From: Candidatus Aenigmatarchaeota archaeon
Lineage (GTDB): Archaea; Aenigmatarchaeota; Aenigmatarchaeia; CG10238-14
Assembly (NCBI GenBank): GCA_038999265.1
Contig: JAWAAR010000002.1
Coordinates: 1-47,579 of the forward strand
Length of the DNA stretch: 47,579 nucleotides
Direction of reading: 5' to 3'
Part shown: positions 1-47,579 of the stretch, one piece after another
Layout: each line of letters begins with the position of its first letter
How positions within the stretch are numbered: the first letter of the stretch is position 1
Translations under genes and position numbers: made by a program
Notes under the pieces: generated by a model
Seen by the model: the letters and a program-made list of their open reading frames with translations, nothing else
Told to the model about the DNA's origin: nothing
Database searches by the model: none

Positions 1-1113
1 CCATACAAAATTATCATAATCCTTGCCATCTATTAGATGATAAAGAGGTGTATTTATCTTATCCTTGATGGAAAAGTAGGCTGTAATCCCAAGCAAAACT
101 ATTAGTATAATTAGACCAAATTTTTTTGGCTTCATTTCCAGTATTTTTACAAATCCAGCAGATGTTATGACATTCATAAGAATGAATAGTGGCATGTAAA
201 CCCTTTGGTAAGGGATCAGATAATTGATTTTGAAATTTGCAAAAAGAGCGAGATTTATTATTAGGAAAAAGACCGAGAAAATTATTGAAAGGAATTCCTT
301 CCTATTTTTTTGTGAAAGTGAGTAGGAACCCACTAGGAAAAAAAATGTTGGTATATATCCATATAATGTTGGAATTCCTCTCAATGTTATCCAGAAATTA
401 AATTTAACACTTTCTATACCTTTGTTTTTTATTTCCTGAACATAGTTTGGAATGGAAAGGATAAGAGATACCAAGATGGAAATTAACAAGAATTTTGAGT
501 TTGGGTCTCCTTTAAGTAACGATAGAATTAGATAAAACCCTAAAATCAGGAGTAAAGCCATGGCCGAAGGGGGATGTGAATAAAGAAGATATGTCAGTGA
601 AACTGAAAGTAATAGATAATTTAGTTTGTTTTTAATTCCAAACAGATTGAATGCCATTAAGAGTGAAAAGGGAATAAAAATCATGCTAAGGTTTACGGGA
701 ACAAGGAATATCGGGCCACCTATAGTCAGGTTGGAAGGTATTATTGCTGTTAAAAATGCTGCAATAAGTCCTTGGGTCTTACCGAGTAACTTCGAAACAA
801 ACACAAAAATTACAATTATTGAAATAGAGTGAATGATGAGAGGGACAAAAATCCATTCTTTTGGATCCAATTTAAAAATTAGTTGGAAGAATGAAAGAGT
901 CAAGTGCCAACCTCTTTCCATTCCCAATCTAAAGGGTTTTCCAGAATACCAATCTATATCTTGCTCGGATGCCATCATCTTTGCTTCAGATATATGAAAC
1001 CATTCATCCACATGGATTGGATAGGGGTAATTTAAATGAGGGTAAAAAGTGAGAAAACAACCTAATATTATTATAATAGTTAATAGAATTTCTTCTCTCA
1101 TAGACTCTATCAT
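1..1113 (-). CDS. Polytopic membrane protein, N-terminal ~370 aa (3' end runs off the window); possibly a GT-C-type (STT3/PMT/ArnT-like) glycosyltransferase
   Basis: Absent from the ORF track because no stop lies in the window. I checked every plus-strand triplet in register 1-3, 4-6 ... up to 1101 and found no tta/cta/tca, so the minus frame is open to the edge. ATG at 1113 or 1101 (MIESMREEILLTIIIILGCF...). Many hydrophobic segments. The acidic loop PIHVDEWFH after the first helix is only weakly reminiscent of GT-C enzymes. Confidence 0.6.
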   Translation of the reverse strand, partial: MIESMREEILLTIIIILGCFLTFYPHLNYPYPIHVDEWFHISEAKMMASEQDIDWYSGKPFRLGMERGWHLTLSFFQLIFKLDPKEWIFVPLIIHSISIIVIFVFVSKLLGKTQGLIAAFLTAIIPSNLTIGGPIFLVPVNLSMIFIPFSLLMAFNLFGIKNKLNYLLLSVSLTYLLYSHPPSAMALLLILGFYLILSLLKGDPNSKFLLISILVSLILSIPNYVQEIKNKGIESVKFNFWITLRGIPTLYGYIPTFFFLVGSYSLSQKNRKEFLSIIFSVFFLIINLALFANFKINYLIPYQRVYMPLFILMNVITSAGFVKILEMKPKKFGLIILIVLLGITAYFSIKDKINTPLYHLIDGKDYDNFVW

Positions 1114-1231
1114 TAAATCCAATTAAATCTTTAAAAAATTGCCTAAATATTGATTTGAAATAAGAAAATGACATGAAATCCCGCATAAGTAAGGTAGAAA
1201 ATATATTTTTTTCTAAATAAATCTTTATATA

Positions 1232-1253
1232 TTAATTACTTATAAGTAATTAA
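1232..1253. promoter_or_regulatory. Perfect 22-bp palindrome TTAATTACTTATAAGTAATTAA in a divergent intergenic region; candidate operator
   Basis: The reverse complement equals the sequence itself (checked base by base). It lies between the minus-strand membrane gene start (1113) and the plus-strand ORF start (1271), next to a TTTATATA TATA-like element at about 1224-1231. Confidence 0.4.
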
Positions 1254-1270
1254 ATTAATAGGGGAAGAAT

Positions 1271-1525
1271 ATGGGTTATGATTTAAGAGTTGAAAGAGTT
1301 AATGATCGTAAAGATATTTGGAATGGTATACCAGGAATAGAAGAGCCCATATTTTCAATTGTTGCTGGATTTAGTGCTATCGGACCCGATGGAAGAACAG
1401 AATATTACAGATTATGTCAACCTATACCTACTGGAAGTTTTGATGAACAAAATGTTGTATATACAGAATTAAGGGTAATGTATCCAAATCTCTCAATACT
1501 ATATGCAAAATATGAAAACACTTAA
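1271..1525 (+). CDS. Hypothetical small protein (84 aa)
   Basis: ORF preceded by GGGGAAGAAT just before the ATG (SD-like). Non-repetitive composition. No recognisable motif. Confidence 0.45.
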   Translation: MGYDLRVERVNDRKDIWNGIPGIEEPIFSIVAGFSAIGPDGRTEYYRLCQPIPTGSFDEQNVVYTELRVMYPNLSILYAKYENT

Positions 1526-1608
1526 AAATTGTTAAAATCCCATAAATAACCAAAATCCACTTTAAAATATTTGGAACTTTTTTTCCCGATCTAAAAAATG
1601 AATAAAAA

Positions 1609-2040
1609 CTAACTTTTGGCATCCTTGGCCTCAGGACTCATCTTGCTTATGTGTGGTATCCTGGGGACAAAAACAGAAATTATTGTGGCGATCAAACCTA
1701 CCAGATGATAGCCAAAACCAAAGGCCATTCCAATACCACCTGCGAACCATATGCTGGCAGCAGTAGTGAGGTTTTTGACATTTGTACCCTCTTTAAGTAT
1801 GAGCCCGGCACCCAAAAAACCGATCCCTGTCACTATCTGTGCTGCAATTCTCGAGATAGAATCCGGATCAACCCTCATGGACAGGAATGTGAAGAGCATG
1901 GAACCGGTTATGACAAAGGTGTGGGTGCTGATTCCCGCATCCTTTCCCCTGGATTCCCTCTCTGCACCTATCACAAACCCAGCAAATAAACAAAGTAGCA
2001 AATCAATTATAAACTCTGATTCATGACCACTAAAAATCAT
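1609..2040 (-). CDS. mgtC: MgtC/SapB family membrane protein
   Basis: 143 aa with the typical MgtC core: AERESRGKDAGISTHTFVITGSMLF ... AAQIVTGIGFLGAGLILKEG ... LTTAASIWFAGGIGMAFGFG. Confidence 0.8.
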   Translation of the reverse strand: MIFSGHESEFIIDLLLCLFAGFVIGAERESRGKDAGISTHTFVITGSMLFTFLSMRVDPDSISRIAAQIVTGIGFLGAGLILKEGTNVKNLTTAASIWFAGGIGMAFGFGYHLVGLIATIISVFVPRIPHISKMSPEAKDAKS

Positions 2041-2256
2041 AATTTAATTATCAAATTCAACATTAAAAAACTATTTTCATCTCCTCCTTTTATTGGCAAG
2101 ACAGATATCCCTATATAAACAATCATCACAAGTATATTGCCTTGGGTCATAATCCTCTATATTGTGTCATGTCTATGCCTTTCAATATCCCTTATGCTAC
2201 CTATCCCTGGTCTAATCCTGGTAAAACCATCGTTTTGTGGGCCAATTCTTCTCTTT

Positions 2257-2532
2257 TTAGTCAACCACATCATCCCATGTTATGTTGTTGAGTATATTTT
2301 TTGCTCTTTCTGAACTGTATCCCAATTTTCTGAGAAAGTTTAAAGCTCTTCTGTAAGCCCCATAAAAATCATCATGGGCTTCCTTGAATGAATGTGCGTC
2401 TCCCACACCAATACCCCTCATCGCAGCATATCTCTGAAGTGCATTCAAACCCAAATATTGTTCTGTGGTTAGCTGGTTTGGGTCCCTAGGCAAACCTGCT
2501 TTTCTCAAATATCCTCTATAATCTTCTGGCAT
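2257..2532 (-). CDS. Hypothetical protein (91 aa)
   Basis: Only sizeable ORF in this interval, with balanced composition. No motif recognised. Confidence 0.4.
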   Translation of the reverse strand: MPEDYRGYLRKAGLPRDPNQLTTEQYLGLNALQRYAAMRGIGVGDAHSFKEAHDDFYGAYRRALNFLRKLGYSSERAKNILNNITWDDVVD

Positions 2533-2665
2533 TAACTTTTTATTGATTAAGAAATTTTTCTACTAATTTTAATTTTCAACAGAGAAACTTCACCTAAATT
2601 ATATGAGAATCTAATCCAAGACTTTCACTAATTTGTTTTTATCCTTTCACACAATTTAATTTTCA

Positions 2666-3190
2666 ATGAAGGAAAAAATATCCCTTGTACCCATAGCAAT
2701 GGTAGGCAGGAGTCTGTTAGATTATTTGGTGACCCAGGGTTTTTTCATCTGTGATCCATCTCTAATTGAACAGAGAGGCAGAATAATCGGTCAATTGACA
2801 AAGATGGGCTACCAATTTATCCAAACCCATCCTAAAGAAACTCATCTTTATTTCATTTTTCTACAGGCATTTGGGTTTTTAGTCAGTGGTGCTTATGGAA
2901 TTCTAAAAAAAGACTTCAGGGAGGCCATGAATTCAATACCACTTACAGGCCTTGGAACATTTCTCGCAGAAAATTTCTATTTTGTTTGGGTTAGTTTGTT
3001 AGGAGATTTGAACAGGTGTTATGGTTGGTACACCGGAAATCCATTAAATCCAGATGGAAATTTTGGTTATTCCTGGACAAACCCAGCAAATATGCTTCAA
3101 TATTTCTTGCAAACAATGGGTCTATATCTTGGTGTCTGGGGTACTTTAAGGTTGGTGGATTATTTTATTAGAGGCATTAGAGAAAGGTAA
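2666..3190 (+). CDS. Hypothetical membrane protein (174 aa)
   Basis: ORF with several hydrophobic stretches, directly abutting the next ORF (stop 3190, ATG 3191). Confidence 0.45.
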   Translation: MKEKISLVPIAMVGRSLLDYLVTQGFFICDPSLIEQRGRIIGQLTKMGYQFIQTHPKETHLYFIFLQAFGFLVSGAYGILKKDFREAMNSIPLTGLGTFLAENFYFVWVSLLGDLNRCYGWYTGNPLNPDGNFGYSWTNPANMLQYFLQTMGLYLGVWGTLRLVDYFIRGIRER

Positions 3191-3589
3191 ATGGGAATAT
3201 CAATTAATATCCAATCAAATTCAGATATGGATATCAGTGGTCTGCTCAAGTTTTTATTAGTATACTTCCTTAGTTTTATAATATACAATTTAGGTGAAAA
3301 CATGAAGGAAATTAAAAAAAGGTATAAAATATCCTTTGAGTTGAATGAAAAGGAATATAAAAAGGTTCAAAGCACCATTAAAAAAGTAAAAGAATTTTAT
3401 AAAGAACAAGGAAAAGAATTTCAGGAATCCCAGTCCACCTTTAATCGAACATGTTTCTTAGAAGGACTTGAAGTCATAAATAAGAAATTCACAAGCAAGT
3501 ATCTATGCGAGAAGTGTGGAAAGAGAATAGCAATTACAGTTCCAAGACATCTGAGAGAGAGGCTTGATGTCTGCAAATGCAAGGATTAG
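3191..3589 (+). CDS. Hypothetical protein with C-terminal Cys cluster (CEKCGK...CKC); true start may be the ATG at about 3302
   Basis: ORF track. The internal MKEIKKRYKISF is preceded by GGTGAAAAC (SD-like). C-x-x-C ... C-x-C at the C-terminus suggests a small zinc-binding element. Confidence 0.4.
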   Translation: MGISINIQSNSDMDISGLLKFLLVYFLSFIIYNLGENMKEIKKRYKISFELNEKEYKKVQSTIKKVKEFYKEQGKEFQESQSTFNRTCFLEGLEVINKKFTSKYLCEKCGKRIAITVPRHLRERLDVCKCKD

Positions 3590-3698
3590 ATCTCATAAAT
3601 CAATGGATGAATACATCTGTTGATTTAAGATCCAATTAATTCCTTATCCTCTCAATGGATAAAGAGATCCTTTATTAAATAAGAAACAGTTCTAATAT

Positions 3699-3917
3699 CT
3701 AACCTCTGCATGCCCCTGGCCCATAATTGGCTAATTTAATTGTATATCCACTCAAACCTGCGTATCTGTGAAGCTGATCACCAGAAACTTTTTCTTCTCT
3801 ATCACTTCTATCAGTAACCAAAAAAATTTGACCAGGAGAAACACGAACCCATGCTCCTCTTTGGTTCATATATTCAAAAAAACCTCCAGGATTATACCTA
3901 ACATCTCCAACTTCCAT
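3699..3917 (-). CDS. Hypothetical protein (72 aa)
   Basis: Its composition is more protein-like than the overlapping plus-strand K/I/N-rich ORF 3768..4028. No motif recognised. Confidence 0.3.
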   Translation of the reverse strand: MEVGDVRYNPGGFFEYMNQRGAWVRVSPGQIFLVTDRSDREEKVSGDQLHRYAGLSGYTIKLANYGPGACRG

Positions 3918-4033
3918 ATCAAGAAAATCATATCTAAAAAGATAAACATCTACCCACCTAAATCAAAAAATATTATACCAGATAGAAAACACCAAGATTT
4001 AAATTTCTTAATAACAACTTTCAAGTAGTTAAT

Positions 4034-4804
4034 ATGGACAGAAATAGGGTCTGGTCAATATTACTTACAGGTTTCTTGATACTCCTGATTCTCTTCTCTT
4101 CTCCATTGCAAGCATTTCAATTGTCAATAAAAACAAGCAAACCAAGATACACCAAGGGTGAGGAAATAGCAATAACATCAAATGCGACAATAGATGGTGA
4201 AAGACTGCCTATAAACAACGTGACATTCAGGATCTCAGGTCCATCCGGGGTTTTTGAATGCACCCTACCCCACAACTCCTCATACATAGACAAGGAAATA
4301 GATTGTGATGGAATGCCGATAAAAGTGAACTTCACATCTTCCATGGTATATGGTTACGGATATCTGAGCGGATATTATGATGGAAACTACAGCTGGGGTT
4401 ATGGGTATGGTTATGGGACAAGGGGGGATATGAGTTATGAGATAATAATTTCAGAAAATAGACTGGAAGCAGGGACCTATTCAGTTGAGATCATTTATAA
4501 TATAGATAACAACAACTTCTCCAAAAAATCAACTTTCTATTTGCAGGAACCACAAAAGGAGATAAGAAGGGGAAGCAGATACAGGCCAATAATCCCAACA
4601 ATGAAAACAACTACCACCATACAACAAACAAAAACAACAACAACCACAGCCCCATCAACAACCACTACCACCATTTCAACAACCACAACAACAGCAATCA
4701 TAACCCAAAGAAGAGAAAGTCCAATGACAGGTTTCGTGACAATGGTTCAAAGACTGTTTGATTCAATATCAAGATTCCTTTCAAGGATAGGAATTAAAGT
4801 GTAA
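4034..4804 (+). CDS. Secreted surface protein with a GYG repeat, a Thr-rich stalk and a C-terminal SPMTGF motif
   Basis: N-terminal signal-like helix (WSILLTGFLILLILFSSPLQA). GYGYLSGYYDGNYSWGYGYGYG block. Long T-rich segment. P-M-T-G-F encoded at 4721-4735. Confidence 0.7.
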   Translation: MDRNRVWSILLTGFLILLILFSSPLQAFQLSIKTSKPRYTKGEEIAITSNATIDGERLPINNVTFRISGPSGVFECTLPHNSSYIDKEIDCDGMPIKVNFTSSMVYGYGYLSGYYDGNYSWGYGYGYGTRGDMSYEIIISENRLEAGTYSVEIIYNIDNNNFSKKSTFYLQEPQKEIRRGSRYRPIIPTMKTTTTIQQTKTTTTTAPSTTTTTISTTTTTAIITQRRESPMTGFVTMVQRLFDSISRFLSRIGIKV

Positions 4805-4912
4805 ATTTTCTTTCTTTTTACTATAATAATCGTAAATTACCGAAGAATAGCATCATCAGTGTTTAAATAACTGAATAACGTTTTTTATTAATAAGTAGTA
4901 TTGGGGGTATCC

Positions 4913-5998
4913 ATGGATAAGAAAATTTCTTCCACAAAAATAATATCTGCCTTCCTGACCCTAACACTACTTGCTATTATAATAATATCTGGTCCTAACG
5001 AGACTATAGCCGATGGTGTTTTTGGTGGATTAAGTTTTGGTTATGGCTATGGATATGGAGGAGGATACCCCGCAGGCATCTGTGTCAAACACAGGAACGT
5101 CTCGATAGGAAAGGATGCAAACCCACCTGGCGTAAACCCATTCAAATATAGAACAGGATCTTATGCCTTCACAGGTGAACAGATAGAATTTACAATAGTT
5201 GTCAGGGATCCAAACGGTGCAATAGATATAGGATTTCCAAAGATTTCCGTTGACAATCAACCAAAAGTCCTTTGCAATGAGATACCATTAACAAGTATTT
5301 CCGATTACAGCTGTGATGGTTTTGGTATGTTGAATCCAGAAACAGATAAGGCTTATCATTGCTTGCTGACGGTTGGTCCATGGTATGGTGAAAAAGAGGT
5401 GAAGATAACAGCATATGACTCATCATTCCAACCTTCGGATAGCACACACAAGGAAACATGGTTCTTCAATCCTCAATTATCATACACAATAACAACAAGC
5501 GATGGACAACCCTTGAGATTTGAGGAGATGCCATATGGTGCAGACACACCAGATGAAAGAACCGTCCATTCTGTAAACAGGCTTGTTGTCAAGAACACAG
5601 CCGAGGGTGGTGTGAACATGTGGACATTCATCGCAGGTACAGATTTCTATGATCCAAACGGTGCCTCAAAGTGTCCAACATCAAATGTGCTCAAAGTAGA
5701 GTACATGAAATACAGGGGATGGTCTGGGACCCAATGGACATCCTGGGAAGGATGGGAAACAATGAGCAGATATGACCAAAATGATCTATGCGTGGTCACA
5801 CCATTTGCCGCGACATCCCACTGCTATGGAGGTAAACCAGTACCTTATCCAAACACCAATGACGACATACCAGATCCAATGGAATATGTCCTAACAAATC
5901 AAGGAAGACTGGAAGTTGAATTCAAATTGACCTACCCAATGCCCTGTGTTGGATCCTTCACAGAAGGTTCAATACTAATATTTGGAAAACCTGTGTAA
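4913..5998 (+). CDS. Secreted protein with an N-proximal GYGYGYGGGY repeat
   Basis: The track ORF starts at TTG 4901. ATG 4913 follows GGGGGT (SD-like), so I prefer it. Signal-like helix IISAFLTLTLLAIIIISGP. No C-terminal anchor. Confidence 0.7.
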   Translation: MDKKISSTKIISAFLTLTLLAIIIISGPNETIADGVFGGLSFGYGYGYGGGYPAGICVKHRNVSIGKDANPPGVNPFKYRTGSYAFTGEQIEFTIVVRDPNGAIDIGFPKISVDNQPKVLCNEIPLTSISDYSCDGFGMLNPETDKAYHCLLTVGPWYGEKEVKITAYDSSFQPSDSTHKETWFFNPQLSYTITTSDGQPLRFEEMPYGADTPDERTVHSVNRLVVKNTAEGGVNMWTFIAGTDFYDPNGASKCPTSNVLKVEYMKYRGWSGTQWTSWEGWETMSRYDQNDLCVVTPFAATSHCYGGKPVPYPNTNDDIPDPMEYVLTNQGRLEVEFKLTYPMPCVGSFTEGSILIFGKPV

Positions 5999-5999
5999 A

Positions 6000-6884
6000 C
6001 TAATTCAGAAGATTTCTAATATCATCCAACCTTGACTCGGCTATACTTTTTCCTCTTTCTATCAACATATTCCTATATTTCTTGTCATCAACAACCAAGT
6101 CAAGAATCCCCGCACTCTCATAATCACACTCTATCAAAACATTCGGTGGATATTTTTCCAGTTTTTCCCTTCTCAACCTGTGGCCCATTATATGAACCGA
6201 ACCAAATATGGTATTTATCAGATCATTTCTCTTGAATATGAGTGAAACATACGGGTTCCTGAGAGATGTTATTATCCTTTTTTGGAAAGGTCCTAGTTTT
6301 TTAGGTTTGTAGTTGAAGCTGACTTTGAATGATTTTGAGACATCAACGCCGATCACAACATCAGCACCCATGTTTCTGCAAACATCCACAGGAAGTATGT
6401 TCAACAAACCACCATCAACAAGATATCTTCCATTTATCTCAACTGGCGGAAACATACCCGGTATGCAAATGGTTGCCTCAATTGCTTTTATTGCAGGACC
6501 CTTGTCTATCACAACTTCCTCCCCCGTTGTTATATCAACAGCAACCGCGGCAAATTTTTTTGGAAGATCCTCTATATTCTTGTCTCCAATTATCTTCCTT
6601 ATCTTTTCTATACCCGGCCTATAGTCAAATACACCATAGGTGTTGTCTGAAATTCTCTTGAAGTCCTTCTCCTTGAGTATCTTTGAGTGTTTTATAACAT
6701 CCCTTACTGACAAACCACATGCCAATGCAAGACCAACAACACCACCTGCACTTGTACCAACTATTATGTCTATTGGTATCTTCTCCCTTTCAAGAACTTC
6801 ACACACACCCAGATGAACCCATCCACCGTATCCACCGCCGCTCAAAGCCAATCCTATTTTCTTCTCCTCCGTCATACTAGCCAC
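6000..6884 (-). CDS. Patatin-like phospholipase
   Basis: GLALSGGGYGG (oxyanion G-G-G-x-x-G), GTSAGG (G-x-S-x-G nucleophile elbow) and a later VDGG (catalytic Asp), in canonical order. Confidence 0.85.
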   Translation of the reverse strand: MASMTEEKKIGLALSGGGYGGWVHLGVCEVLEREKIPIDIIVGTSAGGVVGLALACGLSVRDVIKHSKILKEKDFKRISDNTYGVFDYRPGIEKIRKIIGDKNIEDLPKKFAAVAVDITTGEEVVIDKGPAIKAIEATICIPGMFPPVEINGRYLVDGGLLNILPVDVCRNMGADVVIGVDVSKSFKVSFNYKPKKLGPFQKRIITSLRNPYVSLIFKRNDLINTIFGSVHIMGHRLRREKLEKYPPNVLIECDYESAGILDLVVDDKKYRNMLIERGKSIAESRLDDIRNLLN

Positions 6885-7048
6885 CTTTGGGATGGTAGAA
6901 TTATAATATTACTATATAGTAACAACATGTATAAAAAGATTTGTACACTTTTTTATCAAGATCACACAATAATTATTCAGTTTTTGATTGGACAATAAAA
7001 TCTTTAAATCTTTATTCCTTTAAAGTGATAAATTAGTGGTGAATTTTT

Positions 7049-8410
7049 ATGGAATATAAAAAACTTGCAACTTTTGTGATAGTATTTGCATTATTTTCCA
7101 TAAGTCTGGTTGATGCAGTAACTGTGGTGTGTCCAACTTACTTGGATTCTGGAAATTACATTTTTTCAAATCCAAACCCCGGTCAAGTGCAGGTTAAGAT
7201 CTCAAATGTACCAGGAACAGTGACAATAACACCTTCAACACAATTCACCCTCTCACCATCAGAAACCAAGATCATCAACTCAAGAACAACAAATCCCTCG
7301 GACGTGTATTATAAGGGGGTTGTAATATATTCGGATAATGTTGTTTCCGCATCTGTTGAGTGTTACATGGTTGGGTATAGCGGCTCAAGCCCACCAATAA
7401 CTACAACTATACCATCTACAACAACTACAACAATAGATAATTCCTGTACTGGAAAATCCTACTCCGTTTGTCTGTCGATGCCTCAATGTGAATGGGTCGG
7501 CGACTTCAGGACAGGATATTGTAGGGACAAAATTGTTACAACTACAACTACTACTACAATTCAGACAACTACTACAACTACAACTACTACTACCACGACA
7601 GTCCAAAGCAATAGTGGCGGCAGTTCTGGGGGAAGTTCCTCCGGTAGTGGATCTTCAGGTGGTTCATCTGGAGGAAGTGGTGGTTTTAGTGGAACCGGTG
7701 GGCCAGCAAAACAAACAGGATTCTATGACTTTCCGACATACATCAGAGTTGAAGGAGACAAAGAAACAATTGTAGAAGGTAAATTCTACAACAGATATGT
7801 GGGAGAACAAAGCAATGTTGAATTTAAGATAACTGGGATAGATACCAGTTGGTACAAGTTAGAACCATCAGTGGTGGATAAACTAGGATACAACCAGGAG
7901 GTTGACATCAAGATAAAACTAAAAATACCAAACAATGTAAAGTCAGGTGATTATCCATTCAAGATATCAACCAAGATATCCCAGACAACATATGAAAAGG
8001 ATATTACAATTGTGTTCACAGGATCCACAACACAAGTGACTACAACAACCACAACAACAACCACCACAATAAAAGAAGAAAAGAATCCAATCACAGGTTT
8101 CGCCACAAAAATCTCAGATGTTTTAAAGAAGTTCTGGTACATACCGGTAATAATTATAGTGGTGTTCTTGCTCTGGAAGTTCTTGGGAATATCATTTACT
8201 ACCAACAATGAATATGGTTCAGTTGCTGAAAAACCGGTTGCTCAAAAAATAGAAACAAGACCTCAACAGCAGGAAACAAAACCAGAAACAAAGTTGCAGG
8301 AAACCAAAGTAGAAAAGAAAAGGGATGAATCTTTGGAAAAGGCAAGAGAAAAAGTCATACAAGAGATGAGAAAAAAAGCAATGGAAGCAGACAAGAGATA
8401 TAGATTTTAA
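7049..8410 (+). CDS. Anchored surface protein (S-layer-like or adhesin-like) with Thr-rich and Gly/Ser-rich linkers, NPITGF motif, TM helix and charged cytoplasmic tail
   Basis: Signal-like N-terminus. Poly-Thr tracts at 7538-7600 and 8039-8068. SGGSSGGSSSGSGSSGG linker. P-I-T-G-F encoded at 8087-8101, followed by IPVIIIVVFLLWKF and a K/E-rich tail. Confidence 0.75.
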   Translation: MEYKKLATFVIVFALFSISLVDAVTVVCPTYLDSGNYIFSNPNPGQVQVKISNVPGTVTITPSTQFTLSPSETKIINSRTTNPSDVYYKGVVIYSDNVVSASVECYMVGYSGSSPPITTTIPSTTTTTIDNSCTGKSYSVCLSMPQCEWVGDFRTGYCRDKIVTTTTTTTIQTTTTTTTTTTTTVQSNSGGSSGGSSSGSGSSGGSSGGSGGFSGTGGPAKQTGFYDFPTYIRVEGDKETIVEGKFYNRYVGEQSNVEFKITGIDTSWYKLEPSVVDKLGYNQEVDIKIKLKIPNNVKSGDYPFKISTKISQTTYEKDITIVFTGSTTQVTTTTTTTTTTIKEEKNPITGFATKISDVLKKFWYIPVIIIVVFLLWKFLGISFTTNNEYGSVAEKPVAQKIETRPQQQETKPETKLQETKVEKKRDESLEKAREKVIQEMRKKAMEADKRYRF

Positions 8411-8567
8411 TTTCCCTTAAATAGAAAATAATGTTAATCAAAGTATTAAAATTTCTTATTTTTTAATTTTAAAAAATAATATAACTCTTTTTTCTATTTA
8501 ATGGTAAAAAAAGTCGGATAAGATTTAAATCTCTAATTATAAATACCTTTTTCAAGTAGTGAATTAT

Positions 8568-9080
8568 ATGGAAAAGAGATTGTGGCTAGCAGCAATTTTT
8601 GTGTTAATTTTAATTCCAGTTATCACCTCAATAGACATCTATGTCAGACCACCGAGGATGGTTCTAAGGATGAATGTCACACCTGGCATAGAATCTACGG
8701 AAAAAGGATCACTTGAGATAAAGAATCTGAATGATTATGATGTCAATGTAACTTTTAGGCCAGAAGGGGATATAATAGACAAGATAGAGATAACACGGGA
8801 AACAATAAAACTCAAACCAGGCGAGGTCAGAAATGTTGAGTTCAAAGTAAAAGCAAAAGAACCTGGCACATATCAGGGATTGGTGATCGTCACCTATTCT
8901 GCGGAAGGTCAGATATCGGCTGGCATTCAGGCTGAGATATATATTATAGCAAATGAACAGCCTATTGAAACCAAAGAGAAAAAAGATTTTGTGAAATATG
9001 CAATTATAGGATTTATATTTTTAATTGTATTAATTTTAGCATTACTTTTGATAAAGGGAATAAAAAAGAGGGGTGTATGA
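8568..9080 (+). CDS. Signal peptide plus C-terminally anchored beta-sandwich-like protein
   Basis: ATG 8568 (the track uses GTG 8559). N-terminal helix. Alternating beta-strand-like pattern (GSLEIKNLNDYDVNVTF ... GEVRNVEFKVKAKEPGTYQGLVIVTY). C-terminal TM helix and KKRG. Its stop abuts the next ATG (9081). Confidence 0.6.
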   Translation: MEKRLWLAAIFVLILIPVITSIDIYVRPPRMVLRMNVTPGIESTEKGSLEIKNLNDYDVNVTFRPEGDIIDKIEITRETIKLKPGEVRNVEFKVKAKEPGTYQGLVIVTYSAEGQISAGIQAEIYIIANEQPIETKEKKDFVKYAIIGFIFLIVLILALLLIKGIKKRGV

Positions 9081-11591
9081 ATGAGAAAGTTTATGGTATT
9101 ATTAATATCAATAATCCTCCTTCAGGCAGCATTTGGAGAGGATGTTGCCCTTATAGTAAAGGATAAAACAAACCTAAATTATGTTCATGAATACAAGATA
9201 TACAGGACTCTAACAAACATGGGATTCAATGTCAAACTTATAGATGGAACTGAGAGCACGGATTATTCAAGGTATGGATTGATAGTAATTGCAGGAAGAC
9301 CATCAAATGTCTACCCCTCAGAATATTTGGATTCATTTGTTGCAGGTATACCTGTCAATGACCATCCAGCAATAGTCATAGACTCAACCTATCCTGATGA
9401 CTTTGGTTGGATAGAGCCTGGGGCTGTTAGTACAATATTTTCAAACAAACCAAGAAACATAGTCGCCACAAACCATCCCATATTCTCTGGTTTTAGAGAA
9501 GGTCAGCTTATTCAGACACATATTGTAGGTGGTCAAACATTGTTGGATCTTGAAATAACAAGGTCAAGATTACAACCGGTCGGTGTACTTGAAAATTCTT
9601 ACGGTACATCAATAATATCTGTTGCTGAGCCAGGAAGAGAACTATTTTCTGGAAAGAGAGCAAATGCTAGGGTTGTCTTCTTTGGTGTTACCAATCCAAT
9701 TTATTGGACTGATGATACTGTTGATCTGTTTGAAAATGCGGTTTGGTGGGTATTGGCTGATACTGATGGGGATGGTATCTTTGATTACAATGACAATTGC
9801 AAGCACATTGCCAATCCTGATCAATCGGATTCAGATGGTGATGGGATAGGAGACGCATGTGATATCTGTCCAACAGAAAGTTCAATAGGATATGACAGAA
9901 ACATGGATGGGTGTATAGATGATACTGATGGGGATGGAATAAAGGATAATGTTGATAATTGTCCGACAAGATACAATCCAGATCAACTTGACAGCAATGG
10001 TGATGGGATAGGGGATGCATGCAACATACTTCCAGGCGTTTCTGTTTACAGAGATGTTGATGGAGACGGTGTCATGGAAGAGGCAAAAAATCAGGATAAT
10101 ATCATGGAAAATGGATATGAGAGATACCATGATCCCAACTCAAACACAAATGCTTATCCAATAGACGGAGATGGTGATGGGTTCATAGACTTTCTAATAG
10201 ATGTTGACATAGATGGATATGAAAAATATTGGGACCCTGATGATGGTATATTGACAAGCACCATGAGAGATGGTAATACATATTATTTAGATACTAATGG
10301 AGATGGAAATAGAGATGCGATGTGGATGAAGGATGTTGGTCTGGTCTATAAGATATTTGAAAATGATGTTGATGGGGATTATAACCTTGAGATGGCAAGA
10401 GACACAAATATGGATGGGTCATTTGACGAATATTTTGACCCTGATGGTTCAACAAGATTATTTTCAGTTGTAGATGGAGATTTGGATGGAAAGAAGGACT
10501 TTATCATAGGATCCAGTAGACCAAACAAATACTGGGATCCTGACAATAATTTGGTTTCAGAAATTACCGAAGGTGATGTGAACAACGATTTGGTCACTGA
10601 ACTATTAGTTGATGTTAATTTTGACGGAAAGGTTGATAGAGTTTATGTTGAAGGAAATCTTGTGAAACTTCCTGACCTTGAGATCCAATCTGTTTCTGTT
10701 AATCCAACATCAATAAAAGAAGGAGAAAGTGTTACTGTATCTGGAATAATAAAAAATATCGGTGAGTATCCTGCAAACAACTTCACTGTAGCATTCATGA
10801 GTGGCTACAATATTTTAAGTCTTGGTCCTGGTGAATCAAAAACAGTGACATTTACCTGGACAAATGTTCCTTCAGGAACTCACATTGTTTCAATAGTGGT
10901 TGATCCTGATAACAAGATAGTTGAATTAAATGAGGAAAACAACCAGGTTTCAAGCAGGCTTGAAGCCACAACTAGAACAGTTGAAAGATGGGGCGGGAGA
11001 TCATCAACAACAAAGGAATACAGAACGGCAGAGTTGACAGGATTTCCAAAGCAGGTTATTGTAAAACAGGGTGAAACCAAAGAGGTATCTGGTAAATTCT
11101 TCAGTAATATGAGCACATTGGTACAGAACCTCACAATAACTATTGAGGGCACAGGTTTTGACAGTTCATGGGTCAAAATAAATCCGGAAAAGATAGAAAC
11201 AGTTAAAACCAATGAAACAAAAACAATAACACTTATCTTCAAGATACCAGAAGATGCAAAGATATACACATATCCTCTCACCTTGAAAGCAATATCAAAT
11301 AAGAATGGTGTTACAAAGGTCTATGAGACAAAAGTGAACTTACTAATAGAGGAAAAGGTTGTGCCGACAACTACTACCACAACTTTGCCTGAGGTTGAAG
11401 AGGAACAGAAATCACCACTTTCAGGATTCTTTGCGTTTGTTTCTGCAAACAAGGTATCAATTATAATAGGAATACTTTTGGCCGGCCTTATAATAGCTTT
11501 GATAGTGTTCAGAGACAAAATACCAAGGATAGAATTTAAGTTCAAGAACACCAAGCAGAAGTATTCTTTTGGTAGAGGATGGAAGGGTTAG
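9081..11591 (+). CDS. Large anchored surface protein with thrombospondin type-3-like Ca-binding repeats, D-x-D-G-D-G repeats, a CARDB-like domain, a Thr stalk and an SPLSGF motif
   Basis: DTDGDGIFDYNDNCKHIANPDQSDSDGDGIGDACDICP and DTDGDGIKDNVDNCPTRYNPDQLDSNGDGIGDAC match the TSP3 pattern. LPDLEIQSVSVNPTSIKEGESVTVSGIIKNIG...ELNEENN is CARDB-like. P-L-S-G-F is encoded at 11415-11429, followed by a TM helix. Confidence 0.8.
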   Translation: MRKFMVLLISIILLQAAFGEDVALIVKDKTNLNYVHEYKIYRTLTNMGFNVKLIDGTESTDYSRYGLIVIAGRPSNVYPSEYLDSFVAGIPVNDHPAIVIDSTYPDDFGWIEPGAVSTIFSNKPRNIVATNHPIFSGFREGQLIQTHIVGGQTLLDLEITRSRLQPVGVLENSYGTSIISVAEPGRELFSGKRANARVVFFGVTNPIYWTDDTVDLFENAVWWVLADTDGDGIFDYNDNCKHIANPDQSDSDGDGIGDACDICPTESSIGYDRNMDGCIDDTDGDGIKDNVDNCPTRYNPDQLDSNGDGIGDACNILPGVSVYRDVDGDGVMEEAKNQDNIMENGYERYHDPNSNTNAYPIDGDGDGFIDFLIDVDIDGYEKYWDPDDGILTSTMRDGNTYYLDTNGDGNRDAMWMKDVGLVYKIFENDVDGDYNLEMARDTNMDGSFDEYFDPDGSTRLFSVVDGDLDGKKDFIIGSSRPNKYWDPDNNLVSEITEGDVNNDLVTELLVDVNFDGKVDRVYVEGNLVKLPDLEIQSVSVNPTSIKEGESVTVSGIIKNIGEYPANNFTVAFMSGYNILSLGPGESKTVTFTWTNVPSGTHIVSIVVDPDNKIVELNEENNQVSSRLEATTRTVERWGGRSSTTKEYRTAELTGFPKQVIVKQGETKEVSGKFFSNMSTLVQNLTITIEGTGFDSSWVKINPEKIETVKTNETKTITLIFKIPEDAKIYTYPLTLKAISNKNGVTKVYETKVNLLIEEKVVPTTTTTTLPEVEEEQKSPLSGFFAFVSANKVSIIIGILLAGLIIALIVFRDKIPRIEFKFKNTKQKYSFGRGWKG

Positions 11592-11610
11592 TTTTTTTCT
11601 ATTTCTTTTC
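11592..11610 (+). terminator. Oligo-T tract directly after the stop of the 836-aa gene; candidate archaeal intrinsic terminator
   Basis: GTTTTTTTCTATTTCTTTTC starts one base after the stop. Archaeal RNA polymerase is known to terminate at T-runs. Not tested here. Confidence 0.3.
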
Positions 11611-11646
11611 TATAGATTTATTATTCGGTTTTAAAGTTACATAAAA

Positions 11647-11683
11647 AATAAAAACCAAAAAAAACAATATTTGAATAGTGGTT
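11647..11683 (+). promoter_or_regulatory. Conserved upstream block shared with 36192-36229 (AATAAAAACC(C)AAAAAAAA..ATATTT..AGTGGTT); likely the promoter/5' leader of paralogous pilin genes
   Basis: Hand alignment of the two upstream regions shows near-identity over about 35 nt immediately 5' of both pilin-like starts. Confidence 0.4.
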
Positions 11684-11685
11684 TT

Positions 11686-12498
11686 TTGAAAGGTCAAATG
11701 TCTATCCAGATGATTATTGTTGTTATAATACTTCTTGTGGTTGCTGTTGTTGCAATAAGGATTTTTATCAACAGAATGTCTGAAACAAAAAGTGGAATTT
11801 CCCAAGTAATAAATAATTTGGATGATTTTGAAATAAAATGTCAAGCATTATGCAATGAGTACAAAATGGATGGTTCTAACAAAAAACTTTCTGAATTTTG
11901 TTATACAAAGATGGGCTCAGATCTCAACAAAAATGGTAGGATTGATGCTTTTAAAGCAAAGACAAAAATTCTAGATGTATGCGAGGACTCAATATATTGC
12001 TTCCATGTTGTTGACTGTGTTGATTGGAGTGAATGCAGAAAGGCTGCTTGTGATAGATATGTTGAAGAATATGGAGATGAAGATAAAGCTGATTTAAAGG
12101 TTAATAGTTTGTTTGACAAAGGTTCATGTGATCTGGAAATAGATTGGAAAAAATTTTATTTTGGTGATATGCCTTGCATATTTCCACCAAATAAACTAGG
12201 TTTAAGAAACTGCATATATGATGGAAACAGATTCAGTTGTCAAACAAACTGTAGATGGGAGAATGGGAAGGAAGTGGTTCTTGTAGTAGTCGATCCACCA
12301 AAATATTGTCAAGTTTATATGAATAAGAATGGGCAAATATCACCTAATGGTATATCCTTGAATTTAGTTGAAAACAAAATAATTGTTGATGGTTTCAATT
12401 GTTTGAGTGGTTTGAGTTCAGATAAAGGTAATTGGGTTGTAACACTTGTTTGCACAGGTATGGAGGAGGATACGGCTGCTATTAAAGGGGTGGGTTGA
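11686..12498 (+). CDS. Class III signal peptide (archaeal type IV pilin-like) Cys-rich protein; paralog of 36232..36813
   Basis: In-frame TTG at 11686 gives MKGQMSIQMIIVVIILLVVAVVAIRIF, a K-G-Q leader plus hydrophobic helix like EppA-type archaeal prepilins. The track start (TTG 11671) is probably too far upstream. Shares CNEYK...FCYTKM...LNKNG.ID..KAKTK.L..CEDS.YCFH with the 193-aa paralog. Confidence 0.7.
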   Translation: MKGQMSIQMIIVVIILLVVAVVAIRIFINRMSETKSGISQVINNLDDFEIKCQALCNEYKMDGSNKKLSEFCYTKMGSDLNKNGRIDAFKAKTKILDVCEDSIYCFHVVDCVDWSECRKAACDRYVEEYGDEDKADLKVNSLFDKGSCDLEIDWKKFYFGDMPCIFPPNKLGLRNCIYDGNRFSCQTNCRWENGKEVVLVVVDPPKYCQVYMNKNGQISPNGISLNLVENKIIVDGFNCLSGLSSDKGNWVVTLVCTGMEEDTAAIKGVG

Positions 12499-14075
12499 TG
12501 AGGGGTAAATTCATTTTAAGTCTTATAATTCTATTCTTTGTTTTTTCAGCATCAATGGCTGTTGTTTGCGATGAAAGTAGAAGAGGAAATTATGGAAGGG
12601 ATGTCTGGAACGGCACTAAATGTTATCAATGTCAGCCACCAAATTGGGTCCAGGTTGACCAGTGTCAGTGTTGTCAAGACGGTTACTGTTTTTATGGTTC
12701 AAATGATGAAAATGACCCAATATACTCAAATTGTATTAAAGGCGGTGGTACACCAATAGATTATAAATGTCAAGATTATAAGGATTGTAGAACTTGTCTA
12801 GATTGTGGGGATTTTAAGTGTTATGGAATTCTTCATTCTTGTGGATGGTGTAAGAACACAAATACATGTCATATGGGGACATCTTCGGGTCCTGATGACG
12901 GAAGCTGTTCTAAAAGTCAATGGACCTGGGATTATTCTGAATGTCCTACTTCAATGTTAACAACCCCTGAGGCAACCTTGCCTATAACAACATCACATAC
13001 TGTGCCAACAAGTGTTGGGGCAACAACTACAACGTCTGGGGGAACTACAACCCCATCCATTTTTGAAATATCTACATGTACTGAAATAAAAACTTCGGGA
13101 TATTACAAACTTAAAACACATATAACAAATGCAGAACCTGATTGTATAAAGATAAATGCTGATAATGTTGTTTTTGATTGTAGTGGAGGAGGTGATATAA
13201 AATTATCAATAACCGGTAGAGGTGGGGGTTCGGGAATTACAATTTTAGGAAAAAATAATATAGAAATAAAAAATTGTATAATTTCTAATTTTGCTGATGG
13301 TATTCATTTGGAAGGTAAAAATAACCTTATAAAGGATAACATGATAATATCAAATAATTACGGTATTGTCTTAACAAGCGCAAAATATAATATTTTTCCA
13401 AAAGATAATATAATAGAGCATAATATTTTGAAAAATTGTAAAAATAAAGCAATTATTTTGAAAAATGGGGAAAATAATAAAATAATAAATAATAAAATAG
13501 AATTTTCTATAGATGGTATTTGTATAGATAATGGAAACAGAAATATAATATTTAAAAATGAAATTATTTCAACTTATTTTGGGATTGATTTAATTGGAAT
13601 TTCAAATAAAATAGAAGAGAATAATATATTAGATTCTATTTCAGAAGGCATTCATATAGATGGGAATAATAATATATTGAATAAAAATAAAATATGTAAG
13701 AACTCAGATAATATATACGATATTTATGTAAAAGATAGTCTTAAAGCAACTGGTAATGAAAACACATGTTCTCTTACTTACAATTATAATGATGAAGGTT
13801 TGACTTCTGGTTGCAAATACTGTTGTCCAGAAACTGTGGAACCACCCTCAGAACAACCACAAACAGGAGAGGAAACCTCATTCACCTTTACACCACCTGA
13901 AAATCAATATGCTCTATTATTGGTTATAGGAAGTGGAATAGATCCAGTAGTACAAATTATAGACGCACAGACTGAAATCGAGGTCACACCCACAGAACCA
14001 GGAATTTTATTTGCAAGGATGGTATCACTTGAAACATTGAATGTGGTTGGTGCAGAAGTTAGGGTAAACGGTTAA
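12498..14075 (+). CDS. Secreted right-handed parallel beta-helix (NosD/PbH1-like) protein with an N-terminal Cys-rich PSI-like module
   Basis: Sec-type signal (FILSLIILFFVFSASMAV). CRTCLDCGDFKCYGILHSCGWCKNTNTCH resembles a PSI/plexin repeat. Thr-rich linker. Many roughly 22-aa N/I/G-rich repeats (NNIEIKNCIISNFADGIHLEGKNNLIKDNMI...). Its ATG overlaps the preceding stop (TGATG). Confidence 0.75.
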   Translation: MRGKFILSLIILFFVFSASMAVVCDESRRGNYGRDVWNGTKCYQCQPPNWVQVDQCQCCQDGYCFYGSNDENDPIYSNCIKGGGTPIDYKCQDYKDCRTCLDCGDFKCYGILHSCGWCKNTNTCHMGTSSGPDDGSCSKSQWTWDYSECPTSMLTTPEATLPITTSHTVPTSVGATTTTSGGTTTPSIFEISTCTEIKTSGYYKLKTHITNAEPDCIKINADNVVFDCSGGGDIKLSITGRGGGSGITILGKNNIEIKNCIISNFADGIHLEGKNNLIKDNMIISNNYGIVLTSAKYNIFPKDNIIEHNILKNCKNKAIILKNGENNKIINNKIEFSIDGICIDNGNRNIIFKNEIISTYFGIDLIGISNKIEENNILDSISEGIHIDGNNNILNKNKICKNSDNIYDIYVKDSLKATGNENTCSLTYNYNDEGLTSGCKYCCPETVEPPSEQPQTGEETSFTFTPPENQYALLLVIGSGIDPVVQIIDAQTEIEVTPTEPGILFARMVSLETLNVVGAEVRVNG

Positions 14076-15110
14076 CTATTTTTCCTCCCACCCAACACCC
14101 CTGACACTAACCTCATTTCCTTTAACATTAAACTTGACAGGAAGCATTTTCTCAATTACTTGAATGTTCGTGATGAAATGGTCTGTTGCCCCCTCTATAG
14201 TAATAGAAGATTCACCATGGGCCAATGCAAGGAATGGTAGTATTTGATCTGCCATATATTTATCCAAGCAGGCTCCTGTTTTTAAGGATGTAACAAGTTC
14301 TTCAGCTGCCGACTCTCCAATCTTCTCACCCATAAATCCCCTCTCACCAAGAGATGATGCTCCTAAGATAGAATTCTCGCAAAGGGCATAGCAAGTGCAA
14401 CTTGAACCAGAAGATGGTGTTTGACTCTCCCCATAAACCACAGAAACTTTCTTGTCTGGGTAATGGAACTGAAAAACTTTTAGAGCACTTTCACATTGTT
14501 CCTTGGCGACACCCTTTAAAAAACTTCCACAGAAGGAATCTATATAGAGGTTCAATATTTCTCCCCGAGATTTGCAGACCCAGGCCCTGAGTTTGTTTGT
14601 TGGTTTAGAGGATACTTTGACCACACCCCCACCTTTTGGGTAATATCCATGCTTCACTATTTCTATATCCAAGCTTGCTCCGAGTTTTTTGAGTAGAGGA
14701 AATGTCACATTCTTATAGTATTGTACTGTTGGGGACCAACTTACCTCTGTACCTCCTTTTATTTCCAAAGTCACTGGTTTTTCATTAAATATTAGTATTG
14801 GCAGAAGGGTTTGTATTAACAAAGTTACACTCCCAGCAGTACCTATATCTATCTTCTTTGATTTTACCTCAAATCCCTGAGGTGTAAACTGGACTGTTGT
14901 TGATCCTTCCTTGAGACCATGGACCACGGCATCGCAAAACTCGGCTACAACCTTTATTCCCATCAAATGTTGTGGTCTTAAACCTGGTTTGGCTTCCCTC
15001 CTGTTTGTTCTTATATTTGTAATTTTCACGGGCTCATTTGTAAGTGCTGACAAACCTATTGCTGTCCTTAGGACTTGGCCACCACCTATTGATCCATCTA
15101 TCTCTATCAT
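14076..15110 (-). CDS. rtcA: RNA 3'-terminal phosphate cyclase
   Basis: IEIDGSIGGGQVLRTAIGLSALTNEPVKITNIRTNRREAKPGLRPQHL closely parallels the RtcA N-terminal signature. 344 aa is the typical length. Confidence 0.9.
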   Translation of the reverse strand: MIEIDGSIGGGQVLRTAIGLSALTNEPVKITNIRTNRREAKPGLRPQHLMGIKVVAEFCDAVVHGLKEGSTTVQFTPQGFEVKSKKIDIGTAGSVTLLIQTLLPILIFNEKPVTLEIKGGTEVSWSPTVQYYKNVTFPLLKKLGASLDIEIVKHGYYPKGGGVVKVSSKPTNKLRAWVCKSRGEILNLYIDSFCGSFLKGVAKEQCESALKVFQFHYPDKKVSVVYGESQTPSSGSSCTCYALCENSILGASSLGERGFMGEKIGESAAEELVTSLKTGACLDKYMADQILPFLALAHGESSITIEGATDHFITNIQVIEKMLPVKFNVKGNEVSVRGVGWEEK

Positions 15111-15408
15111 AAATAATTATTTTGATTTTTGAGTAAAAGAAACTTATCTATCCTGCCAGTGTTCCCTTCTTTCAAGTTGTTCCCAGCTATAATATCTGTG
15201 GCCAATATATCTACCATTTTTCACAACTGGTTGTAATCTTCCCACAGGTTCATCTCCCTTTAAAAAACCATATGTTTCTGGAACTTCGGGAGAACTGGAA
15301 GCAAAAGCAATTACTATTCTATCATATTGTGTGGGTAGATCTTCCGGATTTAGGATTACTACCCCATTTCTCTCAAATATTCCTAATCAACAACAATAGA
15401 AATAAAAA

Positions 15409-15690
15409 TCAGCCTTCAAAATCATCCAAAACAGTCTTGGCATAATCCATTATCTTCTTGTTTATGTTTATTTGAGCTTCCTCTATTTTTTCTTTTATTT
15501 TATCGTCGTTTCCCATGGTATTTTCAATTGTCCACAATACAAGGAGATTTGCCTGCAATTCTGACCAAAAGAAGGCCTTTTCAAGATATCTCTTTATCTT
15601 TTCCGGGTCCTTTGCCTTCAAGGCCTCATCTTTCCATGTTTTATAGTGAGGTGTGCATGTGTTTATTATTTCAACGGGATCTAATTTCAT
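15409..15690 (-). CDS. Hypothetical helical protein (93 aa)
   Basis: ORF track. K/E-rich helical composition. No motif recognised. Confidence 0.45.
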   Translation of the reverse strand: MKLDPVEIINTCTPHYKTWKDEALKAKDPEKIKRYLEKAFFWSELQANLLVLWTIENTMGNDDKIKEKIEEAQININKKIMDYAKTVLDDFEG

Positions 15691-15801
15691 ATGTTACTAT
15701 AAGTAAGTAGTAATATTTAAACATTTCTATATTTTATCACTTATTTGTAATTACAATATTAATACCACACAGATATCTAACCAAAAAACAAATAATCTTC
15801 A

Positions 15802-16107
15802 ATGGTCAAATCCCCCTTTCAAATAATACTTGAGCTCTTAACCGGTATAATTAACTCCCTAATAGATACCTTCAGGTTTGTGTTTCAGAAAATAGGTGAA
15901 TTGCTCTTTTCCCTGAGTTTTCTTTCAAGTCTTGGTTTACCCTTCCTGCTGATTTCATCCATAATTGGTGGCGTCTTCCTATATTTTATAACCAAATTCC
16001 TAATTGGAAACACAAAAACCCTATTGAAAATAATAATAGCATATGTCGTTCTTGTTCTAATATTGATAATATTAGTGGCAATCACACCTCGATCTCCTGG
16101 CCCTTAA
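15802..16107 (+). CDS. Hypothetical small membrane protein (101 aa)
   Basis: Two or three hydrophobic helices. Its convergent 3' end overlaps the nuclease gene by 26 nt. Confidence 0.4.
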   Translation: MVKSPFQIILELLTGIINSLIDTFRFVFQKIGELLFSLSFLSSLGLPFLLISSIIGGVFLYFITKFLIGNTKTLLKIIIAYVVLVLILIILVAITPRSPGP

Positions 16108-17344
16108 ATGGGGCTTCAGCTTTAAATCCCATAGAACATAACCTTTCTGAAAAATTCGGAGTGGAATCCCCATGAACACAGAAAACCTTTTTTGGCCTTA
16201 CCCTTTCTATAAATTCCAATAAATTGCTGTCAGAAGAATGAGCACTAAAATCAAACTTCTTGACATTCATCTTCACCTTAAGATCCAATTCACCATAAAC
16301 ATATCTTCCCGTCTTAAGCAGTCTGTCACCCTCACAATCCGGGACCTGGAAACCGGTCAATATCAATGAACAGTTTTCCCTGTCATGAAGATGCTTCAAA
16401 TAATAAACAACAGCCCCACCACTAAGCATCCCGCTGGTTGTGATAATTATAGATGGTTTTTTTATTACTCTTTTTCTCTGAGCAGGATGCTGTATAAACC
16501 TGACCTTCATCTTCTTCAAACTTGATTTAACAGAATTGTATCTTTTTTGCAGATGGGGATATTTGTTTATGATGTTAGTGGCTTTTTGTGTCATCCCATC
16601 TATGAATATGTTTGATTTGAAACCAAAATTCTCTAGAATTAACAAAACTTCTTGTGCCCTTGCTATTGCAAATGAGGATATAACCACAACACCATCATTC
16701 AATAAAGTTTCCCTCACCATTTCAGCAAATTTCCCTTCTTCCTTCTCCCTTTCAGGATGCTCCTTCCCAGCATAGGTTGATTCGGTTATAAGGATATCAA
16801 CCTTTGGGACTTCCCAATCACAACCTCTTATCAACCTTGTATCCTCTGTATTAAAGTCTCCTGTATATAAAATTCTCTTGTTCTGAGTTTCTAAAAGAAA
16901 CATGCATGACCCAGGTATATGCCCAGCATCCAAAGCCATGATTTTTGTCTTACCTATACTGAAAGGTTTCCTATACTCTATGGAATTGTACTTTCTCAAG
17001 GATCTTTTGATGTCCTTTTCACTGAACCTTATTTGTGTATCATCCATGCTTGCTATTTTTAAAGAATCATACCATAGCATCTTGGAAAATGGTTTTGTGA
17101 TATCCTGACCCATCAAAGGACAATTTTGCCCCTTGTTAAACAAATATGGTATTCCACCAGAATGATCAAGATGTGCATGTGTCAAGAGAATACAACTAAC
17201 CTTTTCCCTCACATCCTCTGGATATTGGATTGGATTTTCCTGTATCTTAATTCCATAGTCCATCAGTATTTTTTCAGTTCCCGTATCCACGAGGATTCCA
17301 GAGGAACCAACTTCATTGCATGCTCCCAAAAAAGATATTTTCAT
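16082..17344 (-). CDS. Metallo-beta-lactamase/beta-CASP ribonuclease (aCPSF2-type, no KH domains)
   Basis: LLTHAHLDHSGG (H-x-H-x-D-H), TGDFN, DFSAHSS and VHGD in the order expected for beta-CASP motifs A-C. 420 aa. Confidence 0.85.
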   Translation of the reverse strand: MKISFLGACNEVGSSGILVDTGTEKILMDYGIKIQENPIQYPEDVREKVSCILLTHAHLDHSGGIPYLFNKGQNCPLMGQDITKPFSKMLWYDSLKIASMDDTQIRFSEKDIKRSLRKYNSIEYRKPFSIGKTKIMALDAGHIPGSCMFLLETQNKRILYTGDFNTEDTRLIRGCDWEVPKVDILITESTYAGKEHPEREKEEGKFAEMVRETLLNDGVVVISSFAIARAQEVLLILENFGFKSNIFIDGMTQKATNIINKYPHLQKRYNSVKSSLKKMKVRFIQHPAQRKRVIKKPSIIITTSGMLSGGAVVYYLKHLHDRENCSLILTGFQVPDCEGDRLLKTGRYVYGELDLKVKMNVKKFDFSAHSSDSNLLEFIERVRPKKVFCVHGDSTPNFSERLCSMGFKAEAPFKGQEIEV

Positions 17345-17476
17345 TTAACAAACAACTCCTAAACTTATATTTCTTTGAAGTTAGAAATTTAAAAGGTTAA
17401 AACTCAAATTCTCGATTGAAAATTATTTTTAAAGAAAACAACTTAACCTTTATACCACAAAAAAATAAGAGATTAT

Positions 17477-18616
17477 ATGCTTGACCTAGCTTTGAAAAAT
17501 ATCCTGAGGCAAAAGACGAGGACAGCATTAACAGTTATTGGGATAATGATAGGTATAGCTGCAATAGTAGCCTTAGGTTCTATTTCAGAAGGACTTAGGG
17601 TCATGGTTACCCAGCAATTGGAGCAGACGACTGGAATGATAACTGTTATTCAGCAAGGCGAGGGTGGCCTTATATCCAATTATCTGAGGAGCAGCCTTAC
17701 CGAGGAACAAGTAAATGAAATATTATCCTACCCCGGAGTCAAGACTGGGACTCCTGTAATAATAATAAGTGGTTATATTGATGAAAACAAGAAGTTTGGC
17801 CAACCTGATTTATTCAGGATTGGAGTGGACGCATCGAACATAGATCTATACACAACAGAGGCAGTTAAGATAGAAGAGGGTGAAAAGATAGCTCCTGGTG
17901 ACAGGGACTATATTAATATCGGTTTTAGATTGGCTGATAAACTTGGACTTGAGGTAGGGGACACATATGAAATAAATGGAACTTCCCTGACAGTCAAAGG
18001 AATATTCCAAGAGTTCGGCGACCCACAGGTAGATGATGCAATAATCATGCCAATAGAAACTGCAAAAGAACTATTTGCAAGGGATACCTATGTTGCTGTA
18101 ATACTTTATCCTGAAAATATAGAAGATGCAGAAGATTTGGCCCAGGATTTGAATGACAACATCAAAGGCATTTATGCTTTCACAGCATCTCAATTATCAC
18201 AGCAAATAAGCCAGATAATAGACCAAATAGGATTCTTCACAATAGGAATAGCAGCCATTTCAGCAATAGTCGGTGGGTTGGGTGTTATGAATACAATGAT
18301 AATGTCTGTAATGGAAAGGAGGAGAGAAATCGGTGTCCTCAGGGCAATTGGTGCAACAAGGTCCTATGTCATCAGAATGATAATAATAGAATCGGTCCTC
18401 ATAAGTGTTATTGGAGGGGCTGTTGGATTGGGGGTTGGATATTTGGGAGCAAAAGCCCTTGAAATTGCAACAAATTACAATGCAAAAGGAATAGTCACAC
18501 CCAGATTGGCACTTTATTCCTTTATATTTGCCATATTTCTCGGGATTCTAGGTGGTTTTTATCCGGCTAAAAAAGCAGCCGAGTTGAGTCCAATAGAGGC
18601 GTTGAGGTATGAATGA
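17477..18616 (+). CDS. ABC transporter permease, FtsX/MacB-type
   Basis: N-terminal TM helix, a large extracytoplasmic domain, then three C-terminal TM helices with MERRREIGVLRAIGA, typical of the FtsX fold. Overlaps the downstream ATPase gene. Confidence 0.8.
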   Translation: MLDLALKNILRQKTRTALTVIGIMIGIAAIVALGSISEGLRVMVTQQLEQTTGMITVIQQGEGGLISNYLRSSLTEEQVNEILSYPGVKTGTPVIIISGYIDENKKFGQPDLFRIGVDASNIDLYTTEAVKIEEGEKIAPGDRDYINIGFRLADKLGLEVGDTYEINGTSLTVKGIFQEFGDPQVDDAIIMPIETAKELFARDTYVAVILYPENIEDAEDLAQDLNDNIKGIYAFTASQLSQQISQIIDQIGFFTIGIAAISAIVGGLGVMNTMIMSVMERRREIGVLRAIGATRSYVIRMIIIESVLISVIGGAVGLGVGYLGAKALEIATNYNAKGIVTPRLALYSFIFAIFLGILGGFYPAKKAAELSPIEALRYE

Positions 18617-19289
18617 AATAATAATAGAAACAAAAAAACTATGCAAGTATTACAATGAAGGAAAGGAGAATGAGATTAAGGCAATAGACAATGTAAACAT
18701 AAAAATATACAAAGGCGATTTTGTAGCCATAGTTGGGCCTTCTGGAAGTGGAAAAAGCACGCTTCTTCATCTTTTAGGATTGCTCGACAAGCCTTCATGT
18801 GGGAAGATATACTTTGATGGCCAGGATGTCTCTGAATTGACAGATGATGAGATGACAAGGCTGAGGAGGGAAAAGATAGGTTTTGTGTTCCAGCAATTCA
18901 ACTTGATCCCTCTGTTAACGGCAATCGAAAATGTTGAAGTTCCCATGTCACTAGCAGGAAAAAAGGAAGGCGTGAAAGAAAGGGCAAAGGAATTATTAAA
19001 GATGGTTGGACTTGGTCATAGATTAAACAACAAGCCACCTGAAATGTCAGGGGGTGAGCAGCAGAGGGTTGCAATAGCCAGGGCACTTGCAAATGATCCG
19101 GAAATAATTTTGGCTGATGAACCCACGGGAAATTTGGATACAAAAACAGGGAAAGAAATAATAAATATTTTAAAAAACATGGATAAGAAAGGCTTCACAC
19201 TTATTATAATAACCCATGATATGGAAATAGCAAAAGTGGCAGAAAAGATAATAAAGATAAAAGATGGTAAAATAGTAGAAGGTGGTTAA
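18609..19289 (+). CDS. ABC transporter ATP-binding protein (MacB/LolD-type)
   Basis: Walker A GPSGSGKST, signature MSGGEQQRVAIARAL, Walker B ILADEPTGNLD, H-loop ITHD. Confidence 0.9.
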   Translation: MNEIIIETKKLCKYYNEGKENEIKAIDNVNIKIYKGDFVAIVGPSGSGKSTLLHLLGLLDKPSCGKIYFDGQDVSELTDDEMTRLRREKIGFVFQQFNLIPLLTAIENVEVPMSLAGKKEGVKERAKELLKMVGLGHRLNNKPPEMSGGEQQRVAIARALANDPEIILADEPTGNLDTKTGKEIINILKNMDKKGFTLIIITHDMEIAKVAEKIIKIKDGKIVEGG

Positions 19290-20405
19290 ATGAAGAAGAT
19301 TATTTTATTGGTATTGTTATTGATGCCATTGGTTATTGCCGGTGATCAATTCACAATAAATGTTGAATCTGCTTACACAAATCCCTACCCTGTTGAGCCG
19401 GGGCAAAATTTTGTCCTAGGTCTCCAGGTCACAAACCAAGGTTATGAAAAAGTTGATAGCGCTTATATATTATTGGATCCTTCTTATCCTTTCACGGTTC
19501 TAGAGAATCCTAGAAAAAGTGTGAGCAATCTAGGTGCTGGGGACAGGAAAATAGTTGAGTACAACCTTTTTGTAGATTCATCAGCAATCTCAACTGTTTA
19601 TGAAATTCCTGTCAGGGTTTCTTATGGCAGTTTGGTAACACTTACAAAGAGTGTGAAGATCAGGGTCATGGGAACCCCAAAATTTGAAGTTATGGATTTC
19701 AGATCAAATGAAATAAATCCTGGAGACAGGGAAACATTAAACATACAACTTCAGAATGTTGGTTCTGGTAGTGCTAAAAAGATGACGGCAACCTTTATTT
19801 CCTCCTCAGAATTAATAAAACCAATTTTTGTGGGAGGAAGTGTTTATATAAATGAATTCAAGCCTGGAGACAAACAGTGGATAAAATTTGAGGTAGTTGT
19901 TGATAAAGACGCAGACTATGGGGTTTATCCGGGCACAATAATCCTCAAATACTCTGATGAATCGGGAGTTGAACACCAGGAAAGTTTTAGCATAGGCATC
20001 CTTGTAAGTGGAACCCCTAGGTTTGAGGTAGTCGATACAAATGTTGACCTCAAAAACAGGAAATTAGAGGTAGATGTGATAAACTCAGGTACTGCAAGTG
20101 GAATTGGGATAAAGTGTGATTTATGGATTGGGGAAAAACTTTTTGACACTTATTATATAACTCAAGTAAAGATTGACAAAAAATCAACAATAAAGTTTGA
20201 TTTACCAACAACAAAGGAAACAAATGGAAAATTGGTCTTATCTTACAGGGGGCCAGATAACAGGGAATACAAACAAGAGGAAACAATCTCATGGGAAAGG
20301 CCTAGAGGAAGCAATTCGATATTAATAATTGCTATTGGGCTGGTTGGAATTTATGTTCTCTGGAAGAAACCTTGGAAAAAGTTATTAAAGAAGAAAAAAT
20401 ACTAA
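19290..20405 (+). CDS. Signal peptide plus C-terminally anchored repeat beta-sandwich protein (COG1361/S-layer-domain-like)
   Basis: Signal helix. Three similar modules (NPYPVEPGQNF...; INPGDRETLNIQLQNVGSGSA...; KLEVDVINSGTASG...). C-terminal TM helix plus KKPWKKLLKKKKY. Its ATG abuts the ABC ATPase stop. Confidence 0.7.
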   Translation: MKKIILLVLLLMPLVIAGDQFTINVESAYTNPYPVEPGQNFVLGLQVTNQGYEKVDSAYILLDPSYPFTVLENPRKSVSNLGAGDRKIVEYNLFVDSSAISTVYEIPVRVSYGSLVTLTKSVKIRVMGTPKFEVMDFRSNEINPGDRETLNIQLQNVGSGSAKKMTATFISSSELIKPIFVGGSVYINEFKPGDKQWIKFEVVVDKDADYGVYPGTIILKYSDESGVEHQESFSIGILVSGTPRFEVVDTNVDLKNRKLEVDVINSGTASGIGIKCDLWIGEKLFDTYYITQVKIDKKSTIKFDLPTTKETNGKLVLSYRGPDNREYKQEETISWERPRGSNSILIIAIGLVGIYVLWKKPWKKLLKKKKY

Positions 20406-21145
20406 GCCTTCCTCTTGAATGCCAAAGTGCTTATGAATAGCATCGATGTTGAGAAAACCAAAACTACTGCCAGACTTATATAAAAAGGGATAGTTGAATA
20501 ACCTATGAGTATATATCTCAGCAACTCAACTCCATAGGTAACCGGATCGATATAAGGTATGAATTTTAGGTATGGTGGGAGATTGTTTATTGGGAATAAA
20601 GCACCTGAAAGAAATACCAGAGGCATGACAAGGAAGTTGAATAACAATTGAAAACCTTCTATGTTGTTCATCAATGACCCCAAAGTTATCCCTATACCAA
20701 CCAAACCTAAGGATATAAACAAAATTATTGGTATCATAAGTAGTATTGTGTAAAAGCTTACATTCAAACCAATCAACATTGAAATAAACATTATCAACAT
20801 ACCTTGGATTAATGCTGTTGTTGCTGTTCCCAGGGATTTACCAAGAACTATTGATATTCTTGAAACCGGGGCGACCAACATCTCCTTCATAAAACCCAAT
20901 TCCTTGTCCCATATTATTGATATTCCTGATGAAACAGATGTAAAAACTACTGTCATCATGATGACACCCGGTGAGATGAATGTCCTATAATCTAAATTAC
21001 CAATGTCAACTGAAGGTCTCATGCTACTTCCAAAGACAACCAGCCAAAATAGAGGCATAACTAATGATCCTATTATCCTCTCTTTCTGACGGAAGTACCT
21101 TATCATCTCCCTGAGCCATACTGTGTAAATAGCTTCAAAACTCAC
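20402..21145 (-). CDS. ABC-2 type transporter permease
   Basis: 247 aa with six hydrophobic helices. Overlaps the upstream ATPase gene by 4 nt (21142-21145). Confidence 0.8.
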   Translation of the reverse strand: MSFEAIYTVWLREMIRYFRQKERIIGSLVMPLFWLVVFGSSMRPSVDIGNLDYRTFISPGVIMMTVVFTSVSSGISIIWDKELGFMKEMLVAPVSRISIVLGKSLGTATTALIQGMLIMFISMLIGLNVSFYTILLMIPIILFISLGLVGIGITLGSLMNNIEGFQLLFNFLVMPLVFLSGALFPINNLPPYLKFIPYIDPVTYGVELLRYILIGYSTIPFYISLAVVLVFSTSMLFISTLAFKRKA

Positions 21146-22122
21146 CTAAAACCACCCCTTCCAATCCTCATCTTCCTAAGTTGTTCTTTTAGATCTGGAT
21201 CACTTTCTCTTATCTCACGACCTGTTAGTTTGAGAAAGACATCATTCAATGTTGGTTTCCTGATGTTGACTTCCAAGACATTTATTTTATTTCTCTTGCA
21301 TTTTTCCATAATTTCCTCTATCTGTTTTCCTGCATTTTTAACTGAAAGAAGAATTTGTCCATTGAATTTTTTAGCATTTTTGAAAATCCTCATCGCCTTC
21401 TCGATATCCTTGTCTTCCACATCCAAGATTATTGTATCTCCCTGTAAACTATCCTTTAGGTTCTTTGGTTTATCCATGGCTATTATTTTACCATGATCAA
21501 TTATCGCAACTCTATCACACATCTCATCAGCTTCTTCCATGTAGTGGGTTGTAAGGAAGATTGTCATCCCATATTCCTTCTTGAGTTTGAGGATGTAGTC
21601 CCAAACATGCCTTCTTGTTTGTGGGTCAAGCCCAATTGTCGGTTCATCAAGGAAAAGGACTTTTGGGTAGTGGATGAGACCCCTGGCTATTTCCAATCTC
21701 CTTTGCATACCCCCAGAAAAGGTCTTGACTATTGAGTTTTCCCTGTCTTTCAATTCAACCATCTCAAGAACTTCATTAATCCTCTTTTTCCTTTCTTCTC
21801 TTGGCACCCCATAAAGCCTTGCGTGCAATTCCAAATTCTCTCTCGCAGTCAATCTATCATCCAGAGTTGTGTCCTGGAAGACCAGGCCTATACATCTTCT
21901 TACCTCATTTTCCTGTGAAACAATGTCATAACCACAAATTCTTGCCAACCCTGAAGTTGGTTTTATCAAGGTGCATAACATGTTTATCGTGGTTGTTTTA
22001 CCGGCACCATTGGGGCCTAGAAAACCGAATATTTCTCCTTTTCTGACAGTAAATGATATGCCATCAACAGCATTTATTGAATTGAATCTTTTGGAGAGAT
22101 TCTCAACTTCTATGACATTCAT
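21142..22122 (-). CDS. ABC transporter ATP-binding protein (DrrA/CcmA-like, ABC-2 partner)
   Basis: Walker A GPNGAGKTT, signature FSGGMQRRLEIARGL, Walker B LFLDEPTIGLD, H-loop TTHYM, plus a C-terminal extension. Confidence 0.9.
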   Translation of the reverse strand: MNVIEVENLSKRFNSINAVDGISFTVRKGEIFGFLGPNGAGKTTTINMLCTLIKPTSGLARICGYDIVSQENEVRRCIGLVFQDTTLDDRLTARENLELHARLYGVPREERKKRINEVLEMVELKDRENSIVKTFSGGMQRRLEIARGLIHYPKVLFLDEPTIGLDPQTRRHVWDYILKLKKEYGMTIFLTTHYMEEADEMCDRVAIIDHGKIIAMDKPKNLKDSLQGDTIILDVEDKDIEKAMRIFKNAKKFNGQILLSVKNAGKQIEEIMEKCKRNKINVLEVNIRKPTLNDVFLKLTGREIRESDPDLKEQLRKMRIGRGGFR

Positions 22123-22327
22123 GAAATCAAGAAATAAATTTGAATGTGGTTTTATTAATAGTTTCCAATTTCTTGAAATTTGTAGATCTATATAGAAGAA
22201 GGAGATAATTTTTAGAGATTCTACGAGAGCTTCTTAAGAAATTTTTAGAAAATGGGTTTAGCAAATTTGATTAAAATTTTATTTTTCTTAAAAACTCAAT
22301 TTATCCTTAAAAAACAAAATATACACC

Positions 22328-22735
22328 ATGAAATTTGAGAGGGCTTATGATATTCAGGTAAAACTAAACAGGATACTTTCTGTCCTAGAGCCATCCCACA
22401 TAGACAGGAAAAGAATAATTTGCATGAGGAGTTTTGGTTCAAAATCAAAAGCAATCGCAAGGATATGGAGCATGCCTAGGATTTGGCAAAAAGCGCTTGG
22501 GATAAAATCACACTATGTGATAGAGGTTATCTCAGAGAGATTTGACAAACTCAATGAAGAAGAAAAAGAGAAGGTTTTGATACACGAGATGATGCATATA
22601 CCAAAAACATTTAGTGGGGCCCTCGTCCCACACAGGTGTTTTGGGAAAAGGATAGACAATAGATCCGTTGAAAAAATCTACCAGGAATACAAGAGAAGAC
22701 TAAAAGAATTCAATAAATCAACTATTTTCACTTAA
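22328..22735 (+). CDS. Putative small zinc metallopeptidase (SprT/WLM-like HExxH protein)
   Basis: The single motif LIHEMMHIP in a 135-aa basic protein. Family assignment is tentative. Confidence 0.55.
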   Translation: MKFERAYDIQVKLNRILSVLEPSHIDRKRIICMRSFGSKSKAIARIWSMPRIWQKALGIKSHYVIEVISERFDKLNEEEKEKVLIHEMMHIPKTFSGALVPHRCFGKRIDNRSVEKIYQEYKRRLKEFNKSTIFT

Positions 22736-22782
22736 ACCAAACCTTTGAAAGATGCTTAAAAAATAAATAAAAACTATTAGGC

Positions 22783-22899
22783 ATGAACTGTAAAAGATGC
22801 AATGGTTATTTCTTCTTTAGTTACAGTGGTATATGGAGGGAAAACCTCATCTGTCTTAGTTGCGGAAATGTTGACCACAGGTTGAAGATATTCTTGTAA
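22783..22899 (+). CDS. Candidate 38-aa zinc-ribbon protein (below the ORF-track length cutoff)
   Basis: ATG 22783 to TAA 22897-22899 gives MNCKRCNGYFFFSYSGIWRENLICLSCGNVDHRLKIFL, with C-x-x-C ... C-x-x-C. Sits in the gap just upstream of the FlaJ-like gene. Confidence 0.3.
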   Translation: MNCKRCNGYFFFSYSGIWRENLICLSCGNVDHRLKIFL

Positions 22900-22931
22900 A
22901 AAACTTTAATTCAGGAACCCAATTATTATTG

Positions 22932-25043
22932 ATGTCCATCTTCAAGAAAAAAGAAATTGACTTAAAGAAAATAGAAGAAGAGGCAAAAAATTATTCACCA
23001 AAGGAAATCAAAGAACCAAAGAGACCCTTGTTTGAAAGAGCCTGCAAGTTTGCAGAGAGAACCTTAAAATTGAAGGCATCAGAAAATGCTAGGAAAAAGA
23101 TGAATGAGTCAATAATGATGCTGGACATGGATATAACACCTGATGGTGTCTTCTCTCTTTCAATCTTAACATTGATCGTACTTCTTGTTGGTATTCTCCC
23201 GCTTTTCCTAATTTCAGTAAGTCTTGGTGTTCTAATGTTTTTTATTCCGTTTATTGTAGCATATATAATTTACACCTATCCTAGTTATTTGGCAACTGTC
23301 ACTAAAATAAGGGCAGCTGATGAAACCATAAAGGTTATACTTTACATGGTCATATATCTCAGATTTAATCCACAACTGGAGGGGGCCTTGAATTTTGCAG
23401 CTGAACATTGTCATGGCCCAATTGGAAAGGATTTCAAACAAATCCTCTGGGGAATAGAAACTGGCAGGTTTATGAATATAAATCAAGCAATAAGCAGCAA
23501 GATGGAAAAGTGGCTTCTGTGGGACAAAGAGTTTGTGGAATCCTTGAATCTGATTCTTTCGATAACCAGGATGACAACTGAAGATGTTAGAAACAAAAGT
23601 TTGGAAAAGGCCCTTTCATACATCCTTACCTCAACATATGAAAAGATGAAGGATTATAGCCAGAATCTGAGATCCCCGATAACAATGATACATAGCATGG
23701 GTATAACATTTCCATTAATGGGGCTTATAATGTTTCCAATGATATCAATCTTTCTACATGACCAATTTAATCCAATATATTTGGCTTTTGGATACATCGT
23801 TGTACTTCCATTGATACTATACTTTTACCTGAAAAGAACGATCTCAAAAAGACCAGGAGCATTCTCCTTTCCAGATATATCATATCACCCAGATTTACCC
23901 CCACCTGGCAAATACTCACTCAAGATGTTCAAGAAAAAATATTTTGTGCCTGTAGCAATAGTTGCAATAATGGTGATGTTTTATGTTTCCATCCCGGGAA
24001 TTGCCCACTTTTTCACATTGGCTTACAACTATTTTTCTCTAAAGAAAAATCCAGTAACATTTGAGGAGATGTGGAAAAGCTATCTTGGGAAGCAGTATCA
24101 ACCAGAAGTTTTATTCAGCCTTACCTTCTATTCCCTAAGTATAGTATGGGGTATTGGGCTGGCTGTGGTAATATATTGTCTGGGGATGAGTTACCAGAGG
24201 TTGAAAATAAGAAATGAGATAAAACAGATAGAAGATGAATTCCAGATAGCTCTTTTCAACTTAGCTGATGTTCTGTCATCCGGCATACCAATAGAAACTG
24301 CCTTAGAAGAAGTGTCCTTCAAATATAAGCAATCAAAAATGGATAAATCACCGATGTACACATTCTTCACCGAGATGTTAAGGAACATGAAAAACATGGG
24401 GATGACATTGGAAAGGGCTGTGTTTGACAGGAATTACGGGGCAATAATAAGGTTTCCATCTAAAATTGTCCACGATATAATGAGGATAATAATATCTGCG
24501 TCAACAAAATCATCTGTTATACTTTCAGTTGCAACCAGATCTATCTCTGACTTCCTTTCAAAAACAAGGAACATAGAATCTATGCTAAAGGAGATGCTTG
24601 AAGAAGTTTCATCTGCAATAAAACTACAGGCATCTTTTATTGCGCCATTCATCTGTGCTATAGTGGCTGCTATGGCAACATTTATAGTTGAATTATTGCA
24701 AAAGATTGCAGAATTTTTAGCATCAATAGAGGAGACATTTAATATGGGTGGTACATTTGTGCATAGTGGTACCGTGGGTTTGGGAGAAACCATTGGTTTA
24801 ATAAAAATAGAACAGGTGATGCCACCGACGGCCTTTCAATTGATAGTTGGGATATATATGATAGAAATAGTTGTTATTCTATCCTACTTTGGAAATGGGA
24901 TAAGAAATGGTTTTGACGAAACAACCAGAAATGTATCCATAGGGAAAACACTTTTCACATCCCTCATACTTTACTCTTTTCTACTTCTATTAGCATTGTT
25001 TATGATGAGGACAATGGTTCCTGTATTTGGAATGGGTGGTTAG
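22932..25043 (+). CDS. Polytopic membrane platform protein of the T2SS-F/FlaJ/TadC family (archaeal type IV pilus/archaellum assembly)
   Basis: About 700 aa with at least 8 TM segments and two soluble regions shaped like T2SSF domains (ADETIKVILYMVIYLRFNPQLEGALNFAAEHCHGPIGKDFKQILWGIETG; EDEFQIALFNLADVLSSGIPIETALEEV). Directly precedes a pilin-like gene. TTG 22929 is an alternative start. Confidence 0.6.
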   Translation: MSIFKKKEIDLKKIEEEAKNYSPKEIKEPKRPLFERACKFAERTLKLKASENARKKMNESIMMLDMDITPDGVFSLSILTLIVLLVGILPLFLISVSLGVLMFFIPFIVAYIIYTYPSYLATVTKIRAADETIKVILYMVIYLRFNPQLEGALNFAAEHCHGPIGKDFKQILWGIETGRFMNINQAISSKMEKWLLWDKEFVESLNLILSITRMTTEDVRNKSLEKALSYILTSTYEKMKDYSQNLRSPITMIHSMGITFPLMGLIMFPMISIFLHDQFNPIYLAFGYIVVLPLILYFYLKRTISKRPGAFSFPDISYHPDLPPPGKYSLKMFKKKYFVPVAIVAIMVMFYVSIPGIAHFFTLAYNYFSLKKNPVTFEEMWKSYLGKQYQPEVLFSLTFYSLSIVWGIGLAVVIYCLGMSYQRLKIRNEIKQIEDEFQIALFNLADVLSSGIPIETALEEVSFKYKQSKMDKSPMYTFFTEMLRNMKNMGMTLERAVFDRNYGAIIRFPSKIVHDIMRIIISASTKSSVILSVATRSISDFLSKTRNIESMLKEMLEEVSSAIKLQASFIAPFICAIVAAMATFIVELLQKIAEFLASIEETFNMGGTFVHSGTVGLGETIGLIKIEQVMPPTAFQLIVGIYMIEIVVILSYFGNGIRNGFDETTRNVSIGKTLFTSLILYSFLLLLALFMMRTMVPVFGMGG

Positions 25044-25595
25044 ATGAAGGGAATGGCACTTGAAACGGTTGGTTTTGTTATAATAGCACTGGTTGGGGTT
25101 TTATTGCTTATACTATTTATCTCTGGATCCCTGTCTGACCTGACAAAAAATGTCTTCTGTTTTTTTTATGAGAAGGTCTCTTCTAAAAATATAGAAACCT
25201 GTGAGGAAATAGAAAAACCAATGGAACAAATTACAATAAGTCCAAAGTCATCCGAAGATCTTGCAAGATATATCGCAGCTTATTCTATAATTTGCTGGGA
25301 AAATGCTAGAAAGTCTATTAAAACAAAAGATACTAACTGCTTTAATTTAAGGCTGGAAGGTGGTTCTTTAAGTCCGCCAGTTTATGAGATTGATGTCACA
25401 AATATTCTTATAAGTGAAGGAGGATGTAATAGATTAGAAAATAGCCAGAGTATTGATTCATCTGGAGGTATTCAAAATACAAACTGTGGAACACATGATA
25501 ATATAGGATGGGAAGTTGATGGTGGGATATCAGACCAAAAACTAATACTGATAAAATACAGTGATTTTAACAGACAAGTAATTATAAAAGGCTAG
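25044..25595 (+). CDS. Class III signal peptide (pilin-like) protein
   Basis: MKGMALETVGFVIIALVGVLLLILFISG: an M-K-G leader, an acidic residue near +4/+5, and a hydrophobic helix. The ATG abuts the platform gene stop. Confidence 0.65.
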   Translation: MKGMALETVGFVIIALVGVLLLILFISGSLSDLTKNVFCFFYEKVSSKNIETCEEIEKPMEQITISPKSSEDLARYIAAYSIICWENARKSIKTKDTNCFNLRLEGGSLSPPVYEIDVTNILISEGGCNRLENSQSIDSSGGIQNTNCGTHDNIGWEVDGGISDQKLILIKYSDFNRQVIIKG

Positions 25596-26211
25596 ATTTT
25601 TTCCTTGTTAAAGTTATTGCTATTATTGCTGTCAAAAGGATCACAAGAACAACCGGGAGGATGTATATGTATTTAGGTACTGGTTTTTTCAGGCAGTCCT
25701 TATCCACATTTCCCATACAATCTGGGTCACACATTCTATCTTCTATCGGATTGCAAACCTTATCGTATGAGCCTGATTTGCAATCTTTCGGGCAACTGAA
25801 ATATGTTTCAAATCCTTCACAGGTTTTATTGTTGTTGCAAAGCTTTCCTGTCAACTGATACCTGAAAATCTCATCTCCTTGTTTTTTAACTATTAGATAA
25901 TCTATGTCATCAAAATACTCTAAATTTATCATTCTAGATGTTTTATTAACCTCTATTGGCGGATCGGACATCAGCAAAAATGTCAAATATATTTTTTTCT
26001 CAAGGACTGTTTTACCATCAGATATAAGTTCTATTGAATATGTGCCACCTTCCTCTGATTTCTTTGGATATCCTGGCATTGCTCTAATGTCAATCAATCT
26101 TACATCATCATCTTTTGTGAATTCAAGATTAACCTGTATTATTTTTTCTTGGGATTCAACTAATTGAAATAGTAACAAAACGAAGAGAATTGAAATTAAA
26201 ATTTTTTTCAT
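25582..26211 (-). CDS. Signal peptide plus C-terminally anchored protein with the C-x(n)-C-P-x-D-C motif; partner of the upstream protease; paralog of 30640..31191
   Basis: MKKILISILFVLLLFQLVES signal. LCNNNKTCEGFETYFSCPKDC. C-terminal TM helix plus RKK. AGGTGAT SD 5 nt before the ATG and 11 nt after the protease stop. Confidence 0.6.
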   Translation of the reverse strand: MKKILISILFVLLLFQLVESQEKIIQVNLEFTKDDDVRLIDIRAMPGYPKKSEEGGTYSIELISDGKTVLEKKIYLTFLLMSDPPIEVNKTSRMINLEYFDDIDYLIVKKQGDEIFRYQLTGKLCNNNKTCEGFETYFSCPKDCKSGSYDKVCNPIEDRMCDPDCMGNVDKDCLKKPVPKYIYILPVVLVILLTAIIAITLTRKKSSLL

Positions 26212-26222
26212 TTAAATCACCT

Positions 26223-28265
26223 CTAGCATTGTAATATTGAATTTATTTGTGCTTGAGCACCGTTATCACCATATTTTCTTTCAAGGGAATCACTGAAACA
26301 TATTTGTATAGTTAATTGATCGAATAATGGTCCCATAATACCTCTGCAATGTGAGATTCCTGGTGATGGGTTGCATATATTACCTACACATAGATTTCCG
26401 ATACATCTTGGTATACAATTATTGCAGTCCGCATCATGATTAGGGTTGTCACAACAACAGGTTGGATATGAATTTGGGCAGGGTTTACTTGGAATTTCAG
26501 TATTCTGTCTTGACCAAGTGTAATAATCATACTCATCACACAACCAATAGGTATGACCGATCTCATGGGCTGTACCTTCTATTCCTATATGTTCAATTAT
26601 TACTGTGTCTGTTTCTCTGTAAGTAAAACCAGCAATACGATTATCACAACTCCCTCCCAAATTAACTTTTATATCATCATCAGTCAATCCTATAATCCTG
26701 TCTCTATCAGGATCCCATGTAAGTCCTGAAGATTGGGCACAAGATTTTATTTTATCTAAAACATTATGTGCATCATCTTGACTAACACAACTTACATCTA
26801 TAATACAATTCTGTGTAGAGGGATCAAGTATTCTTATATCAACTTTGTTTCTACAAGAATTCAACAGAGTGTTTCTTATAAAAACATCGGCATGCTGGCT
26901 TGAATAGTATGAAAAATCATTTTCTAGATTCCAATTAACAGGAACAAAAATTAATCTGAGTTTAATATTTGTTTGAATTGTTGTGGTTGTGGTGGTTCGG
27001 GTTGTGGTCCTGGTGGTTGTTTTGGTGGTTGTGGTGGTTCTAGTGGTAGTTGAAGTTGTTGTGGTGGTTGTCGTGGTTGTCGTGGTCGTTCCAATTGTAA
27101 ATGTCCCACTTTTACATCTAACACTAACATCATTAACTATGATATTATTCTCACAATTAACCCAAAATTCAACAGTATAGGTTCCATCCTGTGTTGGAGT
27201 GTATCTTCTTTCCCAATACCATCTTCCACCTGTTTCTGAAGTAATAACTTCACCCAATGTCTCACTTGTACCATCAGGTTTCATTACTTTGAACGCAACC
27301 CAAGTATGAGGTTTGGGAGATGAGCCTTTTATAACCATTTCAGCATTCTTTTGTGGGTTTGATGGGATAAACTCCAAAGTTTCATCTCCACTACAAACGG
27401 AAGATGGTACAGAATTCACTTGTATCCATGTTTCCCCTCTACAATTATCACCACTATAACCATCAACGGTTACGGTTACCTTATATATTCCTTCCGTAGT
27501 TGGTCTAAAAACATCATTTAGGACATATGATGGGTGATACTCTTCTCGGAATCCATCAGGACCCTCGACTACTATAGTATATTTATGGTTTGGATCATCA
27601 TTGCAACCTCTGCCTATTTCCCCAATAACACATCCCCAATCATTGAAAAATCCACCCAAATTACAACAATTATCACCCGGGTTGATTTCTAGAATTTGCC
27701 CCGAGGAACAACACCAATGACTATTTATATCCTTTTGGGCCCTTGCTTGAACGGAAAAATATGGACACTCTTGTCCCTGAGAATCTGCAAACATAAAACT
27801 TATTCCAACATTATTGTTATCCTTCCTGTAAATATTTATTTCATATTCCTCAAATCCTATCCTCCCTGTCAGTTTCCTAATAAGGGATGGTAATTCTCCA
27901 CCTCTTATATTTCCATTTATTTCAATTGGGCATTCAACCTTTCTGCAGTCCACCTTTGATGTAAAGTTTAGGCAAATATAATTCCCCACTGTAACCCCTG
28001 TAGGTAAAACCCTTTTTTCACCATCGTTCGAAGCATAAAAGTCATCTGTTAAAGATGAGAAAACAACCTTTCTTCTTATACCCCTCAATTGTGTTTGGGT
28101 ACATATTGAATTGGCTTCTGAAACTATTGTGTCAAAGGATTCATATGTAGCTTGTCTATGAGATTGGATTGTCATGTCAGAAAGTATTTTCAGGAAGAAT
28201 GTCAATAATATCAGTGAAATTACCAGAGTTCCAGTGATCCAAATCCAAGTGGAGACTCCTTTCAA
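26223..28265 (-). CDS. Pilin-like N-terminus fused to beta-rich domains, a Thr stalk and a Cys-rich HExxH zinc-metalloprotease domain
   Basis: MKGVSTWIWITGTLVISLILLTFFL leader and helix. Poly-Thr at about 26980-27090. HEIGHTYWLCDEYDY is encoded at 26553-26567 onward (the H-E-x-x-H-x(3,4)-L-x-D-E-Y pattern recalls M6/M64-type peptidases), followed by many Cys. Confidence 0.75.
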   Translation of the reverse strand: MKGVSTWIWITGTLVISLILLTFFLKILSDMTIQSHRQATYESFDTIVSEANSICTQTQLRGIRRKVVFSSLTDDFYASNDGEKRVLPTGVTVGNYICLNFTSKVDCRKVECPIEINGNIRGGELPSLIRKLTGRIGFEEYEINIYRKDNNNVGISFMFADSQGQECPYFSVQARAQKDINSHWCCSSGQILEINPGDNCCNLGGFFNDWGCVIGEIGRGCNDDPNHKYTIVVEGPDGFREEYHPSYVLNDVFRPTTEGIYKVTVTVDGYSGDNCRGETWIQVNSVPSSVCSGDETLEFIPSNPQKNAEMVIKGSSPKPHTWVAFKVMKPDGTSETLGEVITSETGGRWYWERRYTPTQDGTYTVEFWVNCENNIIVNDVSVRCKSGTFTIGTTTTTTTTTTTTSTTTRTTTTTKTTTRTTTRTTTTTTIQTNIKLRLIFVPVNWNLENDFSYYSSQHADVFIRNTLLNSCRNKVDIRILDPSTQNCIIDVSCVSQDDAHNVLDKIKSCAQSSGLTWDPDRDRIIGLTDDDIKVNLGGSCDNRIAGFTYRETDTVIIEHIGIEGTAHEIGHTYWLCDEYDYYTWSRQNTEIPSKPCPNSYPTCCCDNPNHDADCNNCIPRCIGNLCVGNICNPSPGISHCRGIMGPLFDQLTIQICFSDSLERKYGDNGAQAQINSILQC
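26980..27090 (-). repeat. Imperfect (ACN)n codon tract encoding a poly-Thr stalk (approximate bounds)
   Basis: The plus strand reads GTTGTGGTTGTGGTGGTT... for about 110 nt. Translates to TTTTTTTTTTTSTTTRTTTTTKTTTRTTTRTTTTTT. Confidence 0.8.
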
Positions 28266-28304
28266 GGTATCACTAATTTATTTTAGGTTTTTAAAATATA
28301 AACC

Positions 28305-28742
28305 ATGAAGGCTCAGATGTCATTAGAATACATAGTAAAGATGATGATACTTCTGGTTGTTGTTGTTGTTGTCATTGGGCTTATCTTAAAGTTTTCAAGT
28401 GATCTTAAACTCACAATAAAAAAACTGTTTGGTGAAGAAAAGAAAAACCTAGATTTTCCACAGATAATTGAGAAAAATGATTTCAGTGCAGGTGAAGTGT
28501 CGGTTTACATAGAAAGTTGCTATTCCCAGATGACCTCTTTGAAGGAAAGCGAACAGAAGGATATTGTTTGCTATTTATTAAAGTCTAGGAGTGGTTTTGG
28601 TTTTTCGCCGTCAGATATTAGATTGTCTTTGGATCTAACAGGCAGGGTTGAGTTTAATACACAAAACCCAGGACAATTCACAGGAAACGCACTTACAATA
28701 AAATTCCTCGATGCTGAAAATAAAATAGAAGTGAGTGATTGA
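28305..28742 (+). CDS. Class III signal peptide pilin-like protein (K-A-Q-M-S-L-E type)
   Basis: MKAQMSLEYIVKMMILLVVVVVVIGLIL: Q-x-S-x-E after a basic leader, as in EppA-processed archaeal pilins, with Glu at +5 if cleaved before Q. Confidence 0.7.
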   Translation: MKAQMSLEYIVKMMILLVVVVVVIGLILKFSSDLKLTIKKLFGEEKKNLDFPQIIEKNDFSAGEVSVYIESCYSQMTSLKESEQKDIVCYLLKSRSGFGFSPSDIRLSLDLTGRVEFNTQNPGQFTGNALTIKFLDAENKIEVSD

Positions 28743-28743
28743 T

Positions 28744-29232
28744 TTGAAGGGTATTGCCCTCAACACAATTATTTTTACATTGATAGCTCTTGCATCTGTT
28801 GTTATCCTTCTTTTTATTGTAAATTCTATAATACCTAACTTCATGGGAAAATCTTTTTGTAGGGTCTATCAAACTATATTTTCTTTGCCTTTAACAAGAA
28901 AACTGCAACCAAACATACCTGGATGCAGCTTGTTCCCAGAAACAAAAAGGATAATATTAAAAGAAGGTTCCTGCAACCCAGGAAACATAGCAAAATACAT
29001 AAAGGATTGTTGGGAAAAATCCCAGCAAGGCCGGGGTGGACAAACATTCATCTGTTTTGAATTATTTATGGAAAATGTCCAGTCGGGTTTCGGAGAAGAT
29101 GATGTAAAAAATCTAATAGATTCCCAAAACTTAAGAGATAGCATAGATTGGAAGATTGGAACCATAGAAGGGGAAGATTTAACTGTTATAATAAAGTACA
29201 ATTCTGAAGATGGTTTAATAGAAGTGATATAA
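28744..29232 (+). CDS. Class III signal peptide pilin-like protein
   Basis: In-frame TTG 28744 gives MKGIALNTIIFTLIALASVVILLF, matching the M-K-G pattern of its neighbours. The track start is GTG 28735. Confidence 0.6.
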   Translation: MKGIALNTIIFTLIALASVVILLFIVNSIIPNFMGKSFCRVYQTIFSLPLTRKLQPNIPGCSLFPETKRIILKEGSCNPGNIAKYIKDCWEKSQQGRGGQTFICFELFMENVQSGFGEDDVKNLIDSQNLRDSIDWKIGTIEGEDLTVIIKYNSEDGLIEVI

Positions 29233-30656
29233 TGGAGATAGATCTTGTAGGAGCAATTGCAATAGGCTTGGCCTTGATTATAGTTTCACTATTGCTTATA
29301 AAATTTATAGCTGATTTTTCAAGAACAAGTTTCCTGAAAAATGTCAAGGAAATGGTTTCAAATCTTTATTCTCAAATATTCGGAAAAAGCTATTACAATG
29401 TCTGCGAATCATTCAACAACAGTTATATTTCAATGAATGATTTTGAAACATTGATAAATGCATACTATCACAAGAGGTGTGGAGATGCCAAGGTTAATGT
29501 CATACTCAGCTTTTCTGTGACAAAAGATGATATAAATAAAATAGCAAAGGACTTGGGGGTAGCAAAAGATGGAAAACTGGTTATATATGAGAGTGCCAAA
29601 CCTGTTGGGATGGGAGGAATAATAATAGATGGGTACAAAAACCCAACTTCAAGGTTTGTGTTTAAAGCAAATGATAGAATACTTATATGGAATGATGGAT
29701 CACCGGAAAAGGATGTTCTATTGAATTTAACAGAAATTGAATGTGATCCATACACACTGAGCTGTAAACCAAGATCCCCTGAATTTGGTGTATGGATGAA
29801 CCCAATAACAAAGGATAAGAAAAGAGGAGAGGAATGTAGATACAACTCTGAATGCTCGGGTTCCATGGTTTGTGTCAATGGCCATTGCTGCTCACCCGGG
29901 GAAACATGGGACGGAACCAGTTGTGTATTTCAATATACCTTCACAATTCTATTTATACATTTAAAAGAGAAGGGGCAAACTGATGGTATAATGGAATATT
30001 CAAATTTTCAAAGTCTCGCAGAGAATTTCAGGCAGACATGGTCACAGATAACACCACTTTCCTCCTGTCTCAACAAGGTTGGAATTATTATTTCTGAATA
30101 TATTTGTGAAGTACCTGTACAAGATGACATCTGTTCAGGTGATAATAGGAAAGTTGAAAGAACTTACAAGGAAACAACTAAAAATATAATGGAATGTGTT
30201 GAGAAATTTGGATATGGAAATATACATACCAGAGTGGTGGGTGTAGTTAATAAAGAAAGTGTCTGTGGAAATTATTATGGATACAGCGGAGGTTACAATT
30301 CCCCAGTTGTTATTTCCAACCCATCATCAGATGTTTTAAGTGGAATTCAATTCTTGTGTTCTCATGAAATGGGGCATACTTTTGGTTTGTGTGATGAAGG
30401 TTACGGAAATTCTTTGTGTTCAGACTGTAGAAATGGTTTGGGTGGTATTTGCTCATTTGGTGGCTCGGGCTGTTTTGACTTAACTAATTCCAGAAATTGT
30501 AAAAGAAATGGTGGGACAGATTGCCCGAATGTTCCGGAAGGGCCAAGTATTATGTGTACATTTGATAGTTGTTCGAGAGGATGCTCATACGCAACAACCT
30601 TTGCACAAACAAGCTACCAACATTTACAAGGTGAATTGAATGAATATTGTGAATAG
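29232..30656 (+). CDS. N-terminally helix-anchored (pilin-like) Cys-rich HExxH zinc metalloprotease; paralog of the C-terminal domain of 26223..28265
   Basis: MEIDLVGAIAIGLALIIVSLLLIKF. HEMGHTFGLCDEGYG is encoded from 30363. Very Cys-rich flanks (CRYNSECSGSMVCVNGHCCSPG...). Confidence 0.75.
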   Translation: MEIDLVGAIAIGLALIIVSLLLIKFIADFSRTSFLKNVKEMVSNLYSQIFGKSYYNVCESFNNSYISMNDFETLINAYYHKRCGDAKVNVILSFSVTKDDINKIAKDLGVAKDGKLVIYESAKPVGMGGIIIDGYKNPTSRFVFKANDRILIWNDGSPEKDVLLNLTEIECDPYTLSCKPRSPEFGVWMNPITKDKKRGEECRYNSECSGSMVCVNGHCCSPGETWDGTSCVFQYTFTILFIHLKEKGQTDGIMEYSNFQSLAENFRQTWSQITPLSSCLNKVGIIISEYICEVPVQDDICSGDNRKVERTYKETTKNIMECVEKFGYGNIHTRVVGVVNKESVCGNYYGYSGGYNSPVVISNPSSDVLSGIQFLCSHEMGHTFGLCDEGYGNSLCSDCRNGLGGICSFGGSGCFDLTNSRNCKRNGGTDCPNVPEGPSIMCTFDSCSRGCSYATTFAQTSYQHLQGELNEYCE

Positions 30657-31191
30657 ATCACTTATCTTAATCTTGATTATTTTAATTCTACACCCAGCTA
30701 TAGCAAAAATAGAATTGCAAAATGTTTATTCTATTTATGTGGAGGTTTTCAGAAATGACAGTGTAAATCCGATAAGTGTTGGAACAGTGAGGGGAACAAT
30801 ATCACATTTTTCTTCTCAACAAAAAGATTATTCTGTAAAAGTTTTAGGTCCTAGAGATAAGATTTTATTTGAAAGGTATTTGGAAATACCTTTTGTAATT
30901 TATCTTGAACCAGAGGGTAGCTTGAACCTTGAAAGTAACTTGATCCAATTAAGAGTCCCATATTCAGAAGAAGCAACTAGGATAAGATTATACCATCTGG
31001 GAAAAATTATACTTGACATTGACCTGTCACAACTCTGCAACAAGAATTCTGTCTGTGATATAGGGGAAAATAAATACAATTGCCCTGAAGATTGCTACAA
31101 AAGAGAATTTTCGTGGGGAGTGTATATTTTATTAATCGCCGCTTTGATTTTAGTCTTGGTATTTCTAAAATTAAGAAAAACAAAGAAATGA
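30640..31191 (+). CDS. Signal peptide plus C-terminally anchored protein with the C-x(n)-C-P-x-D-C motif; partner of the upstream protease; paralog of 25582..26211
   Basis: LILILIILILHPAIA signal. LCNKNSVCDIGENKYNCPEDC. TM helix plus KLRKTKK. Overlaps the protease gene by 17 nt. Confidence 0.6.
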   Translation: MNIVNRSLILILIILILHPAIAKIELQNVYSIYVEVFRNDSVNPISVGTVRGTISHFSSQQKDYSVKVLGPRDKILFERYLEIPFVIYLEPEGSLNLESNLIQLRVPYSEEATRIRLYHLGKIILDIDLSQLCNKNSVCDIGENKYNCPEDCYKREFSWGVYILLIAALILVLVFLKLRKTKK

Positions 31192-31220
31192 TTTATTGTG
31201 GGGATTGTATAATTTTAAAT

Positions 31221-31781
31221 ATGAAGGGTGATGTTCAGGCAGTCCCGGCATTCATATATGTGATAATAGGTATTTTTGTCGGTTTAATTATGTTGCTGAT
31301 GGTTTACAAATATACGCCTATTTTTATGGAAAAGGAAAAAAATATAACCCTAAGTGGAAACAAGGAAAAAGTTGTCAAAAATATAGCAAAGATAATAGAA
31401 GAATGCTGGGAAGATAATAGGAGGGGTCTTGGTGATAAATCAAATATTTGCAGGGAGGTAACAATAGAGAATGGTTTGGATGTGAAGGAGATAGATGTTG
31501 TAAATTTTATTGATTGCAAGAAATTGCCCGACTCAAATTGTTATGTGTATCCTGATAAATCGGATGATTGTTCTTTCTGTACCTCACCATATTTCAAGGA
31601 TACAGACAAAATTTACTGGCTGGCCGAAGGAGGAAATACAGGCTTGACCATAAGTTATGATGGGGATAAAAGGAAGATAATAGTCAGTGGTTCACCCTGT
31701 ATTAATTGTCAACATTTGAGATATTGTAAGGTAAAGTGCATTGAGGAGGTAAATGATCCCAATTGTATCGGTGTATGTTAA
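31221..31781 (+). CDS. Class III signal peptide pilin-like Cys-rich protein
   Basis: ATG 31221 gives MKGDVQAVPAFIYVIIGIFVGLIMLLMVY. The track start at 31092 would overlap the previous gene by 100 nt, so I reject it. Confidence 0.6.
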   Translation: MKGDVQAVPAFIYVIIGIFVGLIMLLMVYKYTPIFMEKEKNITLSGNKEKVVKNIAKIIEECWEDNRRGLGDKSNICREVTIENGLDVKEIDVVNFIDCKKLPDSNCYVYPDKSDDCSFCTSPYFKDTDKIYWLAEGGNTGLTISYDGDKRKIIVSGSPCINCQHLRYCKVKCIEEVNDPNCIGVC

Positions 31782-32306
31782 ATGAAGGGTTTGGCAAACT
31801 GGATAATGGTGATTGGGGGTCTTATAATAGGGATAACTGTTTTTTATGCAGGAGTAAGCCTCCTTGTCAAACAGATGAGGATGGCTCAAGTTCAAACAGT
31901 TTTGGAAGAGGTTCAAGATTTTCACAACCAACTTTCAGCTGTTTGCAGGATGGGTCTAGGACACAAAAAATCCTATACCATCTCATTACCAGATAATGTA
32001 AGGGCTGTATATGTAGCAAATAAAAGTTATGAATTACCACCGGATAAAGTCTCAGTTATGATATCAAATAGAGTTATGAGTGTCGGAAATTACACTTGCA
32101 TCCAGTTCTTCAATAACAACCTTCCCGTTTGTGAATATATAGGTTGTTATGCCAACTTCACGTATATTGGTTCTCCTTCCATGAAACCAAGCCTACAAAC
32201 CTTGCTTGCAAGTATTCGTGGTAATTATCCTGTTTATGTATATTCTGTAAATATTGAAAAGATTGGACCTTATTTTTTGGATGTGATTTCCGAACCCAAA
32301 CCTTAG
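31782..32306 (+). CDS. Class III signal peptide pilin-like protein
   Basis: MKGLANWIMVIGGLIIGITVFYAGVSLL. The ATG abuts the preceding TAA. Confidence 0.65.
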   Translation: MKGLANWIMVIGGLIIGITVFYAGVSLLVKQMRMAQVQTVLEEVQDFHNQLSAVCRMGLGHKKSYTISLPDNVRAVYVANKSYELPPDKVSVMISNRVMSVGNYTCIQFFNNNLPVCEYIGCYANFTYIGSPSMKPSLQTLLASIRGNYPVYVYSVNIEKIGPYFLDVISEPKP

Positions 32307-32343
32307 AAATTAAAAATAAAAAAACAAATTATTTTTGAGAAAA

Positions 32344-32775
32344 ATGAAAGGGTCAACCGTACTTTCTGAAAATATACTAACGGCAATGTCAGTGATAATC
32401 TCTTTTATTCTTATGATAATAGTTGTCCAGATAGTGCTGAGTCAGCAATCTGAGAGAACTTATAGGGCCTTGTTTGACTCGATTGCAAGGGAAATAGCAA
32501 TGATAATAGACAGGTGTGCTTCAACTCCCGGAAATTTAAAAGTTGAATATAAAATACAGGAAGGTGTGCATGCGAATATAACAATAGACTACAAGTATGT
32601 TTTTGTCAATTATGGTGAGAGGATCTCAAGAAAACCATATTCTGGCCTGACTTATTCACCAGGTGTCAACAATTTCAGAATCTATGAGTTTATTGAACCA
32701 AAGGTACTTTGCTTTGTCAAGGATGATAATCAAATAACAATCTTTAACAGACCATGTGATCAGGTGTCTGTATGA
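32344..32775 (+). CDS. Class III signal peptide pilin-like protein
   Basis: ATG 32344 gives MKGSTVLSENILTAMSVIISFILMIIVVQIV. The track uses TTG 32335. Confidence 0.6.
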   Translation: MKGSTVLSENILTAMSVIISFILMIIVVQIVLSQQSERTYRALFDSIAREIAMIIDRCASTPGNLKVEYKIQEGVHANITIDYKYVFVNYGERISRKPYSGLTYSPGVNNFRIYEFIEPKVLCFVKDDNQITIFNRPCDQVSV

Positions 32776-33560
32776 AAGGGCAGGTTAGTTATATAATGAA
32801 ACCCATGATGTTGATAGGTATTATAATACTCTTGCTTTTCTTGATACAGACCTTATATTCCGGAAGAGGGAGAGAAAGGATGGCTGAAAAGAAATTGGAT
32901 ACCGTAAGTACAGCAACAAACATACTTCTTATATTGGCAAATTCCAAGCAGTGTTTGGCCTATCATTCATCTATCACTGACAAAACCCAGGGGATTGTTT
33001 TGAATGTAACCAAATTGGATATATTCCAAAATAACTATCAGGAAATAGAACCGGAATGTGCGAGAAATTATGAATTTGGATGGAAAGTTCAGGTCAGTCA
33101 AATGGGAAGGCCTGTTGGGGGATCCAGTAATGTCGAGAGGGCTTGGACCTTTGGGGCAAGAGATTTCTCAAAGGATAGTTCATTGAATAATGAGGTGAGA
33201 TTCTGGATACCGGTTGGAATAAAGTATCCGAAAGGTGATGCTAGATGTGGTGCAAACAACAGAGATGGGTGCGTGAAACTTGGAAAGATGGATATATTAT
33301 TGGTGGATGGCGAGTTGGAAAAATTGGCTGGTTTCTTTGACTGGAGTTGTATGATGGGTAGACTTGGAAGAATGACCTCAACTTCAACAGAAGTCTCCGT
33401 AAGTCAAAAGGTAACGTATGATTCCGCAAGCAACAGACTTTGTGTTGGAAGTTCATGTAGAAGATTACAATGTCCGTTGCTTTATTTTGATGGCTTCAAC
33501 TCAAAAGGAACTTATAGTCTCAAGTTGAATTATCAATCAGGAAATTTGGTGGTTGGGTGA
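32772..33560 (+). CDS. Class III signal peptide pilin-like protein
   Basis: MKGQVSYIMKPMMLIGIIILLLFLIQ. ATGA start/stop overlap with the previous gene. Confidence 0.65.
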   Translation: MKGQVSYIMKPMMLIGIIILLLFLIQTLYSGRGRERMAEKKLDTVSTATNILLILANSKQCLAYHSSITDKTQGIVLNVTKLDIFQNNYQEIEPECARNYEFGWKVQVSQMGRPVGGSSNVERAWTFGARDFSKDSSLNNEVRFWIPVGIKYPKGDARCGANNRDGCVKLGKMDILLVDGELEKLAGFFDWSCMMGRLGRMTSTSTEVSVSQKVTYDSASNRLCVGSSCRRLQCPLLYFDGFNSKGTYSLKLNYQSGNLVVG

Positions 33561-34861
33561 AAGGTCAGACGATGGAGATGATGGGTTTCTTGATATTAGC
33601 TGTCACAATTATTGTAGTAATACTTTATATGAGAACTCATCTTGCCGGAACTTATGGGAGAAGTTTCTCCTCTCTGGTTCAAAGGCAAGAGGTTGAAGGT
33701 TTTAGGGCAGGGGCAACGACTGTTCTTCAAACGACAGAAGAAAAGACTGGAAAGAGTTTATTGGAATTGTTGGGGATTGCATCATACAATGGTGCCTATA
33801 ATTTAAACAATCCCTGGGAATATGATTTTGGACCGGGGAGAGGGGTTGTAAACTTAAGGGATGAGATAACATGGAGAATGGATGAGATTTATGGTCAAGG
33901 TAAATGGTATATAAAAATACCTTTTCCTGATGTAATTCCTAGATACCAAATGGTTATGATTGTTGATAGTTCTGGAAGTTTATGTGATGATTTTCAGAAT
34001 ATAAAAAATAACTTAAAGAATATAGTCGAAAAACTTAGACAAAAATACAACCTAGCCGTTACAATTTATATGTTACCCGGTGGACAGGAATGCTGTGGAA
34101 CTGATGGGGGTAAGCTAATGTGTGAAGGGTTGTTTGAAACAGAAAAATATCTTCATTGTATAGATTTGGATCGGAACAGTTTGCAAAATGTAAATAAAAA
34201 TATTTGTAGGCAAGAATATAGACCAATTAATAATGAGGACTGGGGAAGAGGTTTAGCATGTGCTGTTGAAATAGGCCCATATGAGGGATGGTATGATTTT
34301 ACAGCAAAAATAGGTGTCATCCTATCTGATGAATTGACAACCGGAAGTGAAAATTTTGGCAATCCAGAAACATCAACTAGTTTGGAAATAGGAATATTAG
34401 CAGCTAGAGGAACGGGGGCAAAACCTTTTATGAATGTATTTCCATTGAAAGCATATACCGGAAAAGATTGTTGCCCGGATTGTAATTGCGAAAATCCAGA
34501 TCAAAAAACAGAATATAAATGTCCGTTATGTCCTGAAAAAATTTGTTCTGTATGTGTAAGAGGTGATGGTATAGATTGGCAAATTTTCAATAAACCTTCC
34601 TGTCGGTATGAAAGTGAATTGATAAGTCAGATGGATAGATTAGCTTCAGAGACGATGGGGGAAAGATATAACTTAAATGATAATGATGTTTCAAGGGCTA
34701 TTGAAGAAATTTTTAAAAATCACGATTTTAGTGGTATAAAAACTTACATTGATTTGGGAACCGAACCCCTGAATAAAAGAAACTTAAATTCAATAGTAGT
34801 ACCGGCACCTGTTCCTTATGTGGGTGGATATGCAAATGTTTATATTTACACTTGGGTATAA
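33557..34861 (+). CDS. Pilin-like N-terminus fused to a von Willebrand factor A (MIDAS) domain, with a Cys-rich C-terminal part
   Basis: GTG start gives MKGQTMEMMGFLILAVTIIVVILYM. MVMIVDSSGSL (D-x-S-x-S MIDAS, encoded at 33965-33979) at the start of an alternating strand/helix region. GTGA overlap with the previous gene. Confidence 0.7.
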   Translation: MKGQTMEMMGFLILAVTIIVVILYMRTHLAGTYGRSFSSLVQRQEVEGFRAGATTVLQTTEEKTGKSLLELLGIASYNGAYNLNNPWEYDFGPGRGVVNLRDEITWRMDEIYGQGKWYIKIPFPDVIPRYQMVMIVDSSGSLCDDFQNIKNNLKNIVEKLRQKYNLAVTIYMLPGGQECCGTDGGKLMCEGLFETEKYLHCIDLDRNSLQNVNKNICRQEYRPINNEDWGRGLACAVEIGPYEGWYDFTAKIGVILSDELTTGSENFGNPETSTSLEIGILAARGTGAKPFMNVFPLKAYTGKDCCPDCNCENPDQKTEYKCPLCPEKICSVCVRGDGIDWQIFNKPSCRYESELISQMDRLASETMGERYNLNDNDVSRAIEEIFKNHDFSGIKTYIDLGTEPLNKRNLNSIVVPAPVPYVGGYANVYIYTWV

Positions 34862-34869
34862 AATATTTG

Positions 34870-36171
34870 ATGCTCAATAATAAAGGTGTTTCTTTTTCAA
34901 TAATTCCAATAATAGCACTAATTGGGGTTCTTGGATTAGCCATCTGGGCTGGTTATCAATTATCAGTAGGGTCTAATATCCAAAGTCAATCTGGAATTTC
35001 AACACAGGATACAGCTGCTGATAATCTTCAAAGATTAAAAGATAAGTTAACGGAGGATCTTAGTTTTTCTGCTTCAGAAGCTTCACTTGATATAGCAAAA
35101 AATGGAGGAACAGGAGCCACAACTTATTGGTACTGTAGTGGAACCCCAATACCACCAGAACCAGATGAGGTGGAATATGCTATGTCGACTTTAACTCTAG
35201 GCAATCTAAATGGATATATTTCTACATTGAGAGAACCTGAAAATCCAATTTTCATAGAAATGGAACCAGTAATACCCGATTACACATGTGTTGGTATTTT
35301 TGAACCATCATCTACTCAGTGTGATAATCAGAATTCAGTAAATTGTGAGAGATTTGGTGTCACCGCTTCCGATGGACCCGATGGAAAAATAGAAGTTAGA
35401 AAACCGTCTTATGCTAGCGATGATGATGATTTGGAAGCTTATGTTAATGATAATAGGTTTTATTGGTTGTACTATAGACTTTATAATAATTTTGATTTAC
35501 TAACATCAAATGCAAATATATTGGCAGAAATAACACCAGGTTGCGGTTATTATGTTTTAGATAATGGTGAATTAATCTCGATAGAAGAGTATGAAAGAAG
35601 AGTGTGGCAACCACTAATCGATGATGGGTGTGTTGATCAAAACAGACAACCACTTCCAATACCACCTGCCCCCTTTGAATGTCCAAGTAGAATTTCAGCA
35701 GTCTTAGCAGATATCGCAGCAAAGAGAAGTGGTGCTGTATATGGTTTTGTTGATGGATCATTTGCAAGAAGTGAAATAGAAAACAGACTAAGAGAATTTT
35801 GTAACAATGCAAAAAATTTATTTGATAATTATGTAACTTGTTCATGGGAAATTCAATGTTTCTCTAGTGGAGGGGGTGAGTGTTTAGCAAGTAATTGTGA
35901 AAGATCCACCAATCCACCTATTTGTAACACAGCACCATCACTTTCTCTTCAAGGCCAAATTAATGAAATTTGGGGAGGGAGCACGAGGTTCAAAATATCA
36001 TTTGAAGATTCCAAATTCAATATTTACTCTAATGAGAGAGAACCACAACATATGGTTTGGAATGTAAATGGTGCTATAAACTTCAACTATGCTGGTTGTC
36101 CATTATTGGTTTATGTTGGGCCAGGGGGGAGTTCCGGAGGATCCCAACTTCCACCAGCACCAGGATCATGA
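34870..36171 (+). CDS. Large pilin-like protein (N-K-G leader plus hydrophobic helix), Cys-containing, unknown domain
   Basis: ATG 34870 gives MLNNKGVSFSIIPIIALIGVLGLAIWAGY (the track uses TTG 34852). Last long gene of the co-oriented run. Confidence 0.6.
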   Translation: MLNNKGVSFSIIPIIALIGVLGLAIWAGYQLSVGSNIQSQSGISTQDTAADNLQRLKDKLTEDLSFSASEASLDIAKNGGTGATTYWYCSGTPIPPEPDEVEYAMSTLTLGNLNGYISTLREPENPIFIEMEPVIPDYTCVGIFEPSSTQCDNQNSVNCERFGVTASDGPDGKIEVRKPSYASDDDDLEAYVNDNRFYWLYYRLYNNFDLLTSNANILAEITPGCGYYVLDNGELISIEEYERRVWQPLIDDGCVDQNRQPLPIPPAPFECPSRISAVLADIAAKRSGAVYGFVDGSFARSEIENRLREFCNNAKNLFDNYVTCSWEIQCFSSGGGECLASNCERSTNPPICNTAPSLSLQGQINEIWGGSTRFKISFEDSKFNIYSNEREPQHMVWNVNGAINFNYAGCPLLVYVGPGGSSGGSQLPPAPGS

Positions 36172-36191
36172 TCTATCACGTCAAAGAAAAC

Positions 36192-36229
36192 AATAAAAAC
36201 CCAAAAAAAATATTTTATATAAAGTGGTT
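36192..36229 (+). promoter_or_regulatory. Conserved upstream block, the copy matching 11647-11683
   Basis: AATAAAAACCCAAAAAAAATATTTTATATAAAGTGGTT aligns with the region upstream of 11686 and contains a TTTATATA TATA-like element. Confidence 0.4.
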
Positions 36230-36231
36230 GA

Positions 36232-36813
36232 ATGAAAAAAGCCCAGATGTCACTTGAGATGATTATCGGATTATTAATTTTACTTGTAGTTGCTGTAGTT
36301 GTTATAAGAATATTTTTGAAAGGTATGAGCCAAAATCCACAGGATCAGTTTGAACAGACATTAAAGGACATGAACTTTATAGGGGAATGTGACAGACTGT
36401 GCAATGAGTATAAAAATAGTGGTACAAGAGCTGCTTTGGCAAAATTCTGCTACACTAAGATGACTGGAAATCCAGATTTAAACAAGAATGGGAAGATTGA
36501 CAAATTAAAAGCTAAGACAAAACTCCTTGAAATCTGCGAGGATTCAGTTTACTGCTTTCATATGACAACCTGTGAGACTGATGCCGGAATTATAGACTGG
36601 AGTGACTGTAGGGATGCTGTGTGTAATGAATATATAGAAATATATACTAGTGCTGGATATGGCGATGCATTAGATAGAGCCAATAGAAAAGTTTCAAGTT
36701 TATTCTCACTAGGATCATGTACCGGTATAGGAGATGAAGAAAATTGGATGAAATTGTTTTTCAGTAATCCATCAAACAGAGATGATCTCGAACATCCATG
36801 TGGAACCACATAA
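36232..36813 (+). CDS. Class III signal peptide pilin-like Cys-rich protein; paralog of 11686..12498
   Basis: MKKAQMSLEMIIGLLILLVVAVVVIRIF. The shared core is CNEYKNSG...FCYTKMTGNPDLNKNGKIDKLKAKTKLLEICEDSVYCFH. Confidence 0.7.
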   Translation: MKKAQMSLEMIIGLLILLVVAVVVIRIFLKGMSQNPQDQFEQTLKDMNFIGECDRLCNEYKNSGTRAALAKFCYTKMTGNPDLNKNGKIDKLKAKTKLLEICEDSVYCFHMTTCETDAGIIDWSDCRDAVCNEYIEIYTSAGYGDALDRANRKVSSLFSLGSCTGIGDEENWMKLFFSNPSNRDDLEHPCGTT

Positions 36814-36845
36814 ATTTTAAATATTTTCTACAACTCTATTAATTT

Positions 36846-37057
36846 GGGTGAGTTGGTCAGATAGCTTCGCCCTGTCCTCAAAAACAGGGTGAGGAATTTC
36901 CATCCATAGAGGGGAAGATACCGAGAGGCTATTGTTGATATCAGAAACGATACCCACGGGTTGAAACGGATCAACAACCCCAATGAAATGCAAGCCCCCG
37001 AGGCGCTTAGATGGATGCTATCTTAAACACAAAAGATGGGATATGGCCAACACACCC
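36846..37057 (+). ncRNA. rnpB: RNase P RNA, apparently size-reduced (~212 nt)
   Basis: Hand-traced pairings. P1: 36846-36858 with 37045-37057 (12 of 13 pairs). P2: AGATAGC 36859-36865 with GCTATCT 37017-37023. P3 hairpin: CCCTGT 36870-36875 with ACAGGG 36884-36889. CR-I-like GAGGAATTTCCATCC at 36891-36905. CR-IV-like TAGATGGATG at 37008-37017. CR-V-like ACACAAAAGATGGGATAT at 37027-37044. P4: 36898-36904 with 37035-37041. The order of the 3' elements mirrors E. coli M1 (CUAGAUGAAUGACUGUCCACGACAGAACCCGGCUUAUCGGUCAG). Locally GC-richer than the flanks and contains no ORF. Confidence 0.75.
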
Positions 37058-37100
37058 ATTTTATAAAGTATTTAAGCTTTAATTTTCTCCTATAATTCAA

Positions 37101-38102
37101 ATGTCTAAGTCATTAGATTCAGATGGTTATTGGAATGAGGTTAAAAGATTAAGAGTAGAATTTGAAGAAAAACTGAGAGGAAATTTCGGGGAAGATGAAG
37201 TAAGGTTTCTTCTTTTAACATTTGATCTTGCGGCAAGGATTCATGAAAGAGAGATGAGAAGGACAGGGAGATATTTCATCCAGCATCCATACGATGTTGC
37301 CCTGTATTTATTTGAAATTGGAATGGACCCAGTATCAATAGCCACCGGTCTTCTGCACGACACCGCCGAGGCTGTAATTGAGGAAAATGGTAAATCTAGA
37401 GAAGAAGCCATTGATTATATAAGAAGTTCATATTTACAAATCTGTGGAGATTATGTAGACAATATCCTAACTGTCATGTCACTGGTTTCTGCACTCACAA
37501 GAGAAAGAGGGGAAATTTATTATGATTCAATTGCAAGAATATTTTCCCTTGGACCTGAGGAAAGATCAAGAACACTTATTATAAAGGCTGGTGGAGACAG
37601 AAGATTCAATGTTATTGAAATGGAAGGTTTTACTCCACAAGAAAAGTTAAGATCAGCCTATAAAAGTCTCTGTATAGCTCATGAAATTAAAAGATGGTTG
37701 ATATCAGGAGAAGATGTATCTTTGAGGGAAAGTGTAGAAAGAGCTTTTAGGGATTTGGTAACATATACCAATGCAGCCATTTCTTCTGTAATTGCAGGAA
37801 TTATACAAAAATATCAGAGACAACCCGAAATTGGAAAAAGGTTAATTGAATTAGAATACGAATCAGATATTTACTGTTCACAAGGGGGTTATTCTAAAGT
37901 TACTCAATCCAGACCAGGAAGCCACTTTGATGGTATAATAGAAAAGTACGACCAAATGATTAGAACTCACGAAATATCTGAACAAGATGATATCCAAATC
38001 TATGCTGATGCATTAGGACTCAAAAAGGTTTTGACACTTCTTTTGTTAGATCCAACATACCTCATAGAAGGTTTCAGTTTAAATGGAATTTCATACAATT
38101 AA
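37101..38102 (+). CDS. HD-domain protein of the RelA/SpoT (p)ppGpp-hydrolase type, with no synthetase domain
   Basis: AARIHEREMRRTGRYFIQHPYDVALYLFEIGMDPVSIATGLLHDTAEAV follows the SpoT/Mesh1 hydrolase pattern (H-x(n)-HP..VA...-LLHD..ED). 333 aa. Confidence 0.65.
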   Translation: MSKSLDSDGYWNEVKRLRVEFEEKLRGNFGEDEVRFLLLTFDLAARIHEREMRRTGRYFIQHPYDVALYLFEIGMDPVSIATGLLHDTAEAVIEENGKSREEAIDYIRSSYLQICGDYVDNILTVMSLVSALTRERGEIYYDSIARIFSLGPEERSRTLIIKAGGDRRFNVIEMEGFTPQEKLRSAYKSLCIAHEIKRWLISGEDVSLRESVERAFRDLVTYTNAAISSVIAGIIQKYQRQPEIGKRLIELEYESDIYCSQGGYSKVTQSRPGSHFDGIIEKYDQMIRTHEISEQDDIQIYADALGLKKVLTLLLLDPTYLIEGFSLNGISYN

Positions 38103-38875
38103 ATCCTCAATCTACCTTTCTGCCAGTCTTCTATTATTCTTAAATAAACCCTGTTTTCATCGACAATTCCACCTTTTTTTAACATACCCATCTTTAAACC
38201 CATTTCATTTACTATTTCTTCAAAATCTCTATCTTTAATTTTAACCTCATAAAATTTCTCGAACCTCTCCCTATTATTCTTAGAGAAAATTTCAAATATA
38301 TTCCTGGCAACACCCTCCAGATCTTCAATTTTTGATGGATCTATAACCCCTATTAAAGCGTTGTTTATCTCATCTTCCTCATTCAATGGTATAACACCTG
38401 GTGTATCTATAAGCATCAACCCAGAACCAGCATTTATCCATTGAAAACCTCGGGTAAAACCCGGTTTTGAACTAACTCCAGCCTTTTTTTTACCAGCTAG
38501 TGCATTTATCAGAGAAGATTTACCTGTGTTTGGATATCCAATAACCCCAATCTTTATTTTATCATCTCTGGATCTTTTCTTAACAAGTTCAAATATCTTC
38601 CTTTTTAAAAGGGTTATTCCTTTCCTGTCTCTCGAAGAAACAAAGACACAAGGGACTTCTCTTTCAAATTTTTTCTTGTATTTAATTAAATTCCTAAATT
38701 CAACCAAATCTGATTTATTGAAAACAACTATTAGTTTCTTTTTTTGTTTTTTGACCATTATTTCTGCTTTCTTATTCCTAGTTCTCTCAGGCATACTTGC
38801 ATCTATGACTTCCAATACCAAGTCAGATTCTTTAATAACTTGTTCAACAATATCCCAAAAATTTTCCATTGTCAT
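38099..38875 (-). CDS. Circularly permuted GTPase (YlqF/RbgA/YawG family, ribosome-biogenesis type)
   Basis: G4 (VFNKSDLV) and G5 precede G1 (GYPNTGKSSLINAL), G2 (GFTRG) and G3 (DTPGV), which is the permuted order diagnostic of this family. Confidence 0.8.
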   Translation of the reverse strand: MTMENFWDIVEQVIKESDLVLEVIDASMPERTRNKKAEIMVKKQKKKLIVVFNKSDLVEFRNLIKYKKKFEREVPCVFVSSRDRKGITLLKRKIFELVKKRSRDDKIKIGVIGYPNTGKSSLINALAGKKKAGVSSKPGFTRGFQWINAGSGLMLIDTPGVIPLNEEDEINNALIGVIDPSKIEDLEGVARNIFEIFSKNNRERFEKFYEVKIKDRDFEEIVNEMGLKMGMLKKGGIVDENRVYLRIIEDWQKGRLRI

Positions 38876-38908
38876 GATTTCTTTAAGGGGTTAGAAGGTT
38901 AAATATAA

Positions 38909-40264
38909 TTACCATAACCCACTTAACTCTTCCTTAAAAATAGACCTCAATTTTTTCTTGTATTTTTTAGGTATAGTTTCAAAGGTGTGAATTCCAAAAA
39001 ACATCCTTCTCAATTCATCCTCTCTTTTTTTAACATCCTTAAAGAACTTTTTCTTGAAATAATCTATCAGATAACCCTTGACTCCATTCTCAGAAGCCAA
39101 TAAAAATGCCAACATCTGTTCATCTTTCCCGACACCAGATCGATCGTAAGCATTGTCGTTACTTTTATTGAATATCGGATAATATTTCATGTGGTACTTG
39201 GAAAGCATGTCCTCCTCAAAACCCAATTTTTTTGTATCTATCCCCAGAGCCTTAAAAATTATGTACAATCTCGCGCACTTGGAACAATTACAGCACCATC
39301 TATCATACTTATTTCCTTCAGTCAAATCCGGGAAGCAGGAATATTGGTATTTCCCTATTTCTGGATATCTTTCATGAAGTATCTTGGTGATTGAAATATC
39401 ATGGAGAGGTTCTACAAAACTAACAACATTTAATTCTGTATTGAAAACCATGTTCAATATATTATTTAATTCCTTCATCCAGACCACAGTTTGATCGAAT
39501 TCTGGATAGCATGTATATCCATCCCTGTTTATATATGTGAAATTGCAACTCTGCTCATTTCCAAAAACCATCATTTTTGATTTGTAATTTATCATATATG
39601 GGAGCATGAGAAATGCATATTCTGTCATTAAGTGGGATACAATATAATCGAGATCACTCTTTAAATTAAAGTATCTATAGTCATGCAAAACCATAGTTTC
39701 ATTCTTCAATTTTTCTATCTTAACACCAAACTCCTTTTCAAAGGGGATACACATTTTTTCCTTGAATTCATTTTCCAGGGGTGCCCCTCTTTCCATTACC
39801 CATATAGGATGAATTTCAAGGCCAATCTCCCGAGCAATTGAAAAATTAAAAAGGCTATCCTTGCCAAAACTGAAACTCATCACACACGATTCATTCAATT
39901 TATGCAGATCTATATTTGGTCTCTTTATTTCAAAACCCTTGAATCTAAAAATAGAGTCATTCAAAAGTTTGAAGCAATCCTCTGTGGATAGGCCATTTGC
40001 ATCTCCAATTGAAGGAGCGCTCATCGTATAAATAAATGATATGAATGATTTTAATAACGGGTAATTTGTGTTTAGATTTACTTTGGTTTCCTTGAACATC
40101 AATGGTAGATGAACTGATTTTAAAAATATGTAGTTGTCTAGGAAAAATCTCCTGAAATCCTCCGGAAGGTTTATCCATATATTTTGAGGGTATTTAACAC
40201 TAAAGTTCTCTCCTTTAAAATTTAATACCGGACCTTCACTTGTTTGTTTTATTGAAATATTCAT
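38909..40264 (-). CDS. Uncharacterised protein, candidate PP-loop/PAPS-reductase-like adenine nucleotide alpha-hydrolase; paralog of 40261..41718
   Basis: SFSFGKDSLFNFSIAREIGLEIHPIWV resembles an S-G-G-K-D-S PP-loop. C-terminal motif RWCCNCSKCARLYIIFKALGID. Aligns along its length with the upstream gene product. Confidence 0.55.
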   Translation of the reverse strand: MNISIKQTSEGPVLNFKGENFSVKYPQNIWINLPEDFRRFFLDNYIFLKSVHLPLMFKETKVNLNTNYPLLKSFISFIYTMSAPSIGDANGLSTEDCFKLLNDSIFRFKGFEIKRPNIDLHKLNESCVMSFSFGKDSLFNFSIAREIGLEIHPIWVMERGAPLENEFKEKMCIPFEKEFGVKIEKLKNETMVLHDYRYFNLKSDLDYIVSHLMTEYAFLMLPYMINYKSKMMVFGNEQSCNFTYINRDGYTCYPEFDQTVVWMKELNNILNMVFNTELNVVSFVEPLHDISITKILHERYPEIGKYQYSCFPDLTEGNKYDRWCCNCSKCARLYIIFKALGIDTKKLGFEEDMLSKYHMKYYPIFNKSNDNAYDRSGVGKDEQMLAFLLASENGVKGYLIDYFKKKFFKDVKKREDELRRMFFGIHTFETIPKKYKKKLRSIFKEELSGLW

Positions 40265-41718
40265 TTTCTTTTCCTCAGGGATTTTATTTCTTTTCTCACA
40301 TCTTTTAATGTTTTTCTAAATATCTTGTGTATCTTCCTCTTCCATTGAATAGGAGTTATTGATTCATCGTGAAGGGTAAAGTATTTATCAACCAATTCAT
40401 CAAACCTTTCCTCAGCTTCTTTGAAAGCTGGTGAATTTGCGAATTTTAAGACCAATGGATCTCTATTTCCCCTTAAGTATGTTAAATAGAAGGCAAGAAG
40501 TTGCTCATCATAATTTACCCCGAAAGAATCAAATCCTGTCCCGGCAGCCATTCTACCAAACACATTGTAAAATTTCTCAAATTTAGGAAGGAACATATTG
40601 TCTTGAAATCCTGCCTCTTTTATTGGATCAACACCAATCGCCGACAAATAGACAAATATTCTAGCACATTTAGAGCAATCCGCACACCATCTTTTGTCTC
40701 TGGCACTCTCAGTCTCAGCCCAACATGACATCAGATATTTCAAACTATATCTATATTTGTTTTTAAGTATCGAGAGTATTGCTATCTCGTGAAGCCCCTG
40801 GAGGAAGGTTGTTGTATAAACTTCACCTTCGGACAATGCTTGAGTTATTATTGAAAGTTCCTCGGTTGCCTGATTTGACTGCTCATAATCGGGGATAACT
40901 TTCAAATTCTCTCTGTCATAAAAGAATTCATTGCAACTCGCCTCATTAGAAAATACTATGTAACCAGCCTTTTTCTTGTAGGCAAAAGGTAAGGATAAAA
41001 GGCACCAAGATGTCAGAGCGAGCTCCCACCCAAACCATCCTTCTCCATACTCTCTAAGATCACCAAGAGGATTTTCCATATAGTAAACCTTTTCCTTTGT
41101 TTCTTTGCTAAATTTTTCTATAAGTTCTTTCTTATGTTTACCGGCAAAAAGTTCCGTTGGCTCATTGAAGTAAACTAGAGTTGGATTCAAACCAATTTCT
41201 TTTGAAATATTATAAGTTAAAAAACTATCCTTTCCAAAGGTGAATGGGATTATTATATTTTCGTCTATTGTTTCTGGAAATTTGGGGGGAACATCTTTTG
41301 TTTCTGAAAAGAATGCCCTAGAATTTAACATTGTTTTCAAGAGTGGAAAAACTCCTGTCCCCCTTTTTCCTTTGCATAAATACCAATATGCGGGCAAAAA
41401 TCTCATGAAACATTGATTTGCCCATGAGTATGTATGTGGGTATCCAGTATTGTATTCTAACCTGATTGTTTCATTCAATAAAAAGGGCAAGTGAGCTGTA
41501 AAAACATAGGTGATATTATCGACAAGTTTGACTTTATTTTCCTTTGGATAATTCTTCCAAATTCCATTTGGGTATTCTATCAATAAACTCCTTTTCAGGG
41601 GCCTAGATAAAATATCTATTTTTATTCCCCTTCTCGTTGATTTTCCATAGATTTTCACAGGTATTTCTCTTTCATGCCAAGCCCTCCATTTTCTAGACTT
41701 CTGATTATTATTTTCCAT
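40261..41718 (-). CDS. Uncharacterised protein, candidate PP-loop/PAPS-reductase-like adenine nucleotide alpha-hydrolase; paralog of 38909..40264
   Basis: PFTFGKDSFLTYNISKEIGLNPTLVYFNEP and RWCADCSKCARIFVYLSAIGVD. 4-nt overlap with the downstream paralog and 11-nt overlap with the upstream ATP-grasp gene. Confidence 0.55.
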   Translation of the reverse strand: MENNNQKSRKWRAWHEREIPVKIYGKSTRRGIKIDILSRPLKRSLLIEYPNGIWKNYPKENKVKLVDNITYVFTAHLPFLLNETIRLEYNTGYPHTYSWANQCFMRFLPAYWYLCKGKRGTGVFPLLKTMLNSRAFFSETKDVPPKFPETIDENIIIPFTFGKDSFLTYNISKEIGLNPTLVYFNEPTELFAGKHKKELIEKFSKETKEKVYYMENPLGDLREYGEGWFGWELALTSWCLLSLPFAYKKKAGYIVFSNEASCNEFFYDRENLKVIPDYEQSNQATEELSIITQALSEGEVYTTTFLQGLHEIAILSILKNKYRYSLKYLMSCWAETESARDKRWCADCSKCARIFVYLSAIGVDPIKEAGFQDNMFLPKFEKFYNVFGRMAAGTGFDSFGVNYDEQLLAFYLTYLRGNRDPLVLKFANSPAFKEAEERFDELVDKYFTLHDESITPIQWKRKIHKIFRKTLKDVRKEIKSLRKRK

Positions 41719-42718
41719 TCATCCCAAACCTCTTCATGGCTGCATCTAAAATTGATAATATAATTTCATTATAAGTCATCCCAAGTGCATAGCATGACTT
41801 GGGGAATCTTGAATTTTCCTTTGGATCTGGTATCAAACCAGGAATAGGATTTACTTCCAAAACATTAGGTATATTTTTATTATCAAGTCTCATATCAATC
41901 CTGCATAAATCACGACAGCCAAGCGCATTGAATGTTCTTATTGCTATATTTTTTATCTTCTTCTCGAGTTTTTTGTCTATTTCCGCAGGACATTTTACCA
42001 TCTCTATCCCAGTCTCAGGAGAATCCCAAAACCACTTTACCTCGTAACAATCAAACTTTGGAGCTTCATCAGGAAGTTTGTCAAATAAAATTTCAACTAT
42101 GGGCAAGACCTTTGGTGGATTTCCTAAAAGTGATACAGTAAACTCCCTTCCTGTGAGAAATTCCTCAACCAAGGCTGGTTGATTGTACTTTTTTATTACA
42201 AAATCAACTCTCTTTCTTAATTCCTCCTCATTGTTAACCAAAGACTCAGCTGTGATACCTTTACTCGAACCTTCCCTGTTCGGTTTTACTATAAGTGGAA
42301 ATCTAAGTTTTTTGTTTAATGGTTGGTTAGAAGAGGTGAACAATTGGAACTTAGGTGTTGGTATTTTATAATATGAAAGTATCTCCTTTGTCTTTGTTTT
42401 GTCAAGTGCTATTGCCAAAGTTAACACATCAGAAGCTGTGTATGGTATACCCAAAAATTCTAACATAGCTGGTATCTGTGATTCTCTACTGTTACCTCTT
42501 AAACCCTCTGCTATGTTGAACACAAAATCTAGATTAGAATTTTTCAGTTTTTCATATGGATCCTTATTGCAATCTATCATTATTACTTCATGTCCTCCTG
42601 ATTCTAATGCGGCCTTTATGCTGTTTGCAACTGATATGTCATCAAACTCTACAAAGTCATCAGAAGAATTTCTGTCGTATCCCTCGGGAAATGGGTTGAA
42701 GGTAAGTCCTATTCTCAT
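41708..42718 (-). CDS. ATP-grasp ligase of the D-alanine--D-alanine ligase family
   Basis: FPLIVKPNREGSSKGI, VEEFLTGREFTVSLLG and CRIDMRLDNKNIPNVLEVNPIPGL parallel the Ddl motifs (VKP..EGSS.G; EE.I.GRE.TV..LG; R.D......... E.N..PG). Confidence 0.8.
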   Translation of the reverse strand: MRIGLTFNPFPEGYDRNSSDDFVEFDDISVANSIKAALESGGHEVIMIDCNKDPYEKLKNSNLDFVFNIAEGLRGNSRESQIPAMLEFLGIPYTASDVLTLAIALDKTKTKEILSYYKIPTPKFQLFTSSNQPLNKKLRFPLIVKPNREGSSKGITAESLVNNEEELRKRVDFVIKKYNQPALVEEFLTGREFTVSLLGNPPKVLPIVEILFDKLPDEAPKFDCYEVKWFWDSPETGIEMVKCPAEIDKKLEKKIKNIAIRTFNALGCRDLCRIDMRLDNKNIPNVLEVNPIPGLIPDPKENSRFPKSCYALGMTYNEIILSILDAAMKRFGMNGK

Positions 42719-42892
42719 CTCTCGTCTCCGGCTTACTCACCAAAAATTTTTTTAATCTCAGAAGTAGTTTTTCTCAAATCAAAAAATTGTTTTTTAAATT
42801 GGGACATCTCCAACTGATCCTTCCTATTTTTTACTAATAAAAAATATTGAGTAAATATATTTAAATTTTTTTCAGAATTTAATATCTCCCAC

Positions 42893-43585
42893 TCAAGATT
42901 TTCTCTTTAAAACAAAAAAGCCATGATCCCTTTCATAAGGATCGAGAGTAACAAAATCAACAATATGGAAAAATTCTTCTAGCTTCTTTCTCTCTTCCTT
43001 GTAAATATCTTGTGGTTTCTTAGTTACATCTATACTTCTAGACTTTATTGCAATCATTGCAAACCCATTTGGTTTGAGGAAAAATCTTGAATTTCTTATC
43101 AATACTTCAGATTGGTCCTTCACGGCTATGTCAGCATATATCAAATCAACTTCCTCAACCCAAGGAAATTCCTCGGGTTTTCTAGCATCAGCCAAAATTG
43201 GGACAATATTTCCCCTTTTTCTAGATATATCCAATAGTTCTCTCAATACCCTATCTGAAATTTCTATACCATACACTATTCCTTCTCTACCAACTATATC
43301 ACTAAAATGGGATGAAGTTGTACCAGAAGCAACACCTAGATATAGAATTTTCATACCATTTTTAATTGGAAACTGGTGTAATCCTTTATACAGGGCGGCT
43401 GCTGGCTTGCTCCTTTTTGGATCCCATGATCTCATCTCACCCTCTTTTGTTTTTAATAAAAATTCATCGTAAACCTTTTCACCTGGTGTAAGATTCTTTG
43501 TAAATAGTCTATTATCTAACCAAAAAATACCTTCAAAATTCTGTCTTTTAATCTCCTTTCTTTTTTTCTTTGACATTGACATCAA
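42893..43585 (-). CDS. flpA: Fibrillarin (C/D box sRNP 2'-O-methyltransferase)
   Basis: KILYLGVASGTTSSHFSDIVG (SAM-binding motif I), ADARKPE and YADIA. About 230 aa, downstream of nop5. Start uncertain among three ATGs (43585/43582/43576), all of which overlap the nop5 3' end. Confidence 0.9.
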   Translation of the reverse strand: MMSMSKKKRKEIKRQNFEGIFWLDNRLFTKNLTPGEKVYDEFLLKTKEGEMRSWDPKRSKPAAALYKGLHQFPIKNGMKILYLGVASGTTSSHFSDIVGREGIVYGIEISDRVLRELLDISRKRGNIVPILADARKPEEFPWVEEVDLIYADIAVKDQSEVLIRNSRFFLKPNGFAMIAIKSRSIDVTKKPQDIYKEERKKLEEFFHIVDFVTLDPYERDHGFFVLKRKS

Positions 43586-44570
43586 CCAAAGATTCTTTTA
43601 TCTTCTTATCCAATTCTTCTTTCAATCTTTCAGAGGTATCTCCACCACCATAGTAGTCCATTTTTACAGCAATTGATATTTTAGATGCTAATATCCTGGC
43701 TATTTTTCCTCTCTTATCTTGAGGAACTTTCTGAATCTCTGGGTGGGTATATATTATACCATGTTTTGGTGACTGGCCTCTACCTCTAAGGTACCTAAAC
43801 AAAGCCTTCTCTGCACCTATTAATTGTATGGTGGATGAAGGCATCTTTGCCATTTTTTCCAGACCACCAGAAAGGGATATTAATTTTGCGGCCAGTAAAG
43901 GTGTTGCAACCTCAGATAGATTTGGGGCTATTTCTTTCATGCTCCTCTCCACATACTTCTCCATATGTTCCCTTAGTTTGTAAAGATCTCTTATATTCTT
44001 CGCATACTCTTTCATAATTTCCTCATCAATTTCAGAAATATCTATTCCCATGCTATCTTTTGAGATTTTTATATCATCTTTTATTTTATCTCTCGACCCA
44101 TATTCAGCAACAATCCTTACAAACTTTTCATGCTTATCAATATTTTTTTCTAATTCCGGATAGTGGAGACCATACCATTCTCTCAATCTTTCAATGAAAA
44201 TGTTTATTGATTTATCTAGTTCATCAATTGCACTGACAACCTGGATTATCAATTTATCCTTCTTGACATTTTGTTTAATTTTTCTTCTAGAAAATTCAAT
44301 ACCTATTTCTGTCAATAGTTGGTTAAGTTTAATATCTGAATAACCTAAATCCTTGAAAATTTTTCTGAAATTTTTTACACCTATTGATCTCTCAATCTCA
44401 AATCCTTTTTTCTTCAATTCTTCCTCAATTTTTTTTATATTTTCTTCCGGATTTTCCAAGTAATCGACGATCTTCTTTACATCCTTTGGGTATAGAAATC
44501 TTTCTACAACTTTACCATTCTCGTCTATTGCAAAAATACCCAATGCTGTTTGGTTTATGTATGTTTTCAT
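43548..44570 (-). CDS. nop5: Nop5 (Nop56/58 homolog), C/D box sRNP core protein
   Basis: Nop domain LLAAKLISLSGGLEKMAKMPSSTIQLIGAEKALFRYLRGRGQSPKHGIIYTHPEI plus a K/E-rich tail. Classic nop5-flpA gene order. Confidence 0.9.
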   Translation of the reverse strand: MKTYINQTALGIFAIDENGKVVERFLYPKDVKKIVDYLENPEENIKKIEEELKKKGFEIERSIGVKNFRKIFKDLGYSDIKLNQLLTEIGIEFSRRKIKQNVKKDKLIIQVVSAIDELDKSINIFIERLREWYGLHYPELEKNIDKHEKFVRIVAEYGSRDKIKDDIKISKDSMGIDISEIDEEIMKEYAKNIRDLYKLREHMEKYVERSMKEIAPNLSEVATPLLAAKLISLSGGLEKMAKMPSSTIQLIGAEKALFRYLRGRGQSPKHGIIYTHPEIQKVPQDKRGKIARILASKISIAVKMDYYGGGDTSERLKEELDKKIKESLVDVNVKEKKKGD

Positions 44571-44606
44571 CTCTGAATGATTTTATTTGAAAATTGAAAT
44601 AGTTTA

Positions 44607-44837
44607 CTACAATGGCCTTTTGTCTGTTAAAAGATAAAGGTATTGATGGCATTTCACATAAAAATCAAACCACTTTTGTACTTGCTCATGAAGGGTTCTG
44701 TTTCTTTTCCCCGTTATTAATATCACAAACCATTGGATAAAAATACAAAAACAAGCCCAAATGCCCCAGAAAAAAAGTATAAAACTTATTACAAAGACCA
44801 TTGGTATCCTTATAAACAATTCCAATCTTGCACCCAT
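44607..44837 (-). CDS. Small two-helix membrane protein, DUF4389-like
   Basis: FVILITGKRNRTLHEQVQKWFDFYVKCHQYLYLLTDKRP resembles the DUF4389 pattern (..L.TG..P..L..F...Y..R...Y..LLTD.YP). Confidence 0.4.
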   Translation of the reverse strand: MGARLELFIRIPMVFVISFILFFWGIWACFCIFIQWFVILITGKRNRTLHEQVQKWFDFYVKCHQYLYLLTDKRPL

Positions 44838-44849
44838 ATTTTAACCTTT

Positions 44850-45155
44850 CTATTTCTTTTTTACTTGATCATCTTTCAGTAACTTTCTTGTTATCAAAAA
44901 AACAACAAGTGCTATTACTACAAAATTGATTAAAGCTCCTAAAAATGAACCCCACCTTATAACTATAGGCCCAACTGAAAAAGTAGCATCTTTCCAACCA
45001 CCGCCTGGAATAAATGGTGTTATTATTGGCATTATCACATCATTTACAAGAGATTGAACCAATGCTGTTAGGGCTGCACCTATTATAAATGCCACTGCCA
45101 ATCCTATTACTTTATATTCCTTCAGAAATTCCTTGAATTCTTTTAAAAAACTCAT
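44850..45155 (-). CDS. mscL: Large-conductance mechanosensitive channel
   Basis: MSFLKEFKEFLKEYKVIGLAVAFIIGAALTALVQSLVNDVIMPII is the canonical MscL N-terminus/TM1. Second TM helix and basic tail. 101 aa. Confidence 0.85.
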   Translation of the reverse strand: MSFLKEFKEFLKEYKVIGLAVAFIIGAALTALVQSLVNDVIMPIITPFIPGGGWKDATFSVGPIVIRWGSFLGALINFVVIALVVFLITRKLLKDDQVKKK

Positions 45156-45190
45156 AATTATATCATTACTTTCTGTATTTAAATTTCTAA

Positions 45191-45811
45191 TTAGTCTCTC
45201 CTTCTAGAAGAAACAAGAAGTTGAAGTATTCTTATGAATATATTCAGAAAATCAAGATACAAAGCCAAGACCGCGTCGGCTACTTCTTCATCACCATAGT
45301 CCCTTAATATTTTAGACATATCAAAAAGAACAAAACCGAGGAAAACAAGTAAAACAGCAACATCAATAATTGTTGTCATAAGTGGTTGTTTGAGAAAAAT
45401 ATTAACCAAGGATGCGATCATCAATCCAATGAGAGCAAACATAAGGAAAACTCCTATAGATCTAAAATCTTTGTTTGTTATATAAACATAACCCGCAAGT
45501 GATCCAAACACCACAGTAGTTATACCCAATGCCTGAAATATTATTCCTGAACCACCTTCAACTCCGGCCCAAAAAACTATTGGTGCTGTTGTTATTCCAG
45601 ACAAAAACACGAAAATAAAAAGCAACCAAAGAGGAAAACCTCTTTTTCTTTTAATTAAAAAGGTTACTAATAGAATTATGAATTCAGCTATAAGGATGGG
45701 GATAAATAGTATGGGTGGTATGAAGAAACCCACACCAACACCTAATGTGGCTATTAAAAGAGTTAAGAAAAACATTGGAATTACCTTCTTGTTGAAGGTT
45801 TCTTTCTGCAT
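45191..45811 (-). CDS. BAX inhibitor-1/YccA family membrane protein
   Basis: Seven hydrophobic helices and the characteristic C-terminal part LFDMSKILRDYGDEEVADAVLALYLDFLNIFIRILQLL. Confidence 0.8.
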   Translation of the reverse strand: MQKETFNKKVIPMFFLTLLIATLGVGVGFFIPPILFIPILIAEFIILLVTFLIKRKRGFPLWLLFIFVFLSGITTAPIVFWAGVEGGSGIIFQALGITTVVFGSLAGYVYITNKDFRSIGVFLMFALIGLMIASLVNIFLKQPLMTTIIDVAVLLVFLGFVLFDMSKILRDYGDEEVADAVLALYLDFLNIFIRILQLLVSSRRRD

Positions 45812-45860
45812 TTAAAACAACCTCTTTAATTTTATAGAATAGTTTTACAAAAATAAAAAA

Positions 45861-47579
45861 CTAACCCCAATATTTCCTGTTCTTGATAAAAGTTCTTTCC
45901 GCCTCGAGTAAAGTTTTCAAGAAATCTTTTTCATCTTCATACATCCGAGACAAAACTCTCTTGGCAGTTTTCGGTCCAATACCTCTAGTAGCTAATGCCA
46001 TCACAGCTTTTTTTCCATAAACTATTATTAGATCAGAAGTTTGAGATAAACTTTTGTATCTTCTTTCCTCCTCAATGTCCAAAGGCAAACCTCTAATCTT
46101 CTTTTTAATTATATTAACAGAATCTGTTTGCATTCTTCCTGTCAAACCAATTAATTTTGCCTTGCAATTTTGGCATCTTATCTCCTGAGGCAATTCTTTT
46201 ATTAAATAGATCTGGGACCACTCTCCACAATTCAAGCAAACCAATCTAACTATTTTGTTGTTTAATCTATTTGAGAAAATTTCAATTATCTGATTGTCTG
46301 GTTTTCCTGAACCTATTATTTCCGAACCTTCCTGCAACCCGAGTTCTCCCAATGGTGAAATTCCCTTCTTGAATATCAATTTCAACTTCCCTTCTTTTAT
46401 TTTTCTGAGAAAATCACTTGCTAGTTTTAAGTCCAATTTATCTGTGTATATTTCTCTTAATGTCTCCTCCCAGATTGGGGTGCCCGAATATATTTCTATT
46501 ATTCTATTGACCGCAACCTTCCCATATTCAGCATCCCTCCTTATTATCCCAAACCTTTTTGCTATATGGATGAATCTCCATTGAAATATTTTGGACTCAG
46601 AAATGTTTTTTTCAAGATAGAAATTTAGTTGATTAGGTTTTGAATTAAGTATAATTTCAGATAGTAATTTTTGGTTTATGTTTTTTGTTTCAAGGATTAT
46701 CCTGTAGGGGTCTGTCTTTAGTCTGACCGCACCTATTTTTTCAGAAAGTATTGAAGACAAAAATCTTCCTATTGTCTCATTTCCCTTTGTTCCAATGCAT
46801 GTGTGTATTATTGTTGTTTCACCCTGCATTTCAATTAATATTATTTTATCAGTAGGCACAACTCCAAATTTCTTTTGATTTTTTATTATTTCAACCATCC
46901 TTTTTGCACAAGAATCATCTACCGGATATCTTCTCATCAAATCATTTATATCCGGATTTATTGCCAAATCATTCCTCAATCTTCCAACCTCCTGAGCAAC
47001 TTCATATGGCACAGGCATCAAATCTCCTTCCCACCCAGGTATCTCAGCTTCCAATTCTCCCGAAGGTTCCACAAATATCTTATTTCTATCAACACTGACT
47101 ATTTTCCAAATTTCACCCTTCATTACAAAAACTGCCCCAGGTGTCCCATGAATAGCAACAAATTCCTCATCTAATGTCCCAACTTTTTGGTCCGAAATAA
47201 TATTAATCACTGTATAGTTTTTTGTGTCTGGTATCGTGCTGAGGTTATTGAAATAGTATAACAAACCTTTTTTTGAAGGCTTGATTTTTTCATCCAGAAA
47301 AAGATATCTGTTAATGTTCAATATATTCAAAACTTCCAGAAATTTTTCTTTTGTTAGATTTCTGTAAGGATATGCCTTTTTTATGATTTGAAAGATTTCA
47401 TCCTGGTTTAAACTTGGATTATCCCTTGTTATTCCGACTATTTGGTTTGCCAATACATCGAGTGCTTCCTCGTGACTCTCCAAGGGTTCTATCTCTCCAG
47501 AAAGGGCCTGCCTGGCTATTACTGCAGATTCAAATATATCATCCAAATCTGTAGTTATAATAACCCCCTCAGATTTTTT
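45861..47579 (-). CDS. Lhr-type large DEAD/DEAH helicase, C-terminal (DEAD_assoc) portion; the 5' end lies beyond the window
   Basis: The frame stays open from the track start (TTG 47546) to the window edge (KKSEGVIITTDLDDIFESAVIARQAL...). The region resembles the Lhr post-helicase domain and has a late C-x-x-C ... C-x-x-C zinc ribbon (CLNCGEW...CQNCKAKL) and RGIGPKTAKRVL. Family call by resemblance only. Confidence 0.65.
   Translation of the reverse strand, partial: KKSEGVIITTDLDDIFESAVIARQALSGEIEPLESHEEALDVLANQIVGITRDNPSLNQDEIFQIIKKAYPYRNLTKEKFLEVLNILNINRYLFLDEKIKPSKKGLLYYFNNLSTIPDTKNYTVINIISDQKVGTLDEEFVAIHGTPGAVFVMKGEIWKIVSVDRNKIFVEPSGELEAEIPGWEGDLMPVPYEVAQEVGRLRNDLAINPDINDLMRRYPVDDSCAKRMVEIIKNQKKFGVVPTDKIILIEMQGETTIIHTCIGTKGNETIGRFLSSILSEKIGAVRLKTDPYRIILETKNINQKLLSEIILNSKPNQLNFYLEKNISESKIFQWRFIHIAKRFGIIRRDAEYGKVAVNRIIEIYSGTPIWEETLREIYTDKLDLKLASDFLRKIKEGKLKLIFKKGISPLGELGLQEGSEIIGSGKPDNQIIEIFSNRLNNKIVRLVCLNCGEWSQIYLIKELPQEIRCQNCKAKLIGLTGRMQTDSVNIIKKKIRGLPLDIEEERRYKSLSQTSDLIIVYGKKAVMALATRGIGPKTAKRVLSRMYEDEKDFLKTLLEAERTFIKNRKYWG

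Follow-up and report, generated by a model that had tools for sequence, protein, structure and literature searches.

A type-IV-filament gene block, with a platform protein of the FlaJ/TadC/PilC type and proteins bearing class-III-type leaders, is found in the small genome of a Ca. Aenigmatarchaeota (DPANN) archaeon, within the 47.6-kb stretch of DNA analysed here (the window). The block is a known type-IV-pilus machine in varied form and not another kind of machine. Its platform gene at 22929..25043 (+) encodes the second, P2, of two ancient platform paralogs, P1 and P2, and we give an even chance to the locus being the P2 cassette of an Epd/Tad-like type IV filament system of Ca. Aenigmatarchaeota.

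The 704-aa P2 product is polytopic, with about nine hydrophobic segments, and its AF2 model is all-helical (pLDDT 79); a fold search with this model returned no informative match. Compared on its own with Pfam T2SSF, P2 gives a sub-threshold match (E 0.0025, residues 444-586). Seventeen of 30 P2 homologs match the model (best E 4.5e-9), and the N-terminal halves of five out of six homologs match the whole of it, the best at 29.2 bits, above the cut-off of 25.2 bits. Both halves in the P2 family therefore match T2SSF, and the two T2SSF-like regions of a ~700-aa platform, described earlier in a sequence-only reading of this DNA, are real; the coordinates and gene calls of that reading are also correct. 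P2 homologs come nearly all from Ca. Aenigmatarchaeota and are constrained, with 30 invariant columns among 40 sequences and identity down to 33%. P1 and P2, both double-domain platforms of 640-720 aa, are 28-32% identical over their full length.

The platform gene is followed by 14 genes, which encode 11 proteins with canonical leaders (25044, 26223(-), 28305, 28744, 31221, 31782, 32344, 32772, 33557, 34870 and 36232), one with a non-canonical N-terminus (29232) and two with Sec-type signals. About 13 leader proteins had been proposed; 11 canonical and one atypical is the better count, and the Sec-type pair, 25582(-) and 30640, had been left out of the earlier one. [KR]-[GA] immediately precedes a hydrophobic helix of ~20 residues in all 11 canonical genes. 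Among the window's ORFs of at least 100 aa, the strict leader motif occurs in 9/19 inside 25000-36900 and 2/53 outside (Fisher p = 4e-5); of the two outside, 11671 is genuinely paralogous to 36232. Around P2 in 37 loci, leaders number 135/685 downstream versus 57/586 upstream. Among the small, pilin-sized members (143-193 aa) the N-terminal helix is all but invariant, and Glu stands at +5. Between 28305 and 36813 lie 11 co-oriented genes with junctions of -17 to +60 nt and ATGA and GTGA overlaps, in line with the single long operon that had been suggested from 28305 on. The proposed synteny comparison in relatives found the gene order 3' of P2 conserved across dozens of loci.

None of the locus products has an above-threshold pilin or class III match in Pfam or NCBIfam. 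The HMM check for class III signals that the sequence-only reading had called for gave only Pfam Class_IIIsignal matches below threshold (36232, E 0.0027; 28305, E 0.052), a result in keeping with a chance association, in which the MKG starts would belong to unrelated secreted proteins beside a degenerate T2SSF gene and act as ordinary Sec signals or as anchors that stay uncleaved. This is improbable in the extreme, as the leader enrichment in the window is significant, the K-G position is kept in orthologs at 25-60% identity, the gene order is shared by dozens of loci, P2 is constrained as described above, and the genuine Sec-type signals of the locus (25582, 30640) differ in look.

The first of the pilin-like proteins, of 183 aa (25044..25595, +; MKG/MALET, the slash marking the end of the leader), starts where the stop codon of the platform gene ends; its homologs occur in 55 fetched loci, and orthologs bear C-terminal extensions of 374-732 aa. 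Its 162-aa paralog (28744..29232, +; TTG start, MKG/IALNT) has homologs in 41 loci, and the ortholog in L011 reaches 502 aa. The small 145-aa protein at 28305..28742 (+; MKA/QMSLEY, Glu at +5) has homologs in 22 loci, its orthologs retaining KG or KA and then QMxLE. Further along are pilin-like proteins of 186 aa (31221..31781, +; MKG/DVQAV), with 12 Cys and orthologs of 317-513 aa, and of 174 aa (31782..32306, +; MKG/LANWI), with an N-module common to 26223(-) and an L003 ortholog fused with GH43/GH32N. The 143-aa protein at 32344..32775 (+; MKG/STVLSE) has orthologs with extra modules in L013 (644 aa) and L041 (697 aa), including a transglutaminase-like one (21 bits). A 262-aa protein (32772..33560, +; MKG/QVSYI) precedes 33557 and a 433-aa protein (34870..36171, +; MLNNKG/VSFSI), the latter without assignment from PDB or Pfam comparison; the order 32772-33557-34870 is kept in L013, L041, L083, L035, L042 and L053. 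The candidate major pilin of the P2 set is the 193-aa product of 36232..36813 (+; MKKA followed by QMSLEMIIGLLILLVVAVVVI; 10 Cys), whose family spans 41 loci, often immediately beside P2, with a nearly invariant N-terminal helix. Its paralog outside the block (11671..12498, +; ..LKG/QMSIQ) is 47% identical, and a NosD/beta-helix protein at 12495-14075 (NosD E 3.6e-15) begins before that gene ends. The two accessory proteins are paralogs, each with a Sec-type signal and a C-terminal TM segment: one of 209 aa (25582..26211, -), Cys-rich, conserved in 22 P2 loci and with no Pfam match, and one of 183 aa (30640..31191, +), with homologs in 20 loci.

Larger members are modular. The 680-aa product of 26223..28265 (-) has an MKG leader and an N-module paralogous to 31782, after which come an Ig-like region and a poly-Thr linker; the C-terminal module is zincin-like and contains AHEIGHTYWLCDEY. 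Similarity to the H. volcanii S-layer glycoprotein is seen over residues 294-428 (E 3.7e-4). In orthologs of this protein the zincin is replaced by Peptidase_C25 (L001) or GH43/32 (L011). Poly-Thr stalks of this kind are also typical of proteins that stay membrane-anchored. The 474-aa protein at 29232..30656 (+) begins with a non-canonical N-terminal helix, MEIDLVGA, lacking a basic residue at its start, as do its orthologs; a conserved N-module and a Cys-rich segment precede its C-terminal zincin-like module (SHEMGHTFGLCDEGY), and the L001 ortholog has Peptidase_C25 (51.9 bits). The zincin motif of these two products, H-E-x-G-H..L-C-D-E, is invariant in the protease-module alignment, and the top matches in a PDB profile search are all zinc proteases (E ~0.5). 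The third modular protein, of 434 aa (33557..34861, +; MKG/QTMEM), has an invariant DxSxS motif (D137-x-S139-x-S141), and its top PDB profile match is a collagen VI VWA domain (E 0.003). Its AF2 model (pLDDT 85) has a helix at residues 2-57 (56 residues) and then an alpha/beta domain, for which Foldseek returns an integrin beta-I domain as best match (E 9e-4), CMG2 VWA (prob 0.99), factor B and VWF A1. Motifs, weak profile matches and one predicted structure underlie the zincin and VWA assignments; the mature part of 33557 is predicted to include a VWA/MIDAS adhesin module.

Across relatives the N-terminal pilin-like modules stay and the C-terminal ones swap, being zincin here and Peptidase_C25, GH43/32 or transglutaminase-like elsewhere. 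Such swapping on fixed N-modules between close relatives suggests that a contact apparatus, one that attaches to host, prey or substrate, is adapting fast. That the mature parts include enzymes and an adhesin module had been claimed before and is borne out, and because they carry such modules, the earlier reading of the locus as an effector-displaying pilus or pseudopilus is reasonable and plausible. The other half of that reading, a bindosome, was rejected, as none of the products contains a substrate-binding-protein domain and the ABC systems nearby are of exporter types.

A broader form of the bindosome idea needs no filament. Class-III-like N-termini, cleaved or not, would anchor adhesins and hydrolases at the cell surface, with P2 at most helping to organise or extract the anchored proteins. 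Class III signals on non-pilins are established for Sulfolobus sugar-binding proteins and predicted widely (preprint 10.64898/2026.04.22.720090). The large size of the mature domains, the S-layer-glycoprotein-like segment and poly-Thr stalk of 26223(-), the lack of a canonical cleavage site in 29232 and the absence of an A24/GxGD peptidase from the window and 87 related loci would all fit. We nevertheless consider it unlikely, given the tight, phylum-wide linkage to a dedicated platform paralog, the pilin-sized set with its near-invariant helix and Glu at +5, and neighbouring ABC systems of MacB/FtsX and ABC-2 types with no SBP-dependent importer. The hydrolases bear on a further reading, a T2SS-like secretion pseudopilus in which P2 and the small pilin-like proteins would act as a piston releasing hydrolases to the medium. 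T2SS and T4P are homologous machines, and the locus does join pseudopilin-like small proteins and hydrolases. However, these hydrolases themselves bear a pilin-type N-terminus, not the Sec/Tat signals of T2SS substrates; archaea are not known to have an outer membrane or secretin that substrates would need to cross, and no archaeal T2SS is known, which makes this reading very improbable.

As had been noted earlier, neither an ATPase nor a prepilin peptidase is in view: the 47.6-kb window encodes no T2SSE ATPase, its G..G.GK[ST] Walker-A ORFs being two ABC ATPases only, and no polytopic GxGD protein. In relatives a 747-aa T2SSE ATPase, the single one seen, always has P1 immediately after it and translationally coupled to it, together with mini-pilins of 59-72 aa with an MKG start, which are found at P1 loci only and resemble those of Epd/Flp systems. 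P1 lies directly 3' of the ATPase in L005, L008 and L009, and among 87 loci it follows every ATPase match that has sequence beyond. The ATPase is nearest to A. fulgidus GspE and bacterial Tad CpaF (E 1e-23 to 1e-25), with FlaI less close. P2, accompanied by its own conserved set of proteins with [KR]-G/A leaders and long N-terminal helices, is located downstream by 8-18 kb, adjacent, divergent, >10 kb off or unlinked. The ATPase is upstream of a P2 homolog by 18 kb on a 412-kb contig, by 16 kb on an 838-kb contig and by 8 kb in L005, and further pairs are found on contigs of matching size. In most loci with full flanks P2 is >10 kb from ATPase-P1, and P2 of this window belongs to that class of layout.

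The platform had been called a lone one, which holds as far as the window's lack of an ATPase goes, but P2 is the second paralog of a two-platform system. It is not a true orphan because relatives encode a T2SSE ATPase with P1, often on the same contig, and, judged from their sequences, the absent ATPase appears to reflect locus architecture, not lost function. Tandem P2 cassettes without an ATPase in L011 argue that P2 and its pilin set are a unit sharing an ATPase. The P1/P2 arrangement matches the Epd/Tad-type layout of one ATPase and two platforms: M. maripaludis has one ATPase with two PilC paralogs (EpdJ/K/L), and Tad likewise has TadB/C (PMC4371748). System 1 and 4A in DPANN also have two platform genes.

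The same layout would suit a single machine making one pilus, in which P1 and P2 would assemble into one heteromeric platform, like that proposed for EpdJ/EpdK and for TadB/TadC, and the fibre would consist of the P1-locus mini-pilins. The P2-locus proteins would then only decorate that fibre and supply its minor-pilin, priming or tip complex. The M. maripaludis pilus needs both PilC paralogs and Tad needs TadB and TadC (PMC4371748), and in Clade 1 systems two TadC proteins accompany small stand-alone major pilins and five or more minor pilins (PMC4858521). The restriction of mini-pilins to P1 and the frequent position of P2 next to or 8-18 kb downstream of ATPase-P1 on the same strand are also in its favour. 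However, P1 and P2 are full double-domain proteins, unlike the half-size TadB/C, and each has its own pilin set, the conserved 36232 family standing directly beside P2 in many lineages. The L011 cassette is duplicated without P1 or ATPase, and the usual distance of >10 kb also counts against one machine, which we regard as a serious but doubtful proposal.

For the P2 cassette of an Epd/Tad-like system, we infer that the leader proteins are cleaved by a class III peptidase and polymerised. Sec would insert the precursors and a PibD/EppA-type peptidase, encoded elsewhere, would trim them after K-G/A. The N-terminal helices would be pulled out of the membrane and would polymerise on P2, with power from the ATPase that is encoded in trans alongside P1. 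A fibre or short pseudopilus would probably be built from 36232/11671 and 28305-type pilins, with the larger modular pilins entering as minor or tip subunits and exposing the putative VWA/MIDAS adhesin (33557) and zincin hydrolases (26223(-), 29232) outside the cell. The search for machinery, which the sequence-only reading had proposed for the rest of the genome or contig, was made in relatives and yielded the ATPase with P1 and no A24/GxGD peptidase in 87 related loci (~1.2 Mb). Epd pilins have the cleavage sites KGQV/KGQL/KGQI/RAQI (PMC4371748), to which the types KGQV, KGQT and KAQM found here are similar. PibD accepts leaders of as few as three residues (PMC4187195), and the three-residue leaders here are at the known lower limit for PibD and under that for FlaK.

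The gene at 22929-25043 (+) encodes a protein of 704 aa with about nine hydrophobic segments, here called P2 together with its orthologs, which by homology is a platform protein of the archaeal FlaJ/TadC/PilC type with two T2SSF domains. The Pfam T2SSF model gives a sub-threshold match to P2 alone (residues 444-586, E 0.0025, 18.2 bits vs a cut-off of 25.2). The assignment is made because homologs and their isolated N-terminal halves match T2SSF: PF00482 was found in 17/30 P2 homologs (best E 4.5e-9), and the whole model was matched by the N-terminal halves of 5/6 homologs, the best at 29.2 bits vs the same cut-off. The two T2SSF-like regions proposed from the sequence are therefore seen by Pfam in both halves of the family, the window protein alone staying below threshold. 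Comparison of the N-terminal and C-terminal halves with hhalign did not find an internal repeat, although Pfam sees T2SSF in both. The AlphaFold2 model of P2 (pLDDT 79) is all-helical, with two units of long helix, helical bundle and TM helices. Searching the full-length model against the PDB with Foldseek returned generic helical membrane proteins only (best E 0.028), with the PilC model 3jc8_Ca at rank 23 (E 1.5); since the PDB is without full-length platform proteins, this search speaks neither for nor against the assignment. A P2-family profile matched nothing relevant among PDB sequences.

Downstream of P2 are 14 genes, named here by their start coordinates with (-) for the reverse strand, and in 11 of their products a hydrophobic helix of ~20 residues comes straight after an N-terminal M-K-G, M-K-(K)-A-Q or ..N-K-G. 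These 11 carry the hallmarks of class III substrates (a short basic leader, G or A at -1, then a hydrophobic helix), with cleavage predicted from sequence. The sequence-only reading had counted about 13 such proteins. The remainder are 29232, which is not a canonical class III site since it starts MEIDLVGA and its orthologs retain M-E-x-[DE]-h-h-G, and the paralogs 25582(-) and 30640(+), which pair an ordinary Sec-like signal with a TM segment at the C-terminus. Of the six-frame ORFs with 100 aa or more, the strict leader motif is present in 9/19 at 25000-36900 vs 2/53 in the rest of the window (p = 4e-5). In the 37 P2 loci with 8 kb or more of downstream sequence, six-frame ORFs carry it in 135/685 cases downstream (median 4 per locus) and 57/586 upstream. 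The K-G ahead of the helix is kept in orthologs. Matches to the Pfam class III signal model (PF04021) were sub-threshold (E 0.0027 and 0.052). The class III assignment draws on the motif, its enrichment and its conservation; NCBIfam gave nothing useful for 10 products of the locus.

Consistent with the proposed long operon, the eleven co-oriented genes of 28305-36813 have junctions of between -17 and +60 nt, some of them ATGA or GTGA overlaps. Gene order is also conserved: in relatives whose P2 is ~40-74% identical to that of the window, P2 is followed by 25044, [25582(-), 26223(-)], 28305, 28744, 29232, 30640, 31221, 31782, 32344, 32772, 33557, 34870 and 36232. The family of 36232 has a near-invariant helix, QxSLEMIIGLIILLVVAGVVI directly after K-G, and occurs in 41 loci, often directly beside P2, making it the candidate main subunit of the P2 set. 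A second member, 11671, is 47% identical to 36232 and is one of the two motif-positive ORFs outside 25000-36900. It overlaps the start of a gene for a 526-aa NosD/right-handed beta-helix protein (11671-14075, +), a separate pilin-plus-adhesin pair ~9 kb upstream of the platform. The window has a low GC content (~35%), and the homologs of its genes carry names almost exclusively of Candidatus Aenigmarchaeota/Aenigmatarchaeota, a DPANN lineage. Nothing pointed to a mobile element or phage, the homologs of P2 being spread over many archaeal MAG contigs with varied neighbour genes, and neither a tRNA nor an Rfam feature was found in the window.

As the sequence-only reading had noted, neither an assembly ATPase nor a prepilin peptidase is found in the window. 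The sole Walker-A ORFs matching in these 47.6 kb encode two ABC ATPases, and tblastn with an Aenigmatarchaeota T2SSE ATPase gave no match; scanning the window, together with 87 related loci (~1.2 Mb), for polytopic proteins with a GxGD motif turned up no class III (A24) signal peptidase of the PibD/FlaK/EppA kind and nothing else but the platform itself. That reading had also taken P2 for a lone platform with its ATPase conspicuously missing, which does not hold in relatives. Locus L005, one of the loci of relatives (L-numbers) fetched from other contigs, lies on a 757-kb contig and encodes a T2SSE ATPase followed directly by a second platform protein, P1 (644 aa, 32% identical to the window P2 over its full length), then MKG-leader genes and, 8 kb on, a P2 ortholog with its own set of MKG-leader genes. 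Used as a query, the L005 ATPase gave more than 7,000 matches, and the named ones among the best 120 of these were nearly all from Aenigmatarchaeota. Several matches are on contigs of the same sizes as contigs with P2 homologs (412,547; 840,504; 149,732; 258,585; 109,064; 21,899), and direct look-up placed ATPase-P1 18 kb upstream of P2 on the same strand of the 412-kb contig and 16 kb upstream on the 838-kb contig. In relatives that carry P2, a T2SSE ATPase of 743-761 aa shares its contig with it. A 568-aa protein upstream of P2 in L001, considered as an ATPase, proved to be a secreted Thr-rich protein.

Scanning one genome per species added 78 loci, for a total of 87; nearly all of the 78 are from Aenigmatarchaeota, with a few labelled Nanohalarchaeota, Nanohalobium, Nanoanaerosalina, Asbonarchaeaceae or Nanobdellati. 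By tblastn, a P1-type gene follows every ATPase match in the 87 loci that has sequence beyond it. The position of P2 varies. In some loci it lies downstream of ATPase-P1, at 8-18 kb; in L015 and L017 it is directly upstream (order P2, pilin, ATPase, P1); in L023-L025, L028 and L046 it diverges from ATPase-P1; and in others no ATPase lies within 10 kb of it, among them the window and the loci closest to it, L006, L011 and L012. P1 and P2 occur with one ATPase type in L005, L015, L017, L024, L025, L028 and the 412-kb and 838-kb contigs, and the window shows P2 only. On this genomic linkage P2 does not appear to be an orphan platform and the puzzle of the missing ATPase dissolves, the ATPase being demonstrated for relatives.

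How P1 and P2 would divide one ATPase can be read in two ways. A serious rival is that they form one heteromeric platform in the style of Epd or Tad; in Methanococcus maripaludis both PilC paralogs, EpdJ and EpdK, are required alongside one ATPase, EpdL (PMC4371748). However, L011 duplicates whole P2 cassettes in tandem without an ATPase, and a private pilin family sits next to P2. For these reasons we favour, on gene arrangement, two alternative platforms that share one ATPase. In L011 (P2 71% identical), the two P2-type platform genes lie 7 kb apart at 651-12097, each followed by its own MKG-leader genes and with no ATPase within 22 kb, which amounts to duplication at the level of the cassette.

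Several further genes accompany the platforms in relatives. Between the P1 and P2 pilin sets is a conserved protein of 504-546 aa (L003 635-2149 (-), L005 8079-9719 (-), L009 18976-20490 (-)) whose N-terminus is charged and which has several TM segments and, at its C-terminal end, an extracellular domain bearing a GPGPVDV motif. The L003 and L005 copies were considered as peptidases and rejected, their membrane region and extracellular domain being accessory-like, and the protein is possibly an accessory component. Close upstream of the ATPase and divergent from it, L008 8867-9957 (-) and L009 8679-9913 (-) encode small proteins that start with no evident signal or TM segment, one of them with charged heptad-like repeats. 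No Pfam match is recorded for these proteins, which could be regulatory or motor-associated partners. In L017, two classic archaeal pilin-type genes (7476-8575 (-)) sit just upstream of P2-ATPase-P1, with leaders ending in ..KG followed by LSPLIASVLLIAFT and ISPLIATVLLIALT; this pilin family differs from that of the window.

Three carriers in the P2 set appear to fuse a pilin module to an identifiable functional module, as judged from motifs, profiles and one structural model. The first, 33557, has an invariant D-x-S-x-S, and its profile matches the VWA domains of collagen VI, midasin and integrins (best E 0.003). In its AlphaFold2 model (pLDDT 85), residues 2-57 form an N-terminal helix of 56 residues and an alpha/beta domain comes after it, in keeping with pilin architecture (an N-terminal helix of ~50 residues, then a globular domain). 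The best structural matches of the model are an integrin beta-I domain (E 9e-4, prob 0.96), the CMG2 VWA domain (prob 0.98-0.99), factor B and VWF A1. In 26223(-), the first 150 residues are paralogous to the product of 31782, which stands alone, and the middle is similar to an Ig-like and Thr-rich stretch in the S-layer glycoprotein of H. volcanii (E 3.7e-4). The C-termini of 26223(-) and 29232 have in common an invariant H-E-x-G-H-..-L-C-D-E motif and many Cys residues. Against the PDB, a profile of this C-module matched zinc proteases only, weakly (E 0.45-1.3): the archaemetzincin-type 3lmc and 2x7m, snapalysin and TACE. From the motif and these weak matches, the modules are putatively zincin-like. 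A phmmer search of 34870 against the PDB gave no assignment.

Orthologs with the same N-terminal module as the window carriers bear other cargo: Peptidase_C25 in L001 (36 and 52 bits), GH43/GH32N in L011 and L003 (GH32N 25 bits vs a cut-off of 22.1), and a transglutaminase-like module in L041 (21 bits). Orthologs of 25044, 28744, 31221 and 32344 are two to four times longer than the window proteins. Together, these observations show that the carrier modules are conserved and their cargo is exchanged.

Modular type IV pilins have been described in bacteria, where Streptococcus sanguinis has PilB with a vWA module and PilC with a lectin module, and pilins with predicted peptidase modules have been surveyed; the design, which includes vWA modules with a MIDAS motif, has been proposed to place effectors at the filament tip (PMC8179133). 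The products 33557, 26223(-) and 29232 fit this design. The survey covered bacteria and was keyed on the IPR012902 N-methylation motif, whereas the carriers here are archaeal and of class III type, and several orthologous carriers here swap cargo (zincin, C25, GH43/32, transglutaminase-like) between close relatives.

The Sulfolobus bindosome (Bas) and other 'functionalised TFF' are alike in that class III proteins outside the fibre depend on a dedicated ATPase/platform pair. Bas has its own ATPase, BasE, beside BasF, and the cargo here is adhesin or hydrolase without an SBP-dependent ABC importer. No substrate-binding-protein Pfam domain was found in any product of the locus, and the adjacent ABC systems are of FtsX/MacB and ABC-2 exporter types. 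The bindosome-like assemblage of the sequence-only reading is rejected because SBP domains are absent. One possibility is that the proteins merely stay anchored through their N-terminal helix, which would be bindosome-like in the loosest sense only; the same domain absence and exporter-type neighbours count against it.

In relatives, the arrangement of the locus is the layout described for Epd-type systems. In Makarova clade 1, an ATPase is accompanied by two TadC proteins, by major pilins of ~70 aa and by five or more minor pilins (PMC4858521), and the Epd pilin sites of M. maripaludis are KGQV, KGQL, KGQI and RAQI (PMC4371748). Relatives likewise have one T2SSE ATPase with two PilC/TadC paralogs, and there are many class III proteins, with sites KGQV, KGQT, KAQM and KGQM here. 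Tiny major pilins (~60-70 aa in Epd) have counterparts at the relatives' P1 loci, where MKG 'mini-pilins' of 59-72 aa follow P1 in L005, L008 and L009; none is in the window. Also shared are at least five minor pilins, large adhesin-like proteins and some pilin genes away from the core. In contrast, epdJ, epdK and epdL are mutually co-regulated in M. maripaludis, whereas in Aenigmatarchaeota P2 forms a cassette that can stand apart and has a pilin family of its own; it frequently lacks linkage to ATPase-P1 and in some cases is duplicated. Its leaders are just 3-5 residues, and its minor pilins bear hydrolase modules.

The relatives' ATPase is about equally similar to A. fulgidus GspE and bacterial Tad CpaF (E 1e-25 to 1e-23), and less so to FlaI (E 1e-13 to 1e-14). 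An archaellum was rejected on this ground and on the absence of FlaH, FlaF/G, FlaC/D/E or FlaX and archaellins from the locus by Pfam and NCBIfam. Likeness to bacterial Tad/Flp systems (CpaF, TadB/TadC, Flp, TadE/F/G) lies in an ATPase no closer to any solved archaeal ATPase than to CpaF, two platform paralogs and Flp-sized mini-pilins. TadG is a VWA-containing pseudopilin-like protein, and the VWA-bearing pseudopilin-like protein here parallels it. However, TadB and TadC have one T2SSF domain each and are encoded by neighbouring genes, whereas both P1 and P2 have two such domains; the secretin (RcpA), TadZ and TadD are absent here, and the TadE Pfam domain was not detected in the locus products.

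Much of this is of a kind already known from the parts of the literature compared: DPANN T4P islands, DPANN two-platform TFF systems, class III 'functionalised' TFF and bacterial modular pilins. DPANN 'dark matter' islands have TadC/FlaI-type markers amid unannotated signal-peptide proteins, read as diverse pilins (Makarova, Wolf, Koonin 2019, PMC6393860, Fig. 2A), and the window is one such island. The portion of that work considered is a general prediction only, without the P1/P2 split, conserved gene order or cargo modules. Within the same parts of the literature, three features are not described: a P2 cassette that is separable, occurs throughout the phylum and has a pilin family of its own; the varying linkage of this cassette to ATPase-P1; and archaeal pilin-type carriers with enzyme cargo swapped among close relatives.

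In the reading favoured here, precursors would be trimmed after K-G/A by a class III peptidase, PibD being reported to accept 3-residue leaders (PMC4187195). The processed proteins would be assembled on P2 with the ATPase encoded alongside P1, and the product would be a fibre or short pseudopilus whose modular members expose the VWA adhesin and hydrolases. We regard as rather unlikely, though worth stating, a bolder reading of the P2 cassette as a dedicated 'enzymatic pilus' of DPANN episymbionts, a filament or pseudopilus that would grip and locally digest the host envelope. Interchangeable hydrolases (zincin, C25 protease, GH43/32, transglutaminase-like) and the VWA adhesin would then be tip and minor subunits, the cargo would be shuffled between strains in an arms race, and the second platform would divert the single ATPase from an adhesive mini-pilin fibre.

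On the prevailing view, DPANN archaea live attached to other cells, and little is known of the molecules that make the contact. The source lineage is a presumed episymbiont, and cargo-swapping modular pilins are the point of interest: the locus, conserved across Ca. Aenigmatarchaeota, ties a second platform to carriers with an integrin-like VWA adhesin and swappable protease and glycosidase modules. Should these be built into a filament, the 'modular pilin' principle known from bacteria would extend to archaea, with concrete candidates for host recognition and envelope attack. The locus is also a natural test case for one assembly ATPase serving two full-length platform paralogs, a question shared with Epd and Tad.

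The density of surface proteins in the window is unusually high. At 4034-11591 (+) there is a run of predicted secreted or anchored proteins with poly-Thr linkers, including one of 836 aa with thrombospondin type 3 repeats, CARDB and NEW3 domains. Directly upstream of P2, 22328-22735 (+) encodes a 135-aa PhageMetallopep/SprT-like metallopeptidase (E 1.9e-23), and the close relatives L006 and L012 have it in the same place. At 38909-42718 (-), two paralogous proteins of 451 and 485 aa, with no Pfam match and a common W-C-x-x-C-S-K-C-A-R motif, are encoded by genes closely packed with one for a D-Ala-D-Ala-ligase-type ATP-grasp protein (PF07478, E 2e-38), a peptide-ligase-like cluster unexpected for a DPANN archaeon.

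Follow-up and report, generated by a model that had tools for sequence, protein, structure and literature searches.

RNase P is a universal ribozyme that trims the 5′ ends of tRNAs. Three types of archaeal RNase P RNA are currently distinguished, A, M, and T (PMC13462272, 2026), and we drew the definitions of these types from PMC3579882, PMC5499556, and PMC9371926. Organisms with type T RNAs lack the protein subunit Rpp21, an absence that has been tied to loss of the specificity domain (PMC13462272, PMC3579882). P12 is regarded as being among the most conserved helices, and its natural absence was known only in Mycoplasma fermentans, the Thermoproteaceae, and two CPR bacteria (PMC8172020, 2021). 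In archaeal RNase P, L7Ae is known to bind in P12 and P16–17. M. jannaschii RNase P in which all kink-turns were mutated still assembles and cleaves, with L7Ae kept through Rpp21–Rpp29 (PMC9371926). Published archaeal RNase P RNAs are described as lacking a joining region at P5/P7, except for 2 nt in Vulcanisaeta (PMC3579882). Our literature search, the coverage of which was incomplete, found no account of P12-less archaeal RNase P RNAs outside the Thermoproteaceae.

We analyzed a 47,579-nt stretch of DNA (the window) from a Candidatus Aenigmatarchaeota archaeon (Aenigmatarchaeota, DPANN; genome G000, 791,539 bases, 54 contigs, 97% complete), in which a reading made from the letters alone (the sequence-only reading) had placed an RNase P RNA of ~212 nt at 36846–37057. 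Consistent with this placement, a cmscan of the window under an E-value threshold aligned the archaeal model RF00373 to 36848–37055 (+) over model positions 1–288, at 67.9 bits and E 8.7e-19. A genome-wide search with RF00373 returned the same locus (E 3.2e-19) as the sole RNase P RNA candidate, and no full-length RNase P RNA was found elsewhere in the 97%-complete assembly. At the gathering threshold, Rfam gave zero matches in the whole window; the score of 67.9 lies below the RF00373 gathering score of 84, and default annotation therefore misses the gene. A tRNA scan of the window returned zero genes. The GC content was 0.47–0.49 at 36846–37057 compared to about 0.30–0.38 in the flanks, the single-sequence fold of the 212-nt RNA had a z of −5.1 relative to shuffles, and our own covariance model, R1, scored the RNA at 231.7 bits. 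A structured, GC-enriched RNA is present at exactly these coordinates. Very probably, it is functional and serves as the catalytic subunit of the only RNase P in this organism; what is established about RNase P would lead us to expect this compact RNA to cleave the 5′ leader of pre-tRNAs.

The features of the locus are collected in Table 1. The P1, P2, P3, and P4 pairings and the CR-I, CR-IV, and CR-V strings lie where the sequence-only reading had traced them, and the distance that it put at ~100 nt, from the P4 5′ strand to CR-IV, is exactly 100 nt (36905–37004). Its statement that the usual specificity-domain strings are missing did not hold. Strings of the ACAGAAA / GGGUGAAA type had been called absent, but AUCAGAAACGAUA and GGGUUGAAACGG are present and are invariant in relatives. 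CR-II is one half of the T-loop module that recognizes the tRNA elbow. CR-II (AUCAGAAACGAUA) and CR-III (UUGAAACGG) align, with posterior probabilities near 1, to the archaeal-model consensus strings ACAGAAACGA and UGAAACG, and both are invariant in 32 relatives. The specificity domain is minimised, as had been proposed, in being compact and in having lost P8 and P12, but it keeps P7, P9, P10/11, and the CR-II/CR-III T-loop module.

Table 1. Features of the RNase P RNA locus. A position in the window is the RNA position plus 36845.
Feature	Position in window	Position in RNA	Strand	Basis or remark
Upstream ORF, last of pilin-like locus	36232-36813			weak match to class III signal peptide (18 bits, under cut-off)
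TATA box, TTTAAATA	36816..36823		+	−30 to −23 from RNA 5′ end; same distance in 18 family members
RNase P RNA gene	36846..37057		+	212 nt, ends set by P1; RF00373 match, covariation
P1	36846..36858 / 37045-37057	1-13 / 200-212	+	double-sided changes in 12/12 pairs, 79 sequences
P2, 7 bp	36859..36865 / 37017-37023	14-20 / 172-178	+	covaries
P3 hairpin	36868..36891	23-46	+	compensatory changes in 7/11 pairs
CR-I with P4 5′ strand	36891..36905	46-60	+	GAGGAA invariant
P4	36896-36904 / 37035-37042	51-59 / 190-197	+	covaries; compensatory changes in 6 of 8 pairs; bulged U at 36899 (RNA 54), its column unpaired
P5 5′ strand (CAU), candidate K-turn strand without bulge (A-GA), P7 5′ strand (GGGG)	36905..36914		+	K-turn parse
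P5		60-62 / 143-145	+	
P7		66-69 / 133-136	+	
P9 hairpin	36918..36932	73-87	+	covaries; GAGA tetraloop nearly invariant
P10/11	36933..36939 / 36970-36976	88-94 / 125-131	+	compensatory changes in 9/9 model pairs
CR-II (J11/12), AUCAGAAACGAUA	36940..36952	95-107	+	CAGAAA invariant, 32 sequences; aligns to model consensus
P12 stub, 2-bp stem and 4-nt loop, CC-CACG-GG	36953..36960	108-115	+	42-55 nt helix in relatives
CR-III (J12/11), UUGAAACGG, GGG before	36961..36969	116-124	+	UGAAA and G invariant
P7 3′ strand (CCCC), 3-nt bulge AAU, tandem GA, A, P5 3′ strand (AUG)	36978..36990		+	candidate K-turn bulged strand
J5/15, CAA		146-148	+	
P15 stub hairpin, 3 bp, loop CCCGA	36994..37004	149-159	+	covaries; without L15, P16, P17, P6
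CR-IV	37005..37018	160-173	+	aligned to model consensus; G, C, AGA, AUGC invariant
CR-V with P4 3′ strand	37028..37043	183-198	+	model alignment, invariant nucleotides, covariation
Oligo-T run	37059..37062		+	directly 3′ of P1; T-rich runs after the 3′ end in 18/18 family members shown
Downstream gene, 333 aa	37101-38102			HD_4 domain, 29 bits

Relative to the archaeal consensus, cmscan showed deletion of P8, 2 nt in P12 compared to 47 model positions, and 5 nt in the P15–P17 region compared to 39. The gap between P7 and P9 is 3 nt, at a place where relatives in f2, f3, g2, and g6 carry a 10–14-nt hairpin (P8). Between J5/15 and CR-IV, only 11 nt are present and fold as a 3-bp hairpin; this segment is 8–14 nt long throughout the order. 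The nucleotides saved are accounted for by P12 (~40), P8 (about 10–14), and, for the remainder, by L15, P16, and P17 of the catalytic domain, which are missing order-wide.

In 37 of 41 related genomes, RF00373 matched a single RNA. Lengths were 233–298 nt for the majority of the order, 208–210 nt in the window genus, and 217–220 nt for three RNAs in two other genera. A 32-sequence alignment showed that the ~40-nt shortfall compared to family relatives is the P12 helix, that P8 is variable between families of the order, that the P15 stub is order-wide, and that the CR-I to CR-V nucleotides are invariant. Covariance model R1 was built on six compact RNAs, and 80 of its matches, 79 of them distinct, were aligned. 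Standard pairs occupied 95.6% of cells in the 79 sequences, compared to 33–47% with slid partners. Double-sided changes occurred in 43 of 53 pairs, and none of 500 shuffles reached the observed values. P2, which was left out of R1, also covaries among 36 order-level RNAs (AU 20 / GC 14, UA 28 / CG 7, and AU 28 / GC 7). For P5, P7, and the tandem GA, pairs counted by alignment column are unreliable because these helices are absent from R1, and we used a per-sequence parse for them. Within the window genus (G000, G001, and G004), compensatory changes were found in P1, P3, P7, and P10. The complete catalytic core and the tRNA-elbow module are under purifying selection.

Two further RNA copies came to light in these searches. 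An archaeal RNase P RNA of the window-genus type (243 bits to R1) is encoded on a 5.9-kb contig, CAYZYZ010000047.1 (L039:4697-4910), whose MAG is labelled Candidatus Saccharibacteria. It shares 97% identity over 259 bp with Aenigmarchaeota contig PFTQ01000043, with unmatched flanks, and the contig is probably mis-binned or mislabelled. G009 (L018:655-768, G009:C19) has a partial second copy, running from the P7 3′ strand to CR-V, at about 730 nt downstream of its RNase P RNA gene. The copy shares about 70 identical nt with the main gene, lacks P1–P3 and the S-domain, and looks like a duplicated gene fragment.

The gene sits between a pilin-like locus and an HD-hydrolase gene, flanks that had been described correctly, and its TATA box begins 3 nt past the stop codon of the upstream ORF. 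The oligo-T run after P1 is likely to be an archaeal terminator. Because the TATA box and T-run lie at fixed distances in 18 family members, the ends defined by P1 are probably the transcript ends. Among public sequencing runs, only two, both of hot-spring metagenome DNA, contained the sequence, at small shares, and no RNA run was listed; we conclude nothing from this about expression or habitat. A scan for sigma-70 promoters and intrinsic terminators, which are bacterial signals not applicable to archaea, returned nothing above chance. All five protein subunits scored above Pfam cut-offs and are encoded in open frames: Rpp21 (Rpr2/Rpp21; 49.4 bits, 103 aa), Rpp29 (99.8 bits, 105 aa), Pop5 (62.5 bits, 126 aa), the adjoining Rpp30 (134.6 bits, 237 aa), and L7Ae (96.7 bits, 118 aa). 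The presence of Rpp21 fits the retention of P10/11 and the CR-II/CR-III module. A search of the genome for the protein-only RNase P HARP (PIN_5) did not find it.

In the mechanism that we propose, the 5′ leader of pre-tRNA would be cleaved at an active site that has P4 and the junctions of CR-I, CR-IV, and CR-V, and the CR-II/CR-III module would stack on the T/D-loop elbow of pre-tRNA and measure the acceptor/T-arm. Without L15, the RNA cannot pair with the 3′-CCA and so, like type M RNAs, should depend on proteins, which would be Pop5–Rpp30 and Rpp21–Rpp29. The kink-turn site for L7Ae in P12 is gone, and L7Ae could still join through contacts with Rpp21–Rpp29, in the way seen for the M. jannaschii kink-turn mutants, or through a loop between P5 and P7. 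By analogy with those mutants, P12 would be dispensable in the archaeal five-protein enzyme.

Scanning the RNA for the kink-turn pattern gave one match compatible with the secondary structure, located between P5 and P7. The parse is cauA[GA]gggg with cccc(AAU)[GA]Aaug, in which P7 is the C helix and P5 the NC helix. AAU (RNA 137–139) forms the 3-nt bulge and is followed by tandem sheared pairs, G140•A65 and A141•G64, and then by A142•A63. Among 36 RNAs of the order, 26 have the canonical pattern and 24 its strict form, compared to 0.4% of segment shuffles; the other 10 deviate, for example by having A at position 2n. In the same set, the bulge is mostly GAU or AAU, as in box C. Both flanking helices covary, P5 as cau/aug, cac/gug, cgu/acg, and cgc/gcg and P7 in many variants. 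Twenty RNAs from other Aenigmatarchaeota orders have no P5/P7 loop, their P7–P5 3′ strand being contiguous. A few Micrarchaeota carry the motif, and most P12-less Micrarchaeota and Iainarchaeota RNAs are without it; we therefore rejected the idea that a hinge kink-turn is required for loss of P12. These sequence patterns make it an evenly balanced proposition that the P5/P7 loop, with its 3-nt bulge and tandem G•A/A•G pairs, forms a kink-turn and is bound by L7Ae at the hinge joining the two domains. The loop is a candidate for a new or relocated L7Ae site, and the only such candidate in the window RNA.

The reading that best survives alongside a hinge kink-turn is that the window RNA is a functional RNase P RNA whose P5/P7 loop is an ordinary internal loop, with L7Ae held only by Rpp21–Rpp29 or having left the enzyme. 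We give this reading substantial weight, somewhat short of an even chance. L7Ae is retained through protein contacts in the kink-turn-less M. jannaschii mutants (PMC9371926), yeast Pop3 stays without a kink-turn (PMC10966300), and most other P12-less DPANN RNAs manage without such a loop. Against it, the loop matches the K-turn consensus exactly (a C helix, a 3-nt bulge whose last base is U, tandem GA/GA, and an NC helix), the motif is conserved together with covarying flanks in 24–26 of 36 RNAs compared to 0.4% by chance, and other archaeal RNase P RNAs are reported to lack so large a joining region (PMC3579882).

With respect to P12 itself, a canonical kink-turn is clear only in families f2–f6. 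In the closest family, f1, a kink-turn in P12 was considered for its AUGAU...GAC(G/A)UC boxes and was rejected, as no consistent C helix was found by rule. The f1 relatives (L019, L035, and L027) do carry conserved boxes in P12, GGGAUGAU and a palindromic GACGUC at alignment columns of about 140–175, that are box C/D-like.

Loss of P12 extends well beyond the window genus. Taking the GTDB representative genome of each species, we looked for CR-II and CR-III parted by only a short stub. This survey returned 65 loci, of which 55 match the archaeal compact model and belong to Micrarchaeota, Iainarchaeota, Aenigmatarchaeota, and Pacearchaeota. In this 55-species set, P12 spans 9–23 nt and full-length matches span 193–295 nt. 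The window RNA is not the smallest in public data, where RNAs of 193, 195, 202, and 208 nt exist, and its genus has the shortest among 129 matches from a 151-genome sample of Aenigmatarchaeota (next are 217, 218, 226, and 227 nt). Pattern matches labelled as bacterial (Dehalococcoidia, Kiritimatiellae, and others) gave no match to the archaeal model. Judged by sequence, they resemble bacterial RNase P RNAs whose P12 is a short hairpin of 6–8 bp, and we rejected them as P12-less.

P12-less RNAs occupy at least four separate places within the family on a weak single-gene RNA tree from which P12 columns were excluded, and one GTDB genus holds both forms, with P12 being 47 nt in G017 and 13 nt in G020 and G013. 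The stubs also differ: in the window genus, 2 bp are capped by a UUCG or CACG tetraloop, and elsewhere 4 bp are capped by a GNRA loop. The mixed genus, the scattered tree positions, and the unlike stubs together indicate that loss of P12 is recurrent. Joining both ends of the full G015 P12 (L021), ACCUUCG...GGAUG, directly to each other gives the G004 stub, ACCUUCGGGAUG (L034), and a single internal deletion could thus have made the C(UUCG)G tetraloop of that stub. Truncation of P12 with retention of the tRNA-elbow module is therefore common as well as recurrent in DPANN, being found in at least 55 species of four phyla and in RNAs down to 193 nt.

A bolder scheme, which we regard as tentative and on balance unlikely, is that a hinge K-turn with L7Ae in this Aenigmatarchaeota order sets the angle between the domains, that it relaxed the need for the P12 kink-turn, and that it allowed the at least four P12 deletions in one family; taken with the RNAs of Micrarchaeota, Iainarchaeota, and Pacearchaeota that lack P12, this arrangement would then define a fourth architectural class beside A, M, and T. 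The candidate hinge kink-turn offers a testable idea about where L7Ae is placed. The coexistence of a truncated RNA with the full five-protein set provides a natural counterpart of the kink-turn-less M. jannaschii mutants, and these small natural RNAs could serve structural and reconstitution work on proteins that replace RNA struts.

In the 151-genome sample, 44 of the 129 Aenigmatarchaeota matches score below the Rfam gathering threshold, and 22 genomes have no RNase P RNA match at E 1e-5. RF00373 under-detects the Aenigmatarchaeota. Since such genes fall below the gathering threshold, genome annotations will wrongly call RNase P RNA absent. Three Aenigmatarchaeota MAGs (G155, G107, and G147) each have two full-model matches on different contigs, which could be duplicate genes, strain mixtures, or contamination.

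The sequence-only reading had suggested an independent reduction of the type T kind, in which the specificity domain is essentially lost and RNA-based recognition of the tRNA elbow is gone. There are real likenesses to type T (PMC3579882): a size of ~200 nt (212 nt falls in the reported type T range), merely 100 nt between P4 and CR-IV, a missing P12, and a score that escapes the standard archaeal model threshold. However, type T RNAs are without CR-II and P10–P12 (P10 ending in a small loop or missing), whereas the window RNA keeps a covarying P10/11 and intact, invariant CR-II and CR-III. Type T RNAs keep L15/P16/P17, with a kink-turn there, and the window RNA has none of these elements; P2 is 3 bp and the P5/P15 linker 2 nt in type T compared to 7 bp and 3 nt (CAA) here; and type T genomes lack Rpp21, which the window genome encodes. 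None of the type T criteria that we tested applies to the window RNA, and we consider a type-T-like minimisation highly improbable. What stands of the suggestion is a lineage-specific shrinkage in an AT-rich DPANN lineage unrelated to the Thermoproteaceae; the likeness to type T does not. Overall, the earlier observations are partly confirmed and their interpretation is partly supported.

That the RNA is a nonfunctional relic of an RNase P being lost, as in Nanoarchaeum equitans, is barely credible: the organism is a DPANN archaeon with a very small genome (0.79 Mb), N. equitans did lose RNase P, the Nst1 RNA is much shortened and could not be folded (PMC3655853), and P12 has been lost repeatedly, but the compensatory changes among the three species of the genus argue against a decaying gene, as do those within the family, the invariant core nucleotides, the conserved promoter and terminator, the five intact protein genes, and the failure to find an alternative RNase P.

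The window RNA is best described as type-M-like, with P12 additionally removed, and not as type-T-like. Like type M RNAs, it is without P8, L15, P16, P17, and P6, has P15 as a simple hairpin, and shares the CR-I to CR-V core and P10/11; the same five protein subunits, Rpp21 included, are encoded in both. The absence of P8 is itself variable in type M, as Archaeoglobaceae variants keep it. Of the features that define type M, loss of P8 and loss of L15–P17/P6 were thus found and a long P12 was not: P12 of type M is long and carries a double kink-turn to which L7Ae binds, whereas P12 of the window RNA is an 8-nt stub, a tetraloop on 2 bp, and the window RNA is about 40 nt shorter than the type-M-like RNAs of its own order. 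A K-turn-like P5/P7 loop of 3 nt/6 nt, which the window RNA has, is not described for type M. The nanoarchaeon Nst1, likewise a DPANN member, has an RNase P RNA reported to be shorter than type T that could not be folded (PMC3655853), whereas in the window RNA every core helix is present and five proteins are encoded. M. fermentans and the two CPR bacteria (PMC8172020) resemble our organism in having reduced genomes and RNAs in which P12 is naturally deleted and the CR-II/CR-III module kept. Their RNAs are of the bacterial type and work with one protein, however, whereas the window RNA is archaeal and belongs to a five-protein enzyme in which P12 normally holds an L7Ae site.

Follow-up and report, generated by a model that had tools for sequence, protein, structure and literature searches.

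The locus comprises three genes on the minus strand of an archaeal window of 47.6 kb, the window being the whole stretch of DNA that was analysed. The first gene encodes a ligase related to the Ddl family of ATP-grasp enzymes; the second and third encode paralogous proteins, here called paralog B and paralog A, that resemble MurL in sequence and QueC in predicted fold. The neighbours of the three genes are housekeeping genes, and a Pfam scan identified fibrillarin and Nop5 adjoining the locus. No Mur genes or Mur ligases were present among the 27 window ORFs scanned, and no lysine aminomutase was found in the window. The features of the locus are as follows.

41708..42718, minus strand: Ddl-family ATP-grasp ligase gene, 336 aa (ORF list)
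40261..41718, minus strand: paralog B, MurL-like PP-loop protein of predicted QueC fold, 485 aa (ORF list)
38909..40264, minus strand: paralog A, MurL-like PP-loop protein of predicted QueC fold, 451 aa (ORF list)
41708..41718, minus strand: 11-nt overlap, ligase stop with paralog B start (junction sequence, ATGGAAAATAA)
40261..40264, minus strand: 4-nt overlap, ATGA, paralog B stop with paralog A start (junction sequence)
41221..41244, minus strand: variant PP-loop FTFGKDSF, paralog B residues 159-166; F161, G162, K163, and S165 invariant (alignment A2)
40660..40725, minus strand: four-Cys motif of paralog B (C332, C345, C348, C351; translation and alignment)
39851..39874, minus strand: variant PP-loop FSFGKDSL, paralog A residues 131-138; G134, K135, and S137 invariant in 95/95
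39269..39337, minus strand: four-Cys motif C-x13-C-x2-C-x2-C of paralog A (C310, C324, C327, C330); invariant in 95/95

An earlier sequence-only reading of this DNA had described three genes on the minus strand whose ends overlap by 11 and 4 nt. The ORF coordinates are identical, and the junction sequences contain a GAGG-type purine run 8-14 nt 5' of the downstream start at both junctions. Together the ORFs, the overlaps, and the structural models support the translationally coupled unit that had been proposed, made up of one Ddl-family ATP-grasp enzyme and two paralogous PP-loop enzymes of the QueC fold.

The ligase and the MurL-like paralogs

The Ddl-type ATP-grasp motifs noticed earlier in the first gene are borne out by a match to Pfam Dala_Dala_lig_C (2e-38) and by matches to the NCBIfam Ddl models PRK01372 (207.4 bits) and TIGR01205 (179.3 bits), although both scores are below the cut-offs of 243 and 245.65, respectively. 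The best sequence matches in the PDB are Ddl enzymes (E 5e-31). When mapped on E. coli DdlB, all of the ATP/Mg and acyl-phosphate residues are retained, the ligase keeping K97, K144, E180, K215, R255, D257, E270, N272, and E15. The D-Ala pocket was checked at DdlB residues H63, S150, Y216, S281, and L282. Here S150 and S281 are kept, whereas H63 is replaced by E, Y216 by W, and L282 by R. At position 216 of 67 partner ligases the five commonest residues are W (31), T (18), S (11), F (4), and R (2), Y not being among them, and the partner ligases of the CPR are also non-canonical (C150, F216, D281, T282). Judged by these residues, the ligase is probably a divergent Ddl-family enzyme and not a D-Ala-D-Ala ligase.

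That the other two genes are paralogs is confirmed by BLASTP, with 29% identity over 432 residues (E 1e-58). All of the motifs that they had been said to share are present in the checked translations: the PP-loop variants FSFGKDSL (paralog A) and FTFGKDSF (paralog B), a second pair, RWCCNCSKCARLY and RWCADCSKCARIF, and a third pair, GVGKDEQMLAFLL and GVNYDEQLLAFYL. Chance similarity does not explain them, since each of 95 family members has the G-K-x-S of the loop, the four cysteines, Q258, and Y300. The four-Cys motif of paralog A probably binds Zn, as the QueC site does. For a general base the family offers no strictly conserved candidate, E237 occurring in 88/95 members and C240 in 80/95.

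The sequence-only reading could assign the paralogs to no named family, which has to be corrected. All 32 aligned family members match the NCBIfam MurL model and essentially no other. The best E is 4e-12, though the scores fall far short of the model's cut-off, and the match covers the entire catalytic core (MurL positions 120-338 of 447). Paralog A matches at 6e-8 over residues 107-337 and paralog B at 2e-4; they score 31.5 and 19.8 bits, where the cut-off is 700. At the level of sequence the paralogs are therefore distant relatives of MurL. Their expected chemistry is carboxylate adenylation with release of AMP, possibly with epimerisation instead of amide formation. The weakness of the scores means that the outcome of the reaction may differ from that of MurL. 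Pfam QueC (PF06508) had no match in the window paralogs in the Pfam scan and appears only sporadically in homologues, in P0083 (residues 256-328, 1.2e-5) and also P0212, over the four-Cys region; one homologue reaches 25.4 bits against a threshold of 22.

The AF2 models of paralogs A and B have pLDDT values of 92.5 and 90.7. For both, the best PDB fold matches found by Foldseek are QueC (3bl5), QatC, and Cap9, followed by other PP-loop ATPases; paralog A matches 3bl5 with an E of 3e-5 and a target TM of 0.81. In the paralog A model the GKDS segment sits between strand 124-130 and helix 135-146, the usual position of a PP-loop, which agrees with its placement at a nucleotide-binding loop. The earlier impression of PP-loop-like proteins with a QueC-like Cys cluster thus holds in both predicted structures. 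By their models the paralogs have the fold of PP-loop ATP pyrophosphatases of the QueC type, and their four-Cys site is invariant.

Distribution and neighbourhood of the genes

Gene neighbourhoods were surveyed at 78 loci from species-representative genomes, with 7-kb flanks. Linkage of a ligase and a PP-loop gene across genomes is supported by the 54/78 loci in which a Ddl-like gene lies directly beside a MurL-like gene, within 300 bp. These pairs are on the same strand in 52 cases and have a gap of 10 bp or less in 30. There is no ligase within the flanks of 22/78 loci, and a Mur ligase was seen as the partner in none of the 78, the partner in the 54 being a Ddl-type ATP-grasp enzyme. The loci are found in Bathyarchaeia, Thor- and Borrarchaeum, Nitrososphaeria, DPANN, Gottesmanbacteria (CPR), and others. 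Two MurL-like genes are present in 10 loci and two ligases in 9, as would be expected for stepwise peptide tailoring. Conservation does not extend to the three-gene arrangement. The nearest relative of paralog A has Ddl then A only, and that of paralog B has the order Ddl, B, GTPase; the conserved unit is therefore the Ddl-like/MurL-like pair and not the trio.

The closest homologues of paralog A share 50-65% identity and are of the Aenigmatarchaeota type. Those of paralog B share 60-81%, and the few with a source name are from Patescibacteria and one Micrarchaeota. A contig labelled Patescibacteria and carrying bacterial markers encodes a protein with 74% identity to paralog B. This implies transfer across domains, and the near-identity of paralog B in DPANN archaea and in Patescibacteria illustrates cleanly how a gene can be shared by the two domains.

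Accessory genes vary between the sister clusters, being lysine 2,3-aminomutase, GNAT with a ThrC-like PLP enzyme, or a DgcN-like gene (169 bits against a cut-off of 480) with DapF. GNAT, an Amidohydro_3-family amidohydrolase, and an enolase-superfamily racemase-like gene (MR_MLE) also occur. The lysine 2,3-aminomutase keeps both lysine-binding Asp residues and is fused to the ligase in loci L013, L016, and L063. These accessory genes form two groups, one for N-acyl/D-amino-acid chemistry and one for the supply of unusual amino acids. In the loci surveyed no glutaminase accompanies the MurL-like genes, either as a fused domain or as a conserved neighbouring subunit, nor was a conserved dipeptidase or transporter found in the 78.

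A proposed pathway and its rivals

What might such a locus make? A product that is small and peptide-like or associated with the envelope had been suggested. The first part is kept, a role in building or tailoring a small peptide being the most economical reading; the second is not, as nothing connects the locus with an envelope: Mur genes were not seen among the window ORFs scanned, and the D-Ala pocket residues are missing from the ligase. The recurrence of the ligase/MurL-like pair over many archaea and some bacteria points to an undescribed small-peptide pathway, as had been thought possible, and no paper describing a Ddl-like/MurL-like module was found in the literature.

A precedent comes from the MurD2/MurL alternative D-Glu pathway of Xanthomonas, Micromonospora, and others, in which MurL, dependent on ATP/Mg and releasing AMP, inverts only the terminal L-Glu added by the partner ligase MurD2 (PMC5808125, PMC8788868). 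By analogy we tentatively favour a pathway that ligates and then activates the new C-terminus, whose carboxylate would be adenylated and the residue inverted. Its family and retained catalytic residues suggest that the Ddl-family ligase would join two amino acids via an acyl-phosphate. The substrates would be other than D-Ala and D-Ala, and in sister clusters an adjacent or fused lysine 2,3-aminomutase probably supplies beta-lysine as the acyl donor. MurL homology and the QueC-type fold suggest that each MurL-like protein would then bind ATP at its [ST]-F-G-K-D-S loop and adenylate the free alpha-carboxylate of the last residue, with PPi and then AMP released. If the likeness to MurL extends further, the activated N-acylated residue would lose its alpha-proton, be reprotonated from the opposite face, and be hydrolysed, a one-way L-to-D inversion without a racemase. 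Paralogs A and B may be alternative partners of one ligase lineage, with paralog B presumably acquired horizontally, and might act on different peptides or residues or as a heterodimer. Several observations count against this favoured reading: the missing lysine aminomutase in the window, the 22 loci without a ligase, the weak MurL scores, and the lack of a strict general base. Were beta-lysine C-terminal, alpha-epimerisation would also be chemically meaningless, which counts against inversion.

In the main rival reading, the same adenylation would instead end in an amide. QueC makes a nitrile from a carboxylate by way of the amide, and AsnO amidates N-acetylglutaminylglutamine; the MurL-like enzymes might likewise turn the C-terminal carboxylate of the peptide into a carboxamide or join it to another amine, giving a neutral N-acyl dipeptide amide such as a compatible solute. 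The clusters of Bathyarchaeia and Asgard unite ATP-grasp, GNAT, and PP-loop enzymes, which is the Ngg/AsnO set of the NAGGN osmolyte pathway, and the archaeal lysine 2,3-aminomutase is known from the N-epsilon-acetyl-beta-lysine osmolyte pathway. The nearest solved folds also fit, as QueC and the QueC-like protein-modifying QatC and Cap9 form C-N bonds from an adenylated carboxylate (PMC13279940). We nevertheless consider amidation unlikely. In sequence the family matches MurL rather than QueC, a glutaminase is neither fused nor conserved nearby in the loci surveyed, and neighbours of D-amino-acid type (DapF, DgcN-like, enolase-type racemase) are left unexplained.

Those same neighbours, with the Amidohydro_3-family amidohydrolase, would suit a salvage route running the other way, in which scavenged D-amino acids would be taken into a dipeptide by the Ddl-like enzyme and then inverted to L, at the expense of ATP, by the MurL-like enzymes, making the residues usable. 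Ddl-family enzymes natively bind D-amino acids, and the carriers are sediment dwellers and episymbionts of reduced biosynthesis. This is improbable given its price of two ATP per residue, the absence of a conserved dipeptidase or transporter from the clusters, and the aminomutase link, which suggests biosynthesis over salvage. MurL itself is strictly L-to-D (PMC5808125).

A QueC-like protein modification or anti-phage system, or a 7-deazaguanine nucleobase enzyme, is suggested by the Foldseek top matches, which include full-length QatC as well as Cap9, yet over the full length the TM-score with QatC reaches only about 0.4. PADLOC gave no match for any of the three proteins, and QatA/B/D, QueD, QueE, TGT, and queuosine genes are absent from the Pfam-annotated locus tables and the annotated recurrent neighbour families. 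With housekeeping neighbours in place of CD-NTase/TGT-like partners, and the MurL-like family missing from a 2026 PF06508 survey, this reading is disfavoured as very improbable. Ordinary murein or pseudomurein precursor synthesis by a true D-Ala-D-Ala ligase and true MurL enzymes can claim the best family names and a MurJ 5 kb away in one CPR locus, but is largely refuted by the archaeal context without Mur genes, the altered pockets of the window and CPR ligases, the sub-threshold Ddl scores, MurL scores about 4% of the cut-off, and the absence of a MurD2 partner.

A bolder extension of the favoured peptide pathway, which we regard as rather doubtful, is that a wide, unrecognised module of Asgard, Bathyarchaeia, Nitrososphaeria, DPANN, CPR, and scattered bacteria makes a small peptide with a D-residue or beta-lysine. 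A Ddl-like ligase followed by ATP-driven MurL-type inversion on a QueC fold would replace the racemase, and episymbiotic archaea and bacteria would exchange the module with each other. In that case archaea that have no murein would be making D-amino-acid peptides deliberately. To what use would a murein-free archaeon put a peptide with a D-residue or beta-lysine? To our knowledge no other ATP-dependent peptide epimerase of the MurL kind has been characterised, and reviews say of MurL that it "lacks known conserved domains". Placing it and a larger uncharacterised branch on a predicted QueC PP-loop fold with four invariant cysteines gives a mechanistic frame and residues to mutate; MurL, hitherto an oddity of a few murein pathways, might then be one branch of a large QueC-fold family that activates peptide carboxylates. 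The pairing, extending to fusion with lysine 2,3-aminomutase, is a two-enzyme cassette in lineages whose small-molecule metabolism is scarcely known, and a stand-alone ligase with a one-way epimerase would also be of interest in practice, for making D-amino-acid peptides with enzymes.

Comparison with known systems

QueC (PF06508; 3bl5) has the PP-loop Rossmann core in common with the paralogs, and in both a C-x(n)-C-x2-C-x2-C cluster follows the core. They differ in the loop ([ST]FGKDS in the paralogs, SGGxDS in QueC) and in the first Cys spacing (13 residues in paralog A, 8 in QueC). The paralogs are also extended at both ends, by an additional domain of some 120 aa at the N-terminus and a helical one of some 110 aa at the C-terminus. 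They lack a queuosine gene context, and their Pfam score is under threshold.

Ddl/Van-type ligases (DdlB 2dln, VanA, VanC/VanG) belong to the same ATP-grasp subfamily as the ligase of the locus and have all the ATP/Mg and acyl-phosphate residues in common with it. The pocket differs, with E at 63, either W or T/S at 216, and either R or F at 282; there is also an N-terminal insertion, and the murein context is absent. The D-Ala-D-Ser signature of VanC2 is F250/R322, which the aromatic residue and Arg at 216/282 may recall, as a lead only.

In AblA/AblB (N-epsilon-acetyl-beta-lysine) and PylB/PylC (pyrrolysine), as in the sister clusters, a radical-SAM mutase feeds an unusual amino acid to an acyl- or peptide-forming enzyme, PylC being a Ddl-like ATP-grasp enzyme. 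The sister-cluster mutase differs in being KamA-type, sometimes ligase-fused, and followed by a MurL-like enzyme, and the window has none. NAGGN synthesis (Ngg ATP-grasp/GNAT and AsnO PP-loop amidotransferase) uses the enzyme classes of the Bathyarchaeia/Asgard-type cluster, but the protein families inside each class differ and the module is without a glutaminase domain. DgcN/DgcA and the enolase-type N-acyl-amino-acid/dipeptide epimerases share the concept of N-acylation enabling alpha-carbon inversion, and DgcN-like and MR_MLE genes are present in sister clusters; their folds, however, are unrelated, and those epimerases do not use ATP.

MurD2/MurL appears alike in its logic, a ligase gene accompanied by an ATP-dependent enzyme of about 450 aa and the same protein family, with the residue added first and the terminal carboxylate then activated. 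The MurL-like proteins are only very remotely homologous to MurL, scoring some 30 bits where the cut-off is 700, and the module partner is a Ddl-type ATP-grasp enzyme and not a MurD-type ligase. The module hosts are mostly archaea without murein, the MurL-like gene is often duplicated, the accessory genes are aminomutase, GNAT, or DgcN-like, and the substrate is unlikely to be a UDP-muramyl peptide.

Gene layout in the window

Three minus-strand reading frames were found by ORF scan, exactly where the sequence-only reading had placed them:

41708-42718 (-), Ddl-family ATP-grasp ligase, 336 aa
40261-41718 (-), paralog B, 485 aa
38909-40264 (-), paralog A, 451 aa

Both of the overlaps it had claimed are seen in the junction sequences, 11 nt between the ligase and paralog B (ATGGAAAATAA) and 4 nt between paralog B and paralog A (ATGA), and a GAGG-type purine run is present a few bases 5' of each downstream start. 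A YlqF-type GTPase gene is on the same strand as the trio, 33 nt downstream. Upstream of the trio are fibrillarin and Nop5, which identify the window as archaeal. It is AT-rich, with a G+C content of about 35%. Across its 47.6 kb the tRNA scan was empty and the Rfam scan returned no family at the gathering threshold.

Many other ORFs of the window have no Pfam match, e.g. 4034-5998, 7049-8410, 22929-25043, and 26223-28265. Convergent with the YlqF-like GTPase gene, 37101-38102 (+) encodes a 333-aa protein with an N-terminal HD_4 / RelA-SpoT-type hydrolase domain (TIGR00691, 1.6e-10), possibly an alarmone-hydrolase-like protein in an archaeon. There is a series of same-strand ORFs at 28305-36813 (+), four of which were scanned, none with a Pfam match. 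Two of the translated ORFs, 36232-36813 (MKKAQMSLEMIIGLLILLVV) and 34852-36171, have a short charged start and then a hydrophobic helix; their products are similar to type IV pilin-like proteins of archaea, so the series may be a locus for a pilus or surface structure. Large predicted surface proteins containing CARDB, thrombospondin-type-3, and NosD/beta-helix repeats are encoded at 9081-14075 and 19290-20405 (+) and are adjoined by ABC-transporter genes (17477-18616 and 20402-22122), an arrangement typical of episymbiotic DPANN-like archaea.

The two paralogs as relatives of MurL

Paralogs A and B are 29% identical over 432 residues (E 1e-58), which bears out the paralogy claimed for them, and all of the motifs quoted for them are present in the checked translations. 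Pfam gave nothing above threshold for either (DUF6395/DUF6005 sub-threshold only) and a sequence search of both against PDB gave no useful match. The sequence-only reading had assigned them to no named family; the family alignment points to one. MurL, the ATP-driven enzyme that flips the last residue of a cell-wall peptide from L to D, is the only family matched consistently by the members of a diverse alignment (32/32, best E 4e-12). Paralog A residues 107-337 align to MurL model positions 120-338 of 447, and some homologues carry the precomputed Pfam PF26298 (MurL_epimerase_C). The paralogs score at only some 4% of the MurL equivalog cut-off. Judged by sequence, the paralogs are distant relatives of MurL, not MurL orthologues. 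True MurL was sought in 72,556 plasmids by tblastn with paralog A as the query, with no match, and of the lower-ranking matches of the exhaustive profile search checked for MurL membership, none qualified. In the longer members of the family (517-596 aa) Pfam shows no additional domains, and thus the MurL-like side offers no informative fusion.

AlphaFold2 models of both paralogs were built from family alignments (paralog A, pLDDT 92.5, pTM 0.92; paralog B, pLDDT 90.7, pTM 0.90). The Foldseek check that had been proposed for both models matched QueC 3bl5 in PDB (E 3e-5, target TM 0.81 for paralog A), plus the QueC-like QatC and Cap9, and after these other PP-loop ATP pyrophosphatases, including NcsA, TtuA, TilS, GMP synthetase, and LarE. 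The [ST]-F-G-K-D-S segment, suspected of being a nucleotide-binding loop, is modelled at the junction of strand 124-130 with helix 135-146, where a PP-loop is expected, so the refuting condition that it would not map to such a loop did not hold.

Conserved residues of the MurL-like family (paralog A numbering)
G134, K135, S137: 95/95 sequences
C310, C324, C327, C330: 95/95 sequences
Q258, Y300: 95/95 sequences
E237: 88/95 sequences
C240: 80/95 sequences

The family cysteine pattern, C-x13-C-x2-C-x2-C, parallels the QueC zinc motif, C-x8-C-x2-C-x2-C (PMC13329287). Paralog B retains the loop and the cysteines and differs at several near-invariant family positions (E164A, G249N, P286G, and R299K).

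Linkage of ligase and MurL-like genes across genomes

In many genomes a seemingly active ATP-grasp ligase is closely linked to a MurL homologue, a PP-loop enzyme with the QueC fold. An exhaustive profile search over 1.84 billion cluster representatives identified 188 clusters of the family at E<=1e-30 and 608 at E<=1e-10, and a scan of GTDB species representatives found 292 loci. The best 80 of these 292 include many Bathyarchaeia, Thorarchaeota, Borrarchaeum, Nitrososphaeria, Altiarchaeales, Iainarchaeum, Woese-, Nano-, and Aenigmatarchaeota, Gottesmanbacteria, and a few other bacterial MAGs; for several of the MAGs the taxonomy is assigned automatically and may be wrong. Neighbourhoods were counted in the 78 loci where the ORF caller found the MurL-like gene. 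A Ddl-like gene is no more than 300 bp away in 54 of them, on the same strand in 52 and with a gap of at most 10 bp in 30; where at least 1.5 kb was available on both sides, it is linked in 43/59 loci. Two MurL-like genes are present in 10 loci and two ligases in nine. The three-gene linkage proposed for the window therefore extends to other genomes as the pair (54/78), and the exact trio was not seen elsewhere.

The window ligase is matched by Pfam Dala_Dala_lig_C (2e-38) and its top PDB sequence matches are all Ddl/Van ligases, by which it is clearly assigned to the Ddl family of ATP-grasp enzymes. It does not reach either of the curated Ddl cut-offs (207 vs 243 bits; 179 vs 246 bits). The active sites of 67 partner ligases were mapped on E. 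coli DdlB, in a sequence identical to PDB 2dln. The ATP/Mg and acyl-phosphate residues are all kept (K97, K144, E180, K215, R255, D257, E270, and N272), as is E15. Of the 67, 56 have Glu at position H63. At Y216 the DPANN-type ligases, that of the window included, have Trp and those of the Bathyarchaeia type have Thr or Ser; at L282 the two types have Arg and Phe, respectively. These kept catalytic and altered pocket residues predict a competent ligase whose substrate pocket differs from that of Ddl. As a lead, not a result, the pocket changes (E63, which is beside E15, plus W216 and R282) would fit a diamino acyl donor, for example beta-lysine; likewise as a lead, the same changes would suit an acceptor with a hydroxyl or second carboxylate.

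Why does the window have two MurL-like genes? Its ligase is 68-72% identical to ligases of both the aminomutase/ligase/A-type clusters (L010, L001, and L004; L numbers denote loci with MurL-like genes from other genomes) and the ligase/B-type (L088 and L089). The closest relative of paralog A (65%) follows its ligase with a 4-nt overlap and without B, and the closest relative of paralog B (81%) is in a ligase, B, GTPase arrangement without A. This indicates that two alternative partners of one ligase lineage have been brought together in the window. The paralog B clade is unusually conserved (60-81% identical), and its source-named members are Patescibacteria and one Micrarchaeota bin.

Loci compared for paralog B
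Window 40261-41718 (-)
L090 7001-9567
L088 5531-8050

Paralog B is 77-81% identical to its counterparts on DPANN-type contigs. It is 74% identical to an orthologue on an 812-kb contig labelled Patescibacteria by NCBI, whereas the adjacent ligases are only 43% identical, which argues for what looks like cross-domain transfer of the paralog B gene on its own. Other genes on this contig are for MurJ and a bacterial-type S30AE ribosome hibernation factor. In a neighbour-joining tree paralog B is with the CPR clade, on a long branch, and paralog A is with the Aenigmatarchaeota clade.

The accessory genes vary by lineage. In DPANN clusters the order is KamA-family aminomutase, ligase, MurL-like gene. 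Aminomutase and ligase are fused in a single ORF of about 700 aa in L013 (45-2138), L016 (4947-7004), and L063 (5750-7876), with a further fused ORF listed in L030 (1242-2867). The fusion joins a KamA-family lysine 2,3-aminomutase (radical SAM + LAM_C) to a Ddl-like ligase that is 57% identical to the window ligase. The unfused aminomutase of L001, aligned to lysine 2,3-aminomutase structure 2a5h, keeps both D293 and D330, the residues to which the epsilon-ammonium of lysine binds and for which glutamate 2,3-aminomutase has others. Their retention points to a cluster aminomutase of the beta-lysine-forming type. In Bathyarchaeia, Thor, Borrarchaeum, and Nitrososphaeria a ThrC-like PLP enzyme is beside the MurL-like, ligase, and GNAT genes, often with AIG2-like, Amidohydro_3, and enolase-superfamily genes next. 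Some Woese-/Nanoarchaeota have two MurL-like genes, a DgcN-like gene (DUF1611), and DapF without a Ddl-like ligase (L005 167-4774 = L020; L034); here the acylating enzyme seems to have been swapped. A spermidine-synthase-like gene adjoins the pair in Gottesmanbacteria. By tblastn with the accessory proteins of these sister clusters, no aminomutase, PALP, GNAT, AIG2, DgcN-like, spermidine-synthase-like, MR_MLE, or amidohydrolase gene was found in the window.

After the pair in the Patescibacteria locus L090 (9661-12453) are genes for a non-KamA radical-SAM protein (337 aa), a MazG-like protein, and a DUF6938 protein (451 aa), possibly a further accessory set. An Lhr-type helicase gene is near the MurL-like gene, at most a few kb away, in the window (45861-47546 (-), the C-terminal WH_Lhr/DEAD_assoc part only, reaching the window edge), in L006 (5314-7950), and in about 20 Bathyarchaeia loci (e.g. 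L022 2822-5671), which could be coincidence or old synteny.

Candidate chemistry of the pair

MurL needs ATP and Mg and releases AMP. It makes D-Glu from L-Glu only where this is the terminal residue that its partner ligase, MurD2, has added (PMC5808125, PMC8788868). In the pair, the ligase would make a dipeptide-type product, and the MurL-like enzyme would adenylate its C-terminal carboxylate. By analogy, the 'ligate, then invert' logic of MurD2/MurL may fit, a reading that we hold tentatively and at slightly less than even confidence. It is supported by the presence in every cluster type of an enzyme N-acylating an amino acid, be it ligase, GNAT, or DgcN-like. Chemically, an activated carboxylate must be N-acylated before its alpha-proton is easily lost. 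The reading is also supported by the recurrence nearby of D-amino-acid/N-acyl-amino-acid family genes (DapF, an Amidohydro_3-family amidohydrolase, and an enolase-type racemase-like gene).

The main rival, which we consider rather unlikely, is that ammonia or an amine captures the same adenylate to give a peptide amide. Such capture would be as in QueC, QatC/Cap9, and AsnO; the set of ATP-grasp, GNAT, and PP-loop enzymes resembles the NAGGN osmolyte pathway, and the aminomutase recalls N-epsilon-acetyl-beta-lysine. Salvage in the D to L direction is improbable. A defence or protein-modification role is more improbable still: the genomic context is housekeeping, and defence was rejected because PADLOC had no matches. 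Canonical murein synthesis, with the slightest chance of all, was rejected on pocket residues, cut-offs, and context.

Literature searches found no published description of the ligase/MurL-like module and no published statement of a QueC-type fold for MurL. Reviews give MurL as without known domains, and a 2026 QueC-family survey makes no mention of MurL, ATP-grasp partners, or epimerases. If inversion does follow ligation here, the module would have its principle in common with MurD2/MurL but differ from it in ligase class and hosts.
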